Position numbers and translations under genes: made by a program. The notes below the pieces were generated by a model. That model did no database searches, was not told the origin of the DNA, and saw only the letters and a program-made list of their open reading frames with translations. Positions 1 through 55,101 of a DNA stretch of 55,101 nucleotides are shown here, piece after piece; the first letter of the stretch is position 1, and each line of letters opens with the position of its first letter. This stretch comes from a virus (taxonomy: Duplodnaviria; Caudoviricetes). The DNA is taken from the IMG/VR virus record IMGVR_UViG_3300031862_000774, positions 1-55,101 of that record. The stretch is one strand, 5' to 3'.

Positions 1-642
1 ATGGATGAGAAAATTAAATCGACACTTTTTGATCTTGATCAGATTATCATCGAAGCGATAAGGAAAAATCAGCAAGAGTATGAGGACGGAGTTATAACTC
101 GCGATTGTTTTGAAGAAAATGAATGTAAGTTAAATCTTTTTTTTAATCGTGTGGGATACCTCAAAGAGGCCGCTAAGAGAGAAAGAAATTTCCGCCTTCA
201 ACTTGCCAGAGAAAAAGTCGGGCTTAGTCAAGGACAGCTTGCCGTTCGGCTGGGGGTCAGCAGATATTGGGTCAATTGCATCGAAAACGGGAAGAAGAAC
301 GGATCGGGAAAAATGAGGGGCAAAATTTCTGAGGTCTTGAACACGGACCCGGCTATTTTATGGCCAGAGGTTGAAGTCACTCAGCGGAAAGTTGCAAAGT
401 GGGGAGATGAGCTAAGCGAAGATGAAAAGCGCGTTTGGCAGCCGGTCCGAGAAACCGAAGCTCTGCAAAGGGCGACAGAGGAAGAATTCAATAAGAAAAT
501 AGGCGTCGTTTTGGACGAATTGCGGAAAAAAGTCCATGGGACAAATGACGCCATAATTTTCGACAACGTCGATTACCAAATTGGATTTCAGGAATTTTGC
601 TGGTTGTTAAAAAAATACAAAATTGAGTTAAAATTTTTATGA
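1..642 (+). CDS. XRE-family HTH transcriptional regulator
   Basis: Central LQLAREKVGLSQGQLAVRLGVSRYWVNCIENG is a typical HTH_3 motif. Confidence 0.8.
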   Translation: MDEKIKSTLFDLDQIIIEAIRKNQQEYEDGVITRDCFEENECKLNLFFNRVGYLKEAAKRERNFRLQLAREKVGLSQGQLAVRLGVSRYWVNCIENGKKNGSGKMRGKISEVLNTDPAILWPEVEVTQRKVAKWGDELSEDEKRVWQPVRETEALQRATEEEFNKKIGVVLDELRKKVHGTNDAIIFDNVDYQIGFQEFCWLLKKYKIELKFL

Positions 643-914
643 TAAAAGACAAATTTTATAGCCTCAGCTGCGCAAGCGCTGGGGATTGCGACGCCGGTAG
701 CGTCCACGTCGCCGCGGACCCGGTAATAACCACTCCGCGAAAAAAAACGCATATCCGCCAGCCCGCCGCCATCGTGCGATACACCTGTCGGAAGTCGGTA
801 ACCAAGCCGACGGACGAGAGGTGTAGAGATGTGGCGGAAAGAAACCCCTAAAAGGGGCACGCTTCGTATTCCTTCCCATTCTACATCCCAGAACTTAAAT
901 TATGGAGGTTTATT

Positions 915-1991
915 GTGGATGAATTCGAAAGATTAACAAGAGAGATTCAGTCCGGCATCGACGGCTTCAAAACACGATTGGATAGAGTCGAAAGCTTCTT
1001 GGACAAAAAAGAAATTGAGGGCAGACGGCTGATGATTAGAAACTCCGCTGAGGCGAAATATGTCCCTTCCAGCATGGAAGAAAAATCATTTTCGGGATAT
1101 CTACGCGAAGGCGAACGCGCCGTTGAAAAAAAGGCCCTTCGAGTGGCAGATGCCAGTTTGGGCGGATACTGGGCACCGGCCGAATTCAGCCGACAAATCA
1201 TACAAGGTGTCACTGAGTTCTCGCCGATCCGGTCAATCGCACGGGTTATGACCACGACTGGGTCTACGCTCGAACTTCCCAAAGCAGCCAACACTTTCGA
1301 CTGTGCCTGGGTCGCTGAAATCGGTAACAGAACGGAAACGACGGGCTATAGTCTCGGCCTTGAAACCATCACGCCGCATGAAGCCTACGCGCTGATCAGG
1401 GCGGCCAAATCGTTTCTCGAGGATGCAGGGATCGATATCGACAATTGGTTAATGGGCGAGTTCTCTTTGCGCTTTGCAAAACTTGAGGGGACTGCATTCG
1501 TGACCGGGAATAACACAGGGCAGCCTGAAGGCATCCTGACCAACGCCAATGTCGGCTCGTCTAATTCCGGTGATGGCAATACCATCACGGCTGATGCGAT
1601 TTTGGACATTGTCTATTCTTTGCCTTCGGAATATCGGCGAGCCGGAACCTTTATCATGAATAAAGCCACAGCCCTCGCAGTCCGGAAAATCAAGAACAAC
1701 CAAAATGATTATTTATGGCAGCCGAGCTACGCGGGCGGGCAGCCTGACACGTTGGCCGGTTATAAAGTCGTAGAGTGTCCAGACATGCCCGATGTGGCGA
1801 ACGCCGCCTATCCGATCGTCTTTGGCGACTTCAAGCGGGCCTACACAATCGTTGACCGCGTTGACATTTCCGTGCAGAGACTTGTGGAGAAATACGTAGA
1901 GTATGGTCAAATCGGCTTCTATGCCCGCCGAAGGGTTGGAGGCCAGGTCACGGACGCGAATGCGATCAAGAAAATGTTGATTGCAGCCTGA
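915..1991 (+). CDS. HK97-family major capsid protein (satellite)
   Basis: GGYWAPAEF, FVTGNNTGQPEGIL, YLWQPS, IVFGDF, RVGGQV motifs; short N-terminal coiled coil; GGAGG RBS before GTG. Confidence 0.93.
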   Translation: MDEFERLTREIQSGIDGFKTRLDRVESFLDKKEIEGRRLMIRNSAEAKYVPSSMEEKSFSGYLREGERAVEKKALRVADASLGGYWAPAEFSRQIIQGVTEFSPIRSIARVMTTTGSTLELPKAANTFDCAWVAEIGNRTETTGYSLGLETITPHEAYALIRAAKSFLEDAGIDIDNWLMGEFSLRFAKLEGTAFVTGNNTGQPEGILTNANVGSSNSGDGNTITADAILDIVYSLPSEYRRAGTFIMNKATALAVRKIKNNQNDYLWQPSYAGGQPDTLAGYKVVECPDMPDVANAAYPIVFGDFKRAYTIVDRVDISVQRLVEKYVEYGQIGFYARRRVGGQVTDANAIKKMLIAA

Positions 1992-2004
1992 GGAGGATGA
2001 GAAA

Positions 2005-2424
2005 ATGAGAGACCTTTACCATAGTTATAGGGAAACGACTGTCGTTACGCCGCAACTTGTGAGCAACGACGCCACGGGCAATGGCACAGGGACAGACTTA
2101 CTCGGCGTTACCGGCTGCCTAATGGTTGCTAAGATCGGCGCAGTCGGCGATCTGTTTAACGGCTCAAACTACGTCACGATCAAGTTTTTGGAGTCGGCCA
2201 ACAACGTTGTCTTCAGTGCCATCGACGACGACGACCTCATCGGCGGAAATAACACCGTTGTCATTGATGCAAACAATGAGGCCAATTGTGTTCATCAGCG
2301 CAGTTATGTTGGCTCAGCCCGCTATGTCACTATCAGTTTTGACGTGACCGGCACGATGGCCAACGGCACGCCGATGGAGGCTCACGTTGTGAAAGGGCTG
2401 CCGCTCCACGCACCGATTGCATGA
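2005..2424 (+). CDS. Probable capsid decoration/cement protein
   Basis: Beta-rich small protein (MRDLYH...NGTGTDLLG) directly after the MCP; AGGAGG RBS. Confidence 0.5.
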   Translation: MRDLYHSYRETTVVTPQLVSNDATGNGTGTDLLGVTGCLMVAKIGAVGDLFNGSNYVTIKFLESANNVVFSAIDDDDLIGGNNTVVIDANNEANCVHQRSYVGSARYVTISFDVTGTMANGTPMEAHVVKGLPLHAPIA

Positions 2425-2503
2425 GAAAAGGGATGAAGTCTGACCTACTGAGTGATGCACAGTGGGCCAACTTTTTGAGTTTTTCCAATTTGTTCTCTTG
2501 TCC

Positions 2504-2530
2504 GGGGGGGCTGAAATGCCCCCCTCTGTT
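2504..2530 (+). terminator. GC-rich hairpin after capsid genes, possible terminator
   Basis: GGGGGGC-TGAAAT-GCCCCCC stem-loop; weak U tract. Confidence 0.35.
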
Positions 2531-2544
2531 ACTAAGGCGCTGAA

Positions 2545-2775
2545 ATGATAGACGGAACCTGGTGCACGATCGCCGAAGCCGCAGCCTATTTCCATTTGAA
2601 GTCCGCAAAAACCCTCTACTCGTTGGCGGCCCGGCATCAACTACCTGAAGGCGCAGTCCTGCGGATCGGTCGGCAGATTCGTATCAACGTTCAGGTCATC
2701 GAAGGAACAGCTGTAACGCATAGCGTTTCACCTGAAACAAAAAGAAGGGGAAATAAAAATCGAGGTTTGATATGA
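2545..2775 (+). CDS. Excisionase/AlpA-like HTH_17 DNA-binding protein
   Basis: TIAEAAAYFHL..KTLYSLA...VLRIGRQIRI pattern. Confidence 0.7.
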   Translation: MIDGTWCTIAEAAAYFHLKSAKTLYSLAARHQLPEGAVLRIGRQIRINVQVIEGTAVTHSVSPETKRRGNKNRGLI

Positions 2776-3038
2776 GTGAAGAAAAAACAAAGCTGGTCGC
2801 CGAGTTCCAGAAGAACAGTCTGGAGAAGGTGCGGGTTCATCTTCAAGAATTTCGCGGCCAGAGTTATTGTGACATTAGAGTTTGGGTCGCTGAGAAGGCG
2901 GGGCAGAGTGGAGCCGAGTGCGCGACACACAAAGGACTCACTCTCAGCACCGAGGTTTTACCTGACTTGATTCGAGCTCTCAACGAGGCACAACGGGTGC
3001 TCGAGGCTGGGCCGGAAGTCGAAATGGTCAACGGGTGA
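2772..3038 (+). CDS. PC4/p15-family ssDNA-binding protein
   Basis: KNSLEKVRVHLQEFRGQSYCDIRVW...KGLTLS matches the PC4 consensus. Confidence 0.85.
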   Translation: MSEEKTKLVAEFQKNSLEKVRVHLQEFRGQSYCDIRVWVAEKAGQSGAECATHKGLTLSTEVLPDLIRALNEAQRVLEAGPEVEMVNG

Positions 3039-3140
3039 CAAGGATGAAAAAACAAATGAGCGGCGGGACCGCAGCGGTGGAGGGCGCCACCCTTGGCCGT
3101 TTCTGTGGTCCTGTCCGCTTTTTATACAAGGGTGGCGACG

Positions 3141-3482
3141 ATGACACACAAACGTGATCCAAGACCCTACGTGGGCATACATAAAGAAGTACTCTTCGGC
3201 TGTCCTGAATGGGCGGCACTTTCTCCGCGGGCGAAATGTCTGTATCTTCTTCTGAAGGCGAAACGGAATCCGGCTAAAAATGACGGCACGGTCAAACTTA
3301 CTTATCGGGAAATATTAAAAATACATTACGCCGGCCTGTTAAGACAAACAAGAATTAACGAAGGGTTTCATGAGCTTGAAGAAAAGGATTGGATTAAACG
3401 CGTCGACGGCGGCGGCCTCTTTGGAAAAGCCACCTTCTACCAACTAACCGGCAAGTATGATGAATTCGGGATGAAGAAATGA
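3141..3482 (+). CDS. Winged-helix DNA-binding protein, candidate replication initiator
   Basis: WAALSPRAKCLYLLL...ELEEKDWIKR...ATFYQLT wHTH pattern; iteron-like repeats immediately downstream. Confidence 0.55.
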   Translation: MTHKRDPRPYVGIHKEVLFGCPEWAALSPRAKCLYLLLKAKRNPAKNDGTVKLTYREILKIHYAGLLRQTRINEGFHELEEKDWIKRVDGGGLFGKATFYQLTGKYDEFGMKK

Positions 3483-3526
3483 AGCCGCCAGTCAGTTCAC
3501 GGAATACCTGGTATAAGTATATAATA

Positions 3527-3660
3527 TGTATACACTGGGGGTAGCAAGCACATGTATACGACGGGGGTAGCGGTTTACAGGGGAAACCGAAAACAGCACA
3601 ATTTTTCGTCACCCCTTCTTGTATACACTGGGGGTAGCGGTCTTGTATACACTGGGGGGT
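3527..3660 (+). repeat. Four direct repeats TGTATACACTGGGGGTAGC, candidate origin iterons
   Basis: Copies start at 3527, 3553 (variant), 3620 and 3644; preceded by AT-rich TATAAGTATATAATAT. Confidence 0.8.
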
Positions 3661-3871
3661 GTTGCTTTTGATTTTAGGACTCAGCCAATGATAAACCAAA
3701 AAGCGAGTAAAGAGATCGCCTCCGTCGGCCTCTCAAGTCGCACTGGATTCGCGCCACACGCTGGACTACTTGTCCATATTTTCCCCCTGATATCCGGGAA
3801 ATTGACGGGATTATTGACGTGTTCGATAAATAAAGATAAGGCTAACTTATTGCAAATAAAAGGCTTATGAA

Positions 3872-4414
3872 ATGGCTACGAAAAGCAGGAAAGGGAAGAC
3901 GATCGGCCGCCCGGCCCGGCACGGCGGTTATTCACTCTTGACCAGAGGAACGCTGCCGGAGAAGCGGAAGTATATCGGCCATTATCTGACGGCTGTCAGG
4001 GAGGGTTTGATTCATGACCTGGCGACGAGTGAGGAAGAGCTGAGCATGGCGCAGCGAGTTTTGATTGATCGGGTCATTACATTTTTGGGAGTCATCCGGT
4101 TGATCGAAGAGTATGCCAGAGAGCACGGCGTTCTGGATAATCGGGGCCGCCTGACTTCCGGCCTGACGGCTCACTATCTTAGCTTCAACCGTCATATCAA
4201 GGACTGCTTGGCGCTCTTGGGCCTGGACAAGCGCAAGGGTGATGATGCCCTAACGATTCAGGACGTTATTAGAGAATTTGATGAGCGCAAGGCCAAAAGC
4301 GCGGGTGATTCATCGGAGGAGGCCGAGAAAACGCAACCTGGGCCGAAAGAAGGCACTCTGGAGGCCATGTCACGCGAAATTAAGGGCGATGACGCCACAG
4401 GGGAGGAGAGATAG
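3872..4414 (+). CDS. Probable terminase small subunit (satellite)
   Basis: Basic N-terminus with ARHGGYS, helical core ending LALLGLDKR; upstream of TerL. Confidence 0.5.
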   Translation: MATKSRKGKTIGRPARHGGYSLLTRGTLPEKRKYIGHYLTAVREGLIHDLATSEEELSMAQRVLIDRVITFLGVIRLIEEYAREHGVLDNRGRLTSGLTAHYLSFNRHIKDCLALLGLDKRKGDDALTIQDVIREFDERKAKSAGDSSEEAEKTQPGPKEGTLEAMSREIKGDDATGEER

Positions 4415-4417
4415 AGA

Positions 4418-4705
4418 ATGAGTGGAACAACCGACAGACAGCGTCTTGGAGCTGTGCCCAAGAACTCGACGCAGGAGATTCGGGTTTCTGTGGGAGATTA
4501 CGGTGGGGTGCCCTATATCTACGCTCTCATTTGTTTGAGTGAAGAACCGCCCGAGACTGAGATGGAGCGGCATCCTGGGCTGACGATTCGGGCGCATACG
4601 CTTCGGCCTTTGATTCCGCTTCTCTCTAAGGCGCTCGAGGTTGCCGAGGCAAGGGAGAAGGCAGCGTGGGATGAAAGGCCGGAGGTACGGAGGCGGAGGA
4701 GATGA
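4418..4705 (+). CDS. Second, divergent PC4-like protein
   Basis: PKNSTQEIRVSVGDYGG..YI...GLTIR..LRPLIPLL aligns by eye with 2772-3038. Confidence 0.6.
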   Translation: MSGTTDRQRLGAVPKNSTQEIRVSVGDYGGVPYIYALICLSEEPPETEMERHPGLTIRAHTLRPLIPLLSKALEVAEAREKAAWDERPEVRRRRR

Positions 4706-4941
4706 GGAAGGCGGAAAAAATAATTCTAACCCATGGCCTTGAAAGGGGCGTAACCAAAGAGGACTTAATAATAGGCGCTCCACTGGGCAATTCTTGCCCA
4801 AAGGCAAAAGAACAGACTTGGTATCTCGGGAGAACCAGGTTGGGGGTAATCCGCCCATGTTTTAAGTGGTGCATTTGCATCACTTAGATTTTTGAAAGGG
4901 TCTCTCCCACGGGAGCGACCTCGGGCAAAGAAGGTGAAACA

Positions 4942-6474
4942 GTGAACATCGTCGATTTCGTTGAGAACATCATCGGTGACGAGTCCATGTCTCCGGCGCA
5001 GCGGATGGCGCTCAAGGCGATATACGGGTTGCCCTTGACGGCGGAGGAGCTGGTTATTTACCAAAAGACGGCGGGCCTTTCAGAGTATAAGCCTCGGGAG
5101 TGGCCGGAGGCGACGTTTATACTTTCGCGGAGATCGGGCAAAAGTGACAAGCTGGCATCCAACATCGCACTGTATGAGGCCTGCGCACGGGAACATAAGC
5201 TGAGTGTGGGGGAGACGGGCGTTGTGATGATCGTGTCTTCGGAGCTGAAGCGGCAGAGCCGGATCGTGTTTGATTATTGTCTCGACAAATTGGAGAAATC
5301 AAAAGTCCTGCGAAAACTAATTAAGAAGGTGACTTCGGATGAGATCACCTTGACGAACGGCGTTTCAATTCAGGTTTTTCCTTGCAACCAGGCGCGGATT
5401 CGCGGGCAGAGTTTGATTTGTTTTATTGGCGATGAGTCCGCGTTTTGGAAATGGGAGGGAAAGTCGATTGACAAAGAAGTCCTGGACGCGGCCAGGCCGG
5501 GGTTGAGTTTTCCACACTCGAAATGCGTGAAAATCAGCAGTCCCTGGATGATGAGGGGGGAAATTTACAATGACTATAAACGTTATTGGGGGAAGGCAGA
5601 CGCGGAGGTCCTGGTTCTGCAGGGCGACATTTATACATTCCGGCCCGACTACAGCGAAAAGAAACTTGAGGCGGCCAGGAGAAAAAACCAAATTGCATTT
5701 GAGCAAGAATGGCTTGCGCGTTTCAGGACTGATCTCAGCGGCATGTATGACCCGGCCGTGATCGACCGCGCCGTGAATCCTGATCGACCAATGGAGCTTC
5801 CTTTCCGGGCCGGAGGAACCCGCATGGCCTTTGTAGATGTGGCAGGTGGGGGAGGCCGGGATTCATACGCCATCGCTATTGGAAGACTCGAGGGTGAGCG
5901 GGTGATCGTGGAGGTTATCCGCAGCCGGGCGCCGAAATTCAATCCCGAAGAAGTGACGGCGCAATACTGTGAGCTCTTAAAGTCATATCATGTTTTTGAA
6001 GTGATCGGCGACAAGTTCAGTGGCGATTTTGCCTCATCGCTGTTTGAGAAGGCCGGTATAAATTACCTGCGGGCCGAAAAGACGAAGAGTGAGCTCTACA
6101 TCGAAGCGGAGGGCGCTTTCAACGCCGGGCTGGTGGAGATCCCCAACAAAGAGCCGCTGGTCTCACAGCTCAAGTCTTTAGTGAGAAAGGCGAGGACGGG
6201 AGGACGCGATTCCGTTGACACGGATGGCGGAGCGCCGGAAGATGAGGGCAATGCTTTATGCGGTTTGATTTTTATGCTTCAGGACCAGACGCGCAGACCG
6301 CAGCCGATGATATGGCGAGTTGGGGACAGTTTCAAAACTGATAAAAAGTCCGGGCCGGGAATAGTGCCCGAGGCGCTTTTGGGCCTTCCCGAAGATGTGT
6401 TAGATAAGCGACTCGATGCGCTCACGGAAGCGCAATTGGAAGAGCTGCGGGTCACTTTGGAGAAAGAAACATGA
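4942..6474 (+). CDS. terL: Terminase large subunit (satellite)
   Basis: Walker A SRRSGKS, Walker B FIGDESAF, coupling motif ISSP, FEQEWLA, RNase H-like FVDVAGG...D. Confidence 0.88.
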   Translation: MNIVDFVENIIGDESMSPAQRMALKAIYGLPLTAEELVIYQKTAGLSEYKPREWPEATFILSRRSGKSDKLASNIALYEACAREHKLSVGETGVVMIVSSELKRQSRIVFDYCLDKLEKSKVLRKLIKKVTSDEITLTNGVSIQVFPCNQARIRGQSLICFIGDESAFWKWEGKSIDKEVLDAARPGLSFPHSKCVKISSPWMMRGEIYNDYKRYWGKADAEVLVLQGDIYTFRPDYSEKKLEAARRKNQIAFEQEWLARFRTDLSGMYDPAVIDRAVNPDRPMELPFRAGGTRMAFVDVAGGGGRDSYAIAIGRLEGERVIVEVIRSRAPKFNPEEVTAQYCELLKSYHVFEVIGDKFSGDFASSLFEKAGINYLRAEKTKSELYIEAEGAFNAGLVEIPNKEPLVSQLKSLVRKARTGGRDSVDTDGGAPEDEGNALCGLIFMLQDQTRRPQPMIWRVGDSFKTDKKSGPGIVPEALLGLPEDVLDKRLDALTEAQLEELRVTLEKET

Positions 6475-6755
6475 ACAAAGACAAACTAAAAAATCTGATC
6501 AAGGGATTGCTGAAAGAAAAAAAGACGACAGAGGAGACAGAGTTTGAACGCAAACGGCGAGAGTTCACAGATCGTATCAGCCATGGATATTCGCCATCCG
6601 CCGGGGAGGTTGCGAATCTGATCGAGGGCCTCACGGCTGACGGTTTTGATCGCCTGGGCCGAAAGGTCTCATTTATTGAACACGGGACGCCGGTCTTCGG
6701 CAGAAGAACGAAGCTTTCGGAGCCGCCTGTTTCCCTCACGGAAAAAAAGACTTGA
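6471..6755 (+). CDS. Hypothetical protein
   Basis: ORF overlapping the TerL stop. Confidence 0.5.
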   Translation: MNKDKLKNLIKGLLKEKKTTEETEFERKRREFTDRISHGYSPSAGEVANLIEGLTADGFDRLGRKVSFIEHGTPVFGRRTKLSEPPVSLTEKKT

Positions 6756-6781
6756 CATGAACTTGACACCTGTTTTATACT
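6752..6781 (+). promoter_or_regulatory. Sigma70-type promoter for HTH-integrase operon, probably leaderless
   Basis: TTGACA (6752) - 18 bp - TATACT (6776); ATG at 6788; CTTGACA repeated at 6751 and 6762. Confidence 0.55.
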
Positions 6782-6787
6782 AAGGGC

Positions 6788-6976
6788 ATGATCGAAATCA
6801 TTAGAGAACTCAAGCGCGTTATTCAGGAAAAGAAAATCAGTCCTGAGACGGCGGCATTATTCATCGGCGTTACGGGCCGGGAGGTCCGGCGCTGGCTTGA
6901 GGATAGGGTCATTCCGCTCCCGGAAAGCCGAAGAGCCATCCGGCGCGGACTTAGGCGAATCAGGAAAATTCTTTGA
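6788..6976 (+). CDS. Small HTH protein
   Basis: SPETAALFIGVTGREVRRWLE. Confidence 0.65.
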   Translation: MIEIIRELKRVIQEKKISPETAALFIGVTGREVRRWLEDRVIPLPESRRAIRRGLRRIRKIL

Positions 6977-6986
6977 GAGGTGAGGC

Positions 6987-8135
6987 ATGAGAAACGAGAA
7001 AAACCTTGTCTTCATTCCGGCGGCGGATGGCAAACCGGCGCACTATCTCACAGAGATCACGCTGAATTATCGCCGGGTCCGGCGCTTTGCTGGACACACA
7101 AAAGAGGAAGCCAAGACATTTCTTGCCAAGCTGCGGATCGCGGCCAGGGAAGGGAAGGTCGAGGACCTGATCAGCCCGAAACCGGCAAGCGATACCTTCG
7201 GCGAATATGCCAGGGCGCTTCTGGACAGCGCCGAATGGAAGCAGAAACGGAGCGCAGCGCGAGACGAGGCTTCCCTCCGAGCGCTTAACCGCACGTTCAA
7301 GAACGTGCCACTCAGGGCGATCAGGCCGAATCTGGTCCGCGATTACATGACGGAGAGGATAAAGGCGGGCTTGCGACCGGCCTCGGTAAACAGGGAGCGC
7401 AGTCTTCTGGTCAGCATCCTCTATGCGGCCGTGGGAGATGGAGTAATCGAATCAAACCCGATCGGCCAGAAGGGAGTGAGGCGCCTTGAGGAGAATAACA
7501 GCCGTGAGCAGAGAATCCTTGAACTCGGCCTGACCGATAAAGACATGCGACGCCTAATCTCCTGTGCGGACCCGCGCACGCGGCCAGTCATCGAGATAGC
7601 ACTTCTCACCGGCATGCGGCTTTCTGAGATTCTGAGTCTCAAGTGGAATCAGATTGACCTCCCGCGGCGCCGACTCACGATCCCATTGACAAACTCGAAG
7701 AGCAAGAGAGAACGGACGATCCCGATCGGTGGGGACTTGCTTCGGGTACTCCTGGCGATCAAACGCCATGGCGAATATGTTTTCCCGAATGGCGGAACCC
7801 ACGTCAAGAGCATCCGAAAATCGTTCAGCGCGGCCCTGGAAGCGGCGAAGATCCCGGGCGGCCGGGAAAAGGGCATTGTCTTCCATGATCTCAGGCACAT
7901 CGCAGCCTCGCAGCTCGTCAGGGTGATCGATGTCGTGACGGCCTCCAGGATACTCGGCCATGCGTCGGTCGAGATGACCATGCGTTATGTCCACCCAACT
8001 GATGCGGACAAGCAAACGGCTCTCGAGGCCCTCGGCGAGTGGTTACGAGGACGTCAAAATCCCGTCAATACCTTTGAGAGAGGCTCCGGCCAGGAGCTTT
8101 CTGTGGCGGCGAGCTCATCCCGCTTGCTAAATTGA
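6987..8135 (+). CDS. int: Tyrosine integrase (satellite)
   Basis: TGMRLSE, FHDLRH, ILGHAS, TMRY catalytic motifs; abuts tRNA. Confidence 0.95.
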   Translation: MRNEKNLVFIPAADGKPAHYLTEITLNYRRVRRFAGHTKEEAKTFLAKLRIAAREGKVEDLISPKPASDTFGEYARALLDSAEWKQKRSAARDEASLRALNRTFKNVPLRAIRPNLVRDYMTERIKAGLRPASVNRERSLLVSILYAAVGDGVIESNPIGQKGVRRLEENNSREQRILELGLTDKDMRRLISCADPRTRPVIEIALLTGMRLSEILSLKWNQIDLPRRRLTIPLTNSKSKRERTIPIGGDLLRVLLAIKRHGEYVFPNGGTHVKSIRKSFSAALEAAKIPGGREKGIVFHDLRHIAASQLVRVIDVVTASRILGHASVEMTMRYVHPTDADKQTALEALGEWLRGRQNPVNTFERGSGQELSVAASSSRLLN

Positions 8136-8148
8136 AATCAATAAGTTA
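8052..8148 (+). promoter_or_regulatory. Satellite att arm: CGTCAA direct repeats and IHF consensus site
   Basis: CGTCAA at 8052 and 8063; AATCAATAAGTTA (8136-8148) matches WATCARNNNNTTR. Confidence 0.55.
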
Positions 8149-8152
8149 CAAT
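8124..8152 (+). promoter_or_regulatory. Sigma70-type promoter for tRNA-Arg overlapping the integrase 3' end
   Basis: TTGCTA (8124) - 17 bp - TACAAT (8147), 16 bp before the tRNA. Confidence 0.65.
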
Positions 8153-8168
8153 CTTTTTTGACGCGGGT

Positions 8169-8243
8169 GCCCCTGTAGCTCAGTATGGATAGAGCAATGG
8201 ATTCCTAATCCATGTGTCGCCGGTTCGAGTCCGGCCAGGGGTA
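8169..8243 (+). tRNA. tRNA-Arg(CCT); integration target; CCA not encoded
   Basis: Acceptor stem GCCCCTG/CAGGGGT, D arm GCTC..GAGC, anticodon arm ATGGA-TTCCTAA-TCCAT, T arm GCCGG-TTCGAGT-CCGGC. Confidence 0.95.
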
Positions 8244-8260
8244 CTCCACTTTCCCTTTAG

Positions 8261-8325
8261 TATCAGCTATTTGCGGCCAGGGGGCCCTTTCGGGTCCATG
8301 TGCCATGTGTCCAGAAATGTGTCCA
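8261..8325 (+). promoter_or_regulatory. Prophage att arm: IHF consensus and ATGTGTCCA arm-type repeats
   Basis: TATCAGCTATTTG (8261-8273) fits WATCARNNNNTTR; ATGTGTCCA at 8305 and 8317. Confidence 0.55.
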
Positions 8326-8367
8326 ACGCTCCGCCGTTTTCGTGTTCTTCTCCATGCCCACTGAGCC

Positions 8368-8607
8368 CTATTTTTTCGATTTACTCGCCAGAAGAGAGCT
8401 CAGGCGGTCTCTGTAAAGTTCCAGAAGTTCTTTAAAGGCGCAACCTTTTTCATAGAACACGGCGCAGTTCTCTTTTAGGCACTCGGCCCGCTTCGTGAGT
8501 CTTCCAAAATAAGCCTGCCTCTTGTCTTCCTCTTCCTGGAAGCGAACGTCTCTCGCCATCTCGCTTGAGGCCAGAACTCCAGCCAATAGAAACGGACATG
8601 CAGCCAT
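8368..8607 (-). CDS. Hypothetical protein
   Basis: ORF right after the integrase stop with GGAGG RBS. Confidence 0.55.
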   Translation of the reverse strand: MAACPFLLAGVLASSEMARDVRFQEEEDKRQAYFGRLTKRAECLKENCAVFYEKGCAFKELLELYRDRLSSLLASKSKK

Positions 8608-8608
8608 T

Positions 8609-9697
8609 TTAATCCCTCCTCGTTTTTTGAGTTAGGCGGCCGACTATCGGGCCGCCCGTTCTATCCATAAGCTCCACGGCCCTCCTTTTCCGGTCCGGGT
8701 CCGTGTGCGTGTAGAGCAGGCTCGTCATGGAGCTCGAATGGCCGAGCAGCTCGCTCACCGTGACCAGGTCCGCCCCTTTCTCCAGGAGCGCAGTCGCAAA
8801 GAAATGACGGAGCAGGTGGAAGTGGAAGGGGACACCGGCTCTCTTTGATATGAGCGCCGTGGTCCGTCGGAAGAGGCCGGGCCGGTCGCGGTTCGGGATG
8901 TAGAACACGAACTCCGAGCGGCGCGCCTGCCGGGCCAGGACAGCCTGCGCGGCCTGGTTCAGTGGGACCTCCCTTATCTTATCCCCTTTGCCCCGGACAA
9001 CGATTTCCCCGTCTTTAATGTCATGCCAGCGGAGGCCCAGGAGCTCCGCTTTCCTGAGGCCCGTATTCAGGGCGAACTGCACGAGGTCATAAAAGGCCTT
9101 CTGGAGCGGGGAGGCCGGCTTGTCGCTGATCGCCCGGGCCGCCTCCAGGACCTTCTCGAGCTCGGCCTCGGAGAGCGGCTTTACCGGCGAGGACTCCCGG
9201 AAAAACTTGACCTTTCGCAGCGGATTCGGCCCCGGGTAGAGACCCCAGTCCATCGCCCGATAGAACATCCCGCGCAGCAACTGCAGATAGCGGTTGAGCG
9301 TGGCCTTCGACCTGTCCGGCTTCCTTTTCTTCCCTTCCTTGACCGGATCATCCTTCCTCTCCTTGAGCCAGGCCCGGAGCTGCTCGATGTGGTAGGGCGT
9401 GACCTCGGAGAGCAGCGTGATCCCCGAAGCCTCGAAGAAGGCCTGGATTTTTGGCAGACGCTGCGCCTCCATGATCGCCGAGGCCGGTTTCGTGCTCCAG
9501 GCATAGTCCAGATACCGGCGGCAGAACTCCGAGAAAAGGATGTCGTCCTTCCGGGCCGCGGCCTTCAGCTTGCCAAGAACCCTTTTGGCTTGATCGAGGG
9601 CCTCGAAGTAGTTATCGGTTTTAAGTGACCGTCGATATCGCTTCTTTTCGACCCAGACATCGAGCCAGTAGAAGCGGCCGTGCTTGTGGAGGGCCAT
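8609..9697 (-). CDS. int: Tyrosine integrase (prophage)
   Basis: TGLRKAE, GKGDKIR, FHLLRH, LLGHSS, LLY; start placed at MALHKHGRFYW (ORF extends to 9751). Confidence 0.95.
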   Translation of the reverse strand: MALHKHGRFYWLDVWVEKKRYRRSLKTDNYFEALDQAKRVLGKLKAAARKDDILFSEFCRRYLDYAWSTKPASAIMEAQRLPKIQAFFEASGITLLSEVTPYHIEQLRAWLKERKDDPVKEGKKRKPDRSKATLNRYLQLLRGMFYRAMDWGLYPGPNPLRKVKFFRESSPVKPLSEAELEKVLEAARAISDKPASPLQKAFYDLVQFALNTGLRKAELLGLRWHDIKDGEIVVRGKGDKIREVPLNQAAQAVLARQARRSEFVFYIPNRDRPGLFRRTTALISKRAGVPFHFHLLRHFFATALLEKGADLVTVSELLGHSSSMTSLLYTHTDPDRKRRAVELMDRTGGPIVGRLTQKTRRD

Positions 9698-9698
9698 C

Positions 9699-10037
9699 CT
9701 ATGAGTCTTTTTTCTTGCTTTTCCTTTCGACTTTATAGTGGCTTTCCTCAAAAGAAGGCCCGATCACGGTACTGACCACATAGGTTTCGCCGATCCACCA
9801 TTGGCTCAATTTGATCATCGTGCTGTAGTGGAGGATCACCGCTCCATTTTCGAATTTTAGCGTCCACCAGCCGTACATACTGCCCGAGGGGCTCAGGGTC
9901 TCACCGCGACTCAGGTCCGGGCTGAAGACCGCATCTTTTAGGGCCGATTCGAACAGGACGGATTCCTTCTGCTCTTGAGCAATCAGAAAATTGAATAGAA
10001 TGAAGACTGTGCCTAAAAGAGCCGCACCTCTTCGCAT
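9699..10037 (-). CDS. Exported/membrane protein in immunity operon
   Basis: Signal-peptide-like N-terminus; GGAG RBS. Confidence 0.55.
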   Translation of the reverse strand: MRRGAALLGTVFILFNFLIAQEQKESVLFESALKDAVFSPDLSRGETLSPSGSMYGWWTLKFENGAVILHYSTMIKLSQWWIGETYVVSTVIGPSFEESHYKVERKSKKKDS

Positions 10038-10069
10038 GTTTTAACTCCTCACTCCTATCCCAAAATAAA

Positions 10070-10330
10070 TCAACGGATTAGTTCGCCTTCAGATTTCTTT
10101 CCGGTTACTTCCTCGATTGTTTTTAGAGTAATCCGAGGAGGATGGTCAATTACCCACTTTGATAACTTAATAAGGTCTTCAGCCTCCAGCCTCTTCTGGT
10201 CTATCATGAACTGAAGCGATTCCCAGGCCAGTATATACCTTCCGCAGTGTTCGCATATAACGAACTTACCTCTGTTTAGGTCCGGAGTTTCCCGAATTTC
10301 GGCATCCTGTTCACACAGATAGCATTTCAT
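10070..10330 (-). CDS. Zinc-finger hypothetical protein
   Basis: CYLC...CEHCG. Confidence 0.6.
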   Translation of the reverse strand: MKCYLCEQDAEIRETPDLNRGKFVICEHCGRYILAWESLQFMIDQKRLEAEDLIKLSKWVIDHPPRITLKTIEEVTGKKSEGELIR

Positions 10331-10340
10331 GACTCGCTCC

Positions 10341-10523
10341 CTAATGCGTCAGTTTAGGCTTGATCTCCGCGACCTCCCCATTTAATCCCTTCCTGATCTC
10401 CCATTCCTTTCCACAGCTTTTACAGTGCGCCAGATAAAGCCCCGTCGTGGCGAGGTCATGGGCGATTATTGGCTTCCCGCAACCTGGGCAGGTCGCAGGA
10501 AAGAAGCTGAGCTTAAGTCCCAT
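10341..10523 (-). CDS. Zinc-ribbon hypothetical protein
   Basis: CPGCG...CKSCG. Confidence 0.55.
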   Translation of the reverse strand: MGLKLSFFPATCPGCGKPIIAHDLATTGLYLAHCKSCGKEWEIRKGLNGEVAEIKPKLTH

Positions 10524-10835
10524 TTACTTTAAATCTTTGTCCTCTTTCCGCTTTTGGAACTCCTGATAAGTCTCCATAAAAAAGCACATAAATTTATCGA
10601 ATCCATTTTTTGAAATTTTGTCATGGTTCATGCAGAGAGTACTTAAATCCACTTTAAGGGCCGCGGCGATTTTGATTAGCGTATCTATTCTAAAGTTGGC
10701 TTGGCCGGTCTCAATCCGACTTATTGTCTCCGCTCTGATCTTTCCTATTTGTTTCGCGAGATCGCGCTGATTTACCCCGCATTTCTTACGGATCATCTTT
10801 ACATTCAAACCTATTTCTTTTTTAAGGTCATCCAA
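10524..10835 (-). CDS. CI-like XRE repressor
   Basis: IRKKCGVNQRDLAKQIG...ISRIETGQANFRIDTLIKIA; divergent from Cro-like gene. Confidence 0.85.
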   Translation of the reverse strand: MDDLKKEIGLNVKMIRKKCGVNQRDLAKQIGKIRAETISRIETGQANFRIDTLIKIAAALKVDLSTLCMNHDKISKNGFDKFMCFFMETYQEFQKRKEDKDLK

Positions 10836-10915
10836 GGCAATCTCCTTTAAGAATTACCTCCTATTTTAAACCTAAATTTATTTTAATAAAAATCGAAAAT
10901 ACTTTAAAAAAACAC

Positions 10916-10944
10916 TTGACAGCGCCATATATTTGAGTTATATT
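10916..10944 (+). promoter_or_regulatory. Early rightward promoter
   Basis: TTGACA - 17 bp - TATATT in the AT-rich divergent intergenic region. Confidence 0.75.
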
Positions 10945-10955
10945 TAAATTCGCCA

Positions 10956-11150
10956 ATGGACAATTTAAATACAAATCAATTACTTGACCGCTTTCAAAAT
11001 TTTTGCTTTGAGCGCGACCTCACACTACATCAAATTGCTCTAATTTTAAAAGTTTCCCATTCTACGGTCGGGGATATCCTTAAGGGTAAAACCACACGCC
11101 CGCATCCCAGGACACTGTATAAAATCCGCAAATTCATGGGGGAAAAATGA
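10956..11150 (+). CDS. Cro-like HTH protein
   Basis: LTLHQIALILKVSHSTVGDILKG. Confidence 0.75.
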   Translation: MDNLNTNQLLDRFQNFCFERDLTLHQIALILKVSHSTVGDILKGKTTRPHPRTLYKIRKFMGEK

Positions 11151-11332
11151 ATCCATCTGAGTTCGACTTCCTGACCGTCCGGGAGGCCGCCGCGAGCCTG
11201 CGCTGTTCGACGCGGACGATCCGAGAAAAGGTGCACGGCGGCGTCCTTGGCCAGTGCGTGCGCAATGGCAAGTTTATCCTGATCCCCAAAGAAGGGCTCA
11301 GAGCATACATCGGTCATCGGCTTATTCCTTAA
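11147..11332 (+). CDS. Excisionase-like HTH_17 protein
   Basis: FLTVREAAASLRCSTRTIR...RNGKFILIP. Confidence 0.75.
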   Translation: MNPSEFDFLTVREAAASLRCSTRTIREKVHGGVLGQCVRNGKFILIPKEGLRAYIGHRLIP

Positions 11333-11357
11333 CTTAAAAGATTAAAGGAGAAGGCGG

Positions 11358-11819
11358 TTGAACAGCAATCTAAATTCAAGCTCGATTTCAGGGTTCTCGG
11401 CCCTACTCTACGTCAACTTCATCATCAAGAAGAAATACCGCGTCGATGCCATCGCCAAAGAAATGCAGGTCGCCACGGACACCCTTTACCGCTATGTCCG
11501 CGGCGAGAACATCATGCCGCCGGACCGGATCGTCGACCTGATCCGGGCGACGAAGGACGTCGAGTTCCTGGACTTCTTCTGCGAGCCCTGCGGCTATCTC
11601 CCGATCCCGGCGCCCGCCGGCAAGCTGTGCTCGAAGGAAATCCAGAAGGAGGAGATCGAGCTCTCGATACTCAACGGCAAGGCCCTTGATGCCATTGAGC
11701 GCGCCTTCGACGACGGGAAGGTCAGCAAGCAGGAAGCGAAACAGATTCATCAGCTCCTCACCCGGCTCATGGAGCGGGCCGGGGAGATAAAACAGAAGAT
11801 CGCGGCGGAGATTCGATGA
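11358..11819 (+). CDS. Phage regulatory CII-family protein
   Basis: N-terminal HTH plus C-terminal AFDDGKVSKQE motif. Confidence 0.65.
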   Translation: MNSNLNSSSISGFSALLYVNFIIKKKYRVDAIAKEMQVATDTLYRYVRGENIMPPDRIVDLIRATKDVEFLDFFCEPCGYLPIPAPAGKLCSKEIQKEEIELSILNGKALDAIERAFDDGKVSKQEAKQIHQLLTRLMERAGEIKQKIAAEIR

Positions 11820-12132
11820 TGGCGCGAAAAACGCCGGCCGGCACGAGCCGCATACCCCGGAGAACGTCAAAAACATGCGTCCAGGACGCTATAAAAACGA
11901 AAAGACGTAGCAAACCATTAGAAAAACCAAAGTCCCGCCCTGCGCGATCCTGGCGCAAAATTCGGGCTTGTCCATTTTGCGGAAAACGATTCAGGCCGCG
12001 GCGCCCAAAGCAGGAATTTTGCACACCTAACCACCGGAAACGAATGTGGGATAAACGAAAATCTTTGACCTTGGCGACCACCCTCTTAAGTGAGGCTTTG
12101 AATAAAATCCAAAACTACAAAGGAAGGAAAAA

Positions 12133-12339
12133 ATGAATTACGTCCTTAGCCCGGAGGAAATTGTTTTCTTGAAAAAACTCTGCCGACCCGAATCGTTCAC
12201 GCCGACATTCCCGGAGCGGGTCATGCTCGAGGTTTTTTTGAAAGAGAAAATCGTCAAGCGGCACCGGGACGGCTCGATCGAAGTGACGGACCACGGTGCT
12301 GACTGCTATGCCGCCACACTGAACATGGCGAGCAATTAG
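12133..12339 (+). CDS. Hypothetical protein
   Basis: AAGGA RBS, early operon. Confidence 0.5.
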   Translation: MNYVLSPEEIVFLKKLCRPESFTPTFPERVMLEVFLKEKIVKRHRDGSIEVTDHGADCYAATLNMASN

Positions 12340-12577
12340 AGGAGTCAGATGATCATCTTCGGATGGCTCTACCTCGGCAGCGTCGGCTTGCTGCTTGCTA
12401 TCGTCGCGTGTAAAGCCATCGAGGAAATAAAAGTCCGGCTCTGCGGCTGGAAGCCGGAGAGGGAGGTGTGGCGACAGAAAATCGGCGGACACAGGCCAAG
12501 AGGTTGTCCGGAAGGGGAGGCCGGCGCGTCTCCCCGTTCTGAACAAAGCAAGGGAAATTTTTGATTGAGAGGCAAAA

Positions 12578-12769
12578 ATGACTGAAGAAAAAAAAGCCCA
12601 GCTTGGGCAAGCCGGGCAAGAAGAACGCCTTCTCCGAATGGAGAAGCGAGATCTCATTAATCTCATACTCCAATACGAGAAGCGTGTCAAGAGGCCGGAA
12701 CAGATCTCTTCTTTTATCGAGGATTTCATCTTCAACGCGCAGGCCCAGGCGGGGGAAAGATTCAGATGA
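12578..12769 (+). CDS. Hypothetical protein
   Basis: ATGA overlap with the next gene. Confidence 0.5.
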   Translation: MTEEKKAQLGQAGQEERLLRMEKRDLINLILQYEKRVKRPEQISSFIEDFIFNAQAQAGERFR

Positions 12770-13944
12770 TCGAAAAACTTGGAAGCGATCATTTCCTCAT
12801 CCGGGAGATCGTCGAAAGCTACCTCGAGGACTGGAAGGCCAGGTCCGGCCAGCGGGACCATCAGAAGCGCGGCTACTTCTACATGTCGGACGTGGGCAAG
12901 TGCGACCGGGCGACCTTCTACGACTTCACCTGCCCGGAGAAAAAGCGGCCGATCACGGCTAAGACGCTCATGATGTTCAACGCCGGGAACTTGCTACATG
13001 ATGATATCCAGGCCAGGGCCAGAAAGCGGGGCCTGATCGAGGCGGGGCGCGATATTGAATACGGCCTCGAGGACTGGGCTCACAAGGCGACCGGCCGGCT
13101 GGATTTCATCGCCGCCGTTTACAAGTTCATCGAGATGGAAAAGGGGATTGCCGTCGTCGAGATCAAAACAAAAAATCCCTACAATTTTGGCGATGAGGAG
13201 CCGAGCCAGGACGAAGTCGATCAGGTCCTCTGGTACATCGACCGCCTCAAGGAAAGCTCGGCCAACGGTGTGCGCGAGTCAAATATCCTGGATTACGGTT
13301 TCATCGTCTACATTGACCGCGCGATGATCGCCGATCCCATGCCGATCTGCGGCTGGCGCCTCGATTACGATCCGGAGCGCATTGCCATCATCAAAGCCCG
13401 CTTCACGGCGCTGGATAAGGCCATTGAGTCCGGCGAATGCCCCATGCGGCCCTTCGAACGGGATTCCATCAAATGTACCTACTGCAGATATGAGGCGCAC
13501 TGCTGGGAAGGGATCCCTCGGCCGGAGGCCCCGGCGTTCGTCGCGGATGAAACGATCGAACCGCCCGAGCAGGAGCTGGTCGAGAGCGCGGCGGCCCGCT
13601 ACATCGAGCTCAAAGCGCAGGAAAAGCAAATCGCCGAGGAAGCCGAGCGTCTCCGGGACATCCTCATGCGCTACTTCAAAGCGACGGGCCTTGAGCAGAT
13701 TTCCGTCAACGGCCAAGCCATCATCCACGGCGTCATGAAAAAGTCGACTCTGGATGAGGACTACCTGCTCACGGTGGTTGGCGATAAGTGGCTGCTTATC
13801 GCAAGACCTGACCTTAAACGGATTCAGGCGGCGATCAAGGATGGGATGATCGATGCGGGCGTGCTCGAGCAGGCGAAAATCGTCACCTTTATAGATGTTC
13901 TGCGAGTCAAAGGAGATAAAAATGCCAATTCAAGGATTGAGTGA
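12766..13944 (+). CDS. Cas4-like PD-(D/E)XK nuclease with Fe-S cysteines
   Basis: SDVGKCDR, GNLLHD, GRLD, VEIKT, QVLWY, CTYCRYEAHC. Confidence 0.8.
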   Translation: MIEKLGSDHFLIREIVESYLEDWKARSGQRDHQKRGYFYMSDVGKCDRATFYDFTCPEKKRPITAKTLMMFNAGNLLHDDIQARARKRGLIEAGRDIEYGLEDWAHKATGRLDFIAAVYKFIEMEKGIAVVEIKTKNPYNFGDEEPSQDEVDQVLWYIDRLKESSANGVRESNILDYGFIVYIDRAMIADPMPICGWRLDYDPERIAIIKARFTALDKAIESGECPMRPFERDSIKCTYCRYEAHCWEGIPRPEAPAFVADETIEPPEQELVESAAARYIELKAQEKQIAEEAERLRDILMRYFKATGLEQISVNGQAIIHGVMKKSTLDEDYLLTVVGDKWLLIARPDLKRIQAAIKDGMIDAGVLEQAKIVTFIDVLRVKGDKNANSRIE

Positions 13945-14920
13945 AAAGCGGAGGTTGCCCCGCGCGGGCATCATCCGCCTGGGAATCAAAAAAATCAAGA
14001 CCGTCCAAAAGGGCGGGAAGAATGTTGAGGTCGAATATCCGGCCGAGGTCGACCATTTTGTTTGTCCGGAGATCGTCCAGAAAGTTTATGGCCCTGAGCC
14101 CAAGGCGCTTATCGTCATGTTTCCGGTGGAGAACGAGGAAGTTTTTTTCCAGCAGTGGTACCGGCGTTACGGAAACGGGATCCTTCTCTGCAAGGGTGAC
14201 GGTGCCGAGGCCTTCGCCTGGGATTTCGACAAAGGCGAGATGAAGAAAATCGCTTGCCCTTGCGAATTGCTCAAAAAGGGCGCCTGCAAGGCCGTGGGCG
14301 CCCTGCAGTTTATTCTTCCTGAGGTCGAAGAGGCGGCGGCCGTCTGGCAGATCAACACAAGCTCAAAGAACAGCATCATCGACATTAACAGCGGAATTGA
14401 TTTCATCCGCGGTATCGCCGGCCGGATCGCCATGATCCCGCTCCTGCTCAAACGCGAGCCGCTCGAGATCCACAGAATCGAGGATAAGGAGATGAAGACG
14501 AGCAGCCATTTCACGATGAAGCTATCGCTCGAGGGGACCTCGCTCAAGAAGCTCCAGCTCATGGGGAAGATCAAGCCGACGGAGATCATGCTGCCGGCGC
14601 CTGATGAGAGCCAGCCCGAGGACCTCTTCCCGGAGAACGGATTCAGCCCGGAGGAGGAGGAGAAGAAAAAGGAAAAAGAGAAAAAGGCCTTCGAGCAGGC
14701 CGCGCTCAAGAAGCTCAAGCAGGACCTCGAGTTTTACGTCAAGCAGTACGAGAGCCTGGGCTCCAAGCTCGCGCCGAATTGGCAGAAACGCATCGGCGAG
14801 CTCGCGAAGAAGGAGGAGTTCGAGGCCGCCATCGAAATCTTCAAAACCCGGATCGAGCGGCTGAAAAAAGAGGCGGAGGAGGAGGCTAAATTCGTTGCGG
14901 GAGGCACCGATGCCAAATAA
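13922..14920 (+). CDS. Gp3-like / recombination-associated phage protein
   Basis: RLPRAGIIRLG, LLCKGDG, CPC...CK, LQFILPE, TSSKNS; coupled to nuclease. Confidence 0.6.
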   Translation: MPIQGLSEKRRLPRAGIIRLGIKKIKTVQKGGKNVEVEYPAEVDHFVCPEIVQKVYGPEPKALIVMFPVENEEVFFQQWYRRYGNGILLCKGDGAEAFAWDFDKGEMKKIACPCELLKKGACKAVGALQFILPEVEEAAAVWQINTSSKNSIIDINSGIDFIRGIAGRIAMIPLLLKREPLEIHRIEDKEMKTSSHFTMKLSLEGTSLKKLQLMGKIKPTEIMLPAPDESQPEDLFPENGFSPEEEEKKKEKEKKAFEQAALKKLKQDLEFYVKQYESLGSKLAPNWQKRIGELAKKEEFEAAIEIFKTRIERLKKEAEEEAKFVAGGTDAK

Positions 14921-15578
14921 CCATAATACGGCAATCACCACACTCGAGGAGCGAGCGCTCAGTTTATCGGAAAGGGCCAAGACGATCAAGGTTACGGACA
15001 AAGAGAGCTTCATTGCCGCGAACGAGTTTCGATATGGCATAAGGGATTTACGGATGCAGATTTCGGAAGCCTGGGATCCAGTAATTGACAGCACAAATAA
15101 AGCGCACAGGCAGGCCTTGGAGCAGAAAAAACGGTGCGAGGGGCCACTCATCCAGGCAGACAATATCGTCAAGGCTGAAATGGGTCGCTATATGGCGGAC
15201 GAGGAGCAGGTCCACAGAGAAGCAGAGGAGAAAGCCCGGCGCGCGAGAGAGGAGGCAGAGCGGAAGAGACTCGAGACCCTGAGAGCTGCGGCAGCGGCCG
15301 AGAAGGAAGGAAAATCCGAGGAGACAGACCGGATCCTTGAGCAGATCCCTGAGAAGCCGAAGGCGATTATTCCAGAACCGGTCAAGATCAAGGGAACATT
15401 CCTACGGAGGGATTTGAGATGGCGGGTCGTCGACCTCGCCGCGGTGCCCCGGGATTATCTCTGCGTTGACCGGGCCAAGGTCGAGGAGGTCTTCAGGCGG
15501 CTCGGCAAAGCGATGGCCATTCCCGGGATCGAAACCTACGAAGAGACCACCATCGTTATGAGAGGTCCCGATGCCTGA
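14910..15578 (+). CDS. Conserved coiled-coil phage protein
   Basis: C-terminal WRVVDLAAVPRDYL...IPGIE motif. Confidence 0.6.
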   Translation: MPNNHNTAITTLEERALSLSERAKTIKVTDKESFIAANEFRYGIRDLRMQISEAWDPVIDSTNKAHRQALEQKKRCEGPLIQADNIVKAEMGRYMADEEQVHREAEEKARRAREEAERKRLETLRAAAAAEKEGKSEETDRILEQIPEKPKAIIPEPVKIKGTFLRRDLRWRVVDLAAVPRDYLCVDRAKVEEVFRRLGKAMAIPGIETYEETTIVMRGPDA

Positions 15579-15741
15579 GACCATCATTTACTGCCCCAAA
15601 TGCCGGGACCTCACCAGGCACCGGGTCCGAACCGAGTACGCCGCGGTCTGTTGCGGCTGTGGCGATGAGTGCGACCTCGAGGATCCAAAAGTCATCCAGG
15701 CCATCCTGGAGAAGCGGGGAGACCCGGAGAAGCGAATTTGA
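15571..15741 (+). CDS. Small zinc-finger protein (56 aa, not in ORF track)
   Basis: MPETIIYCPKC...CCGCG; GAGG RBS; overlaps the previous stop. Confidence 0.55.
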   Translation: MPETIIYCPKCRDLTRHRVRTEYAAVCCGCGDECDLEDPKVIQAILEKRGDPEKRI

Positions 15742-15929
15742 GAATCATGGCGGGAGTCCGAGCGAGAGAGCGGAAGAGGCGAGGCGGGACCGTGAGTTTG
15801 ATTTGCCCGACGTCCCAAAACCCCTCCTTTCCCTTGACCTCTTCCCTCCCGCCTTTAGCCCGCCCCTTGACCTGAGCCGGAAAAGGCGCGGCATAATGCC
15901 GTGGCGGGGAGGAAGGAGAGGACATCATA

Positions 15930-16733
15930 ATGGCCGATAAATATACCGGGCGAGAAGATAAAAACCCCTGGACGAAATGGTATTGGGCGGACTTTGAATC
16001 GGACACCGGCCTGAGAGCGTGTAGTTTGGCGGCGCAGGGACTATGGATGAGGATGCTTTCGATTATGGCGAGAAGTAAAAAAAAGGGTTTTCTACTCGAT
16101 GGTGGAAAACAAATGGATAACAAAACCTTAACAAAACTTATAGGTGAAAAGGAGGAGGTAATAATTCTTCTGTTGGCCGAACTCGGCGAACACGATGTCT
16201 ATTCAAAAACCAACGATGGCCTCATATATAACAGGCGTATGGTGATGGAGGGAGAGATTTCAGATAAGCGTTCGATGGCAGGCCAGAAGGGCATGCTTTC
16301 GAGATGGAAAATGAAAAAGAGCCATAACAAAATGATAACAAGGGTTAAGCATGATGTTATAACACGCTCTGCTTCTGCTTCTGCTTCTGCTTCTTCTTCT
16401 CTTAAAAATAAGAATCTTAAAAGAGAGCCCCCAAAGATCATGTTGGTGCTTGATGAAGAGCCAAAAAGATGGGAAGGGATCACTGAAGAGTTAAAAGCTC
16501 TTTGGGCCAAAACATATCCCGGCTGCGATATCGACATCGTCCTCCAGGAGATGATCGCCTACTGGGATGCCCAGCCAAAGGCAAAACGGAAAATAAACTG
16601 GAAGGTGACGATCGTCAATCGGCTTAAATGGCTTCAAGACCATGGTGGAACCCGAGGCAACGTCACTGGCGGAGTCAGGGAATGGTTGGTTAAGGAAAAA
16701 GAAAAAGAGAAGGGAGAGAAGTTGAATGAATAA
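15930..16733 (+). CDS. Phage replication initiator (lambda O / YdaU-like)
   Basis: WTKWYWADF...SLAAQGLWMRML N-domain; internal ATAACA repeats (16324-16364) and (TCTGCT)n tract as likely origin. Confidence 0.75.
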   Translation: MADKYTGREDKNPWTKWYWADFESDTGLRACSLAAQGLWMRMLSIMARSKKKGFLLDGGKQMDNKTLTKLIGEKEEVIILLLAELGEHDVYSKTNDGLIYNRRMVMEGEISDKRSMAGQKGMLSRWKMKKSHNKMITRVKHDVITRSASASASASSSLKNKNLKREPPKIMLVLDEEPKRWEGITEELKALWAKTYPGCDIDIVLQEMIAYWDAQPKAKRKINWKVTIVNRLKWLQDHGGTRGNVTGGVREWLVKEKEKEKGEKLNE

Positions 16734-17418
16734 AGATTTCTATTCTGAACAGATATCCAGGCTTGAAAAAATATTTGGCAGATGTCCAGCACCAGATGAA
16801 TATTTTAATACTCTTCGTAATTTCAGACCCGAGGATTTTATCAAGGCGATCGATAATGTCATCCAAACCCACCGCCCCTACACCGGTCACGTCTTTCCCT
16901 CCCCGTCCGCGATCCTCGACGCCCTCAATGATGTGATGAAGAACCAGACCTGGGCGACGCCCGAGGACTTGGCTGGCGCGGAGTTCTGTGGGCGCTGTGA
17001 GAACCGGGGGATGTATCTGGAAGAGGGCCGGGCGAAGTTCTGTGATTGCATCAAAGGCCGGCGGGCTTGGGCCGTGTTTCGATATTGGCCGAACCGGAAA
17101 AAGATCGCCGAGGAGCAGGCCAAAATCAAAAGCGGCGCACCGCCCCACCATGGCCTCAAGGAACGGAACCCCCTCGGCTTCTGGGAGGACACCCAGGAGG
17201 AGCACGACCGCTGGATGGCAAGGCGACGCGCCGAGCTCCTCGAGTCCCATGCCCGGGCCGACATCAGGGACCGGAAGCTCGCCGAGGCAAAGAAGACCGT
17301 GCCCAGGGAGAGCCTGAGGCGCCTCGTGGAGGAGAAGATCAGCCAGGTCCAGGCGAACAGGCCGCAAGACGAACGGCAGCCGGGCGAGGATGAGGAGGAA
17401 GAGGAGGTCCCATTTTGA
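16726..17418 (+). CDS. Replication-associated protein (helicase-loader-like position)
   Basis: FPSPSAIL, CGRC...CDC; follows the initiator. Confidence 0.5.
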   Translation: MNKDFYSEQISRLEKIFGRCPAPDEYFNTLRNFRPEDFIKAIDNVIQTHRPYTGHVFPSPSAILDALNDVMKNQTWATPEDLAGAEFCGRCENRGMYLEEGRAKFCDCIKGRRAWAVFRYWPNRKKIAEEQAKIKSGAPPHHGLKERNPLGFWEDTQEEHDRWMARRRAELLESHARADIRDRKLAEAKKTVPRESLRRLVEEKISQVQANRPQDERQPGEDEEEEEVPF

Positions 17419-17720
17419 GAAAAGACATCGCCCTGAAGCTCAAGGCGGAGGCCGAGCGCGTGGCCAGGGAGTTCTCAAACCCCTTCCGGGACCGAAATCC
17501 GGGCGGTGAGATCTTCGAGCTTGAGGGCATCCAGGCTCTATCCGAATTCACGGCCGCAGTCATCTTCAAGAAAAACACGGACAAGCGCGCGGTTGCCTTT
17601 TTCTATTACGTCAAGGATCAGTGGCGATATTTCTTCCCTTCGGATTCGCACATCCTCGGGATGGAGTCATTCCCGGAGGTGAAGAAGCGGGTCGAAATAG
17701 AGAATTTTTCGAGGAACTGA
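17415..17720 (+). CDS. Hypothetical protein
   Basis: GAGG RBS, overlaps both neighbours. Confidence 0.55.
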   Translation: MRKDIALKLKAEAERVAREFSNPFRDRNPGGEIFELEGIQALSEFTAAVIFKKNTDKRAVAFFYYVKDQWRYFFPSDSHILGMESFPEVKKRVEIENFSRN

Positions 17721-18178
17721 TGACATCTTTTTTGGCCAGGCCGTCCAAAGGCGACCATTCGCCCGGGGCAATCCGGCTATGCCTATTTATATCTTGCGCC
17801 GTTCTCGCTGTCATTATCCTCCTCGGCTCGCAGACCTACGTCTCAAAATTCAATCTTTTTAAGATCGCTTTTAAGGATCCCACCGAGTCGATCCTCATCC
17901 AATTCAGGAACGGGGATATCTACATTTACAGCACGCTGGATATAGGAGGGGTGACGGCCGACCCCGCCCGCATGCTTGACACCTTGACCAGGATAGAAGG
18001 GAAAAAGATATCGGACATCATCCAGATCACGCACAACCATTTTAGCGGCCGAACCTTCAACGAGACAGACAACGGGTTTCTCCGGTATTTCAAGGCCCAC
18101 GGTTTTACGGGGGATTTCAACATCTATCACACGGAATCGGAAACAACCGAAACAAAAAAGGAAAAAGGAGATAAATGA
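17720..18178 (+). CDS. Membrane-anchored JAB/RadC-like domain protein
   Basis: N-terminal hydrophobic helix; E...THNHFSG..FNETD resembles JAB HxH-x10-D. Confidence 0.45.
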   Translation: MTSFLARPSKGDHSPGAIRLCLFISCAVLAVIILLGSQTYVSKFNLFKIAFKDPTESILIQFRNGDIYIYSTLDIGGVTADPARMLDTLTRIEGKKISDIIQITHNHFSGRTFNETDNGFLRYFKAHGFTGDFNIYHTESETTETKKEKGDK

Positions 18179-19845
18179 TGAAGCAAAATTATCGGGAGAT
18201 CCTGCTGGCCGACCTGGCGGGAAACCCCAGGAATCCGAGGAAGCAGTTCACCGGGCCGAAGTTCGACGAACTCACGGCGTCGGTCAAGGAGAAGGGCGTC
18301 ATCGAGCCGATCATCGTCAGGCCTAAGAAGTTCAAGAACACGAGCTTCGAGATCGTCGCCGGCGAGAGGCGCTACCACGCGGCGAGCCTGGCGGGGCTAA
18401 AGACGATCCCCGCAGTCATCCGGGAGCTCACCGATGAGCAGGCCTTCGACTTCATGCTGATCGAGAACCTGCAGCGCGAGGACCTGACGGAGTTCGAGGA
18501 GGCCGAGAGCTTCAAGGCCTACGTCGGGAAGCATGGCGAGGATGGGATCCCGGGCCTCGCGGAGAAGACGGGGATATCGCCGCAGTACATCCGCCGGCGG
18601 ATGGCTGTGCTGGCGCTCCCTGGGCAAGCACTCGAGGCTTGGAGGAAAGGCCGGCTCCGGTACGGGCACCTCGAGCAGCTCCTCCGGGTGAAGGCCTCGC
18701 CGAATTTCAAGGAGTTTTTCAGGCTGGCCATGGAGCAGGACCGGTGGGACGGCCAGACCACTGTCGAGGAGCTGAAGAGAAGGATCGACAATGAATCGCC
18801 GGCGCTCAGCCTGGCCTATTTCCCAATCACGCCGGAAGGCTGCGAGGCCTGCCCGAAGAACACGATGGTCCAGCGGGGCCTCTTCGGGATCGACGACGCG
18901 CAGAAGTCGCGCTGCCTCGACCCGGGCTGCTTCAAGAAGAAGCAGAACGACTGGCTCCTCGGACATTGGGATGAGAGCCCGCTTCGCAAAAAGTACGGGA
19001 CGACCGGGTTCAAGTTCAAAAACAAGATCGGCTATAACGACCACGAGAGCGTCAAGTCCTCTTTCCGGCCGGACGAGAAGTGCAAGGCCTGCCCCCATTT
19101 CCTGACGGTCATTGAGGATAGCGGAGAGGTTTCGACCTACGACGAGCAGGAGTGCTTTAACAAGGCCTGCCTGCGATCGCGGACAGCGAAGATGCGGGGG
19201 GATATCTCGGAGAGAGAAAAACAGGAGAGGAAGCCGGGCGACGTCCGGGTCTCCTGGCACGGCGAATATTTCCGTGACCTCTTTTTCGAGAAGCGACTGC
19301 CGGCGCGCCTCGCCTGTTTCGGTCCGACGTCGCAAGAAATGATAACCCTTCTTTTCGTGGCCGCGCTCCATGGCAATTCGGTCGCCCGGGATGCGATCTG
19401 GGAAGCGCTTAAGGTCAAATTCCGCGAGCGCTGGAATGAGGAGCGCCTATTCGGACGGATCCTGGCACTTCCCCATGCCGAGATCGACAAGCTCATCCCC
19501 AAAGCGGTCAAGGCGGTCGTCATGGATGGGCAGCACGTCGGCGATTACAGCGGCTTCGGGACGACGAACCGGTTCGCCGCGGCCAAGTTCCTGGGGATCG
19601 ATGTCGAGAAGGAGTGGGCCATGACCGAGGAGTACCTGCAGAAGAAGACCAAGGCGGAGATCATGGCAATCGGGAAGAAGCTCAAGATCTTCGCCGACGC
19701 GAAGGCCAAGGCATATCTCGCGAAAAACCTCAAGGGCAGGGAGCCGGGGAAGCTGAAGAAGGGCGAGCTCGTGGACCTGGTCCTCAAGTCGGGCGTGGAG
19801 CTCGTCGGCAAGGTGCCGGACGAGATCCTGAAGGCAACGAGGTGA
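18175..19845 (+). CDS. ParB/RepB/Spo0J-family protein
   Basis: NPRKQF, GVIEPIIVR, IVAGERRYHAA, ENLQREDL. Confidence 0.9.
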   Translation: MMKQNYREILLADLAGNPRNPRKQFTGPKFDELTASVKEKGVIEPIIVRPKKFKNTSFEIVAGERRYHAASLAGLKTIPAVIRELTDEQAFDFMLIENLQREDLTEFEEAESFKAYVGKHGEDGIPGLAEKTGISPQYIRRRMAVLALPGQALEAWRKGRLRYGHLEQLLRVKASPNFKEFFRLAMEQDRWDGQTTVEELKRRIDNESPALSLAYFPITPEGCEACPKNTMVQRGLFGIDDAQKSRCLDPGCFKKKQNDWLLGHWDESPLRKKYGTTGFKFKNKIGYNDHESVKSSFRPDEKCKACPHFLTVIEDSGEVSTYDEQECFNKACLRSRTAKMRGDISEREKQERKPGDVRVSWHGEYFRDLFFEKRLPARLACFGPTSQEMITLLFVAALHGNSVARDAIWEALKVKFRERWNEERLFGRILALPHAEIDKLIPKAVKAVVMDGQHVGDYSGFGTTNRFAAAKFLGIDVEKEWAMTEEYLQKKTKAEIMAIGKKLKIFADAKAKAYLAKNLKGREPGKLKKGELVDLVLKSGVELVGKVPDEILKATR

Positions 19846-19909
19846 TATGGTCACAAAACTAATCCGGGAACGCTATGGCCGGCGCCTCCTGGATGGAGGA
19901 GATAAAAAC

Positions 19910-20230
19910 ATGACCAAGAAAAACGATTTGAAGGAAGAGGTGAAAAAGGATCTGGAAGAGGCGGGCTTTCTGGCGACAGGGAAAAAGGAACCGGCGCAGA
20001 AGCCGCTCTTCGGCGACATGGATTTGGTCATCAACACGCTCGAAACGGAAGCGACGGAAATCAAGAAGCAGATCGAGAAGGCCCAGGATTCAATCGACCG
20101 GAGGAAGGAGGAGATCTCCGATCTCGGGGAGAGGCTGGACAATATCGAGACTTCGCTGGCCAAGCTCCGGGCGAAAGCGAAGGAGGTCGAGGCCCCGGCG
20201 GAAGAAAAGGAAGGGGAGCCGCCGTTCTGA
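19910..20230 (+). CDS. Coiled-coil hypothetical protein
   Basis: GGAG RBS; acidic C-terminus ending PPF. Confidence 0.6.
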   Translation: MTKKNDLKEEVKKDLEEAGFLATGKKEPAQKPLFGDMDLVINTLETEATEIKKQIEKAQDSIDRRKEEISDLGERLDNIETSLAKLRAKAKEVEAPAEEKEGEPPF

Positions 20231-20652
20231 TGATCACACTGACAGTCCCGGGTGAGCCCATGGGGAAGGGCCGGCCGCGCTGGGCGAAGTGGGGAATTTA
20301 TACACCCAAGAAGACCGTGAACTACGAGACGCAGATCCGGGAGCGCTTCTCGGCCGAGTACCCGGGGTTCGAACCGCTTACCTCTGCCATTCGCCTTGAG
20401 CTTTCCGCCTACCTGGGGATCCCCTGTTCGGAGAGTAAGCGGAAGCAGGCGCTCATGGAGGCCGGCGCGATCCGGCCGAAGAAAAGGCCGGATCTGGACA
20501 ATATCGAGAAGGTTGTCCTGGATGCTCTCCAGAGCATCGCCTTCCGGAACGACAGCCAGGTCTGCGCAGTCGACAAGATGAAGTGGTACTCACGGACGCC
20601 ACGGCTCGAGATTCGGATTCTGGAGATCAAAGAGGAAGGAGGCAAAGAATGA
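20230..20652 (+). CDS. rusA: RusA-family Holliday junction resolvase
   Basis: GKGRPR, KRPDLDNIEKVVLDAL, NDSQV. Confidence 0.92.
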   Translation: MITLTVPGEPMGKGRPRWAKWGIYTPKKTVNYETQIRERFSAEYPGFEPLTSAIRLELSAYLGIPCSESKRKQALMEAGAIRPKKRPDLDNIEKVVLDALQSIAFRNDSQVCAVDKMKWYSRTPRLEIRILEIKEEGGKE

Positions 20653-20840
20653 TAAGAGCATATCGAATTAGAATCGTTGAGATCAGAAAAAGGATCAACG
20701 ACATTATTGATGCAGAGCTCGCCACGCTGGACAATGAAGAACTGAGACAAGTCAAAGAGAACAACGGCAGCAAACGAATTGCGGTGCCGGAAGGAACAAA
20801 AGAAATCATGGATGCCGAAGCCGAAAAGAAGGCAGAATGA
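20649..20840 (+). CDS. Hypothetical protein
   Basis: GGAGG RBS and ATGA overlaps on both sides. Confidence 0.55.
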   Translation: MIRAYRIRIVEIRKRINDIIDAELATLDNEELRQVKENNGSKRIAVPEGTKEIMDAEAEKKAE

Positions 20841-21028
20841 CCGATCGTCGTGCTGGTAAAGTTTTCCTCGCTCACTGGGATGAATGGGTTGAGCTGTGCA
20901 GGGAGCAAAATGAAGACCCGAGATAGGTGGACGAGCTAACTTTTGGAATAGGTGGAGGAAATTACTTTACTGTGAGGCCGAATTGCGATCCGCCGGAGGA
21001 GGCCGCCGATGAGGAGAAAGATGAGTGA
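20837..21028 (+). pseudogene. Small gene interrupted by in-frame TAG (20924-20926)
   Basis: Frame continues past TAG and ends in the repeat-encoded tail EEAADEEKDE, like the intact neighbours. Confidence 0.55.
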
Positions 21029-21203
21029 GACAGAACGATATGAACGGAGGCAAACCTTCGTTGCTCGCCGTAGAGCGATAGGGAAGGAATGGCATAGGTT
21101 ACATCCTGAAGGCATCAACGCATCGAACCTTGTGGATTTCAAGGTATTTATGAAGCGTCGGGAAAAAGAGGCCGCCGGTGAGAAAGCGAAAAACCGAGGT
21201 TAA
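21021..21203 (+). CDS. Array gene, hypothetical
   Basis: Start in extended repeat (could also start at 21009). Confidence 0.6.
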   Translation: MSETERYERRQTFVARRRAIGKEWHRLHPEGINASNLVDFKVFMKRREKEAAGEKAKNRG

Positions 21204-21432
21204 AATATTCGCTGTTTCGCCATTCGCTCAAAAAAAAGAGGTTGACCTATATTGTTTTGGCTCGTGCGGGAAAATAATCGTTGGAGCAATTACTATCTGT
21301 GGTGGCACGTTTTTTCCATGCAAAGAAGATATTTGCCCTCATGAAGAAAAACGTACTCCTGAGCCTATCGGGAGAATCGAATCACAATTTGTATACGTGA
21401 GGAAATTAAGGCAGGCTGCCGATGAGCATTGA
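21178..21432 (+). CDS. Array gene, Cys-rich hypothetical
   Basis: GTG start inside repeat; ends QAADEH. Confidence 0.6.
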   Translation: MRKRKTEVKIFAVSPFAQKKEVDLYCFGSCGKIIVGAITICGGTFFPCKEDICPHEEKRTPEPIGRIESQFVYVRKLRQAADEH

Positions 21433-21646
21433 ATTTGAGCGAGGAGACCTACCTGAGCTTGGTCGCATGGAAATGACCTGTGATTTTCCTGATTGCAAAG
21501 TCACCGACTATTTTGATGGTGATTTTCGAGAATGCGTCAGCCAGGCTAAGGAACATGGATGGCATATTTTCAAGGCGAGTCCCGATGAATGGGAACACTA
21601 TTGTCCTGAACATGCAAAGGAGGCCGCCGATAAGGAGGAAAGATGA
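21422..21646 (+). CDS. Array gene, zinc-finger protein
   Basis: CDFPDC...GW...HYCPEH. Confidence 0.7.
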   Translation: MSIEFERGDLPELGRMEMTCDFPDCKVTDYFDGDFRECVSQAKEHGWHIFKASPDEWEHYCPEHAKEAADKEER

Positions 21647-21837
21647 TAAAACTTGAAGACCTTTTACCGTGTCCCTTTTGCGGAGGAAAAGAAGTGGAAG
21701 AGGGAACCAGCGAAGATGGAGTAGATTTGGTTGTAATATGTCATGACTGCGGGGCTTGTGGCCCGCCTGCCGACAGCATCGCAGGGGCAAGGGAGGAATG
21801 GAATAAGCGAGGGGGGAAGGAGGCCGCCGATGAATAA
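21643..21837 (+). CDS. lar: Lar-family restriction alleviation protein
   Basis: LLPCPFCGG...VICHDCGACGP...AREEWNKR. Confidence 0.8.
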   Translation: MIKLEDLLPCPFCGGKEVEEGTSEDGVDLVVICHDCGACGPPADSIAGAREEWNKRGGKEAADE

Positions 21838-22042
21838 AGCAAAGAAAAAAGAAATGCCATTATGTTCTTGTGGGTTTCCGCAGAGTTTTCCCATACCACA
21901 TGAACATGATAGAACAGAACGGGAAAAACAGATAATTAATTACTATGAACGTCGAGATGCCATGTTCAGACATGTGGATGCTGTCCAGGAATTTCTTCGT
22001 GCGAAGAAAGAGAAGGAGGCCACCGATGAGGAGGAAAGATGA
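21830..22042 (+). CDS. Array gene, hypothetical with CSC...HEH motif
   Basis: ATG inside repeat; ends EATDEEER. Confidence 0.65.
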   Translation: MNKAKKKEMPLCSCGFPQSFPIPHEHDRTEREKQIINYYERRDAMFRHVDAVQEFLRAKKEKEATDEEER

Positions 22043-22329
22043 GTGAGGTAAGTAAAGAGAAAAAGCTACGTTGGCTGGCCTTGAAAAGAACTGCGGTTTA
22101 TATGGATTCGACATATCAAAGCACTGGAACATTGTCAGATTTAGCCAAGGTAGAATTGGAGACAATTGATGCCATCCGCCGTCTCATCGAGAAGGTGGGA
22201 GAATGGCAAGAAAAAGCAAAAAAGCATCTTGAGAAATTGGATGATGAACCATTGGCGATGGATGTATTAGATGCCTTGGATTTGCTTGGCGAAATCCGTG
22301 ATTTTGGAAAGGAGGCCGCCCATGAGTAA
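22039..22329 (+). CDS. Array gene, helical hypothetical
   Basis: Bounded by repeats. Confidence 0.65.
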   Translation: MSEVSKEKKLRWLALKRTAVYMDSTYQSTGTLSDLAKVELETIDAIRRLIEKVGEWQEKAKKHLEKLDDEPLAMDVLDALDLLGEIRDFGKEAAHE

Positions 22330-22486
22330 GCAAATCCAATGCCCAAATTGTAATGGAGAAGGAAAATTTATGGAGGCAGATAGATTCGCTGATGAGTATG
22401 GAGAGAGGTGTATTATTTATATCCAATGTGAGCGTTGTCATGGGGATGGGTGGATTGAGGGAAGTAGAAAAGGAGGCCGCCGATGA
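22322..22486 (+). CDS. Array gene, DnaJ-type zinc finger
   Basis: CPNCNGEG...CERCHGDG. Confidence 0.7.
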   Translation: MSKQIQCPNCNGEGKFMEADRFADEYGERCIIYIQCERCHGDGWIEGSRKGGRR

Positions 22487-22668
22487 GTAAACCTGAATTT
22501 TGGTGGTGTATCAAAGCGGAGAATAAACTTCAGGCATTTACTGCTTCCCTTAATAAATTTGTACCCGTTTCTATTTGGCTTAAATATCTTAACCGCGAGA
22601 AATTACGAGTGGATGAATCCGTCGTTCGCATCTGCGTCAAGGAAGCACATAAAGGAGGCCGCCGATGA
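22483..22668 (+). CDS. Array gene, hypothetical
   Basis: Bounded by repeats; ends KGGRR. Confidence 0.6.
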   Translation: MSKPEFWWCIKAENKLQAFTASLNKFVPVSIWLKYLNREKLRVDESVVRICVKEAHKGGRR

Positions 22669-22844
22669 GGAAGCTGAGTGAAAGGGAGATACCGAAAATC
22701 CTGGATGAATTGATAGCCATTAAGAGGTTATTAATTCTGGAATTGCTGACATCTGGCATTAAGGCTAAAGATATCGCAGGGATGATTGGGGGAAAGACAA
22801 AAGAAATAGAACAGATTTTTAAATCCAAAGGAGGCCGCCGATGA
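22665..22844 (+). CDS. Array gene, HTH-like 59-aa protein (not in ORF track)
   Basis: MRKLSE...SGIKAKDIAGMIGG...KGGRR; bounded by repeats. Confidence 0.65.
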   Translation: MRKLSEREIPKILDELIAIKRLLILELLTSGIKAKDIAGMIGGKTKEIEQIFKSKGGRR

Positions 22845-23125
22845 GTGAATTCAAATTTAGATTAGATAAAGAACAACTCGAATCTGAATTAAATGGTGTG
22901 GCCACAGGATACCCCCCATCCAAAGAATGGGTAAATCATATCCGCTGCCTCATCGAGAACATGGACAAGAAGGTGAACAGGGAATTTGTGCAAAGATATG
23001 AAGGACTAATAAAAGAAGCATGGAGTATGGATTGGCCGATTTTGAAAGTAAACGAAATAAAAAGAATTTTAGATATGATGCTTGCCGAACTCGGCCATGA
23101 GGTCGAGGAGGAGGAGGAAAAATGA
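22841..23125 (+). CDS. Array gene, hypothetical, partly similar to 22039-22329
   Basis: IRCLIENM vs IRRLIEKV; ATG inside repeat. Confidence 0.65.
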   Translation: MSEFKFRLDKEQLESELNGVATGYPPSKEWVNHIRCLIENMDKKVNREFVQRYEGLIKEAWSMDWPILKVNEIKRILDMMLAELGHEVEEEEEK

Positions 23126-23448
23126 GTGAGCCGTTGAAAGAGGAATGGCCGATATGTCCCTGTAAAGAAACCATTGATGTTCTGGTGCATATCGACGCTG
23201 ACCTCACTTGTGAAAGAAATGAAAAATGGAAGGTAGTTAAAATTGACCGCTGTATTGCTTCTATAGTGAAAGCACTCCAAGATGGGAGAATAAACATGAG
23301 GGGTTCTTGTTGCGGGCATGGCAGGACAATCGGAGAGATAGAATTGAGTGATGGTAGAAAATTGCTGATTTATCCTACGGCAAATCAGTGGATGAATGAA
23401 GGGAGGGACTATTCACATACTCTGGAAAAGGTGAAGGAGGAAAAATGA
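23122..23448 (+). CDS. Hypothetical protein with IDRCIA...GSCCGHG motif
   Basis: Motif seen; ATGA overlaps on both sides. Confidence 0.65.
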   Translation: MSEPLKEEWPICPCKETIDVLVHIDADLTCERNEKWKVVKIDRCIASIVKALQDGRINMRGSCCGHGRTIGEIELSDGRKLLIYPTANQWMNEGRDYSHTLEKVKEEK

Positions 23449-24584
23449 ATAAGTGCGAAATCTTCGCAGGATGGCCTGGGGCCATAGGACGGCCTGGACC
23501 TTTGGAGTCTGGCCTTGACACGTGGTGTCGGGCTGGCGTGACGGGAGCCAGGGCATTCTTCTGGCACATCTTTAGGCCCCGATTCCCATACAGGGTCGTG
23601 AGGTGGGAAAACGACCGCAAGGATAAGAAGCGTTCCATTCCGATTTTCGCAGATGAGTGGGACGAGACATTCTTTGCGGAGGCGGAGGTTATTGTCAAGG
23701 CTATGGCGAAACGTAACATGACCCTCATAGCGACCATACTGGATGGCAAGTCGATTCGCTACGGGGAAGGGAAGGTGGAAGACCCTTGGAGGACTAACTG
23801 GAAATGGTGGGAAAAGTTATGGCCGGGCCACGGATTTTGTACCGAGGGCATGAATCCCCACACTCTGAAATGGCTTGACAAAATCATCCCGTTTCTGGAC
23901 AGCACGGGCATCAACTACCTCGTTGAAACCATCAATGAGTTTTATGTTCCGAACGAAAAAGACCCTCGCTTTGCCTGGCATCAATGGTTGGTGGATGAGC
24001 TGGGGAAAAGAGGTGTCGGGAAAGAACGCATTGTCACCTGCGCCCGACCGGCCTGGAGAGCCATTGCAGAGCAGGGGCATTATTACTCGCCCCATTGGAT
24101 TGTCACTTTACAACAATGGGATGCCATGGAAGCGGCTCTCGGAAATTTTCCAAGAGACAGAGTTATCCCAAGCGGTGATGGAGGACGAGACGGCAACGCC
24201 CCCAAGGGAGAATTCGGTAGGGGCCTCGGGGTCGAAGATGCCAAAAGATTTGCCAAGACAATGATTGAATGGGGTTATCCTATCTACGAGTATTGGGATC
24301 AAACAAGCAATGAATGGGAGCATAGTTATTTGGCCCCGGCAAAGGCGATGAGGATAATTTTCGAAGCGACCACCCCCGAGCCGCCTGCTCCGCCTATCCC
24401 CGTGCCTGAGCCGGTCCCGGGGCCCGCCCCGACTCCGCAACCGGAGCCGGGATCTAAAAAGGAGGAAAAAATGAATATCTTTCAATGGGCTTTTGGCAAG
24501 AATTCCTTTTGGCAGAAGAACCCGCTTTGGGCGAGGTTCCTTATGGGTTTCGTCCTGGGTTTCATTCTCGGTTTGATACTCTGA
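23445..24584 (+). CDS. Glycoside-hydrolase-like (TIM barrel) protein with Pro-rich linker and C-terminal TM helix
   Basis: Trp-rich; ETINE resembles the clan GH-A acid/base NE; YYSPH; PEPPAPP linker; hydrophobic tail. Confidence 0.5.
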   Translation: MNKCEIFAGWPGAIGRPGPLESGLDTWCRAGVTGARAFFWHIFRPRFPYRVVRWENDRKDKKRSIPIFADEWDETFFAEAEVIVKAMAKRNMTLIATILDGKSIRYGEGKVEDPWRTNWKWWEKLWPGHGFCTEGMNPHTLKWLDKIIPFLDSTGINYLVETINEFYVPNEKDPRFAWHQWLVDELGKRGVGKERIVTCARPAWRAIAEQGHYYSPHWIVTLQQWDAMEAALGNFPRDRVIPSGDGGRDGNAPKGEFGRGLGVEDAKRFAKTMIEWGYPIYEYWDQTSNEWEHSYLAPAKAMRIIFEATTPEPPAPPIPVPEPVPGPAPTPQPEPGSKKEEKMNIFQWAFGKNSFWQKNPLWARFLMGFVLGFILGLIL

Positions 24585-24769
24585 TGAGTGGGTCATTGAA
24601 CGAGGGAATTATCGAATTGATCGTGCTCGTGGTCTTACTGGCGATCATCGGCATACTGGCGCTGGCGATGAAGATGCGACGCGATGATAGGCGCAGACGG
24701 GAGGAGGAGACCCTCCGGCGAATTCTCAAACATCGTTACGGTGGTAAGGAGAAGGGCGATGGGGAATAA
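24584..24769 (+). CDS. Small single-TM protein
   Basis: Hydrophobic helix then basic tail. Confidence 0.55.
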   Translation: MSGSLNEGIIELIVLVVLLAIIGILALAMKMRRDDRRRREEETLRRILKHRYGGKEKGDGE

Positions 24770-24983
24770 CCGGACGGTCCATTCCTGGCAGGCGTTTCTG
24801 ATCTTCATGGTCTGCCTCATGGTCGGGTTCTTTTGGACATCCTATAAACCGGCGGCTCCGTTCGGGACGCTATTGACGGGCCTGCTTGGAGGTTTCGGCG
24901 GTTACCTCACAAAACGCATCGTCCAGAAGATGGAGAAATTCGGAGGCGCCGGCGGTAACAGCGAGAAAGGAGGAGAGATATGA
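24759..24983 (+). CDS. Holin-like 2-TM protein
   Basis: Two hydrophobic segments, charged C-terminus. Confidence 0.5.
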   Translation: MGNNRTVHSWQAFLIFMVCLMVGFFWTSYKPAAPFGTLLTGLLGGFGGYLTKRIVQKMEKFGGAGGNSEKGGEI

Positions 24984-25669
24984 AGAGCCAGACTAAGGTC
25001 ACGATCGCCCTGGCGGTCGTTCTCATCATCGTGATCACCATCGGCGGCTATGAGTGGGGCCGGTCGCACCAAGCGGCCAAGGATTGGAAGGCGCGCGAGG
25101 CGATCTATAACGAGCGGATCGCGGACAAGGATGTAACACTGGCAGCCCGGGTCGATGAACTCACGGCCATCAAGGGCGAGCTCGCGCAGGTCTCGGCCGA
25201 CATTGTCGTCCTCAAGGCCGACAGCGCCAAGGACAAGGCCCGCCTCGCCGACCGCGAGAAGCAGCTCCGCGATCTTCCGCCCGAGCACCTGGTGACGGAA
25301 GCGCGGGAGCTGCTCAATACCGACGGGATCACGCTCTCGGCCGATGGTGAGCACGTCATGTTCACGGTGTCCGCCTTCACCGAGGCGGTGGTCCGGATTG
25401 CCCGGGAGCGCCAGCTCACGTTCGAGTATGTCCCCAAGCTCGAGGCGACGATTAAGAAGCAGGACCTCAAGATCGAGAAGCTCGAGGCCGGCATGGCGAA
25501 CCTCGAGGGGCAGGTCCTGACCTGGGGCGAGAAGTACCAGATCCTCAAGGACGAGTTCGCCGATTTCAAGAGGGTCAAAGAGCGCTCGTGGTTCGCCCGC
25601 GCCATGGATACCGGCGGCAAGGTCGCCCTCGGCATCGTGGCCGGATTTGTCTTGGCGGCTGTGAGATGA
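24980..25669 (+). CDS. Spanin-like coiled-coil membrane protein
   Basis: N-terminal TM, long coiled coil, C-terminal hydrophobic helix. Confidence 0.5.
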   Translation: MKSQTKVTIALAVVLIIVITIGGYEWGRSHQAAKDWKAREAIYNERIADKDVTLAARVDELTAIKGELAQVSADIVVLKADSAKDKARLADREKQLRDLPPEHLVTEARELLNTDGITLSADGEHVMFTVSAFTEAVVRIARERQLTFEYVPKLEATIKKQDLKIEKLEAGMANLEGQVLTWGEKYQILKDEFADFKRVKERSWFARAMDTGGKVALGIVAGFVLAAVR

Positions 25670-25863
25670 AGGCCTGGCTCGGGGCGATCCTCTGCCGGCT
25701 CGGGCTGCACAGCAGGGAGCGGTTCGTCTACGAGAACGCGGAGCTGCCCGGGCTGCGCTGGCACGTGGAGAGGTGCTGGCGCTGCGGCGTGGTGTTTGTG
25801 TTCGAGGTGAGGCCGGCGGACCATCCGAATTGCCCGAGTGCGATCGTGGAGGAGGTGAACTGA
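25666..25863 (+). CDS. Small Cys/His phage protein
   Basis: LCRLGLH...CWRCG. Confidence 0.55.
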   Translation: MKAWLGAILCRLGLHSRERFVYENAELPGLRWHVERCWRCGVVFVFEVRPADHPNCPSAIVEEVN

Positions 25864-26117
25864 TGAAGCCGATCTCATTTAAGGAGCAAAATTCTGTGCT
25901 ACTGCCGCCGCCGGACATGACCGACCATGAATGCGGCCCGCTGCCGATTTATCGGGATGGGAAAACGATCATTAGTTGTTGGCAGATGAGTTGGGGCGAA
26001 AGGCTGGCGGCGCTTCTGTTCGGCAAGGTCTGGGTCGGCGTGCTCAGTATGATGTCGCAGCCGCCGATATGGCTGGCTTGCTGGAAGTCTGCATTCAAAA
26101 AGGGAGCGGGCACATGA
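25863..26117 (+). CDS. Conserved-looking phage hypothetical protein
   Basis: MKPISF...CGPLPI...ISCW...QPP; GGAGG RBS. Confidence 0.6.
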   Translation: MKPISFKEQNSVLLPPPDMTDHECGPLPIYRDGKTIISCWQMSWGERLAALLFGKVWVGVLSMMSQPPIWLACWKSAFKKGAGT

Positions 26118-26395
26118 CGCTCGAAGAAATTAAGTGCGAGGTGATAGAGGAAATTCATCGGGCCCAGGAAAAATTTCCATGGTGGCCCAAGGACGTGGTA
26201 CATGCCGCGGCGATCGTGGCTGAAGAGGCGGGCGAACTGCAGAAGGCGGCACTCCAGTTTTATTATCAGAACGGAGGGAGAGGGGCCATCCGGAAGGAGG
26301 CATTACAGACGGCGTCAATGGTTTATCGGCTACTTTTTCATATCGAACAGTATTGGCCCGAAGAACCCGGAGAGTCCGGGAAATTCGAAGAATAA
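26114..26395 (+). CDS. MazG-like NTP pyrophosphohydrolase fold protein
   Basis: IVAEEAGEL...KEALQTA. Confidence 0.55.
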   Translation: MTLEEIKCEVIEEIHRAQEKFPWWPKDVVHAAAIVAEEAGELQKAALQFYYQNGGRGAIRKEALQTASMVYRLLFHIEQYWPEEPGESGKFEE

Positions 26396-26412
26396 CGAAG
26401 GAGGTAAAAAAA

Positions 26413-26643
26413 ATGGTTATTTGCCGATTTTATGTTTGTGAAAAAGCCGAGATTCTTCATTGGGAAGGTGGAACGGCTTTCCGCGTTACTCTTGCACCTG
26501 CAAAGAGCGAGCCATTCGGAAGTGCTACTCCGTCAGGTAAGATCGAGATGCTTATCGTGCCGAAGGATGCGGGAGAAGAATTCCAAGTCGGGAAGTTCTA
26601 TCTTGTCAAATTTGAACTTGACCCCGACCAATCGGATAAATAA
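26413..26643 (+). CDS. Conserved-looking phage hypothetical protein
   Basis: ATPSGKIEM...FQVGKFYLVKF; GGAGG RBS. Confidence 0.65.
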   Translation: MVICRFYVCEKAEILHWEGGTAFRVTLAPAKSEPFGSATPSGKIEMLIVPKDAGEEFQVGKFYLVKFELDPDQSDK

Positions 26644-26646
26644 AGA

Positions 26647-27300
26647 ATGAGAAACAGGGCGGAGTTTCCCGACCACCGGCTACGGTCCGGGGATAGGTCC
26701 ATCGATGTCGAGTCATCAGGGAAATGTCCGCCCTGCCGTCTCCTCCGCGAGATGAGGCTCAAGGCAGGGCTGAGCCAACCGGAATTGGCGAGACGGAGCG
26801 GCGTCTATTATCTCACTATCTCCAATATCGAGACAGGGAAAGGCAAACCAAAGGCGCTGACTTGGGCGCGCCTCATGCGGGCATTATCCGAAATGATGCC
26901 CGAGAAAGAGGAAATACGGAAGGAACAACCGTCTGACCAGCCGGCACCTGAAAAAGAGGAAACCCGCGAAGAGAGAATTCAAGAAAGCCGACCGGAATTC
27001 TTCTCCATCGGCGGCTACATGAGCCGGGAGGAATTCTTCCACTTTCTCAGATCGAAGATGAGCCAGGCACTTGGTGCATTTTTCAACGGACCGCTTCTAT
27101 CCACACTTATCTCGAATGCCGAGTTTTTTTCGCGCCGCCGATACTATCCGGGCGACTTCGCGACGGCGGTTGAGATTTTGGGTGAGTTGCTGAGGGCGCA
27201 GAGGCGGATGTTCTCGGCTGGACTCGCGAAAGATAATGACGATGGCGATGAACCCGGGCAGAAGCAACAACGCAGGCCATATCATCGTCGATTGGGATGA
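26647..27300 (+). CDS. XRE HTH regulator with C-terminal extension
   Basis: LREMRLKAGLSQPELARRSGV...ISNIETGK; start uncertain. Confidence 0.7.
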   Translation: MRNRAEFPDHRLRSGDRSIDVESSGKCPPCRLLREMRLKAGLSQPELARRSGVYYLTISNIETGKGKPKALTWARLMRALSEMMPEKEEIRKEQPSDQPAPEKEETREERIQESRPEFFSIGGYMSREEFFHFLRSKMSQALGAFFNGPLLSTLISNAEFFSRRRYYPGDFATAVEILGELLRAQRRMFSAGLAKDNDDGDEPGQKQQRRPYHRRLG

Positions 27301-27455
27301 ACACAAATAAATGTGATATGGCAGGGCAGGGCGGGGCGAGGTTTTTATTTTCTGGAAGGAGAGGAAGGAAAACCGGCCGGTGTCCTCATATATCATCAGA
27401 GGGAGGCTAACGATGAGACATCGGGGAGGGCGTTTTTCGGCTGAGGAGCAAAAAT

Positions 27456-27641
27456 ATGGAAGTTTCTAAAATAAATAAGCCGGTGCTATTTTACAGCAGG
27501 GATGAAGCGAGAAGGCAATTCATCTATGAGCTGAGGATTCCTGAAATATGGTTGGTCGAACACAAAGCGAAAGTGGTGAGGAAGCGCCTCGCGCTTTGGC
27601 TCCTGAGGATAGCATGGAGGGTGTTTAGGGGAAAGCCATAG
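27456..27641 (+). CDS. Hypothetical protein
   Basis: GAGGAG RBS. Confidence 0.5.
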   Translation: MEVSKINKPVLFYSRDEARRQFIYELRIPEIWLVEHKAKVVRKRLALWLLRIAWRVFRGKP

Positions 27642-27803
27642 GGGAGCATTGAGATCGAAATATGAAAAGAGTCACGTTTAGAGTACCCGCAGGGGACTCG
27701 GTTTTTGTGATAAATGGATGGCCTTATAAGCTGAAGACCGAGACAAAGGTTGAAGGGCATGAGATAATATTCTCTGCAATCCTCATGCCCCTAAGGTCGG
27801 AGC

Positions 27804-28169
27804 ATGCGAGAGAGGAAGGAGAGGAAATTGGCCGAAGAAGCCGTCAAGCAAGAACTGAATGAGATCAAAAAGGCGATCATTCGGACCCTTCAGCTCTCAG
27901 ATTATCAAATCATTAAAAGCACCAATAACCCCATCTGCGCGATCGGACTGAGAGAAAACGAGTGGCGTTGCATCGTGGGCCATGTTCGACGTATTCCCCA
28001 TAAAATCGTGAAAGAATTCGAGGAGCTGCCCTGCCCTGACTATAAGATTATCAAGAAAGAACTTTGGCTGCGAGATAAGTGGGAAAAGCGATTTTATAAG
28101 ATATTTTGGGACTCTAAAAAACAGATTTGGATTGACCAGTTCGGTGAGGTCATTAACTTCAAGCCCTGA
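27804..28169 (+). CDS. Hypothetical protein
   Basis: Last ORF before the late promoter. Confidence 0.55.
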   Translation: MRERKERKLAEEAVKQELNEIKKAIIRTLQLSDYQIIKSTNNPICAIGLRENEWRCIVGHVRRIPHKIVKEFEELPCPDYKIIKKELWLRDKWEKRFYKIFWDSKKQIWIDQFGEVINFKP

Positions 28170-28189
28170 CCTCCCCGACCTATACATTT

Positions 28190-28251
28190 CCCTCACCTAT
28201 TATAGATATTCCCTCACATTTTTGACTTAGTCCTACTCATCCATCTAAATT
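28190..28251 (+). promoter_or_regulatory. Putative late promoter 1 with tandem CCCTCAC boxes
   Basis: CCCTCAC at 28190 and 28211, TTGACT at 28222, TAAATT at 28246; same architecture at 41501. Confidence 0.7.
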
Positions 28252-28258
28252 TTATGGG

Positions 28259-28738
28259 ATGGAGAAGGATCAGCTTCTCAAGCAGGAATATTTCCGCAGC
28301 CAGGCGGTTTGGTACGCCAAGCGGTGGATCGGGACGCCCTACACCTGGGCCGGCGATGATTTCCGGTCGCTCGACTGCTCGGGCCTCATCATGGAAATCT
28401 TCAAGGCCCTCGGAATTTTCCACGAGAACGAGGACTACAGCGCCGAGGCGCTCTTTCAGAAATATGGGCGCTTCCGGATCCAGGGGCTCCCCTACGCCGG
28501 CTGTCTCGTCTTCTGGCTCAATGCCAAGGGCCAGGCGGTCCATGTGGCCATCATGATCGATAACTACTTCCTGATCCATGCCGCCGGTGGCGGGCCAGGG
28601 ACGAGGACAGTCGAGGATGCGATCCGGGACAATGCCTATGTCAAAATGAGGATGCTCGAGGAAGTGGCCGATTTCCGGAAGGAAAAATACGGCCAGGACC
28701 ACGCCATCGTGGACCCCTTCAAGGAGATGAAGGCGTGA
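28259..28738 (+). CDS. NlpC/P60 peptidoglycan endopeptidase (probable endolysin)
   Basis: GTPYTWAG..DCSG, HVAI, IHA catalytic pattern. Confidence 0.88.
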   Translation: MEKDQLLKQEYFRSQAVWYAKRWIGTPYTWAGDDFRSLDCSGLIMEIFKALGIFHENEDYSAEALFQKYGRFRIQGLPYAGCLVFWLNAKGQAVHVAIMIDNYFLIHAAGGGPGTRTVEDAIRDNAYVKMRMLEEVADFRKEKYGQDHAIVDPFKEMKA

Positions 28739-28775
28739 GCGACCCCAAGCTACGGACAGAAAGTGGGAAATAGAT

Positions 28776-29072
28776 ATGGAGCGCACCCTCTGGCTGATCA
28801 TCCTGACCCTGAGCCAGGCGGTTCTGATCGCGTTACAGATTATCAAGGCAAGAAGCAATAAGAGGTCGAAGCATATCAATAATACAGAGTTGACGGATCC
28901 TCCGCCATGCAAAGAACACCTTGAAAAATTAACTGAGGACCGCGCGCGCCTAATATGTATCGAAAGGAACCTGGGTGAGCAGGGCAAGACGCTGGCCGAG
29001 CATGGCGCGCGTCTGGTGAACGTCGAGAAGGCGGTCGACCGGATCGAACAGAAAATAAACAGAAAAGACTGA
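28776..29072 (+). CDS. Single-TM coiled-coil protein, holin-like
   Basis: N-terminal TM helix; follows the endolysin. Confidence 0.45.
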   Translation: MERTLWLIILTLSQAVLIALQIIKARSNKRSKHINNTELTDPPPCKEHLEKLTEDRARLICIERNLGEQGKTLAEHGARLVNVEKAVDRIEQKINRKD

Positions 29073-29074
29073 CG

Positions 29075-30412
29075 ATGGAAATCAAACGTGTCCCGATCGA
29101 CCAGGTCGAGCCCTGGGAGAAGAATCCGCGCGGAATAAAGCGGAAAGACTTCGATCGGCTTAAGAAGCAGATCACGGAACTCGGGATTTATAAGCCGCTG
29201 GTCTGCACTCAGGAGAACGGCAGATATATCATCCTCGGGGGGAACATGCGGATCCGGGCCCTTAGGGAACTTGGCGCCCAGAAGGTCGATGTTTCGGTGG
29301 TCGAGGCGAAGACCGAGGCCGAAAAGCTCAAATACGCGCTCAGCGATAACGACCGCGCCGGGGAATACGATGATCAGGCCCTCGCCGAGCTTCTCTTCGC
29401 GAACCGGGACGGGATCGATCTCGAGGACTTCCGTATCGATATCGGTCCAACCATCTCTCTCGAGCGCCTTATGACAAGTTTCGGTCCGGACATCGCGGTA
29501 ACCGAAGAAGACATCGTCCCTGAGCCAGAAAAGACAAGCTCCACGCCGCGCGGCGCGCTTTTTGATCTTGGACCCCACCGCCTCCTCTGCGGCGATGCCA
29601 CCCAGGAATGGGCATACGCCGCCCTCATGGATGGGATGAAGGCCGACCTCATCTTCACCGACCCACCCTACAATGTGGCCTACAAGGGCTCTAAGCTCGG
29701 AACCATCGCTGGCGATGACATGACGGAAGAGGAATTTATAGAGTTTTCGTGTCGCTTCATGGCGCAACTCAAGGAGAACACAAAGCGGGGCGGAGCATTC
29801 TATATCTGCAGTGGCTATAGCTCCTATCCGGTTTTCCTATATGCCCTCCACCAAGCCGGATTGACCTTCTCGACTCCTATAGTTTGGGTCAAGAATAATA
29901 CCTCTCTCGGCTGGGGCGATTACCGGCATAAACACGAGATGCTTCTCAAGGGCCGTTCATCCCGCCAGAAAAAGAGCGCGCAACCTATCCTCTATGGCTG
30001 GAAGGGCGGACGCCATTACTTCCCAGAAAGCCGCTTCGAGGCCGACGTTTGGGAGATGAACCGTCGTGGCAGTTCGAACATGCTTCACCCCACTCAAAAG
30101 CCCCTCGGCCTTATCCAGCGCGCCATCCGTAATTCAAGCCGAAAAGGAGAGTGTGTGCTTGATCCATTCGCTGGTTCTGGCTCCACCCTGGTCGGCGCCG
30201 AACGGGAGGGCCGCGTGGCTTATGTTATGGACCTCGATCCACTCTGCGTAGACACGACCATCCGCCGATATGCCGCCCTCGGCGCACAGACGGAAGAAGA
30301 AATACGCCAGACCTGCCGCCTCGTGCCCATTCGAGGAGAACAGGGAAGGAAGCCCAAGCTAATGCAAGGACCGGCCCGAGATCGCGCAACGTCGGCAATC
30401 GTGGAGAGATAA
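29075..30412 (+). CDS. ParB-N domain + N6/N4 DNA methyltransferase
   Basis: KNPR...GGNMR; TDPPY, HPTQKP, DPFAGSGST. Confidence 0.92.
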   Translation: MEIKRVPIDQVEPWEKNPRGIKRKDFDRLKKQITELGIYKPLVCTQENGRYIILGGNMRIRALRELGAQKVDVSVVEAKTEAEKLKYALSDNDRAGEYDDQALAELLFANRDGIDLEDFRIDIGPTISLERLMTSFGPDIAVTEEDIVPEPEKTSSTPRGALFDLGPHRLLCGDATQEWAYAALMDGMKADLIFTDPPYNVAYKGSKLGTIAGDDMTEEEFIEFSCRFMAQLKENTKRGGAFYICSGYSSYPVFLYALHQAGLTFSTPIVWVKNNTSLGWGDYRHKHEMLLKGRSSRQKKSAQPILYGWKGGRHYFPESRFEADVWEMNRRGSSNMLHPTQKPLGLIQRAIRNSSRKGECVLDPFAGSGSTLVGAEREGRVAYVMDLDPLCVDTTIRRYAALGAQTEEEIRQTCRLVPIRGEQGRKPKLMQGPARDRATSAIVER

Positions 30413-30458
30413 AACCCGATGAAAAGACCCCGGGAACCAGAGTTTGAGATGAAAAGAG

Positions 30459-30917
30459 ATGGCTAAATTAAAATACAACGAGACATTTCCGGTCCTGGCG
30501 GAAAAGTACGCCAAGGAAGGAATGACTGATGCGCAGATAGCCAAGAAATTAGGGATTGGCGGTGGCACCTATTATAGATATCAAAAGAGGTACCGAGAGT
30601 TTTGGGAGTCCATAAAAAAGGGAAAATCTCCGGTGGATGACGATGTCGAAAATGCACTTCTGAAACGCGCCCTGGGTTACGATTACGAGGAGATCATGAC
30701 CGAATATCAGGTCAAAGGCAAGGAGGAGGAGAAGGCGAAACCGGTGACCTTAAGGCGGATAAAAAAGTTTGTGATCCCGGACGTCACGGCGCAGATCTTC
30801 TGGCTGAAGAACCGGCGTCCGGATAAGTGGCGAGACAAGCATGATTTCGAGTTCCCCCAGGGGGTTATGATCAAGATCATCTCCGCAATCCCCCGGTCGG
30901 ACAGAGTGAGCAAATGA
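30459..30917 (+). CDS. HTH terminase-small-subunit-like protein
   Basis: GMTDAQIAKKLGI, VENALLKRALG, AQIFWLKNR. Confidence 0.7.
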   Translation: MAKLKYNETFPVLAEKYAKEGMTDAQIAKKLGIGGGTYYRYQKRYREFWESIKKGKSPVDDDVENALLKRALGYDYEEIMTEYQVKGKEEEKAKPVTLRRIKKFVIPDVTAQIFWLKNRRPDKWRDKHDFEFPQGVMIKIISAIPRSDRVSK

Positions 30918-31486
30918 CATTCACTCCTAAGCAACGAAGATTTATCAAGGAGTATCCAAAGGATCTGAATGCCACGAGGGCGGCGGAGCGGTCCGGATTC
31001 TCAAAGAAGACGGCCCGTCAGCAAGGTGCGCGTCTGTTGTCAAAGGTTAACATCCAAGAAGCGATTTCGAGAGAACTCAAGAGACGGGAAAAGCGGACGG
31101 AGATCACGCAGGACAGGGTTTTAAGAGAGCTCGCGGTTTGCGGGTTCTCGGATATCAAGGACTACATCGATATCGACTCAGATACCGGCGCCATGAGAGC
31201 GAGGGGATTCGAAGGTATGCCCCAGCGAGCCAGCCGGGCTTTGAAGGGCATAAAAGAGGATCGCGTCATCAAAGAGGATGCAGACGGGAAAAAAGTCACG
31301 GTCTACGACAAAGTGCGCTTCGAACTCTGGGATAAACCGAAATCGCTTGAGCTTCTCGGAAAACATCTGGGGATGTTTGAAGAGAAATTCAAAGTCACCG
31401 GCGATCTCGGGGTGATCCTAAAGGTCATATCGGCCGTGCCTCGGCCGGGTCAGGAGGAGAAGGGTGCTCAGAAAGCTAAGGCGTAG
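30914..31486 (+). CDS. terS: Terminase small subunit
   Basis: KQRRFIKEY..DLNATRAA..SG.S.KTA...LL; LELLGKHLGMF. Confidence 0.9.
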   Translation: MTFTPKQRRFIKEYPKDLNATRAAERSGFSKKTARQQGARLLSKVNIQEAISRELKRREKRTEITQDRVLRELAVCGFSDIKDYIDIDSDTGAMRARGFEGMPQRASRALKGIKEDRVIKEDADGKKVTVYDKVRFELWDKPKSLELLGKHLGMFEEKFKVTGDLGVILKVISAVPRPGQEEKGAQKAKA

Positions 31487-31731
31487 GACCCGGCTCTGGC
31501 TGCTTCGGCGGGACGCGAAAAAGACGCGCATTCTTTTGAGGCGCATCGACGTGGCCATGGCGCGGCTCGGATGGCCGAGGTGGAGGAGGAAGCAGTTCTG
31601 GCGCGACTTCCACAGGGATGACGCGGTCGTCGAGGACCTGTTCAGGCTGATCACGGGATAATAGCGATGGAGGCACAGGAAGGAAAAAATGCCCCCAGCA
31701 AGAAAATAAACGATTTTTTAGGGAGGGATAA

Positions 31732-31896
31732 ATGGCTATCAAGAACCTAAAACCCGATGAGGTTGTCTCCGTCTATGATCCCACGCTCGGAGCCTACCAC
31801 GAGGTCAGCATTGAAGACCTGAAGAGGCAACTTCAATCGTTCGGCCTCACAAACGAGGAGATCGAGGTCAAGATCAAGAAACTCAAGGGAGAGTGA
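31732..31896 (+). CDS. Small hypothetical protein (54 aa, not in ORF track)
   Basis: GGAGG RBS; GTGA overlap with the next gene. Confidence 0.55.
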   Translation: MAIKNLKPDEVVSVYDPTLGAYHEVSIEDLKRQLQSFGLTNEEIEVKIKKLKGE

Positions 31897-32426
31897 AAAT
31901 GAAAATGCAAGACAAGGGAAAACTAAGGACGACCTTCAAGATCGCCCGCTATGCCTCGGATGAGGACAAGCAAAAGAGAGTCATCTACTCCAAGGAGGAG
32001 GCGCTCAGGCTTTTCGGGATCGAGCAGTTCACCGAGTTCGAGAAGAATCTTTTCCTGAACGAGGGCATAAACGAGTTATGGACGATCCTATGCTCTGCCG
32101 GCGGGACGAAGTTCGATAACTCAAATGCCTACACGGGCGTCGGCGATTCGGCCACGGCTGCGGATGCCACGCAGACGGGGCTTCAGGCCGCCGTGAATAA
32201 GCTCTATAAGGCTATGGAGGCAGGATTCCCGACCTATGGCACAAGCCAGAAGGCGACATGGAAGTCATCCTTTGGTTCGGCCGAGGCGAATTTCGCCTGG
32301 AACGAGTTTACGGTCGCCAACGGCAACTCCGACGCGGCGAAGAACCTGAACCGGAAGGTCTCGGCGCAGGGCACGAAGACAAGCGGACAGACATGGGAGT
32401 TAACCATCGAGTTATCGATAAGCTAA
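31893..32426 (+). CDS. Probable virion structural protein (fibre/collar-base-like)
   Basis: NEGINELW, GVGDSATAA, EANFAWNE, TKTSGQTW motifs. Confidence 0.55.
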   Translation: MKMKMQDKGKLRTTFKIARYASDEDKQKRVIYSKEEALRLFGIEQFTEFEKNLFLNEGINELWTILCSAGGTKFDNSNAYTGVGDSATAADATQTGLQAAVNKLYKAMEAGFPTYGTSQKATWKSSFGSAEANFAWNEFTVANGNSDAAKNLNRKVSAQGTKTSGQTWELTIELSIS

Positions 32427-32442
32427 TAAGCGGAGATAAATT

Positions 32443-34059
32443 TTGGCTTATACATTTTTAGAACTTCAGCAGTATGTCCAGGACAAGATAAACGCTGCTC
32501 GTCTGACCACCTGGACGGCGCAGAATGATGTTTCTTATTGGCGTGGACTTCAGCATAAATATGACCAGCAGCTTTTGGACGTGGTTGAGCAATATAAGGA
32601 CAAAGGCAAGCGGTTAATTGATGAATACAAGCGCCGCCTTAACGAGATGGATGAGTTAATCAGCGGGGCGGGGATTTCCATCGTCGATTTTAAGTCCGAC
32701 ATGAAGGCGTTGGTGGCGAAGGTGCTGAGGTTGGCCGATAAATATTGGGCTGTGCGGTATGAGATTGAGGGAAGGCAGAAGGGATTTTTTGTCCGCAAGC
32801 CTGTAGGTACAACTTACTACATCGACTTCGTGGATGGCCTTGACACGAATGACGGACTTTCAATAACGACGGCCTGGAAGACACTTGAAAAATACACAAC
32901 TGTTACGGTGAGGTCAGCGGGCGATATTGCACTGGTCAGGGCAAATAAAACAGAGATTCCAGCTGGAAATATTCCTTTTGATGAAAGCGGAAACAAGGGC
33001 AGCAGAATTTCAATAATAGGTTGTGATTCTGTGATTAATGACCCGTGGAACGACGATTCTGATGTGCTTCCGATTATAGATTTTAATGGGGCAGCTTATT
33101 GTGGTACGAAATATAGTAATGATTACTGGGACATAGAAAGACTTGATATTAAAAATGGAGCCTCTACGTATTATGGCACTTGGTATGACTACGAAAGTGT
33201 AGGAAATTTATACAAGGGAGTTAAATTCTCAACGACTGCAACGATTACAAAGACTATGATATCATCGATTCTTTACTTTTCTGAGTTTGTTGAATGTGAA
33301 TGGACAACCCCGCAAAATAATGGCGAAAGAATCGCCTATCAGCTTCAAGATTGTAGAATGTTAATTTTCAGAAAATGTAAATTTAATAAAGGCAATCTTG
33401 CAAACCCAGCTGAGGGATTATATTTAACCAGGTCTTTTGTAGAGATTATTGATTCGGAATTTGGACAGATAAGTGCATTAGATATCGATATTATAGGTTC
33501 ATCGGTTATTCTGATAAGAAATTCAAAAGTGGATATTACAAAAATTTCCATTGGTACAAGTCCTGGTGTAATTGTTCGCATGGAAGACCATAACCAGATT
33601 ATCTATGATGGATACGTAAAATATGGTCCTGGTCAAGTTAGCAGAGATGCGGCAATAAAAACCGGAAATGCTAATTTCTCGGTTAAAATAGAACCATCCT
33701 CTGGGTGCGGAATTTATGCACCATTGGATTTATCGGGTTATCAAACAGAGTCGCCTTTCCAGGTCAAACTCTCCGCCTCCGTCCAGAAGACGCTGACGGT
33801 GAAAATGAAAGCTGATACTGCCTGGACAGTCTATCCAACAGCGGTTGAGCTTTATCTTGAGGTGAGCTATTATAGCGATGGAGCAAATGCTAATAGAACA
33901 ACAATAAAATCGACTCAGGTCATAAGCCAGGTTGATACATGGACTGATTTTTCCGTCACAATCACACCCGCAAGAGACGGTATTGCATACGGGAACGTCT
34001 ATCTTAAAAAATATGAGGCTAACTTTATCAGGGTGAATGGCGAAATGGTGGTGAGTTAA
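32443..34059 (+). CDS. Parallel beta-helix (pectin-lyase-like) protein, probable fibre/spike
   Basis: TYYIDFVDGLDTNDGLS..TAWKTL opener followed by beta-rich repeats; AT-rich core. Confidence 0.65.
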   Translation: MAYTFLELQQYVQDKINAARLTTWTAQNDVSYWRGLQHKYDQQLLDVVEQYKDKGKRLIDEYKRRLNEMDELISGAGISIVDFKSDMKALVAKVLRLADKYWAVRYEIEGRQKGFFVRKPVGTTYYIDFVDGLDTNDGLSITTAWKTLEKYTTVTVRSAGDIALVRANKTEIPAGNIPFDESGNKGSRISIIGCDSVINDPWNDDSDVLPIIDFNGAAYCGTKYSNDYWDIERLDIKNGASTYYGTWYDYESVGNLYKGVKFSTTATITKTMISSILYFSEFVECEWTTPQNNGERIAYQLQDCRMLIFRKCKFNKGNLANPAEGLYLTRSFVEIIDSEFGQISALDIDIIGSSVILIRNSKVDITKISIGTSPGVIVRMEDHNQIIYDGYVKYGPGQVSRDAAIKTGNANFSVKIEPSSGCGIYAPLDLSGYQTESPFQVKLSASVQKTLTVKMKADTAWTVYPTAVELYLEVSYYSDGANANRTTIKSTQVISQVDTWTDFSVTITPARDGIAYGNVYLKKYEANFIRVNGEMVVS

Positions 34060-34068
34060 GAGGATATC

Positions 34069-34230
34069 ATGGAAGAGAAAAAATACGATTTAGAGACTAT
34101 CAAAAAGGCTTTCTGGGAGGCTTTTCATAAGAGCGGCGAACTTTGGTTTTACGAAATAGATTTTGATGAGGAGCTTCAATTCGCTGAAGAAGAATTATGG
34201 AAAGAGTTTGAAAAAAGTCTTATGAAATAG
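34069..34230 (+). CDS. Small acidic hypothetical protein (53 aa, not in ORF track)
   Basis: GAGG RBS, open frame. Confidence 0.5.
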   Translation: MEEKKYDLETIKKAFWEAFHKSGELWFYEIDFDEELQFAEEELWKEFEKSLMK

Positions 34231-34245
34231 GAAGAGGAGAAATAA

Positions 34246-35106
34246 TTGCCCATAATGGAATGGATTTCCGGTCGCCCGATTGCCACGGATTCCGACTTCA
34301 AAGAGTGGGCGTCTGGAAGGCCGTTTATTTATTATGTGCCAACGGGATTCATTTCTAAAAGCGTTTTGGATTCTGGTATTGGTTCGGACGCTCTATCACT
34401 CCTGAATAAACTATCAGTCTCGGATTCAGGCGTCGGCGTAGATACTTTTGGATTATTAGGCAAGATTCCCATTTCCGATTCTGGTCTGGGGGCGGATGTT
34501 CTTTCTATCCTGAACAAAATCCCGGTTCTTGACTCTGCCATAGGCGCCGATCTTCTTTCTATCCTGGTCCGGGTCGCCATTCTGGACGCCGGCACGGGCG
34601 CAGACTTAATCTCAGCGATCAAAGCGCTTATCGCAATCACGGATGCAGGGGTAGGTACGGATAGTATTTTCGTGTCGTCGCCGATTAAAACTATACAGGA
34701 TTCCGCCGCGGGCGCGGATGATCTGAGCATCAAAGGGAAGATTCCCATCTCAGATTTGGCCGGCGGGCTGGACTCCCTTGTCATCAAGCAATTCAAATCA
34801 ACCTCTGACTCGGCGCTCGGCTCAGAGATTCTTGCCATTAAAAGGCTCGTCTCGCTTGTGGATTCCGGCCTGGGATCGGAACTTTTTTCTATTCTTGTGA
34901 GGATTGCCATCCTGGACCAAGCCCTGGCCACGGATCTCGTGAGCGTTTTAGGGCAGAGGCGGGTCGTCGATCATGAGAAAGAGGAAAGACTGTTATTCCC
35001 TTATCTCTATTCCACCGCAATGCGCGGCCAAGGGAAACTGTTAGCCAAAGCTGTGAGGGAGGCCAGGAAGGGCCAACGTAAACTCATTAAGGAAAAAGAA
35101 GATTAG
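34246..35106 (+). CDS. Repeat protein (about 11 x 18-19 aa, [IV]xDSGxGxD), probable fibre shaft
   Basis: Tandem repeats visible in the translation. Confidence 0.65.
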   Translation: MPIMEWISGRPIATDSDFKEWASGRPFIYYVPTGFISKSVLDSGIGSDALSLLNKLSVSDSGVGVDTFGLLGKIPISDSGLGADVLSILNKIPVLDSAIGADLLSILVRVAILDAGTGADLISAIKALIAITDAGVGTDSIFVSSPIKTIQDSAAGADDLSIKGKIPISDLAGGLDSLVIKQFKSTSDSALGSEILAIKRLVSLVDSGLGSELFSILVRIAILDQALATDLVSVLGQRRVVDHEKEERLLFPYLYSTAMRGQGKLLAKAVREARKGQRKLIKEKED

Positions 35107-35107
35107 G

Positions 35108-36442
35108 ATGTCTACGCAGGAAATCACCGTTGACCTCTCCCAGATCTACGACCCGCGGAGGAACCCGAAGCAGCTCCTCTTCCACCAGGCCCTGGAGACC
35201 TACAAGCTCTTCGGAGGCGCCATGATGGGGGGTAAGACGGCCGCCTTGATCAATGAAGGGATGGCGCTGAGCTTCGACTACCCGGGCAATTTCGGGCTGC
35301 TCATGCGGAAGACTTGGCCATCCTTTCGGGACACGGTCCTGCCTCAGCTCGAGAAGTTCCTGGATCGGCGGCTGGTCCGGGATTGGAACAGGTCCGAGAA
35401 GCTCATCGTTCTCTGGAATGGCTCGAGGATCCGGTATGGCGGGGTCGGGGATGCGCCCGATGACTGGCAGAAGTTCATGTCGGGCGAGTACGGCTGGATC
35501 GCCCTCGATCAGGCCGAAGAGTTTACGGAACAGGAGTTCCTCATGCTGGGGACCCGGCTCAGGCTCAACCTGCCGGGCCTACGGCCGTTCTTTCTCCTCT
35601 CCTGCAACCCGACGGAGGGCTGGATCAAGCAGCGTTTCATTGAGGCGATCCATCCGGACCATGTCTTCATCCCTTCCTTCTGGACGGACAATATCGCCAA
35701 CCTGCCGTTCGGCTGTATCGAGAGGATGCGCGAGCTTCTGCCCGAGGAGCTGCAGAACAGATATCTGAAAGGCGACTGGTCGGCGGTCGAAGAGTCCAAC
35801 AGCGTCTACCTCTACCTCAAGATCAAGGAGGCGATGGAGAGGAAGGTCGAGCGGTCGCTGCCCGTCGAGATCGGGGTCGACGTGGCGCGGTTCGGAGATG
35901 ACGAGACCGTCATCCCGCTTCGGGAGGGCGCGAAGGTCGAGATCTTCAGCCATGCCCGCGGGCACGATACGATGCGGACCGTGGGCGAGGTCTGGCACTG
36001 CGTTCAGGACCGGATCGTCCCGGTCTGGGGCAAGGGGGTCAGGGTCGCGGTCAAGGTGGACGCGGACGGCCTGGGCGCCGGCGTCGTCGACAGGCTCAAG
36101 GAGCTTCAAGAGGAAAAGGAAAAGGCCCTCGGGATAAAGATTGAGATCGTCGAGATCCACGGCAGCGCGAAGCCGAGGAATCCGATGATGTTCAAGAATC
36201 AGAGGGCCGAGATCCACTGGGGGCTCAGGGAGCTGCTCGACGATATCGCTCTGCCGCGCGACCCGATTCTGGCCGCCCAGCTCATCGCCATCAAGTACAA
36301 GCGCAATTCCGCAGGCCAGATCGAGATTGTCGACAAGGGGGAGATCAAGAAGAGACTTGGCCAGAGTCCGGATCGCGCGGAGGGGGTCATTTATGCCTTC
36401 GCCGAGGTCAAGCCAAAGGGAGTGAGCCATGTCTGTGTCTAA
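35108..36442 (+). CDS. terL: Terminase large subunit (prophage)
   Basis: GGAMMGGKT, IALDQAEE, SCNP, GVDVARFGDD, SPDRAE. Confidence 0.92.
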   Translation: MSTQEITVDLSQIYDPRRNPKQLLFHQALETYKLFGGAMMGGKTAALINEGMALSFDYPGNFGLLMRKTWPSFRDTVLPQLEKFLDRRLVRDWNRSEKLIVLWNGSRIRYGGVGDAPDDWQKFMSGEYGWIALDQAEEFTEQEFLMLGTRLRLNLPGLRPFFLLSCNPTEGWIKQRFIEAIHPDHVFIPSFWTDNIANLPFGCIERMRELLPEELQNRYLKGDWSAVEESNSVYLYLKIKEAMERKVERSLPVEIGVDVARFGDDETVIPLREGAKVEIFSHARGHDTMRTVGEVWHCVQDRIVPVWGKGVRVAVKVDADGLGAGVVDRLKELQEEKEKALGIKIEIVEIHGSAKPRNPMMFKNQRAEIHWGLRELLDDIALPRDPILAAQLIAIKYKRNSAGQIEIVDKGEIKKRLGQSPDRAEGVIYAFAEVKPKGVSHVCV

Positions 36443-37856
36443 ACCTGAGAAATCCAGGGTCTTCGTCTATACGAGCAAGAAAAAGCTTGTCCCCCAAAAG
36501 GAGCTGCGGAAGTTCGAGCTCACGAAGGACTCGAAGCAGGTCTCGGCGGAGGAGAAGCAGTTCTTCCACCTGGGCCTGGTCAGCCCGCCGTTCCCTCCGG
36601 AGTCATTCCTCCAGCTCATGGACTCGAACGTCTACTTCGACCGCTGCGTCCGGCAGATCGCCCAGGATACGGCCGGCCTTGGCTGGAAGATGGTCCTGAA
36701 GGAGGGGAAGGAGGAAGTCGACCAAGAGAGGCAGGAGATCGAGGCCTTTCTCCGGAAGCCGAACACGAAGCACCCGGATGAGTCCATGAGGGACATCATC
36801 CAGGCGTCCGTCATCGACCTCGAATCGGTCGGATGGCTCGGCCTCGAGGTCGTCCGGAGTCTGGGAGGGCAGGGCATGGAGCTCTATCACGTGCCGGCGC
36901 ACACCTTCAAGGTCCACAAGTCGAGAAAGAAGTTCTGTCAGCAGCGGAACCAGCAGAAGGTCTGGTTCAAGGCGTATGGCGAGAAGCTGGACATCGATAA
37001 GGATACCGGGGAGGCCGGGAAAGAGGGATTGAGCGAGGCGAAAAAGGCGAATGAGCTCCTGTACCATAAATCCTACTATGCCAAGTCCGATTATTATGGC
37101 GTACCGCCGATTCTGAGCGCCGTCGGCTCAGTCATGGCCTTGATCGGGATCCGGGACTATAACCTCGCCTTCTTCGAGAACTACGGAGTCCCGGCCGCGA
37201 TCGTTGTTCTCGAGGGTAACTGGGAGGAGGGCAGCGACGAGAAGCTCAGGGATTTCCTCGACACGGAAATCAGGAGATCTGAGAATGCTCATAAGACGGC
37301 CGTCCTAAGAGTGGCCGAGGGATGCAAGGCCACCTGGACCCCCCTTGTTACCGAAGTCAAAGAGGGGGCCTTCAAAATCTACCTCAAGATCCTGCGCGAC
37401 GAAGTCCTGGCGGCCCATTCCATGCCAGGCTACAGGATCGGGATCACGGAGACCGGTTCGCTCGGCGGGTCGACGGCCCGGGAGGCGACCGAGACCTACC
37501 TGTCCACGGTCGTGGAGCCGCTCCAGGAGACCTTCGAGGAGATTCTCGAAAAGCTCTTTCTCGACCGAGGCTGGGTCAATTACAGGGTCGAATTCGTGGA
37601 CATTGACGTCAGGGACATCGATGCGGAGGTCAAGCGCTGCGACATTCTCATCCGCATAGCGTCGATGAACCCGAATGAGGTCCGCAACCGGCTCTCGATC
37701 GGCGAACCCTACGAGGGAGGCAACCAGTTCTACATCGACTCGAGCCTGGTCCCCGTGGGCAGCGAGGGACTGGAGAAGGGGGATAAGTTCTCGGTCGCCC
37801 TCGATGAGCTGAGAAGGGGCCTGAGGAAATTGATCGATGAGCAAAAAGTTAGTTGA
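36429..37856 (+). CDS. Portal protein (PBSX/XkdE-like)
   Basis: YYGVPP, FFENYGVP, MNPNEVR; follows TerL. Confidence 0.9.
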   Translation: MSVSKPEKSRVFVYTSKKKLVPQKELRKFELTKDSKQVSAEEKQFFHLGLVSPPFPPESFLQLMDSNVYFDRCVRQIAQDTAGLGWKMVLKEGKEEVDQERQEIEAFLRKPNTKHPDESMRDIIQASVIDLESVGWLGLEVVRSLGGQGMELYHVPAHTFKVHKSRKKFCQQRNQQKVWFKAYGEKLDIDKDTGEAGKEGLSEAKKANELLYHKSYYAKSDYYGVPPILSAVGSVMALIGIRDYNLAFFENYGVPAAIVVLEGNWEEGSDEKLRDFLDTEIRRSENAHKTAVLRVAEGCKATWTPLVTEVKEGAFKIYLKILRDEVLAAHSMPGYRIGITETGSLGGSTAREATETYLSTVVEPLQETFEEILEKLFLDRGWVNYRVEFVDIDVRDIDAEVKRCDILIRIASMNPNEVRNRLSIGEPYEGGNQFYIDSSLVPVGSEGLEKGDKFSVALDELRRGLRKLIDEQKVS

Positions 37857-38667
37857 GCTTCACGATCTTGTCGTCGCATTCCTGAAGCGGACCGGCTACA
37901 GGGAGCGGCAGCGCGCTCGGGCCCTCGCGGGCGAAGGGGGAGTCCGCAAGAAGCTCGAGTCGAGCGTCAGGGGATGGATCCAGTTCATGCGCCAGCAGGC
38001 CGTCCCACTCGAGGAGCCGGACGAGGAGAGGCTCCTGGACTGGAAGGAGATGGAAACGAAGGGCGGGCGTATGCTCCGGGCTGCCTACCTGGACATTCTG
38101 AAGACCTTGGCTGAGCGGGCGGGCGTCTCGAAGCAGGAGGCCGCCGGGGTGCTCAACACCCAGGCCGTCACCTGGGCCGAGCTCTTCGCCGCCAGGATCA
38201 TCAAGCAGATCATCGACGAGACGAAGAAGGCCGTGCGCTCAATCATCACTGCGGGACTCAAGCAAGGGCTGTCCATGCCGGCTATCAACATGCAGCTCCG
38301 TCCGATCATCGGGCTGAATGACCGCCTGGCCGGCGCAGTCAGCCGCTACTCGACCGAGCTTTTCACCCGCCCGAAGTGGGCCGGCCTGACCGACGAGGAC
38401 CGCTTCAGCCGGATCGAACGTTATGCCCAGAAGCTCCAGCGCTACCGGGCGGACAATATCGCCAGGACGGAAACGGCGCACGCGATGGACGAGGGGACGC
38501 TTTTCCGGTACGAGGAGTTCGGGGTGAAGGAAGCGGAAGTCCTCGCCGCTCCCGGCGCCTGCCCGGTCTGCGCGGCGCTGGATGGCCAACGCTATCCCGT
38601 GGCCGAGGCCCATGGGATCCTGCCGGTCCATTGCGATTGCCGCTGCGCCTGGGGGGCTGCGTCATGA
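37837..38667 (+). CDS. MuF / SPP1 gp7-like minor head protein
   Basis: RADNIARTET, CPVCAALDG, PVHCDCRC. Confidence 0.88.
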   Translation: MSKKLVELHDLVVAFLKRTGYRERQRARALAGEGGVRKKLESSVRGWIQFMRQQAVPLEEPDEERLLDWKEMETKGGRMLRAAYLDILKTLAERAGVSKQEAAGVLNTQAVTWAELFAARIIKQIIDETKKAVRSIITAGLKQGLSMPAINMQLRPIIGLNDRLAGAVSRYSTELFTRPKWAGLTDEDRFSRIERYAQKLQRYRADNIARTETAHAMDEGTLFRYEEFGVKEAEVLAAPGACPVCAALDGQRYPVAEAHGILPVHCDCRCAWGAAS

Positions 38668-41486
38668 AGATAGAAGACATCTCGGCCGAGACGATCAAAA
38701 AGGTGGATGACCGGGAGCTCCGCAACCTGCGCTTCAGGTTCATCCAGCTCTGGGAGGGGACCTTCTCGAAGAGACACGGGCCCGAGGTCGCCGATTTCCT
38801 GAGTCATTACAGGATCCTCATTGGCGAGATGAACAGTCGCGGGATCGAGAGGCAGAACATCTATGACATCGATCGGGAAGTTATGAAGGGCGTCCTCTAC
38901 GGCTTTTCTCCTCAGGCCCTCGATGAATTTGTTTATATCCCCGATTTTGTCTCGATTGGCGGCAGTTATGTAAATTCGCCAAAGGGCGCGAATGACATCG
39001 ATCTTGTTATCAGGAAGGAAGGCTGGGATGAAGGATTGATTTTAAAGCTCGGCCGGATTCTGAAGGAACTCGGAACGGATCGGCTGCATTTCGTCTGGTC
39101 GCAAACCGGTCCGCATAGCAGTTACATCCCCGTCTTCGACTTGGTCCTGCGGCCGAAGAACGGATTCCAGAGGGTGGAGGTCGACGAGGGGCGGATCGCC
39201 AAGGCCGACGGCACCCAGGATGGCGGGCCCGTGGACAAGACGTCGTTGACGTTGGGCCGGCCCTTCACGCCCCTCAAGTCGCGCGGCGGGTATGGTGAGT
39301 ACGAGTTCGCCGACATAGACGTCCTCTGGACGACCTGGGCCCAGGGGTACATCCCGGAGCCCGGCGTGGCCGTCGAGACGAAATTCGACGGATTCCGGAT
39401 CCAGGTCCACAAGAGGCGAGACGAGGTCAAGATTCTCTCCGAGGACGCCCAAAGGGACCTCGCTGACAGGCTCCCTGACGTTGTCAAGGAACTCGAGAGT
39501 TATCCTGGCGACTTCATCCTGGACGGTGAGCTTCTGGTCTATCTCGGGGATAAGAAGGTCGAGCGGAGGGACATGCCCTCTTATCTGACGACGAAGGAGC
39601 CCGGGCCATTCAAGGCCATCGTCGAGTGCTTCGACTGCCTGTGGCGGGATGGCAAGCCGCTGAATGACCAGCCGTGGATGGAGCGCCAGAAGGCGCTAAC
39701 GGAGCTCTTTGGGAAAGTCGACGAGAAGCTTGTCCGGCGGGTCCAGTCCTCCCTGACCCACAGGGAAGCCGATTTCCGATCAGCCGTGAAGCGATGCGCC
39801 GCCGTCGCGCATTCGGAAGGCGCGATGTGCAAGGTCGTGAATTCCGAATACCCCCTGGATGGCCACACGCAGGAGTGGGCGAAATTCAAGAACTTCAAGA
39901 GCCTGGCCGTGAAGGTGACCGGCAAGGAGGCCAAGGAGGGCGGCGGCTGGATCTACACGTGCGAAATCGCCCAGGGGATACCGATCGGCCGGACCTACGC
40001 GACGTCACTCGAGGCGAAGGTTGGCGACGTCATCGAGATAGCGGCCGCGGAAGTGAAGCACGACGAGAAAGAGGACAAGTTCACCTGGGACAACCCCATC
40101 CCGAGGGAAGTGAAGGCCGGGGGCACGGCGCTGACGACGAGAGAGCAGGCCCTGGCCCTGTCGCGGCTGGGCCGGACGGCGCAGAAGGCCGAGGGCAGGT
40201 TGACGTACGCGGCGGGGGACAAGGGCACGGGCATCGCCCAGGTCCACATCATGGGACTCGATGAGAAGCAGGTGGGGGAGCTCAAGAAGGTCGGGGACAG
40301 GATCCGGGTGGCCGCGGCTGAACCGGCGAAGCTCAGGGCCGTACTCTTGGGGGCGATCGGCAACGCCGGCGCGCACGTGGACATGAGGCTGAGGAAAGGG
40401 ACGGCGAATTTCTGGGAGGGCAACGAGATCTTCATCGGGAACCTCGAGGGGCTGCCGAAGCTCGACAAGCTCAAGAAGGAGGGCGAGAGCCTGCGCAGCG
40501 ACTGGAAGGTGCCGCACAAGGACGAGCCCCGGGGCGAGACCATCCAGGGTCCGCTCGGCTGGATGGAAGCCGGCGCCCGCCAGCCTGACATCTTCCAGCC
40601 TGGGGAACCAGGGGCCACCACCAACAAGTACGGCGCGATGATCAGGATAGACAAGTTCACTTGGACCATCTATTACGCCAAGGAGGACGGCCACGCCTAC
40701 AAATTCCACTTCGACGGCGGCGTCTATCTCGACGGAAACTTCCTCTGGGCCTATGTCCCGATGGCCGAGGGCCGGATGTGGATGGTCAGGCGGCTGGACG
40801 ATGACGACGACAAGCAGCCCATGGAGAAACGGGAGCACGATCCCGGGTACGTTGCCGAGACCGAGCGCATCAACGAGAACAAGGAGAAGCCCGAGGCCTC
40901 GAAGCCTCATGAGTTCAAGAGGGCCCAGTGGACGTTCCCCAACGGCCATCCTCGCTGCCTGATGTGCGGCCAGGAGGAGCCCATAGGCAAGGTCTGCAAC
41001 ATGCCAGCCGGCTGGTATAAGAGACGCGAATGGGACGATGAGGCCGGCTGGGCGGAGGAACGCAAGAAGCTCAGGACCGAGGGCGTCATCAAATCGAAGG
41101 AGCCGCTCGCCAGGCCGGTCCAAAAGGACCTCGAAGTCTTCATCTTCAAAGAGGACCAGCACATTGCCGGCGGCATCGTCTACGAACCGGACACAGTCGA
41201 CGGCCAGGGAGACTGGGCCTCGGAGGATGACATCCGGGAGGCCGAATATTACTTCATGGAAAACTCCCAGCAATTCAAGGTCCGCCACAGGGGGGAGCCG
41301 GACCCGACCATCCGGATCCTCGAATCCTTCCTCGCGCCGGCGGATTTCAAGATAAACGGCCGTTTCGTTAAGAAGGGCAGTTGGTATCTCACCCTCAGAA
41401 TCAACAACGAGGCGGTCTGGCAGCAAATCAAGGAAGGGAAACTCACCGGGTTCTCGCTGGCCGGGACGGCGATGGAAGAGGCCTGA
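38664..41486 (+). CDS. 940-aa fusion: NTase-like + ATP-dependent DNA ligase + LigD-type phosphoesterase + XkdF-like prohead protease
   Basis: GGS..NDIDLVI; ETKFDGFR, FILDGEL, FDCL, EGAMCK, WAKFK; QVH...HVDMRL...YG..RIDK.TW; GIVYEPD..DGQGD...H...GSW...GFSLAG. Confidence 0.8.
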   Translation: MKIEDISAETIKKVDDRELRNLRFRFIQLWEGTFSKRHGPEVADFLSHYRILIGEMNSRGIERQNIYDIDREVMKGVLYGFSPQALDEFVYIPDFVSIGGSYVNSPKGANDIDLVIRKEGWDEGLILKLGRILKELGTDRLHFVWSQTGPHSSYIPVFDLVLRPKNGFQRVEVDEGRIAKADGTQDGGPVDKTSLTLGRPFTPLKSRGGYGEYEFADIDVLWTTWAQGYIPEPGVAVETKFDGFRIQVHKRRDEVKILSEDAQRDLADRLPDVVKELESYPGDFILDGELLVYLGDKKVERRDMPSYLTTKEPGPFKAIVECFDCLWRDGKPLNDQPWMERQKALTELFGKVDEKLVRRVQSSLTHREADFRSAVKRCAAVAHSEGAMCKVVNSEYPLDGHTQEWAKFKNFKSLAVKVTGKEAKEGGGWIYTCEIAQGIPIGRTYATSLEAKVGDVIEIAAAEVKHDEKEDKFTWDNPIPREVKAGGTALTTREQALALSRLGRTAQKAEGRLTYAAGDKGTGIAQVHIMGLDEKQVGELKKVGDRIRVAAAEPAKLRAVLLGAIGNAGAHVDMRLRKGTANFWEGNEIFIGNLEGLPKLDKLKKEGESLRSDWKVPHKDEPRGETIQGPLGWMEAGARQPDIFQPGEPGATTNKYGAMIRIDKFTWTIYYAKEDGHAYKFHFDGGVYLDGNFLWAYVPMAEGRMWMVRRLDDDDDKQPMEKREHDPGYVAETERINENKEKPEASKPHEFKRAQWTFPNGHPRCLMCGQEEPIGKVCNMPAGWYKRREWDDEAGWAEERKKLRTEGVIKSKEPLARPVQKDLEVFIFKEDQHIAGGIVYEPDTVDGQGDWASEDDIREAEYYFMENSQQFKVRHRGEPDPTIRILESFLAPADFKINGRFVKKGSWYLTLRINNEAVWQQIKEGKLTGFSLAGTAMEEA

Positions 41487-41500
41487 GCATCCATCCTCTT

Positions 41501-41561
41501 CCCTCACCTTTTGTGAAAACCCCCTCACTTTTTTGACCGCCAAGAGAGAACTCCTTATATT
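41501..41561 (+). promoter_or_regulatory. Putative late promoter 2 with tandem CCCTCAC boxes
   Basis: CCCTCAC at 41501 and 41522; TTGACC (41533) - 17 bp - TATATT (41556). Confidence 0.72.
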
Positions 41562-41743
41562 AGGGTTGAACGCAGGTGCAAATTAAGGGCGCCTGAAAAT
41601 CGCTTGTGCCTGGCGGAGTCCCGCAGGGGAGCCCGGCCGGACAAGCCGATGACGCCAGCGAGTCCCTTCCTCCGATCGGAGCTCGCCACGGGTCGGCGAC
41701 GCTTCATCTGACCTGAAAGAATCCGAATAGCCGAGGTGCAGAC

Positions 41744-42349
41744 GTGGCCCGCAGACTGATGGACATCAAACCGAAAGAGGTCAGCCTCGTCGAGCGGCCC
41801 GCTATTCGCAAGAGATTCTATGTCACCAAGGAGGAACAAGACATGGACGAGTTAATTGCGCTTCTAAAGGCAATCGTAGGCGAGGCCTCCAAGGAGGAGA
41901 CCGAGGCTCTGAAGGCACTGGGCGCCGATGCGGTCGACGCCCTCAAGAAGGCGCTGAGCCTTCTGGGTAAATATGTCGCCGACTTCCCCGATGACGTGAA
42001 GACCGCGATCTCGACCCTGGCCAAGTTCGCGAGCTACGGCTACCCGGCCCCCAAAAAGGAGACAGATGAAGAGAAGAAGGCCAGGGAGGCCAAGGAGAAA
42101 GAGGAGAAGGACACGCTCGAGAAGAAGTTCGGGGGCATCGAGAAGCAGCTCCAGGACATCGCCGGCCAGGTCAAGAGGAGCTCCGAGGACCTCGCGGGGA
42201 AGGTGGACGCGGTCAAGCAGGTCGCCGACGGCCTGGAGACCCGAGTCAAGAAGGTCGAGGAGATCCCCGGGATCAAGAAGAGCCTCGATGGCCAGGACGG
42301 CGACCCGGAGCCGGGCAAGTGGCCTTCGTTCTTTCAGAAGGAGGAATAG
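41744..42349 (+). CDS. Scaffold-like protein with N-terminal XkdF-type EVSLVERPA peptide; internal start at 41843
   Basis: GAGG RBS before GTG 41744; AAGGAGG before in-frame ATG 41843; coiled coil; precedes MCP. Confidence 0.7.
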   Translation: MARRLMDIKPKEVSLVERPAIRKRFYVTKEEQDMDELIALLKAIVGEASKEETEALKALGADAVDALKKALSLLGKYVADFPDDVKTAISTLAKFASYGYPAPKKETDEEKKAREAKEKEEKDTLEKKFGGIEKQLQDIAGQVKRSSEDLAGKVDAVKQVADGLETRVKKVEEIPGIKKSLDGQDGDPEPGKWPSFFQKEE

Positions 42350-42351
42350 CC

Positions 42352-43620
42352 ATGAAATCACCCAAACAACTGCTCTCTAAGGTAGCGATCCAGAAGGGGT
42401 TCTTCCCCTCGACCATCAATTTCACGGCCGAGGAGGCGGACAAGTTCCTGGACTACGTCATCGACCAGAGCGTCCTCAAAGACCACGCCAGGTTCGTCAA
42501 GATGGCGAAGTCCACCAAGAACGTCCGGGCCATCGGGCTCGGGACCGGCCGGGTGATGTGGCCGGAAGCCGCCTTCGATTCGACGAAGTACCAGACCGCC
42601 GGGACGGCGAACCTGATCGCCCTGACCTCGAAAAAGGCCCGGGGCGGGGTCAAAGTCCATGACGACGACCTCGAGGACAACATCGAAGGCGAGGCCTTCG
42701 TTGACCATCTCCTGCAGATGATCGCCAAGCAGATCGGGAACGAGCTGGCCGAGGCCTACTACAGCTCATACGCCACGCCGGACGGGCAGACCCCGAAGGA
42801 CATCTTCGACATCTGGAACGGCTGGCGCTACAGGATCCTCAACCAGACAAACCTGGTCACGGGGTCAGCAACCATCCTGGACGGCCGCAGCGCGAGCGAC
42901 TTCGCCTTGGCCAACGGGTACATCGCTGAGCAGAATCCCGCCGCTCCCTATAACTGGGAGTTCAAGTTCTCCAAGGCCCTGAAGAAACTCGCATCCAAGT
43001 ACAAGAGGCTGGGCCTCGAAAACTTCCGCTTCTTCGTCAACGACCAGCTCGAGCAGGATTACGTCGACTCCCTGGCTTCCCGGTCGACCATCGTCGGAGA
43101 CAAGGCCATTATCGAGGGCGGGGACCTTAAATTCGGAAAGGTCCCGATCGTGGGCTGCCCGCTCATGCCAACGAACCTGCCGGTGCCCGTGGCCAGTGGG
43201 GGAGACACGACAGTCGACGCTGATTCGGCTGCCGAGCAGAAGGTCCTCAACACCGCCGCGACCGACAATTTCACGGTCGGCGATTACGTCTACGTCTTCA
43301 AGGCAGGGCTCGAGTACAAGTCCGAGATCTGCAAGATCGCGTCGATTCAGGCCGGCATCTCCCTGACGATGGTGGACAACCTCGTCTGGGCGCACGCGGG
43401 TGCCGATGCCGAGACCGTCAAGGAGGTCACGCTCGACGGGGCCGACTGCATGCTCACGCACAAGGAGAACTTCATCATCGGGCTGGAGCGGGACATCAAG
43501 ATGGAGACCGAGAGGAAGGCATCCGAGGAGTCGACCTACTTCTTCTACTCCATTCGCTCCGACATCGCGGTCGAGAACCTGAACGCCGTCGTCTTCATCA
43601 AGAACCTCAAGATCCGGTGA
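42352..43620 (+). CDS. Major capsid protein (XkdG-like) with inserted domain
   Basis: EADKFLDYVIDQSVL, DDLEDNIEG, ENFIIG..RDIKME; position after scaffold. Confidence 0.85.
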   Translation: MKSPKQLLSKVAIQKGFFPSTINFTAEEADKFLDYVIDQSVLKDHARFVKMAKSTKNVRAIGLGTGRVMWPEAAFDSTKYQTAGTANLIALTSKKARGGVKVHDDDLEDNIEGEAFVDHLLQMIAKQIGNELAEAYYSSYATPDGQTPKDIFDIWNGWRYRILNQTNLVTGSATILDGRSASDFALANGYIAEQNPAAPYNWEFKFSKALKKLASKYKRLGLENFRFFVNDQLEQDYVDSLASRSTIVGDKAIIEGGDLKFGKVPIVGCPLMPTNLPVPVASGGDTTVDADSAAEQKVLNTAATDNFTVGDYVYVFKAGLEYKSEICKIASIQAGISLTMVDNLVWAHAGADAETVKEVTLDGADCMLTHKENFIIGLERDIKMETERKASEESTYFFYSIRSDIAVENLNAVVFIKNLKIR

Positions 43621-43829
43621 TGAGCTACAGAGCCTGGAATTTCGGGCCGACGCGCGAGATTCCGTACAAGGGACAGCCCGTCTTCCTGCAGAAGGACTCG
43701 TTTATTGATACGCAGGATGAGGGACTCGTGGCCGAGTTCAAGAAATTCCCCTACATCGAAGTCGAGGAGATCGCCCAGCGCCAGCAGCCGCAGAATAGGA
43801 GCAAGGGGAAGAGACAGGGCAAGAAGTAG
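43617..43829 (+). CDS. Small virion-module protein
   Basis: Coupled to MCP. Confidence 0.55.
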   Translation: MMSYRAWNFGPTREIPYKGQPVFLQKDSFIDTQDEGLVAEFKKFPYIEVEEIAQRQQPQNRSKGKRQGKK

Positions 43830-43867
43830 AAGCGAGTCCGGCTCCCTTTTTTTAGGAGTGCGGAGGC

Positions 43868-44413
43868 ATGTCGAACTACATCCAGAAGACTGACATTGAC
43901 AACTGGCCGGCGGGCCTGAGCGACGAAGCCAAGCAGGCGCGGATCGACAGGGCCGAGGCGGACGTCGAGAGGATCACCCGCGACGTTTTCTACGAGAAGG
44001 ATCTCGACCTCAAGGCCAGCGGTAACGGCAAGGACAAGCTCTTCCTGCCGCTCCGGCTCAGGGTCCTCGACGTGAGCTCCATCTTTATCGACGGCGAGGC
44101 ACTGCCAGCGGGAAGCTGGGCCTTCAACGAATATTCGGTCTGGCGGACTGATGATGGTATCTTCGATCAGGGCCGGAGCAATGTCCAAGTCCTGGGGAAG
44201 TGCGGCTGGAAGCCGACGCCCGAGGATGTCAAGAAGGCCGTCATCATTATGGTCAGGGATGAAAATGACCAGACGCTCTATAAGCATTTCATCGAGGGAA
44301 GCGAGACCTTGGGGGACTACCGCTACGATAATCCGGCGCCGGTCTATACGGGGATCCTGGACGCGGACCGGATTCTCCATCGCTACATCAATAGGAGGGG
44401 CGTGTTTCTATGA
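43868..44413 (+). CDS. Head-tail adaptor
   Basis: AEADVERIT, GW..TPEDVKKA, SETLGDYRY. Confidence 0.75.
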   Translation: MSNYIQKTDIDNWPAGLSDEAKQARIDRAEADVERITRDVFYEKDLDLKASGNGKDKLFLPLRLRVLDVSSIFIDGEALPAGSWAFNEYSVWRTDDGIFDQGRSNVQVLGKCGWKPTPEDVKKAVIIMVRDENDQTLYKHFIEGSETLGDYRYDNPAPVYTGILDADRILHRYINRRGVFL

Positions 44414-44733
44414 ACGGGCTCTGCAACCTGAAGGCCGACTTCGAGAGATTGACGGGCAGGACCGAGGATGGCATAGGCGGGCACGAGGAGGTCTGGACAC
44501 CGTTCAAGACGGGCTGGCCGTGCCGGATGCAGTCGCCGAGGGCCCGGGAGCAGGCCTACCTGGACAAGCGGGAGATCAGCGCCGACGCCGTTGTCTACGG
44601 CCCCTATTTCGCCGGGCTCACGGAGAAGGATCGAATGAGGCTCGACGGGAGGACGTTCTCGATCTCCCTTGTGGATAACTGGAACCAGGCGGGCATCTTC
44701 CTGAAGATCTACGTCCAGGAGTCGAAGGAATGA
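44410..44733 (+). CDS. Head closure / head-tail joining protein
   Basis: EDGIGG..EVW, DRMRLDGRTFSI. Confidence 0.75.
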   Translation: MNGLCNLKADFERLTGRTEDGIGGHEEVWTPFKTGWPCRMQSPRAREQAYLDKREISADAVVYGPYFAGLTEKDRMRLDGRTFSISLVDNWNQAGIFLKIYVQESKE

Positions 44734-45089
44734 AGATCAAGCTCGAAGTCAAGGGCATGGAGGAGATCAATAAAGCCATCTCGGAACTCGCAAAAAAATG
44801 CGGGACCCTGTCAAAGGAGGAGATTAAGAGTATCGCCCAGGCCACGGAGAGGCGCTCCAAGGAGAACCTGATCGCGAATAAATCGGTCGTGACCGGGACC
44901 CTGCTGCGGTCAATGACGACCGATATCCTGAAGGATGGCGCTGAGGCCGAGGTCGGCACCGTCACGGATTATGCGCCCTATGTGGAGCTCGGGACTCGGC
45001 GGTCAAGGGCGAAACCCTATCTCGTGCCGGCTTTCGAGGAATCGATCCAGGGGGCCGATGAAAGGATCAAGGGGAAGCTCGAGAAATGA
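44730..45089 (+). CDS. HK97 gp10-like neck protein
   Basis: VTGTLLRS, YAPYVELGT, AKPYLVPA. Confidence 0.85.
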   Translation: MKIKLEVKGMEEINKAISELAKKCGTLSKEEIKSIAQATERRSKENLIANKSVVTGTLLRSMTTDILKDGAEAEVGTVTDYAPYVELGTRRSRAKPYLVPAFEESIQGADERIKGKLEK

Positions 45090-45472
45090 AATCGCCGGAA
45101 CTCGCACTCCAGGAGGCCCTCTACCAGCGCCTCAAAAATTCACTCAGCACTCCGGTCTATGACGCCGTCCCCGACGATGCACCCTATCCCTTCGTCGCCC
45201 TGGGTGAGACCACGGCGGTCGACGAGTCGGCCAAGGGAGAGAATGTACTGAAAGTGACGTCGACTCTCCATATCTTCTCCCAATATGCCGGGATGAAAGA
45301 GGCGAAGGATATCCTGAACCAGATATACATCGCCCTGACGCAGCGGAAGCTCGATCTCAGCCCGGATTTCCGCATTATCCGGGACAAGCTCGACGGGGTG
45401 ACGAACCTCAGGGAGGATGAATCGACGCGCCACTCGGTCGTTCGCTGGTGGTATCTCATTGAGGAGGAGTGA
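45086..45472 (+). CDS. Tail terminator (DUF3168-like)
   Basis: LQEALYQRL, VYDAVP..APYPFVALG. Confidence 0.82.
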   Translation: MKSPELALQEALYQRLKNSLSTPVYDAVPDDAPYPFVALGETTAVDESAKGENVLKVTSTLHIFSQYAGMKEAKDILNQIYIALTQRKLDLSPDFRIIRDKLDGVTNLREDESTRHSVVRWWYLIEEE

Positions 45473-45475
45473 CCC

Positions 45476-46000
45476 ATGAAAAAAAAAGATAAGTCCGAAG
45501 TGATTGAGGAGGTCGGGAACACGGAAGAGGCCCCGGCTCCACCGACGCTCGTTGATGAGCGGGGGAAGCCTCTGGCTCGAGAGGAGAAATCGAAACCTGA
45601 GAGGCCGCCCGTTATTGTCAATCTGGGTGGAATCATGAGGTCGAAAATCCAGGGCCTTTCTGTCTTTGACGATAAGGACGAGACGAGAGACATCCCACGC
45701 TGGGTCGAGATGCCCTGGACCATGCTGACCGTGGCCGGCGAGTGGAATGAGGATGAGGATATCGCCCTTCCCGTCTCGATCTATTCCAGAGGCTATCAAG
45801 ACGCGCTTTCCCTTCTCGACTACATGATCGGGATCGGAACGGAGGGAGTAGAGACTGACGGCGTGCGGGTCTGGCTCCATGCCGTCCAGCATGCTGTCAA
45901 AAGAGTCATCGGGAAAGTTCTCTATAAGGTGGAGCTTCGCTACATTTTCCGCCTGAAGAGAATCCCCGAGGTAATTTTAGAGGAGGTTAAAAAACCATGA
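45476..46000 (+). CDS. Hypothetical tail-module protein
   Basis: Between tail terminator and tail tube. Confidence 0.55.
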   Translation: MKKKDKSEVIEEVGNTEEAPAPPTLVDERGKPLAREEKSKPERPPVIVNLGGIMRSKIQGLSVFDDKDETRDIPRWVEMPWTMLTVAGEWNEDEDIALPVSIYSRGYQDALSLLDYMIGIGTEGVETDGVRVWLHAVQHAVKRVIGKVLYKVELRYIFRLKRIPEVILEEVKKP

Positions 46001-46401
46001 AAGTTGCAGGAACGGATGTCTTCATCAAGGTCAACACCGGCACGGAAGGCTCGCCCGTCTGGACGAAAGTCGGCGGGCAGAAGGACGCCACGATGACGAA
46101 GAACCTGGGCGCCATGGATGTCACCGACAAGGACTCCCAGGGATGGGAGGAGAGCCTGCCTGGGAACAAATCCATCGACCTCGAGTTCGACGGCTTCCTC
46201 ATAGAGGACGACGCCGGCTGGCTCGAGATGGAAAAAGGCTTCTGGGAGGATAAGGAACTCCAGCTCCAGCTCATCACGCCGGCCAAAACCTATCAGGGCA
46301 AGTTCCGGCTCACCAAGGCCCCCGTCAAGGGACCCGAAGGGGGAGCGGCCACGGCGTCATTCTCCCTGAAGTCGAATGGCATCATCACCGTCACCCCATA
46401 A
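45997..46401 (+). CDS. Major tail tube protein (TP901-1-like)
   Basis: VAGTDVFI, VGGQK, DVTDKDSQGWEESLPG. Confidence 0.88.
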   Translation: MKVAGTDVFIKVNTGTEGSPVWTKVGGQKDATMTKNLGAMDVTDKDSQGWEESLPGNKSIDLEFDGFLIEDDAGWLEMEKGFWEDKELQLQLITPAKTYQGKFRLTKAPVKGPEGGAATASFSLKSNGIITVTP

Positions 46402-46413
46402 AGGAGGGAAGAA

Positions 46414-46743
46414 GTGTCAGACTTAACAGTCCAGCATATCGTTCTATCCGGGCTCACTCCGACCTATGCCGCAGCCAGCGCGGGAGGGGATGCCTTCCTG
46501 AACAGCGGCCGCGTCCTCATCCACGTCAAGAATGCGCACACGTCCCCGCAGACTGTGACCGTCAATTCACAGGCCCTCTGCAGCCAGGGCTTCGACCATG
46601 ACGTCGCCGTCGCCATCCCAGCGAGCGAGGAACGGATGATCGGGCCCTTCTCGAAGGAGAGGTTCAACGACCCATTGAGCAAGGTCCAGCTCACCTACAG
46701 CGGTGTGACGGCGCTCACAATTGCCGCCCTGGAGCTGCCATGA
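46414..46743 (+). CDS. Beta-sandwich virion accessory protein
   Basis: AAASAGGDAF.N.G...VKN, IGPF...FN; AGGAGG RBS. Confidence 0.55.
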   Translation: MSDLTVQHIVLSGLTPTYAAASAGGDAFLNSGRVLIHVKNAHTSPQTVTVNSQALCSQGFDHDVAVAIPASEERMIGPFSKERFNDPLSKVQLTYSGVTALTIAALELP

Positions 46744-47341
46744 AGGATTATGTCCTGAACCTCGACCGACCCCGCTGTCTTAAATACGGCTTCGGGGCCG
46801 CACGCCTGATCAGGCAGAAGTTTGGCGACCGGTCCGTCGAGGACATCCTCAACATGAAGGTCGACGAGATGCCTTTCGTGGCCTGGGCCGGCCTGGCCTG
46901 GGAGGACCCGCAGCTCACGGCCGAGCAGGTCGAGAAGCTCATCGATGACAAGATCCCGGAGGAGTACACGATATCCGATATCGTCAACATCGTGTCGGAT
47001 GCTATAACCAGGGATTTCGGCGGCGAGCCCCAAAAAAAAAAGAAATCGACCCCTTCGAAGAAGAAAGAAAGCTCGCCCGGTCCTTCGGAATCTCGAACGA
47101 AGACTTCGAAAGAATAACGCCGGCCGAGTTCAAGGAGCACTTCAAGGAGAGGGAGGACCGCGAATGGCGCAAGTTTGCCTGGCTGGGGAGCGTGATCGTA
47201 AGCTGTCTCACGGGAAAAGAAATCGCCGGTTCGGATTTATTGCCGGAAGTCTATCCTAAGACGGAGGGCAAGAAGGCCCTGACGGAGGAAGGGGCGAAAA
47301 AAGAGCTGGAAGAATTGAAAGAAAAGCTGAAGGTTGAATAA
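46740..47341 (+). CDS. Tail assembly chaperone G (46740-47117) with -1 frameshift product GT (to 47341)
   Basis: CCCC-A10-G at 47028-47042; -1 frame open to TAA 47339-47341 and encodes FGISNEDFERITPAEF; precedes TMP. Confidence 0.85.
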
Positions 47342-49980
47342 TGGACATCAAATCGCTTCTGATCCGGATCGGGGTCGATACCTCCGCGCTTGAGAAGGGG
47401 TTGGACAACGCCCAAAAGAAACTGGAGAGTCACAGAAAGACCTTCACGGCGATCGGGGCCTCGATGACTATTGTCGGCGGCGCTCTGACAGCCTTTTTCA
47501 CTAAATCGATCGAGGAGAGTGCCCGCTCGGAGGCACAAACGACAAAGTTGAAGACCGCCCTTTCGAATGTGGCCGGGGCCGCGAAGAACGGGGCGGAGAT
47601 GCTCGTCCAGTACGCCTCCTCTCTGCAGGCCTCGACGGGCTATAGTAATGATGAGATCAAGAGCGCCATGGCGATGCTCGCCACCTTCCAGCTTAACGAG
47701 CGCCAGATCGCGGCGATCACGCCGCGGCTTCTTGACATGGCAGCCGCGACGGAAAAAGCGACGGGCCAGCAGGCCGACCTCCAGTCCATAGCCATCGCCC
47801 TGGGCAAGGGGTTCACGGGCCAGGCGGGATCTTTGGCGAGATACGGGGTCGTGCTCTCGGATCAATCCAAGAAAACGGGCGACTTCAACGCTATCCTTCA
47901 TGATTTGGACCTGAATTTCAAGGGCACCGCGGCGGCGATGGGGCAGACGCTTCCCGGCCAGTTAAGGATACTCAAGACGAGCTTCGCCGATCTGATGAAA
48001 GTCATCGGAGCTCAGCTCGTCCCCATACTTATTCCCCTCGTCGAAAAAGTGGGCGTAATCGTCAAGTCGGTCATGGCCTGGTTCGAGTCGCATAAGAAAT
48101 TGGCCTCAACTTTGATTCCGATCATCGCCGGGCTGGGAACGCTTTCGACCATCCTGGGGCCCATGGTCATGGTCCTGCCTCAAATCTCAGGCGGCGTCAT
48201 GGCACTGGCCAAAGCATTCATATTTTTGGCCACAAACCCGATCGTCCTTGTTATCGCCGGCATAGGGGCGGCCACCTACGTCATTTATAAGCTCGTGGCT
48301 GCGATGAGGGAGGCCGCGGGGACCGAAGGCGTCTTCAATGAAGCGAATAAGGTACTGATGACAGAGATGATGGAGGCCGGGCAGATTGTGGGGATGACCG
48401 CGCAGGAATTCATGAACTTGGAGAAGAAGTACAGCGGGAACGCCCTGGCGATGAAGGCGGCGATCCTGGCGGGCAAGGAAGGGAAGAACCTCCAGGAGCA
48501 ACTCATCTTCGTGCTGAAAAAACACGGCGAGGCTGTGGACGAGCAGGGCGTAGCCTATGACAAGGCGAGTAAGGACCTGGAAGAGTTTCTCAAGCATCTC
48601 GGCGATCTCTCCCGCCAGAGTGAAACGACCACGGATAAGATAAAAACCGCAAGAAAAAGTCTCACGGATGAAATCCAGAAGCTGACCTTGTCCGAATATG
48701 CCTATGAGAAATTCGCCGCAGAGGCGACCTTCAAGGAAAGGCAGGATCAGATCAATAAGGAAATTCCCGCCGGCAAGGAGAGGGATGCGCTTCTCCTGCT
48801 GGCTCGCCGGGCCTATGAGGCTCAAGTCAAGTCCATCGACGACAAGGCGCTCACCGACAAAATAAGCTTCCTCAAGCAGATCGCTGATGAGGAGGATGCG
48901 CAGACGGTCGAGCGCATCCGGGCCCTCAAAGATTTTGAGGCGAAGAAGAAAACGTTCACCGATTCGATCAAGAAACTGACCATGTCGGAATGGAGCCTGG
49001 TAAGGGAGAACATCAAAGAGGAGCACGAGGTACGAGTCAAAGAAATCAAAGACTCCGAGAAACTCTCTTCGGATCAAAAGGCGACGCTCCTGGCACAGGA
49101 AGACAAATATTACGCGGCCCTTATCGCAAAGGGGAAGAAAACCGCCAAGCAGATTTTCCAAGATTGGAAGAACGAGATGGTCGATAAGATCGCCCGCGCG
49201 ATCTCCTCCCTCGTGGGAAATATCGACAATCTCTTTTCCCAGGCCTTCACGAACGAGAGCATCAGGATCGACAATGAAGAAAAGATGAAGACCGAGGCCG
49301 TGAACACGGAATATGAGACAAAAAAGTCGGCCCTTGACTCAACGACGGCTAACGCCCAGGCGGCCGCCGAGGCCGAATACGCAGCCAAGGTCGAGGCCAT
49401 AGAGAGGAACGTCAAGGACGAGAAAAAAAGAGAGAAAATGCTGACCGATCTGGAAATGGCCAAAAACGCAAAGCTGGAAGCGCTGAAAAAAGAAAGCGAT
49501 GCGGCCATGAGCAAACTCGAGCAGGAGAAGGCAGACGCCGAGAAGAAAATCGCTGAAGACCTGGAGAGTGAGAAGTCGAGGCTGAGAAGAAAGGCGGCCA
49601 TCGAGGAAAAGGCGGTCGCCCTAATCAGTGCGATCGTCAATACCGCGGCTGCCGTCGTGAAGGCCCTCCCGAACATCCCCCTGGCGATAGCCGTGGGAAT
49701 CATGGGGGCCGTGCAAGTTGCACTGATCGCCAAGCAGCCGATCCCCCTGGCCGAGGGTGGCATTATCAATAAGGAGACTTTAGCCTATTTGCATCCGGGA
49801 GAAGCGGTCATCCCGTTAAAAGATTTAAAGCCAGCTTTTGCCATGGCCGGCGGCGCAGTGACAATTCGGCAATCCAACTATTTCTACGGCAACATCCAGA
49901 ATGCCGGCGACGTCGACAAGATTTCGCAGCGCCTGGCTGAGCGAGTCAAGCAGGCGATCTCTAAGGGAAGGAGGTATTGA
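47341..49980 (+). CDS. Tape measure protein
   Basis: Long Ala/Lys/Glu-rich helical ORF with hydrophobic segments; LAEGGII...LHPGEAVIPL. Confidence 0.9.
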   Translation: MDIKSLLIRIGVDTSALEKGLDNAQKKLESHRKTFTAIGASMTIVGGALTAFFTKSIEESARSEAQTTKLKTALSNVAGAAKNGAEMLVQYASSLQASTGYSNDEIKSAMAMLATFQLNERQIAAITPRLLDMAAATEKATGQQADLQSIAIALGKGFTGQAGSLARYGVVLSDQSKKTGDFNAILHDLDLNFKGTAAAMGQTLPGQLRILKTSFADLMKVIGAQLVPILIPLVEKVGVIVKSVMAWFESHKKLASTLIPIIAGLGTLSTILGPMVMVLPQISGGVMALAKAFIFLATNPIVLVIAGIGAATYVIYKLVAAMREAAGTEGVFNEANKVLMTEMMEAGQIVGMTAQEFMNLEKKYSGNALAMKAAILAGKEGKNLQEQLIFVLKKHGEAVDEQGVAYDKASKDLEEFLKHLGDLSRQSETTTDKIKTARKSLTDEIQKLTLSEYAYEKFAAEATFKERQDQINKEIPAGKERDALLLLARRAYEAQVKSIDDKALTDKISFLKQIADEEDAQTVERIRALKDFEAKKKTFTDSIKKLTMSEWSLVRENIKEEHEVRVKEIKDSEKLSSDQKATLLAQEDKYYAALIAKGKKTAKQIFQDWKNEMVDKIARAISSLVGNIDNLFSQAFTNESIRIDNEEKMKTEAVNTEYETKKSALDSTTANAQAAAEAEYAAKVEAIERNVKDEKKREKMLTDLEMAKNAKLEALKKESDAAMSKLEQEKADAEKKIAEDLESEKSRLRRKAAIEEKAVALISAIVNTAAAVVKALPNIPLAIAVGIMGAVQVALIAKQPIPLAEGGIINKETLAYLHPGEAVIPLKDLKPAFAMAGGAVTIRQSNYFYGNIQNAGDVDKISQRLAERVKQAISKGRRY

Positions 49981-50765
49981 TGGCGATCCCCGTGATTTAT
50001 GTCGAGGCCGCGGATGAAAAAATCAAGATCATCGACAGCATGGGGCAGGAATTCTATCTGCCGAAAACCTTCGAGGTCCGGTCCGAGCCGATCGCGAAGA
50101 AAAGCGCGCTGCTCGATGTTGCCTATTCGCACGGCGCCAAGGACGTCTCGGACGGCATGTTCGCGCAGCGGGTAATCGAGATCTCAGGGAAGATCTGGGC
50201 CTTCTCCGATTCCGAGTACAACGCCAAATGGGATGCCCTGGCCGAGCAGATCATCAAGGAGGACTTCAAGGTCCAGAACCGGGACCGGCAGATCAGGATC
50301 CGGAAGATCGAAGAGGTCTCTCACGAGTACCCCTCGAACGTCGGCTATAACTACGGCATCGTCACGATCCGGATGCTGGCCGTGGACCCGTTCTGGTACG
50401 GGAAGACGGCGAAGATGAAGGAGATCACGATCACGAGCTCGCCCTACGAGTTCCAATGGGACATCGGCGGCAAGATCGAGGTCTTTCCGACTATCATCTT
50501 CGAGAACCTGGCCGACAATCCCGACTTCCGCCTCGAGAACGAGACCGACAGCGCCCGCGAGCTCAGGATCCAGGACTCACTCAACACAAGCGGAACGACC
50601 GTCACCGTCGACTGCGTCAACGGCACAGTGAAGCGGGGGACGACGGATATCATCAGCAAGTTCAGCGGGATGTTTTTGAGGCTGCTCGGCGGGCGGTCGA
50701 ACCTCTTCAAGTACACCGGCGCGGTCGTGAAAATCACGATGCAGTATTTTGAATGTTGGATCTAA
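49977..50765 (+). CDS. Distal tail (Dit-like) protein
   Basis: Follows TMP; AVDPFWYG, FLRLLGGRSN. Confidence 0.75.
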   Translation: MMAIPVIYVEAADEKIKIIDSMGQEFYLPKTFEVRSEPIAKKSALLDVAYSHGAKDVSDGMFAQRVIEISGKIWAFSDSEYNAKWDALAEQIIKEDFKVQNRDRQIRIRKIEEVSHEYPSNVGYNYGIVTIRMLAVDPFWYGKTAKMKEITITSSPYEFQWDIGGKIEVFPTIIFENLADNPDFRLENETDSARELRIQDSLNTSGTTVTVDCVNGTVKRGTTDIISKFSGMFLRLLGGRSNLFKYTGAVVKITMQYFECWI

Positions 50766-50766
50766 G

Positions 50767-52494
50767 ATGCCGAGACTGAGAGAGGAAAAGCGGCTCCGAG
50801 AGCAAAGATTATTAGGCATAAAAACGGGCATACCTACCTATGTCCCGCCCGAGCTCACGGTCAAGGGGTTCAAGCTCATCTTTTATGATGTCTCCCAGGT
50901 GAAGGTCGGGGAGCTCGGGGCCGACGTCCAGCTCGGCAGGATCTCGGAGATCGAGTTCGAGCTCATGGACTTCGGCTGCGGCGCCTTTTCCTTTGTCCTG
51001 GATTCCCTGCCGCCCTTCCCGGTCACCTACCGGACGCGCGTCGACGTCCATCCCTATTTCGACACGACGCCCTGGTTCTCCGGGTTCATCCAGACGACCC
51101 CGAAGCCGGGCCAGAAGCCGCCCTACCGTTACATCGGGTTCGGGTTCTTCGAGCAGCTCGACTGGGTGACGGTCACGAAATCCTACCAATCGCAGGAGGT
51201 CAGTCTCATCATCAAGGATATCATCCAAAACATCGTTGCGCCCAACACGCAGATCGGGTACAACGCGAGCAAAATCGAAGCGACCACCTACACGGTCACG
51301 GACATCACCTTCGACTATGCCTTCGCCAAGGACGCCCTGCAGCAGCTCGCCAACATCGCCCAGGGCTACGAGTTCGGAGTCGATGACGCGCGCGAGTTCT
51401 ACTTCCGGGCGATCGACACCGAGCCCCATTACTGGTACTGGGCCGGCCGGCAGTTCCAGGACATCGATCTCGAGGAGGACCCGCAGGGGATCCGGAATAA
51501 GCTCTACGTCAAGAACGGCAAGATTCAGGCCGGCGGGACGAACATTGTGGGCAGCGTCTCGGACCCGGGTTCAATTTCCGCCTACGGCCTCCGGGAGGAG
51601 GTGGTGACGGCGCCGGACATCCTGTCGACCGCCGACGCGCTGCAGTGGGCGGGCCAGGTCCTGGCGGAGAAAAAGGACACGAAGGTCAAGGCGAAGATCA
51701 AGAACGTGCTCTTCGATACGACCAAGGCGAAGATCGAGGCCAAGGGTAAGATCGTGATCACGACCTTTGACAGCTCGACCTACACGGCCCCGCTGAAGCG
51801 GGTGCTCTACAGAATCTCATCGGCCGGGACCCTGGGCGAGATCGAATGCGGCGCCGTACTCATCCCCTTCGAGCAGCAATTCGTCGGACAACTCAAGCGC
51901 ATGGATGACGAGCAGCGGTTGAGCGACAAGAGGACTGAGGAGCTCTCGACCGAGATCTCCGCGGAAACGGCCAAGGATAAGGTCGAGGTCCAGAACCGGG
52001 CCGCGACCCAGCTCATAATTGCGAATGATATTACCGAGAGAGATATCTTCAGCTATACGGTGCCTGCAGGGCTTCTCGGTGAAACCGGGGTGCTGCGACT
52101 GACGATCATCGGGAGATATTACAATCAAACGGGCGCGGCGAGACACCTCACGATCAGGATCAAGTTCGGGGCGACGACGCTTTATGATGACATTATCAGT
52201 GCCATCCCGAATGCGACGACCTCGAGGCCCTTCTTTCTGTCGATTTTCCTGGTCAACCAGAACGCGGCGAATGCCCAGATCCTGGGAGGGAAAATCGCGC
52301 TCGGCGACTACGACGGCGCGACCGCGGGGATCGGCGACCTGGCCGATAGCGTGATCATGTCGCACTCGCCCATTCACGGGACGGCCTCCGAGGACAGCGG
52401 CGCGGCTAAAGACCTCAAGGTCACGGTCCAGCACCAATTGGCCGATGTGAATCTACAATTTGTCCGGGAGTACGCGATCCTGGAACTTTTATGA
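50767..52494 (+). CDS. Baseplate hub / Tal-like tail protein
   Basis: Follows Dit; ALQQLA, FGVDDAREFYF, SISAYGLRE. Confidence 0.65.
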   Translation: MPRLREEKRLREQRLLGIKTGIPTYVPPELTVKGFKLIFYDVSQVKVGELGADVQLGRISEIEFELMDFGCGAFSFVLDSLPPFPVTYRTRVDVHPYFDTTPWFSGFIQTTPKPGQKPPYRYIGFGFFEQLDWVTVTKSYQSQEVSLIIKDIIQNIVAPNTQIGYNASKIEATTYTVTDITFDYAFAKDALQQLANIAQGYEFGVDDAREFYFRAIDTEPHYWYWAGRQFQDIDLEEDPQGIRNKLYVKNGKIQAGGTNIVGSVSDPGSISAYGLREEVVTAPDILSTADALQWAGQVLAEKKDTKVKAKIKNVLFDTTKAKIEAKGKIVITTFDSSTYTAPLKRVLYRISSAGTLGEIECGAVLIPFEQQFVGQLKRMDDEQRLSDKRTEELSTEISAETAKDKVEVQNRAATQLIIANDITERDIFSYTVPAGLLGETGVLRLTIIGRYYNQTGAARHLTIRIKFGATTLYDDIISAIPNATTSRPFFLSIFLVNQNAANAQILGGKIALGDYDGATAGIGDLADSVIMSHSPIHGTASEDSGAAKDLKVTVQHQLADVNLQFVREYAILELL

Positions 52495-52506
52495 AGGAGG
52501 ACTAAG

Positions 52507-53595
52507 ATGCCATTACCAACCGAGAGATTCAAGGAAAGCTATGCGAACTGGCGGAAAAATGTTTTTACCGATGCCGACATGGCCATCGACAAGACTGAGG
52601 ATAATCTCTACATCCCGGCATCGTCACCCTATCTCATCCAACTTCTTGAGGTGCCGCGAAAAAACACGCCGACCTCGATTACGGTCTGGTGCTATGATAC
52701 CGGCACATATTTCACGGAGGTCTTGACCGCACCGGCCCAGAGCCAATTCCGGGTCGACTACCCCCCGGCGGACGGCGAGGGAACGGGCCTTGTCGAATTC
52801 AACCAGAACGATGCCGGGAAGCAGGTTAAAATTGTTTACAAGGCGACCGGCTCGCCGGTCCTCGAGGAGTTCCTGAACACGAAGATCTCCTGGCCAGCCG
52901 GGACCCCAACCGACCGGCAGATCGCGGTCTTCCTCTCGTCACTCAATAACTTCGCCTGGCGGTCGAACCCGCTCCGTTATTTTCACGAGGACAACGTCGT
53001 CTATAACTCTGCGGGCGAGGATGAGAGTTCGATGCTCTTCCGGTTCAAGAAGGCCGCGACCGAGGGCAAGGTGCTCTTAGAGCTCAAGGGCGCCAAGCTC
53101 CACCAAGCCTATTACTCGGAGCTCAAGCAACACCTTCATAGCGCCGGCAGCCTCGGCCAGCCGACACACGTGCACGGAAAGGGGACTCTTGCCGGCACCC
53201 AGCCCAATCATTACCACCAATATTGGTTCACAAGCCAGGGCAGTCTACAGAACACAGGTAATGCCGGCAATGATGCCGTAGCCATCACCGGCGATATGGC
53301 TGCCGCCGGCGGCGACGCCATCACGGGCTCGACCGCCAACGCCGGCGGGTCGCCAAAGACCTACCCGAACGCCCTCAAGGTCTACATCGATGGCGTGGAC
53401 AAGACCTCGCAGATCTTGGCGAAGTGCGGCCTGGCCGCCCTGGGCGACGGGACCTCGAGCCACGCCTTCGTCACGACCGGCACCGGCGAGATGGACATCA
53501 CGGACCTGATCACCTCGGACGGGTTCCATGAGATCAAGATCACGGAGCCGCAGAACGCCGGCGGAAGATGCCTTCTGCACCTGGAGCTTTACTAA
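52507..53595 (+). CDS. Minor tail / fibre protein
   Basis: HxH metal-binding fibre motifs (HLH, HVH, HYH). Confidence 0.6.
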   Translation: MPLPTERFKESYANWRKNVFTDADMAIDKTEDNLYIPASSPYLIQLLEVPRKNTPTSITVWCYDTGTYFTEVLTAPAQSQFRVDYPPADGEGTGLVEFNQNDAGKQVKIVYKATGSPVLEEFLNTKISWPAGTPTDRQIAVFLSSLNNFAWRSNPLRYFHEDNVVYNSAGEDESSMLFRFKKAATEGKVLLELKGAKLHQAYYSELKQHLHSAGSLGQPTHVHGKGTLAGTQPNHYHQYWFTSQGSLQNTGNAGNDAVAITGDMAAAGGDAITGSTANAGGSPKTYPNALKVYIDGVDKTSQILAKCGLAALGDGTSSHAFVTTGTGEMDITDLITSDGFHEIKITEPQNAGGRCLLHLELY

Positions 53596-53607
53596 TAGGA
53601 GGATGCC

Positions 53608-55101
53608 ATGATAGGACATTTTGACGCGGTTCTGAGCGACCAGGGCAAGCCGATCCTGACGAGCGTAACCGTCTATCTCGCGAACATGTCCACGAAGGCC
53701 ACGATCTACTCGAACATCGAGGGCACAATAGAGAAGGACAACCCCTTCCAGACGGACTCGCTCGGACGATTCCAGTTTTTCGCGAGGTCCGGCCGCTACG
53801 ACATCGAAGTCTCGGGCGTGGGGGTGACGACTTACAAGATCGAGGATATGTTTCTCCGGGGACCCTATGTCGACGTCAGGGAATATAGCTCGCTCCAGGC
53901 GGCCCTGACGGCCATGACGTCCGGCGGCGTCCTCATGATTCCCCAGGAAGATTATATGGTGGAGGCCGCCGCGCCCAACCCGTGCCTCGCCGTGGCCAAC
54001 GACAATATCACCATCCTTGGCCTCGGGAACGGCTCCAGGATCTACACGCCGAGCATTACGGACGTTTTCAAGGTCACGGGCAAAAACGTCCGCTTTGTGA
54101 ACCTCATGATCGAGGGCGACGGGACCGTGACCGACGACGGCTCCATCGGGCCGGCCCTGGTCGATTTCTACCAGACCTATGGGGGAGGCCTGTTTAACTG
54201 TTATCTCAAAAATCCGCACACCTATGGAGTCTTCATCAAGGAAAGCTACAACGTCAATTTGGAAAACAATACCATCGAGGGAAATTACTCGACCTGGCCG
54301 GGAACGGGCCACACTTACCACGCGGCGATCGGCTGCCAGGCTGCGGCTAACTCCCACTACCGCGGCAACCGCATCTTGAAATGCGTCCAGGGGATCCTAT
54401 TGTCGGCCTCGGGGACGCCCCTGAATATCGACGGCGAAAGCTCGACACTCTGCCGGGGGCTTATTATCGAGGCGAACAAATTCTATAACTCCATGAACCA
54501 CCATGTCTATTCGACGGACGGCCGCGATTGCATCTTCCGGGGAAATCTGGGGCATACCACCTACGACGGGAGCGGGTTCAAGATCACGAATTATCCGAAC
54601 ACACTCGAGGGCAACATAGTCAAATACTCGCACGAGCTGACAACGATGGGGGGCGACGGCTTTGCCCTGACCTCAGTCGACGGCTCCGCGCTAAACAACA
54701 ACCGGGCCCTCTATAACGACAAGAACGGTTTTTCGGTTAAAACCTCGAAGGGCATCGTTATTTGCGGAGGCGTGGCGGCCTATAACGGCTACCACGGCGT
54801 GCGGCTTCAGGACGGGGTACTTGACTCCATCGTCGGGTATATTTTATGCCGGAATAATGGCCAAATCGGGGCCGGGGACGGCGTGCGGATAGACGACACG
54901 GGCACGGCCTGCCTTTACAACGAGATCTCCGGCGTCGTCTCAATCGACGACCAGGGGACACCCACTCAACAATACGGGATCAGGGAAATGAATAATGGAA
55001 ACTATAATCATATCCACGGCGCGAGGACCAGGGGCAACGTGACGGATGGGATCTCGCACGTCGGGGCGAACACCGTAGAGGCAGATAATTTCGAGGTCTA
55101 A
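53608..55101 (+). CDS. Tailspike / depolymerase-like beta-helix protein
   Basis: N-terminal NPFQTDSLGRFQFF anchor domain followed by right-handed beta-helix repeats. Confidence 0.75.
   Translation: MIGHFDAVLSDQGKPILTSVTVYLANMSTKATIYSNIEGTIEKDNPFQTDSLGRFQFFARSGRYDIEVSGVGVTTYKIEDMFLRGPYVDVREYSSLQAALTAMTSGGVLMIPQEDYMVEAAAPNPCLAVANDNITILGLGNGSRIYTPSITDVFKVTGKNVRFVNLMIEGDGTVTDDGSIGPALVDFYQTYGGGLFNCYLKNPHTYGVFIKESYNVNLENNTIEGNYSTWPGTGHTYHAAIGCQAAANSHYRGNRILKCVQGILLSASGTPLNIDGESSTLCRGLIIEANKFYNSMNHHVYSTDGRDCIFRGNLGHTTYDGSGFKITNYPNTLEGNIVKYSHELTTMGGDGFALTSVDGSALNNNRALYNDKNGFSVKTSKGIVICGGVAAYNGYHGVRLQDGVLDSIVGYILCRNNGQIGAGDGVRIDDTGTACLYNEISGVVSIDDQGTPTQQYGIREMNNGNYNHIHGARTRGNVTDGISHVGANTVEADNFEV

Follow-up and report, generated by a model that had tools for sequence, protein, structure and literature searches.

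Genes and junctions of the array

The window, that is, the whole analysed stretch of 55,101 nucleotides, is a 55-kb provirus, in which an array of small genes is situated between the replication and recombination genes and the late genes. The early operon upstream of the array (12766–20652, plus strand) consists of recombination and replication genes, encoding a Cas4-like PD-(D/E)XK exonuclease, Gp3-like, exonuclease-like and replisome-organiser-like proteins, a ParB-like protein (18175–19845) and RusA (20230–20652). Two tyrosine recombinase genes, at 6987–8135 and 8609–9751, lie 11–14 kb upstream of the array, next to the lysogeny region and the end of the prophage. The array is preceded by a conserved small gene (20837–21028, plus strand), whose last codons, PPEEAADEEKDE followed by the stop, read the first repeat. 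In the window this gene is broken by an in-frame TAG at 20924–20926; the site is GAG in the contig L083, and all covering contigs of the runs X2–X4 have G at position 20924. The identity to L083 is 85% over 20843–21012, with pN/pS 0.18.

The array is built around the 15-mer GGAGGCCGCCGATGA. The motif scan of the provirus, allowing for 0–2 mismatches, yields ten copies between 20998 and 22844, all on the plus strand, starting at 20998, 21167, 21411, 21619, 21819, 22015, 22311, 22472, 22654 and 22830, in exact agreement with the positions listed in an earlier note on this DNA. The nine intervals between the copies (169, 244, 208, 200, 196, 296, 161, 182 and 176) reproduce the spacing of 161–296 bp given there. 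One plus-strand ORF of 54–96 aa begins at each copy, and the observation that these ORFs are AT-richer than their surroundings also stands, the GC content being 0.43 in the cassette interiors and 0.55 in the window.

All features described in this paragraph and the next one are on the plus strand. The first repeat copy (20998–21012) is exactly GGAGGCCGCCGATGA, with a second, A-rich junction, GGAGAAAGATGA, directly behind it at 21013–21024. Cassette 1 (21009–21203) encodes 64 aa with 21009 as the start, or 60 aa if translation begins at the in-frame ATG at 21021; it has no family match, and its homologue in L090 is 83% identical, with pN/pS 0.26. The second copy, AGAGGCCGCCGGTGA (21167–21181), has a GTG start and AGAGG, and opens the Cys-rich cassette 2 (21178–21432, 84 aa, no family match). 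The third copy, GCAGGCTGCCGATGA (21411–21425), has GCAGG; it opens cassette 3 (21422–21646, 74 aa), assigned to phrog_926 of unknown function (E 2.9e-7). The fourth copy, GGAGGCCGCCGATAA, reads ATA in place of ATG, hence only its second start is usable, an ATG at 21643 supplied by the second junction GGAGGAAAGATGA (together 21619–21646); despite the lost start codon, 14 of its 15 bases are retained. Cassette 4 (21643–21837, 64 aa) encodes a Lar-like restriction-alleviation zinc-ribbon protein (phrog_599; PF14354, E 4.7e-12, 46.4 bits with the cut-off of 28.6).

The fifth copy (21819–21833) is exact and opens cassette 5 (21830–22042, 70 aa), whose L129 homologue has 83% identity and pN/pS 0.20. 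The sixth copy, GGAGGCCACCGATGA, is again joined to the second junction GGAGGAAAGATGA (22015–22042) with an ATG at 22039, from which cassette 6 (22039–22329, 96 aa) begins. Its product belongs to a multi-copy family of small proteins with the boxes DAIRRLIE…IRDFGKE, here called c0, of unknown function. A search for homologous proteins with cassette 6 returned itself and one weak match, and a profile search worked better; the protein atlas yielded only unnamed viral clusters, all with scores below 0.9. Next come the seventh copy, GGAGGCCGCCCATGA (22311–22325), and cassette 7 (22322–22486, 54 aa), a CxxC zinc ribbon. The last three copies (22472–22486, 22654–22668 and 22830–22844) are exact. They open cassette 8 (22483–22668, 61 aa), a member of the family c1 starting with MSKPEFWW, cassette 9 (22665–22844, 59 aa, no family match), and cassette 10 (22841–23125, 94 aa), which has the IRxLIE box of cassette 6 and may be a distant member of c0. 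An A-rich junction of the second type, GGAGGAGGAAAAATGA (23110–23125), closes the run of CCGCCG-type junctions. It is followed by two more genes of the same operon (23122–24584), encoding 108 aa and 379 aa, linked by AAGGAGGAAAAATGA at 23434–23448 and having no family match.

Judging by the low pN/pS values (0.18–0.26 for three shared cassettes) and by the presence of one Lar family member, the cassettes are real genes. Most of those in the window are mutually unrelated.

Structure of the junction

The scan of the provirus gives 11 matches with 0.31 expected, and none of 100 shuffles reaches 11. All 11 are forward and none is reverse; the backwards control gives zero. Ten of the 11 are packed into 1.85 kb, and the sole match outside the array is a stray copy at 50003 with two mismatches, so that the motif is indeed largely confined to this locus. 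All array copies are located in the stretch from RusA to the late genes, that is, at a subset of non-structural genes.

Each copy unites a Shine–Dalgarno (SD) site, the fixed spacer CCGCCG and a start codon with the region in which the preceding gene stops. In nine of the ten copies GGAGG is found 6 nt ahead of ATG or GTG, and the stop of the upstream gene ends 3 to 25 nt past the first base of the next start. The conserved unit exceeds 15 nt, being roughly AAAGGAGGCCGCCGATGAGTRA, a direct repeat of 15–22 nt. The junction may be written as AAAGGAGG-CCGCCG-ATGA(GTRA), and it contains stop codons in two of the three upstream frames; hence the genes abut or overlap, with zero intergenic space. 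The three extensions that were reported to add a second RBS and ATG (21013–21024, 21634–21646 and 22030–22042) are real, although at 21619 the second start replaces the lost first one rather than adding to it. The repeat-encoded C-terminal tails shared by unrelated proteins are also present: KGGRR (three times), KEAADE, KEAAHE, KEATDEEER and KEAADKEER, each immediately before the stop. As for the statement that every junction is translationally coupled, the overlap of stops and starts is seen directly, whereas the coupling itself we infer from this overlap.

The number of promoter-like sites in the region 17000–27000 is close to the expected one (6 and 5.5, respectively), there is no excess of terminators, and none lies at the junctions. 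The Rfam search of 19000–25000 produced no family and one irrelevant sub-threshold snoRNA match (E 0.27). The lack of promoter or terminator excess and of Rfam families in the region fits a single operon. When the RNA of the ten junctions is folded, the GC-rich spacer tends to pair, each time with a different partner, and no common hairpin is formed. The inverted-repeat search in 20500–23600 yielded 15 pairs, none of them recurrent at the junctions and none of the attC or ESAS type.

These observations bear on the integron-like mechanism proposed earlier, under which one of the two tyrosine recombinases would cut and join DNA at the repeat. The array does resemble an integron in having promoterless cassettes in one orientation, bounded by a repeat and expressed from upstream, and two tyrosine recombinases are encoded in the provirus. 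However, these score 43.7 and 57.2 bits with the integron integrase model TIGR02249, whose cut-off is 265, and their genes are more than 11 kb away from the array. The window has no IntI, no attI and no attC, the latter being imperfect inverted repeats of about 60–140 nt. The repeat is kept in register with start and stop codons, which a mere recombination site does not need, and no recombinase family is common to the array-bearing records. Expression would proceed by translational coupling and not from a Pc promoter alone, and any recombination would be based on homology. We consider the site-specific mechanism close to refuted.

Another possibility is that the repeats are DNA-binding sites, iterons or centromere-like, for the upstream ParB-like protein or for a replication protein. 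Ten direct repeats do adjoin the gene of a ParB-like protein. On the other hand, the motif is not palindromic, its copies are always in register with start codons and 150–300 nt apart, the three closest relatives of the ParB-like protein (in L125, L126 and L129) are accompanied by zero, one and one motif copies, respectively, and the other array-bearing records have no homologue of this protein. This role is thus highly improbable.

The motif in other phages

The motif was found in 16 further non-redundant uncultured contigs, each time in a single one-strand cluster of small genes. Five other viral records (39–60 kb) contain 7, 4, 5, 2 and 2 copies, each set again forming one cluster on one strand. 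The GC content of the motif-bearing phages ranges from 42 to 62% and their genes are mostly unrelated, with the motif unchanged. No protein family is common to all six motif-bearing records by blastp (a weak test, relying on blastp only), and just two families, a terminase and a tail protein, reach three of the six. When the arrays of six contigs were compared to those of the window's group (15 and 35 proteins, respectively), there were no cassette matches, which lends no support to recombinational spread among them. We observed no array-specific variants of the motif that would point to concerted evolution, as the copies differ by 1.57 within arrays and by 1.59 between them (p 0.45), in a test biased by the copies having been picked for their resemblance to a single consensus. 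Only L121 has a variant of its own, GGAGGCCGACGATGA, in three of five copies, and the fourth copy has the same base.

The scan of genome contigs with an 18-mer yielded at least 120 stretches; among the matches listed, three had two copies within 800 nt and none had three. One of these two-copy stretches, in L230, looks like chance on inspection; L194 is a possible two-copy case, and the third is in L212. Three contigs (L014, L038 and L071) with two loose copies each were judged by eye to be chance cases and left out. Near-duplicates (L035, L149, L154, L184, L185 and L061) were removed prior to the non-redundant counts of spacers, reading frames, GC content, homology ends, the breakpoint control and junction types.

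The region 20800–23500 had no blastn match among cultured phages. In the search for the host, the portal protein produced no match. The ParB-like protein led to one MAG contig labelled Eubacteriales (L129), which carries a single loose motif copy. The host is probably not an actinobacterium.

Conservation of the spacer and junction types

At 17 non-redundant loci there are 63 GGAGG-N6-ATGA sites, and their spacers are bimodal: 40 of the 63 differ from CCGCCG by at most one change, and 15 by four to six changes. Elsewhere in the window the genes have A/G-rich spacers, the sole other CCGCCG-like spacer belonging to a doubtful ORF at 38149; therefore this spacer is absent from all other credible gene starts of the window, and the motif is not a generic RBS context. 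CCGCCG cannot pair with the universal 3' end of 16S rRNA, while the rRNA of the window's own host may differ. The suggestion that the spacer is conserved beyond the needs of an RBS gains some support from phages of widely different composition.

At the 63 copies, the frame read by the upstream ORF is frame b in 39 cases and frame a in 21, the remaining three being artefact calls. The same gene, cassette 7, ends with KGGRR in the window and with KEAADE in L132. Since the upstream genes use two frames, the motif is conserved as nucleic acid and not as peptide, and no coding constraint shared by the two frames acts on the six bases of the spacer. Nor is the motif tied to gene families. The junction type switches often within one gene family: among 19 carriers out of 84, it has changed at least 13 times. 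Motif-type junctions account for ten of 12 consecutive junctions in the window, compared to 20 of 91 in the same family at large, where the A-rich junction follows more often (38 of 91) than the CCGCCG type. Hence expression does not require the CCGCCG spacer.

A spacer that seems to be conserved far past the needs of the SD site, in unrelated phages and cassettes and at varied GC, may be a site of translational control or RNA processing shared by all these genes. In that case a trans-acting protein or a small RNA, of the host or of the phage, would read the SD site, spacer and start and switch the genes jointly, recombination at the motif being incidental. Repression by RegA and cleavage at GGAG by RegB in T4 are comparable cases. 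The uniform junction type inside an array agrees with such a role, as does the copy at 21619, which has retained all but one of its bases without its start codon, and a function of this kind has been proposed in accounts of start-associated sequences (PMC3203893, PMC12699233). The searches for a factor speak against it. The blastp comparison, with its low power, gave no protein family common to the six motif records. There are no antisense copies in the provirus at up to two mismatches, and the 11-nt core has just three one-mismatch matches in the antisense orientation, all within coding regions. The Rfam search produced no match, no array-specific variants hint at co-evolution with a phage factor, and the motif is independent of gene families. 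Overall, we regard joint control as unlikely.

Exchange of cassettes

Gain, loss and reordering of cassettes are all seen, as is sharing of cassettes at more than 99% identity, with the boundaries at motif edges, and near-identical cassettes occur in differing neighbourhoods. The homology between the window and L083 stops at the last base of the first repeat. L132 has cassette 7 in common with the window over the whole interval between two motifs (81% identity), and the homology of cassette 5 to L129 starts at the motif. L143 has a 189-nt segment in common with L084 (99.5% identity), starting at AAGGAGG, and a 160-nt segment in common with L041 (99.4%), ending at ATGA. The gene order is not kept in relatives, as seen from the comparison of the window with L090.

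In the runs X2 and X3 there are contigs in which 21009 is connected directly to 21179, cassette 1 being absent from one repeat to the next. However, the joints in X2–X4 come from diverged relatives with 85–95% identity and not from a single population, and contigs of the source run X1, which drop rare variants, contain no such joint.

Of 56 unique homology ends, 18 fall into the motif zone, with 3.35 expected. As a control we considered, at the same loci, homology ends at ORF stops, which number 13 of 45 outside the arrays (null 2.3) and 15 of 56 inside them (null 5.1). The clustering at gene ends is equally strong where there is no motif; hence the ends do not by themselves argue for recombination at the motif, and the motif-edge boundaries may reflect only selection for intact genes. 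Thus boundaries of gain, loss and replacement do lie at the repeat, as had been suggested, but they are equally common at motif-free gene ends. Moreover, some exchanges proceeded without use of the motif. A tiny cassette of L083, L041 and L143 (96–99%) has the motif upstream in L083 and a different RBS in L041 and L143, and the indel between L041 and L103, as well as one L143 boundary, fall in conserved coding boxes.

That gene-end breakpoints are general in these phages is compatible with the motif being a passive by-product: the copies would stem from one ancestral junction by tandem duplication and hitch-hiking, and would be kept by the overlap of SD site, start and stop, with no special part played by the spacer or by recombination. 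Arrays do contain paralogues (up to three c0 members per array, the box common to cassettes 6 and 10, and L152, where the junction is repeated together with 36 nt), and the three overlapping signals constrain many positions. This explanation has to face the fact that most window cassettes are mutually unrelated, that the spacer stays close to CCGCCG with no shared coding constraint, that the same 15-mer occurs in phages of diverse GC content with no other detectable similarity, and that the junction type changes repeatedly within one gene family. We rate it slightly below joint control.

Comparison with known systems

The closest known kinds of signal are the start-associated sequences (SAS) of actinophages, the boundary sequences of lambdoid phages and the promoter-early stem-loops (PeSL) of T4-type phages. 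SAS have been described as GGGATAGGAGCCC in cluster K mycobacteriophages (PMC3203893), and a SAS-like element as GGGAAAGGACCCC in cluster EF Microbacterium phages (PMC7302621). According to the descriptions in these reports, they are short asymmetric repeats with an SD core that occupy the RBS position at some of the genes, in one orientation and at non-structural genes only, and conserved past the pairing with rRNA; they accompany varied gene families, sometimes extend over the upstream stop codon, and have no known function (PMC3203893, PMC7302621, PMC12699233). The window array likewise features an asymmetric repeat with an SD core in a single orientation at a non-structural gene subset. 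Unlike SAS, its motif matches neither GGGATAGGAGCCC nor GGGAAAGGACCCC, there are no ESAS inverted repeats upstream, and spacer, start codon and stops in two frames all belong to the conserved unit, leaving no intergenic gaps. Further, the window copies form one contiguous array, whereas SAS are scattered over half a genome, and the window motif recurs in phages that otherwise resemble each other little or not at all. Judged on its sequence, the motif is SAS-like in kind and lies outside the published motif families.

PeSL motifs are reported between small non-essential ORFs of the hyperplastic region of T4-type phages (PMC2839356; see also PMC4122927). Where relatives differ by indels or replacements, the end points fall in the motif, making an expression signal a recombination site (PMC2839356). 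Mini-circles are reported to have been demonstrated for PeSLs. The window array is similar in having a repeated regulatory motif between small ORFs of a variable region; some homology ends lie at the motif, although motif-free gene ends show an equal enrichment. However, a PeSL consists of a promoter and a terminator acting on transcription and is about ten times longer, whereas the window signal is translational, with neither sigma-70 promoters nor stem-loop terminators at the junctions and with no consistent hairpin.

Boundary sequences of lambdoid phages are short sequences at gene boundaries, proposed to be sites of the homologous recombination that creates mosaics, and are said in the same source to be missing from most mosaic boundaries of known phages (PMC3029335). 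In the window group, too, different phages have the same short sequence at the junctions of different modules, and homology ends at these places. The difference is that the window motif marks ten of 12 consecutive junctions and recurs in unrelated phages. The position of the array resembles that of the lambda nin region, where small overlapping genes lie between replication and late genes, next to RusA; in the window RusA adjoins the array as well.

A standardised junction between small genes

In the reading that we prefer, with a probability of roughly 0.55, the array is the nin-like accessory region of a temperate tailed phage that is uncultured, and its small genes are linked by one standardised junction. 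The motif itself appears, on the sequence evidence, to be a real standardised translational-coupling junction, adding one more case to a recognised but still unexplained class of phage signals, with a sequence differing from the published ones. A terminating ribosome would be held by the SD site and restart on the next gene, and any ORF set between two junctions would be expressed within one long operon. The recurrence of the junction around unrelated genes in unrelated phages argues for a signal that acts in cis, similar in kind to the start-associated sequences. At about even odds, the shared 15–22 nt may double as a homology patch for the exchange, deletion and insertion of cassettes via general or phage-encoded recombination, the latter perhaps involving the Cas4-like, Gp3-like and RusA proteins, as suggested earlier. 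Such a role would explain the uniform junction type alongside the shuffled gene content.

A bolder extension of this reading is possible, and we put it forward only tentatively, leaning against it: the array would be a phage-borne, recombinase-free counterpart of the integron, with AAAGGAGGCCGCCGATGAGTRA as an adaptor that ends, restarts and recombines single ORFs across unrelated phages. The adaptor would stop the upstream gene in two frames, restart translation downstream and provide homology. Cassettes keeping it would spread, those losing it would be stranded, and selection would act at the level of the cassette pool and not of a single phage. Scars of emptied cassettes might then be seen in the composite junctions (20998, 21619 and 22015).

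Two questions of phage biology meet in this array: how single genes are swapped cleanly in mosaic genomes, and what start-associated sequences are for, the latter unanswered since 2011. The idea of linkers or boundary sequences has had few clear examples so far, and the window array is an unusually clean case: the motif is present at ten of 12 boundaries, serves two frames, does not depend on base composition and is common to otherwise dissimilar phages. Together with the near-identical cassettes in differing neighbourhoods, this brings both questions within reach of simple constructs for reporter and recombination assays. Should the adaptor function in the suggested way, it could also be used as it stands to assemble polycistronic arrays.

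The repeat array and its junctions

The record, a provirus by the IMG/VR classification with a length of 55,101 nt, contains 11 plus-strand matches to GGAGGCCGCCGATGA with at most two mismatches, whereas 0.31 are expected from shuffles and none of 100 shuffles attains 11. All ten places named in the earlier note, from 20998 to 22844, were recovered on this strand at this threshold; the copy-to-copy spacing is 161–296 nt, and the eleventh copy is a stray one at 50003 with two mismatches. The reverse strand of the window has no motif, and the backwards control gives zero. The conserved unit exceeds 15 nt and is about AAAGGAGGCCGCCGATGAGTRA. The repeat is genuine and local, and its form is that of a functional element.

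Every copy consists of AAGGAGG, six bases, ATG (once GTG) and A. The upstream gene is closed in one frame by the TGA of the junction, and in the other by GAT GAG TRA or a stop a few codons on. Among the 63 copies at 17 non-redundant loci considered below, the upstream ORF reads the motif in frame b in 39 and in frame a in 21, the remaining three calls being artefacts of the longest-frame rule. The tail of cassette 7 is KGGRR* in the window and KEAADE* in the homologue from contig L132. Given the two frames and the differing tails, it is the nucleic acid sequence of the unit that is conserved, rather than the tail peptides it encodes.

Three extensions with a second RBS and ATG had been described, and an A-rich second junction, GGAG(G)AAAGATGA, indeed follows 12 nt after the copies at 20998, 21619 and 22015. 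However, the copy at 21619 has ATA as its first start, and thus only the second one is usable. The A-rich form, (A)GGAGGAAARATGA(GTGAG), is itself a second standard junction with five copies in the window: those at 21013–21024, 21634–21646 and 22030–22042 lie 12 nt behind CCGCCG-type copies, and those at 23110–23125 and 23434–23448 join the next genes after the array. The composite junctions may have arisen as scars of emptied cassettes, or may provide double starts.

Elsewhere in the window the spacers before gene starts are A/G-rich; GCCGCC occurs as a spacer in just one other place, in front of a doubtful ORF at 38149. The spacers of the 63 GGAGG-N6-ATGA sites from the 17 loci form two classes, with 27, 13, 4, 4, 5, 8 and 2 sites at zero to six changes from CCGCCG, the zero-change class being inflated by up to 16, since all loci except the window were found via an exact copy. 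Thus the motif is not a generic RBS, as the A/G-rich context of other starts and the two spacer classes demonstrate. CCGCCG cannot extend the Shine–Dalgarno pairing by the universal 3' end of 16S rRNA, which may not be that of the host. The spacer forms no common fold, and the motif has no antisense partner within the window. CCGCCG is not needed for expression, because the A-rich type serves the same protein family (c0, the small-protein family that includes cassette 6).

Cassettes and their genomic setting

One plus-strand ORF of 54–96 aa starts at each copy, and the GC content is 0.43 in the cassette interiors compared with 0.55 in the window. The cassettes are genuine genes; pN/pS is 0.18, 0.26 and 0.20 for the pieces common to the window and the contigs L083, L090 and L129, respectively. 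Cassette 4 encodes a Lar-like restriction-alleviation protein (PF14354, 46.4 bits, cut-off 28.6) and cassette 3 matches phrog_926; for six of the ten cassettes there is no Pfam or PHROG match.

Upstream of the array are genes for a Cas4-like PD-(D/E)XK exonuclease, Gp3-like, exonuclease-like, replisome-organiser-like and ParB-like proteins and RusA, with an integrase gene farther upstream on the opposite strand, while terminase, portal and other late genes are downstream. Neither promoter-like sites (6 versus 5.5 expected) nor terminator-like sites (17 versus 11.5 ± 3.7) are in excess around the array, and its region contains no Rfam family; hence it reads as the small-gene tail of an early operon. 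We take its position to be that of the nin region of lambda.

Several other features of the record may be mentioned. Two tyrosine recombinase genes are close together in its left part, at 6987–8135 (plus strand) and 8609–9751 (minus strand). The conserved 63-codon gene before the array has an in-frame TAG at 20924–20926, where L083 has GAG; G at 20924 is present in all covering contigs of three other sequencing runs, X2–X4. Either a nonsense mutation has arisen in this provirus or translation restarts at the GTG that comes next (20927). The 1,036-aa ORF at 38376–41486, adjoining the portal gene, has an unusual pairing of an ATP-dependent DNA ligase domain (residues 330–505) and a C-terminal XkdF-type S78 protease (926–1034).

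Gene order and possible exchange at the repeat

The gene order is not kept in relatives, in line with the shuffling proposed earlier. In L090 the order is the cassette-8 family, an unrelated gene, the cassette-1 family and c0 paralogues, whereas in the window cassette 1 is the first and cassette 8 is late. The homology with L083 (85%) spans the pre-array gene and halts exactly where repeat 1 ends; cassette 7 is common to the window and L132 from motif to motif; and the L129 homology to cassette 5 starts at the motif, its homologue being about 360 nt after the ParB-like gene compared with about 2 kb in the window. The 1,084-nt contig L143 is a mosaic: a 189-nt stretch, 99.5% identical to L084, starts at AAGGAGG, a 160-nt stretch, 99.4% identical to L041, ends at ATGA, and the remaining two boundaries fall within short boxes common to paralogues.

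The assembled contigs of X2–X4, labelled as sediment metagenome, represent diverged relatives rather than a single population. They contain many pieces, 85–99% alike, covering single cassettes. In two of these runs 21009 is joined directly to 21179, so that cassette 1 is missing repeat to repeat; judging by the record coordinates, no letters are inserted at this joint. A joint of 21016 to 22651 is present in one run, and loose contig ends occur at repeats (21004, 21817, 22011, 22468/9, 22652, 22849). No joint was found in the assembled contigs of the source run, X1.

For segments of at least 80 nt between non-redundant loci, 18 of 56 unique homology ends are at −17 to +6 of the start codon (3.35 at random, maximum 11 in 5,000 trials). 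As the motif is also a gene boundary, ORF stops were used as a control: ends within 12 nt of a stop number 15 of 56 inside arrays (null 5.1) and 13 of 45 outside them (null 2.3). The similar enrichment outside arrays means that clean gene-boundary mosaics are general in these phages. Thus the predicted clustering of exchange breakpoints at the repeat is observed, but it is shared with gene ends outside arrays, and breakpoint counts by themselves are no proof that exchange is caused by the motif. Moreover, some exchanges plainly bypassed it: a tiny cassette common to L083, L041 and L143 has the motif upstream in L083 only, and L041 and L103 differ by a 1.35-kb stretch whose borders are 19 identical nt within the ends of two paralogues. 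RusA has a reported preference for cutting 5' of CC, and one may speculate that a GC-rich patch in AT-rich cassettes is an attractive point for RusA resolution.

The same junction in other contigs

Exact scans of viral contigs yielded at least 116 stretches for a 16-mer and 20 for an 18-mer, and a 19-mer scan of metagenome contigs yielded 61. Among the matches listed, at least 25 loci have two copies or more on the same strand within 800 nt; with three judged chance by eye and six near-duplicates left out, the final set from these matches is 16 loci and the window, 63 copies in total. Five whole records (39–60 kb, three classed complete) have a single one-strand cluster each, with 7, 4, 5, 2 and 2 copies. 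Array loci have a backbone GC content of 0.42–0.62; in 13 of the 17, the cassettes exceed the remainder in AT content. No protein family is common to all six whole records and only two are common to as many as three; fifteen cassette proteins from six distant arrays have no phmmer matches (E ≤ 0.01) among 35 cassettes of the window group. The closest ParB-like relatives are from L125 (76% identity, no motif copies), L129 (68%, one copy) and L126 (66%, one copy). Cultured phages have no match to the array region, and no arrays of three or more copies were found in genome contigs among the matches listed.

L125 uses another repeated junction, AAGGAGGTGACGCATGA, at 2408–2430 and 2627–2649, 219 nt apart and with an extended anti-SD match. 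In L152 there are exact motif copies at 1605 and 2327 (oriented), and the 12 codons that open the gene, MSQTQTNAAPDR, are identical behind both; this pair is a duplication of the junction and gene start. L194, a MAG contig labelled Geminicoccaceae, has junction-like copies at 2543 and 2706 (oriented), 163 nt apart; this is perhaps a small array from a named lineage, but its proteins do not resemble those of the other arrays.

The c0 family and junction type

The c0 family (DAIRRLIE…IRDFGKE, about 90 aa) has up to three copies per array; the window member is at 22039–22329, and others are in L084, L090, L041, L103, L067 and L083. It has 91 representatives at E ≤ 0.001 in a 50%-identity library and no name in Pfam or the protein atlas. 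Paralogues that have otherwise diverged share a central box with 85–97% DNA identity, and this box itself forms a mosaic boundary.

Tails as the CCGCCG junction would encode are present in 20 of the 91 representatives, K/E/G-rich tails as the A-rich junction would encode in 38, and MSE or MSK N-termini in 47. On a quick tree of 84 members, built on short proteins with tails removed, the 19 carriers of the CCGCCG tail need at least 13 changes (shuffles, 17.2 ± 1.2; 2 of 1,000 as low), hence the gene and its junction type are inherited together only loosely. At the same time, 10 of 12 consecutive junctions in the window are of the CCGCCG type, the probability of which is about 1e-5, given a background of 0.22 and independence. 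Homology-dependent capture predicts such uniform arrays with shuffled contents. The same would be equally predicted if a phage-specific factor read the motif, but no candidate reader was found among the proteins of the six whole records, nor were array-specific motif variants.

Relation to known systems

The array had been likened to an integron, which it is not, as there are neither attC-like inverted repeats nor an integron-type integrase. Judging by its form, the repeat is best described as a standardised junction for translational coupling, of the start-associated-sequence (SAS) kind; that it also serves as a crossover patch for cassette exchange is probable but not proven. That the junction acts as a recombinase-free "adaptor" is a tentative reading that we consider rather doubtful.

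In the available parts of the literature, the closest known kind comprises the SAS of Cluster K mycobacteriophages (PMC3203893) and the SAS-like motif of Cluster EF Microbacterium phages (PMC7302621); both are asymmetric repeats, 13 nt long, whose SD core occupies the RBS position before some of the non-structural genes. The accessible text describes SAS as conserved beyond rRNA pairing, with the function still untested (PMC3203893, PMC12699233, PMC7302621). Boundary sequences appear there as an older, rarely documented idea (PMC3029335). The T4-type PeSLs, as far as described, provide a precedent for an expression signal doubling as a shuffling site, but act on transcription (PMC2839356). Thus signals of the SAS kind are known, and what is new here, relative to the SAS as presented in these sources, is a motif that has a different sequence, lacks the ESAS inverted repeats, takes in the spacer, start and stops, and forms a contiguous array.

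Follow-up and report, generated by a model that had tools for sequence, protein, structure and literature searches.

We find that a single 940-residue open reading frame (ORF) among the head genes of a phage joins DNA repair domains to a prohead protease. From N- to C-terminus, the chain very probably comprises a helical subdomain, a nucleotidyltransferase (NTase)-like domain, a minimal DNA ligase (adenylation plus OB-like domains), a 3'-phosphoesterase (PE) barrel, a zinc finger and an XkdF protease. The identities of the ligase, the PE fold and the protease are firm, and that of the NTase is tentative. The protein fits best among the phage polyvalent proteins, to which it would add repair enzymes as a new cargo, in a set that resembles LigD but was assembled independently. 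The fusion of protease and repair modules suggests that enzymes for DNA repair are packed into the viral capsid. We assign a probability of roughly 45% to the full explanation, in which a polyvalent head protein is packaged, cleaved and delivered, and repairs the incoming genome.

The ORF is stop-free on translation of positions 38664-41486 (+) of the window, by which we mean the entire 55101-bp provirus record. Its ATG overlaps the stop codon of the MuF gene (ATGA) and has a G-rich stretch 5' of it, and the encoded N-terminus, M[KR]IE[DE], is common to the relatives as well. Upstream lie TerL (35108-36442), the portal (36429-37856, +; PF04860, E 2.5e-28) and a MuF-like minor head protein (37837-38667, +; PF04233, E 6e-8), with phrog_115 and others also matching the upstream head genes. 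Downstream are a scaffold-like ORF (ORF201; 41744-42349, +), whose C-terminal part resembles the tail region of proteins in the protease-scaffold family phrog_9427 (E 3.4e-4), and ORF433 (42319-43620, +), a virion structural protein that is the probable major capsid protein (phrog_1623, E 1.9e-53). The translation and the head-gene matches agree with the initial annotation, which had placed one 940-residue ORF between MuF and the scaffold/capsid genes.

The fusion recurs in metagenomes, and the order portal-MuF-fusion-scaffold-capsid is found again in L002, L004, L005/L006, L007, L008 and L010. One relative, also of 940 residues, is 84% identical. Besides this relative, intact fusions were recovered dozens of times from independent sources, so the 940-residue chain is not an artefact, a concern raised when it was first described. 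We regard the ORF as one real gene, encoding a phage polyvalent head protein. None of 50,697 cultured-phage records covered 80% or more of the fusion query, and the cargo is absent from the cultured relatives among them.

The C-terminus (aa 816-940 plus stop codon; 41109..41486, +) is an XkdF-type prohead protease (Peptidase_S78_2), as had been proposed. PF14550 matches aa 830-938 with 90.1 bits against a gathering threshold of 24 (E 1.5e-25), and this score and the head-gene context together place the domain in the XkdF family; the head maturation protease phrog_3017 matches the C-terminus as well (E 1.1e-33). Residues D846, Q848, D850, H875 and S931 are invariant in alignment A3, and the fusion's C-terminus is the only prohead protease recognized in the head module. 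Across 116 relatives, the protease domain ends a median of 4 residues from the C-terminus, with more than 30 residues following it in 1/116. Preceding it is a His/Cys zinc-finger-like mobile module (aa 726-815; 40839..41108, +; H..F....WT.PNGHPRC..CG.EE....C), present as first noticed and with no Pfam match at E<=10. This finger appears at differing positions among relatives and in 131 of 226 retrieved proteins, a set biased by the inclusion of the module in one query.

The ATP-dependent DNA ligase is equally clear: PF01068 (DNA_ligase_A_M) matches aa 234-409 with 84.1 bits against a gathering threshold of 26.2 (E 1.4e-23), within an adenylation (nucleotidyltransferase) domain spanning aa ~190-409 (39231..39890, +) that has no DNA-binding domain N-terminal to it. 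Ligase motif I is KxDGxR, with an adenylylated lysine, and is followed by motifs III, IV and V. In the phage protein the motif I lysine is K240, the residue previously singled out at position 39381. All four motifs are invariant in A3 (K240/D242/G243/R245, D287/E289, E385-K390 and W405/K407/K409, in 11/11 aligned relatives), and on this basis the enzymes are predicted to be active. PDB sequence matches include the archaeal ligases 3gde (E 1.7e-11) and 3rr5 (E 2.8e-11). A short OB-like domain (aa 410-485; 39891..40118, +) is suggested by PDB alignments that reach aa 440 (3gde) and aa 481 (the M. tuberculosis LigD ligase domain, 1vs0); PF04679, for the OB region, had no match in the Pfam search of the fusion protein. 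Among NCBIfam ligase models the best match has E 1.8e-22, but none comes near its cut-off, and the LigD equivalog TIGR02776 scores 79.9 bits against a cut-off of 373.2, which places the protein outside LigD.

Following the ligase is a divergent LigD-type 3'-phosphoesterase beta-barrel (aa 518-715; 40215..40808, +), which the initial annotation had called from sequence and which is now supported by predicted fold, a conserved metal motif and transitive sequence links. The AF2 model of the segment is confident (pLDDT 93.4, pTM 0.89), and structural comparison assigns it the eight-stranded barrel of the PE fold. All of the top four Foldseek matches are LigD PE (E 3.3e-4 to 2.1e-3), and VIA-align pairs the segment with 3p43 at Z 13.0 (123/124 residues, rmsd 2.5), followed by 3p4h (Z 12.8), 3n9d and 3n9b (11.0), 5dmp (9.6) and 2lj6 (8.9). 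These six LigD 3'-phosphoesterase structures are its only strong PDB matches, the next row falling to Z 3.9. The motifs QVH (aa 526-528; nt 40239-40247) and HVDMRL (aa 571-576; nt 40374-40391) were found where they had been reported, near 40240-40390, and a ~42-residue helical insertion separates the metal-binding histidines H528 and H571 (H571-x-D573-x-R575). Across 46 sequences there is almost no variation at H528, H571, D573 and R575 (H29, H72, D74 and R76 in segment numbering). This QxH...HxDxR pattern matches the active sites of CkoPE and MbaPE as described in the text of PMC3082917, where the two His and the Asp are metal ligands and the Arg binds phosphate (CkoPE H9, H15, D17 and R19), and its HxDxR aligns with HYDFRLE.

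The remainder of the PE active site may diverge. In a low-confidence hhalign comparison with 10 canonical PE domains (E 0.038-0.039, probability 1.3-1.4%), the canonical 'DHPVDY' lies opposite 'QGPLGW', with Gly in place of His and Trp in place of Tyr (E 0.038). Two residues of the six in the LigD PE active site, a phosphate-binding His and a Tyr (CkoPE H51 and Y55), were thus not found at the aligned positions. Because these residues face Gly and Trp, the PE chemistry may differ or be lost. K615, W633 and H677 are nearly invariant and might substitute for the His/Tyr pair. PF13298 (LigD_N) fails to match aa 477-829 even at E<=10, no other Pfam model matches the middle segment, and a profile of alignment A1 found no match among PDB sequences. 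The link to PF13298 is instead transitive: relatives match it below threshold (P0056, E 0.002; P0190, E 0.0011; P0035, E 0.15), and a protein neighboring a ligase in locus L020 passes it (50.4 versus 31.1 bits) and is also matched by the family HMM (21.4 bits). From these comparisons, the PE domain is evidently too divergent for Pfam detection.

Five of the six modules originally claimed were thus confirmed, and the sixth, the pol-beta-type NTase, is suggestive only. The N-terminus begins with a helical subdomain (aa 1-85; 38664..38918, +) that is conserved across relatives and modeled by AF2 with pLDDT 90.2 (helices at aa 8-11, 16-32, 40-58 and 68-79); its PDB matches are generic helical ones only, with Z up to 6.2. 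Next is a minimal pol-beta-type NTase-like alpha/beta domain (aa 86-175; 38919..39188, +), assigned by motif and a weak fold match. The minimal NTase motif of the pol-beta superfamily is G[GS]-x9-13-D-x-[DE] on a beta-alpha-beta core. The phage domain contains SIGGS...NDIDLVIR at aa 97-117, of which GGS-x10-DID (aa 99-113) follows this pattern and sits on a predicted strand-helix-strand, and FDLVLR later in the same domain. Most of 42 aligned relatives keep GGS-x10-DIDLVIR, with the first Asp missing in some. The claimed motif is therefore present and mostly conserved, but fold support is weak: the sole alpha/beta PDB match of the N-terminal region in a wide search was MNT HI0073 (1no5_B; Z 5.2, rmsd 3.5, 70 residues aligned, 20% identity), and Foldseek MNT/NTase rows have E 0.2-0.85. 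NTase families in Pfam gave no match for the fusion protein (P0001), even at E<=10. DNA_pol_B_palm matches 4/42 relatives (best E 0.0017), and the family HMM, searched against 9 NTP_transf_2 proteins, reached at best E 0.0011 in this very small sample, placing the motif on the GS..DxD of true NTP_transf_2 proteins in a weak alignment. Together, the GS...DxD motif and the single MNT match at Z 5.2 suggest an NTase.

Comparison across the family shows a fixed N-terminal module and C-terminal protease around a middle cargo that varies. Of the modular proteins with a ligase, 88 in all, 79 also contain the PE-like domain, invariably after the ligase, 74 contain the NTase-like module and 72 the protease; at least four of the nine 'without PE' match a canonical-type PE upstream of the ligase. 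Other cargo in the same frame includes Lactamase_B_2 (MBL), SAM and D12 methyltransferases, UDG and ADP-ribosyltransferase (ART), and in relative P0126 UDG, the PE-like domain and the protease are accompanied by a 2H/LigT phosphoesterase module. Such variation is typical of virion-delivered conflict proteins. Since the NTase and protease form the constant frame around changing cargo, the NTase may not belong specifically to a repair pathway. The PE-like domain also occurs in 28 proteins without a ligase, and so need not work with one.

Like bacterial LigD and the archaeal NHEJ set, the fusion holds an ATP-dependent ligase core and a PE barrel in one polypeptide, and its PE segment retains the His-His-Asp metal site and Arg of LigD. 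Unlike LigD, it has no primase-type (AEP) polymerase domain by Pfam search of the protein, with the putative minimal pol-beta-type NTase instead. Its domain order is NTase-ligase-PE, its ligase falls far under the equivalog cut-off, and its PE carries the ~42-residue helical insertion and lacks the His/Tyr pair in the low-confidence alignment. In the phage, moreover, the set is joined to a prohead protease and its gene lies with those for the head, and, as the initial annotation had observed, Ku is not visible: PF02735 had no match anywhere in the 55101-bp record. The description 'independently assembled LigD analogue' is reasonable because AEP and Ku are absent, the ligase is under the TIGR02776 cut-off and the PE is too divergent for Pfam.

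The best-fitting class is that of polyvalent proteins, which are predicted to be packaged and injected and whose assembly peptidase is, in the text of PMC5512222, 'always at the C termini' (Iyer, Burroughs, Anand, de Souza and Aravind, 2017). The fusion resembles these large multidomain proteins in its virion-gene location, variable enzymatic cargo and C-terminal assembly peptidase, and has the features by which that text defines the class: several unrelated enzymatic domains, a virion-gene setting and a processing peptidase. It differs in that its peptidase is of the XkdF type, a name absent from the text of PMC5512222; 'ligase' occurs there three times, at least once in a passage concerning RNA ligases, and the paper's external architecture files may hold ligase/PE forms. 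Protein AJP62006.1 (KP703175; 866 aa) of the archaeal virus ANMV-1, annotated 'ATP-dependent DNA ligase', shares the NTase-like motif, ligase and PE-like region (query residues 95-693, 24% identity) but has no XkdF protease, does not lie between MuF and capsid genes and lacks the long helical insertion in its PE region. Several cultured phages (Lactococcus 28201 and phismq86, Pseudomonas, and Rhizobium RHph_Y1_11) encode an N-terminal enzyme with C-terminal XkdF, annotated 'DNA methyltransferase' or 'DNA methyltransferase/prohead protease protein'; these match the protease part alone (11-16% of the query) and contain no ligase or PE. The T4 Alt and P1 Dar proteins are targeted by signals or partners of their own and are not known to be fused to a prohead protease; they inhibit or modify without repairing DNA ends. 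They are head-carried enzymes delivered with the DNA, in the accounts given in PMC5512222 and PMC9503650, a likeness that is proposed for the fusion.

We tentatively favor a delivered-repair mechanism, at somewhat less than even odds. Prohead proteases assemble inside procapsids, so the protease end would carry the chain into the procapsid. The protease would then cut at inter-domain linkers during maturation, leaving folded repair modules in the head to enter the host alongside the DNA. Prohead protease fragments usually exit the capsid, and cargo retention is an assumption of the mechanism. In the host, the phosphoesterase would strip 3'-phosphate or other blocking 3' groups, the ligase would close nicks or cohesive breaks made by host nucleases in the incoming genome, and the NTase-like module might add nucleotides. 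The packaging, cleavage at Lys-containing linkers, injection and repair or circularization envisaged in the initial annotation would fit the polyvalent-protein concept as presented in the text of PMC5512222.

An unlikely though serious alternative is that the modules act before injection, in the producer cell or the procapsid, sealing nicks and cleaning ends of DNA being packaged or of the packaged chromosome, with the protease fusion merely placing or timing them. Head-gene position and fusion apply equally to this reading, and a prohead-tethered ligase would encounter entering DNA. By established ligase enzymology, a pre-adenylylated ligase could seal one nick without free ATP. The methyltransferase, UDG and ADP-ribosyltransferase cargo of relatives nevertheless makes more sense if it acts in the next host, and the window gives no hint of nicked DNA.

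We consider it quite improbable that the toolkit circularizes the linear genome after injection by Ku-independent end joining, a parallel to mycobacteriophages Omega and Corndog, for which host LigD acts at cos sites. Because this phage is temperate, with an integrase (8609-9751) adjoining tRNA-Arg, it must circularize before integration, and phages are documented to use NHEJ for this purpose (Pitcher 2006, cited in PMC12848934). Against this, Ku is absent from the record, the phage encodes a large terminase of the Terminase_3 type together with a small one, a PD-(D/E)XK/Gam-like recombination gene of its own could circularize a terminally redundant genome, and the variable non-ligase cargo of relatives is a poor fit for a core circularization role.

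The near-invariance of the ligase motifs, PE metal triad and Arg across distant relatives would be unexpected for filler, and we likewise doubt that the modules are dead remnants serving as internal head (core/scaffold-like) mass, or parts of a polyprotein for co-expression with cargo freed into the cytoplasm. Features that such readings would accommodate are the PE phosphate-binding His and Tyr not found in the low-confidence alignment, the degenerate NTase motif of some relatives and the one lineage (L004) whose N-terminal module has an ORF to itself (6001-6684, followed by 6708-9506).

Least probable is action on RNA, such as the mending of tRNAs after cleavage by anticodon nucleases of the host: 3' ribonucleotides are resected and 3'-phosphates removed by PE enzymes (in the text of PMC3082917) and P0126 carries a 2H/LigT module, but a 5'-kinase module was not seen, DNA rather than RNA ligase families match the ligase, and the D12 DNA methyltransferase and UDG cargo of relatives points to DNA.

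The open reading frame at positions 38664-41486 (+ strand) translates without a stop into a 940-residue protein, P0001, in which a helical segment, a nucleotidyltransferase (NTase)-like module, a DNA ligase, a domain resembling the LigD 3'-phosphoesterase (PE), a His/Cys module and an XkdF-type prohead protease follow one another. Its ATG, preceded by a G-rich stretch, shares an ATGA with the stop of the MuF-like gene before it, and we prefer this ATG at 38664 over the listed GTG at 38376 because P0001 and its relatives share a common start, M[KR]IE[DE]. The small terminase (30914-31486), large terminase (35108-36442), portal (36429-37856) and MuF-like (37837-38667) genes precede the fusion, which is followed by a 257-bp non-coding gap (41487-41743), a scaffold-like ORF (41744-42349), the gene for the probable major capsid protein (42319-43620; phrog_1623, E 1.9e-53) and, downstream of the capsid gene, adaptor and tape measure genes. 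The source is a 55101-base provirus record of IMG/VR that CheckV estimates to be complete. Comparable gaps of ~215-270 nt follow the fusion at three loci of relatives (L004, L007 and L010; tblastn match coordinates). A search of the intergenic region 41400-41800 against Rfam gave no matches. The gap holds a sigma-70-like promoter, TTGACC-17-TATATT at 41533-41561 (1 found versus 0.0 expected from shuffles).

Two modules of P0001 are recognized directly by domain searches. An ATP-dependent DNA ligase adenylation domain lies at aa 234-409 (Pfam, E 1.4e-23), and a search of PDB sequences returned archaeal and eukaryotic ligases together with the ligase domain of M. tuberculosis LigD, with matches that span aa 179-481. 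The top NCBIfam models for this part are LigD/NHEJ ligases (79.9 and 76.6 bits), with scores that are far under the cut-offs and only slightly over those of other ligase models. Across an alignment of 11 sequences the catalytic motif residues (motifs I, III, IV and V) are invariant, including K240, the motif I lysine that the initial annotation had picked out at position 39381. Since P0001 lacks an N-terminal DNA-binding domain, we consider the ligase to be a minimal form. The XkdF-type prohead protease is located at aa 830-938 (Pfam, E 1.5e-25, in agreement with PHROGs), and is the only prohead protease recognized in the head module.

Pfam, even at E≤10, matches nothing in the segment between ligase and protease (aa 477-829), and a profile built from an alignment of relatives gave no matches to PDB sequences. 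A full HMMER search against 1.84 billion representatives resolved the segment into a domain of ~220 residues and a His/Cys module of ~90 residues. We aligned aa 500-727 with 45 relatives and folded the same domain, obtaining a model with pLDDT 93.4 and pTM 0.89. The four best PDB matches of this model in Foldseek are all LigD 3'-phosphoesterases (E 3.3e-4 to 2.1e-3), and the fifth row, at E 0.038, is unrelated. VIA-align aligned 123 of 124 residues with 3p43 (Z 13.0, rmsd 2.5), and also gave Z scores of 12.8 (3p4h), 11.0 (3n9d), 11.0 (3n9b), 9.6 (5dmp) and 8.9 (2lj6), with the best unrelated row at Z 3.9.

In the LigD PE site described in PMC3082917, two histidines and an aspartate bind manganese while an arginine, a histidine and a tyrosine lie at the phosphate, with the spacing H-x5-H-x-D-x-R ... 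H-x3-Y. In our family alignment, Q526-x-H528 and H571-x-D573-x-R575 are nearly invariant. In the model, a helical insertion of ~42 residues separates the two metal-binding histidines of P0001; the insertions in relatives are shorter. We compared the family with ten canonical PE domains, drawn from Chloroflexota genomes, using hhalign; the match fell short of significance (E 0.038-0.039, probability 1.3-1.4%), and we use the alignment solely as a tentative residue map. In this low-confidence alignment (E 0.038) the canonical DHPVDY lies opposite QGPLGW of the family, and the second histidine and the tyrosine of the LigD site were not found in P0001. Sequence-level links appear among the relatives: an HMM built from the ten canonical PE domains recognizes the corresponding region in P0056 (E 4.4e-6, set size 229), in P0126 and in others, and Pfam LigD_N matches P0056 at E 0.002 (model positions 6-105 of 107) and P0190 at E 0.0011. 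At L020, a locus in a Dehalococcoides MAG, the protein beside a homologous ligase lies above the Pfam LigD_N threshold (50.4 versus 31.1 bits) and is matched by the family HMM of the PE-like domain at 21.4 bits. LigD_N scored 29.2 bits in this genome in one search, was not reported in a wider one, and reached 50.4 bits with the whole ORF. Because of its predicted fold and its metal site, aa 500-727 is best described as a divergent member of the LigD PE superfamily with a putatively altered phosphate-binding side. The phosphoesterase reading of the middle segment in the initial annotation is thus borne out by the Z 13.0 fold match and the retained metal site.

At L020 we also observed, after a 433-aa minimal ligase homologous to that of P0001, an open frame that spans at least 660 aa and in which three tandem PE-like repeats can be discerned by eye and Pfam LigD_N matches two stretches. 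This locus is a split, multi-PE version of the ligase-PE pairing.

The N-terminal segment (aa 1-234) has no Pfam match at E≤10. Its model (pLDDT 90.2, pTM 0.62) is helical over aa 1-80 and then forms a small alpha/beta domain at aa 89-162. A GGS-x10-DIDLVIR motif is kept in most relatives, with the first aspartate absent from several. Foldseek returned nothing at E≤0.001 for this model and listed minimal NTase (MNT) and NTase rows at E 0.2-0.85. A wide VIA search gave no Z of 8 or more and mostly generic helical matches, the only alpha/beta match being MNT HI0073 at Z 5.2. DNA_pol_B_palm was detected in 4 of 42 relatives (best E 0.0017), the ESM Atlas gave weak NTP_transf_2 leads (scores 0.90 and 0.89, ranks 24 and 27), and the family HMM, with low scores, aligns its motif with the GS..DxD found in nine true NTP_transf_2 proteins. 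No NTase family matched P0001 itself significantly. The pol-beta-type NTase first proposed for this segment is suggested by its motif, with weak but consistent fold support. We consider that the modelled alpha/beta domain probably adopts a minimal NTase fold.

The His/Cys module (H..F....WT.PNGHPRC..CG.EE....C; 40839-41108, aa 726-815) behaves as a mobile unit. It follows the PE domain in P0001, has the N-terminal module before it and the ligase after it in P0003, P0004 and P0009-P0011, and is also found in many proteins without any other P0001 module. Neither Pfam at E≤10 nor the ESM Atlas supplied a family name for it.

A word-index search for P0001 yielded 91 hits, and precomputed annotation places PF14550 and PF01068 together in 47 of the 90 that remain when the query is left out. 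We mapped six P0001 segments on 226 other retrieved proteins, a set shaped by our queries rather than a census, and found 116 that bear the protease. It lies close to the C-terminus in 115 of these (a median of 4 residues follow it, and more than 30 in one), and 89 proteins combine it with the N-terminal module. Of 88 modular ligase-bearing proteins, 79 carry the PE-like domain, in every case C-terminal to the ligase, 72 the protease, and 74 the NTase-like module, which immediately precedes the ligase in 23 and separated from it by further modules in 51. The PE-like domain occurs without a ligase in 28 proteins. Cargo between the constant ends of relatives includes Lactamase_B_2 (MBL), SAM-dependent and D12 methyltransferases, UDG, 2H phosphoesterase and ADP-ribosyltransferase. 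P0126, for instance, carries a 2H/LigT phosphoesterase, a family-4 UDG, a PE-like domain and XkdF, and P0056 a SAM methyltransferase, a ligase, UDG, a PE-like domain and XkdF.

The gene order portal, MuF, fusion, scaffold-like and capsid-like recurs in the viral contigs L004, L005/L006, L007, L008 and L010, and in L002, a Pacearchaeota MAG contig. In L004 (span 6001-9506) the N-terminal helical and NTase-like module forms its own 227-aa ORF (6001-6684), and a 932-aa ORF with MBL, ligase, PE and protease starts 24 nt downstream; in L002 the N-terminal module and the remainder match in different frames, the former apparently as a separate upstream ORF. Either a natural split or a frameshift common to both accounts for this arrangement. 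The possibility raised at the outset that the fusion is an assembly artefact is rejected, as intact fusions recur in independent sources, with one lineage having a separate N-terminal ORF. The architecture is real and widespread in metagenomes.

P0001 alone retrieved no relatives from the genome collection; the 11-sequence alignment retrieved two, from a Pacearchaeota MAG and a Dehalococcoides MAG. MAG names among the relatives include both archaea and bacteria. None of 50,697 phage records covers 80% of P0001, and the best of them is an "ATP-dependent DNA ligase" of the archaeal virus ANMV-1, which has NTase-like, ligase and PE-like parts as in P0001, but without the protease. Cultured phages share only the protease with P0001, fused to a methyltransferase in several.

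In its parts P0001 resembles a LigD-style end-repair enzyme, but it differs in domain order and setting. Membership in LigD is rejected: the LigD models score under their cut-offs, there is no AEP polymerase domain, and no Ku was found in the 55101-base record, as the initial annotation had noted. Its description of P0001 as an independently assembled LigD analogue is reasonable. P0001 fits the polyvalent-protein class. Our literature search returned no paper that connects a DNA ligase or LigD phosphoesterase with a prohead or XkdF protease, and the text of the polyvalent-protein paper does not contain "XkdF" and uses "ligase" three times, in at least one passage for RNA ligases (PMC5512222). 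Within the article texts searched, we found no published description of a prohead protease fused to a ligase or LigD PE.

Prohead proteases are built into procapsids, and because of this the C-terminal protease of P0001 is a likely entry ticket to the procapsid. We propose, at a probability of roughly 0.3, that this tailed-virus family packs and injects a protease-tethered, Ku-independent end-repair kit (PE, ligase and possibly a terminal NTase) that mends restriction, CRISPR or nicking damage. The constant protease would bring the chain into the procapsid and then cut it, and the cargo would stay with the DNA and reach the next host, where the phosphoesterase would heal 3' ends, the NTase would perhaps add nucleotides and the ligase would seal. 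The proposed delivery and repair are the striking part of this reading. Cleavage at lysine-containing linkers had been suggested; by eye, x-[EQ]-K is frequent in the linkers of P0001, P0003, P0005 and P0022, which counts as no evidence of cleavage. Several rival explanations start from the same fusion. The repair modules may act during packaging; the toolkit may serve genome circularisation; the ligase and PE may repair RNA rather than DNA; or the modules may be inert filler.

If virion delivery of the repair kit is correct, it would represent counter-defence through repair, not inhibition, from a protease-anchored cargo slot filled elsewhere in the family by methyltransferases, UDG, MBL hydrolases and ADP-ribosyltransferases. 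Packaged cargo would mean that ready-made DNA repair enzymes enter the cell to mend the incoming genome, a strategy for which our literature search returned no description. The protease fusion would be a modular capsid-loading device that may help to engineer packaged cargo, and the LigD PE superfamily would gain a large viral branch that Pfam misses and in which the insertion is unusual and the phosphate site altered. The small domains are amenable to the assays already published for PE and ligase activity.

Other genes of the record also merit mention. Between the small and large terminase genes (32443-35106) lie two ORFs of 538 aa and 286 aa, neither with a Pfam or PHROGs match. Just upstream of the small terminase, 29075-30412 encodes ParB_N fused to an N6/N4 DNA methylase, and further upstream 18175-19845 encodes a separate 556-aa ParB-like protein (ParB_N and HTH_ParB). 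The phage has recombination functions of its own: 12766-13944 encodes a PD-(D/E)XK nuclease that includes a Mu Gam/Gp157-like region, and next to it 13895-14920 encodes a protein resembling the Gp3-like recombination directionality factor. Finally, the "provirus" record comprises two integrated elements either side of a tRNA (1-9751). The left element, with genes for an HK97-type capsid protein (915-1991; Phage_capsid, E 6.4e-83), a terminase-like protein (4942-6474; phrog_9) and an integrase (6987-8135, + strand), may represent the end of a second prophage or a satellite that encodes a capsid. Beyond the tRNA-Arg(CCT) at 8169-8244, a second integrase on the opposite strand (8609-9751) marks the start of the fusion-bearing phage.
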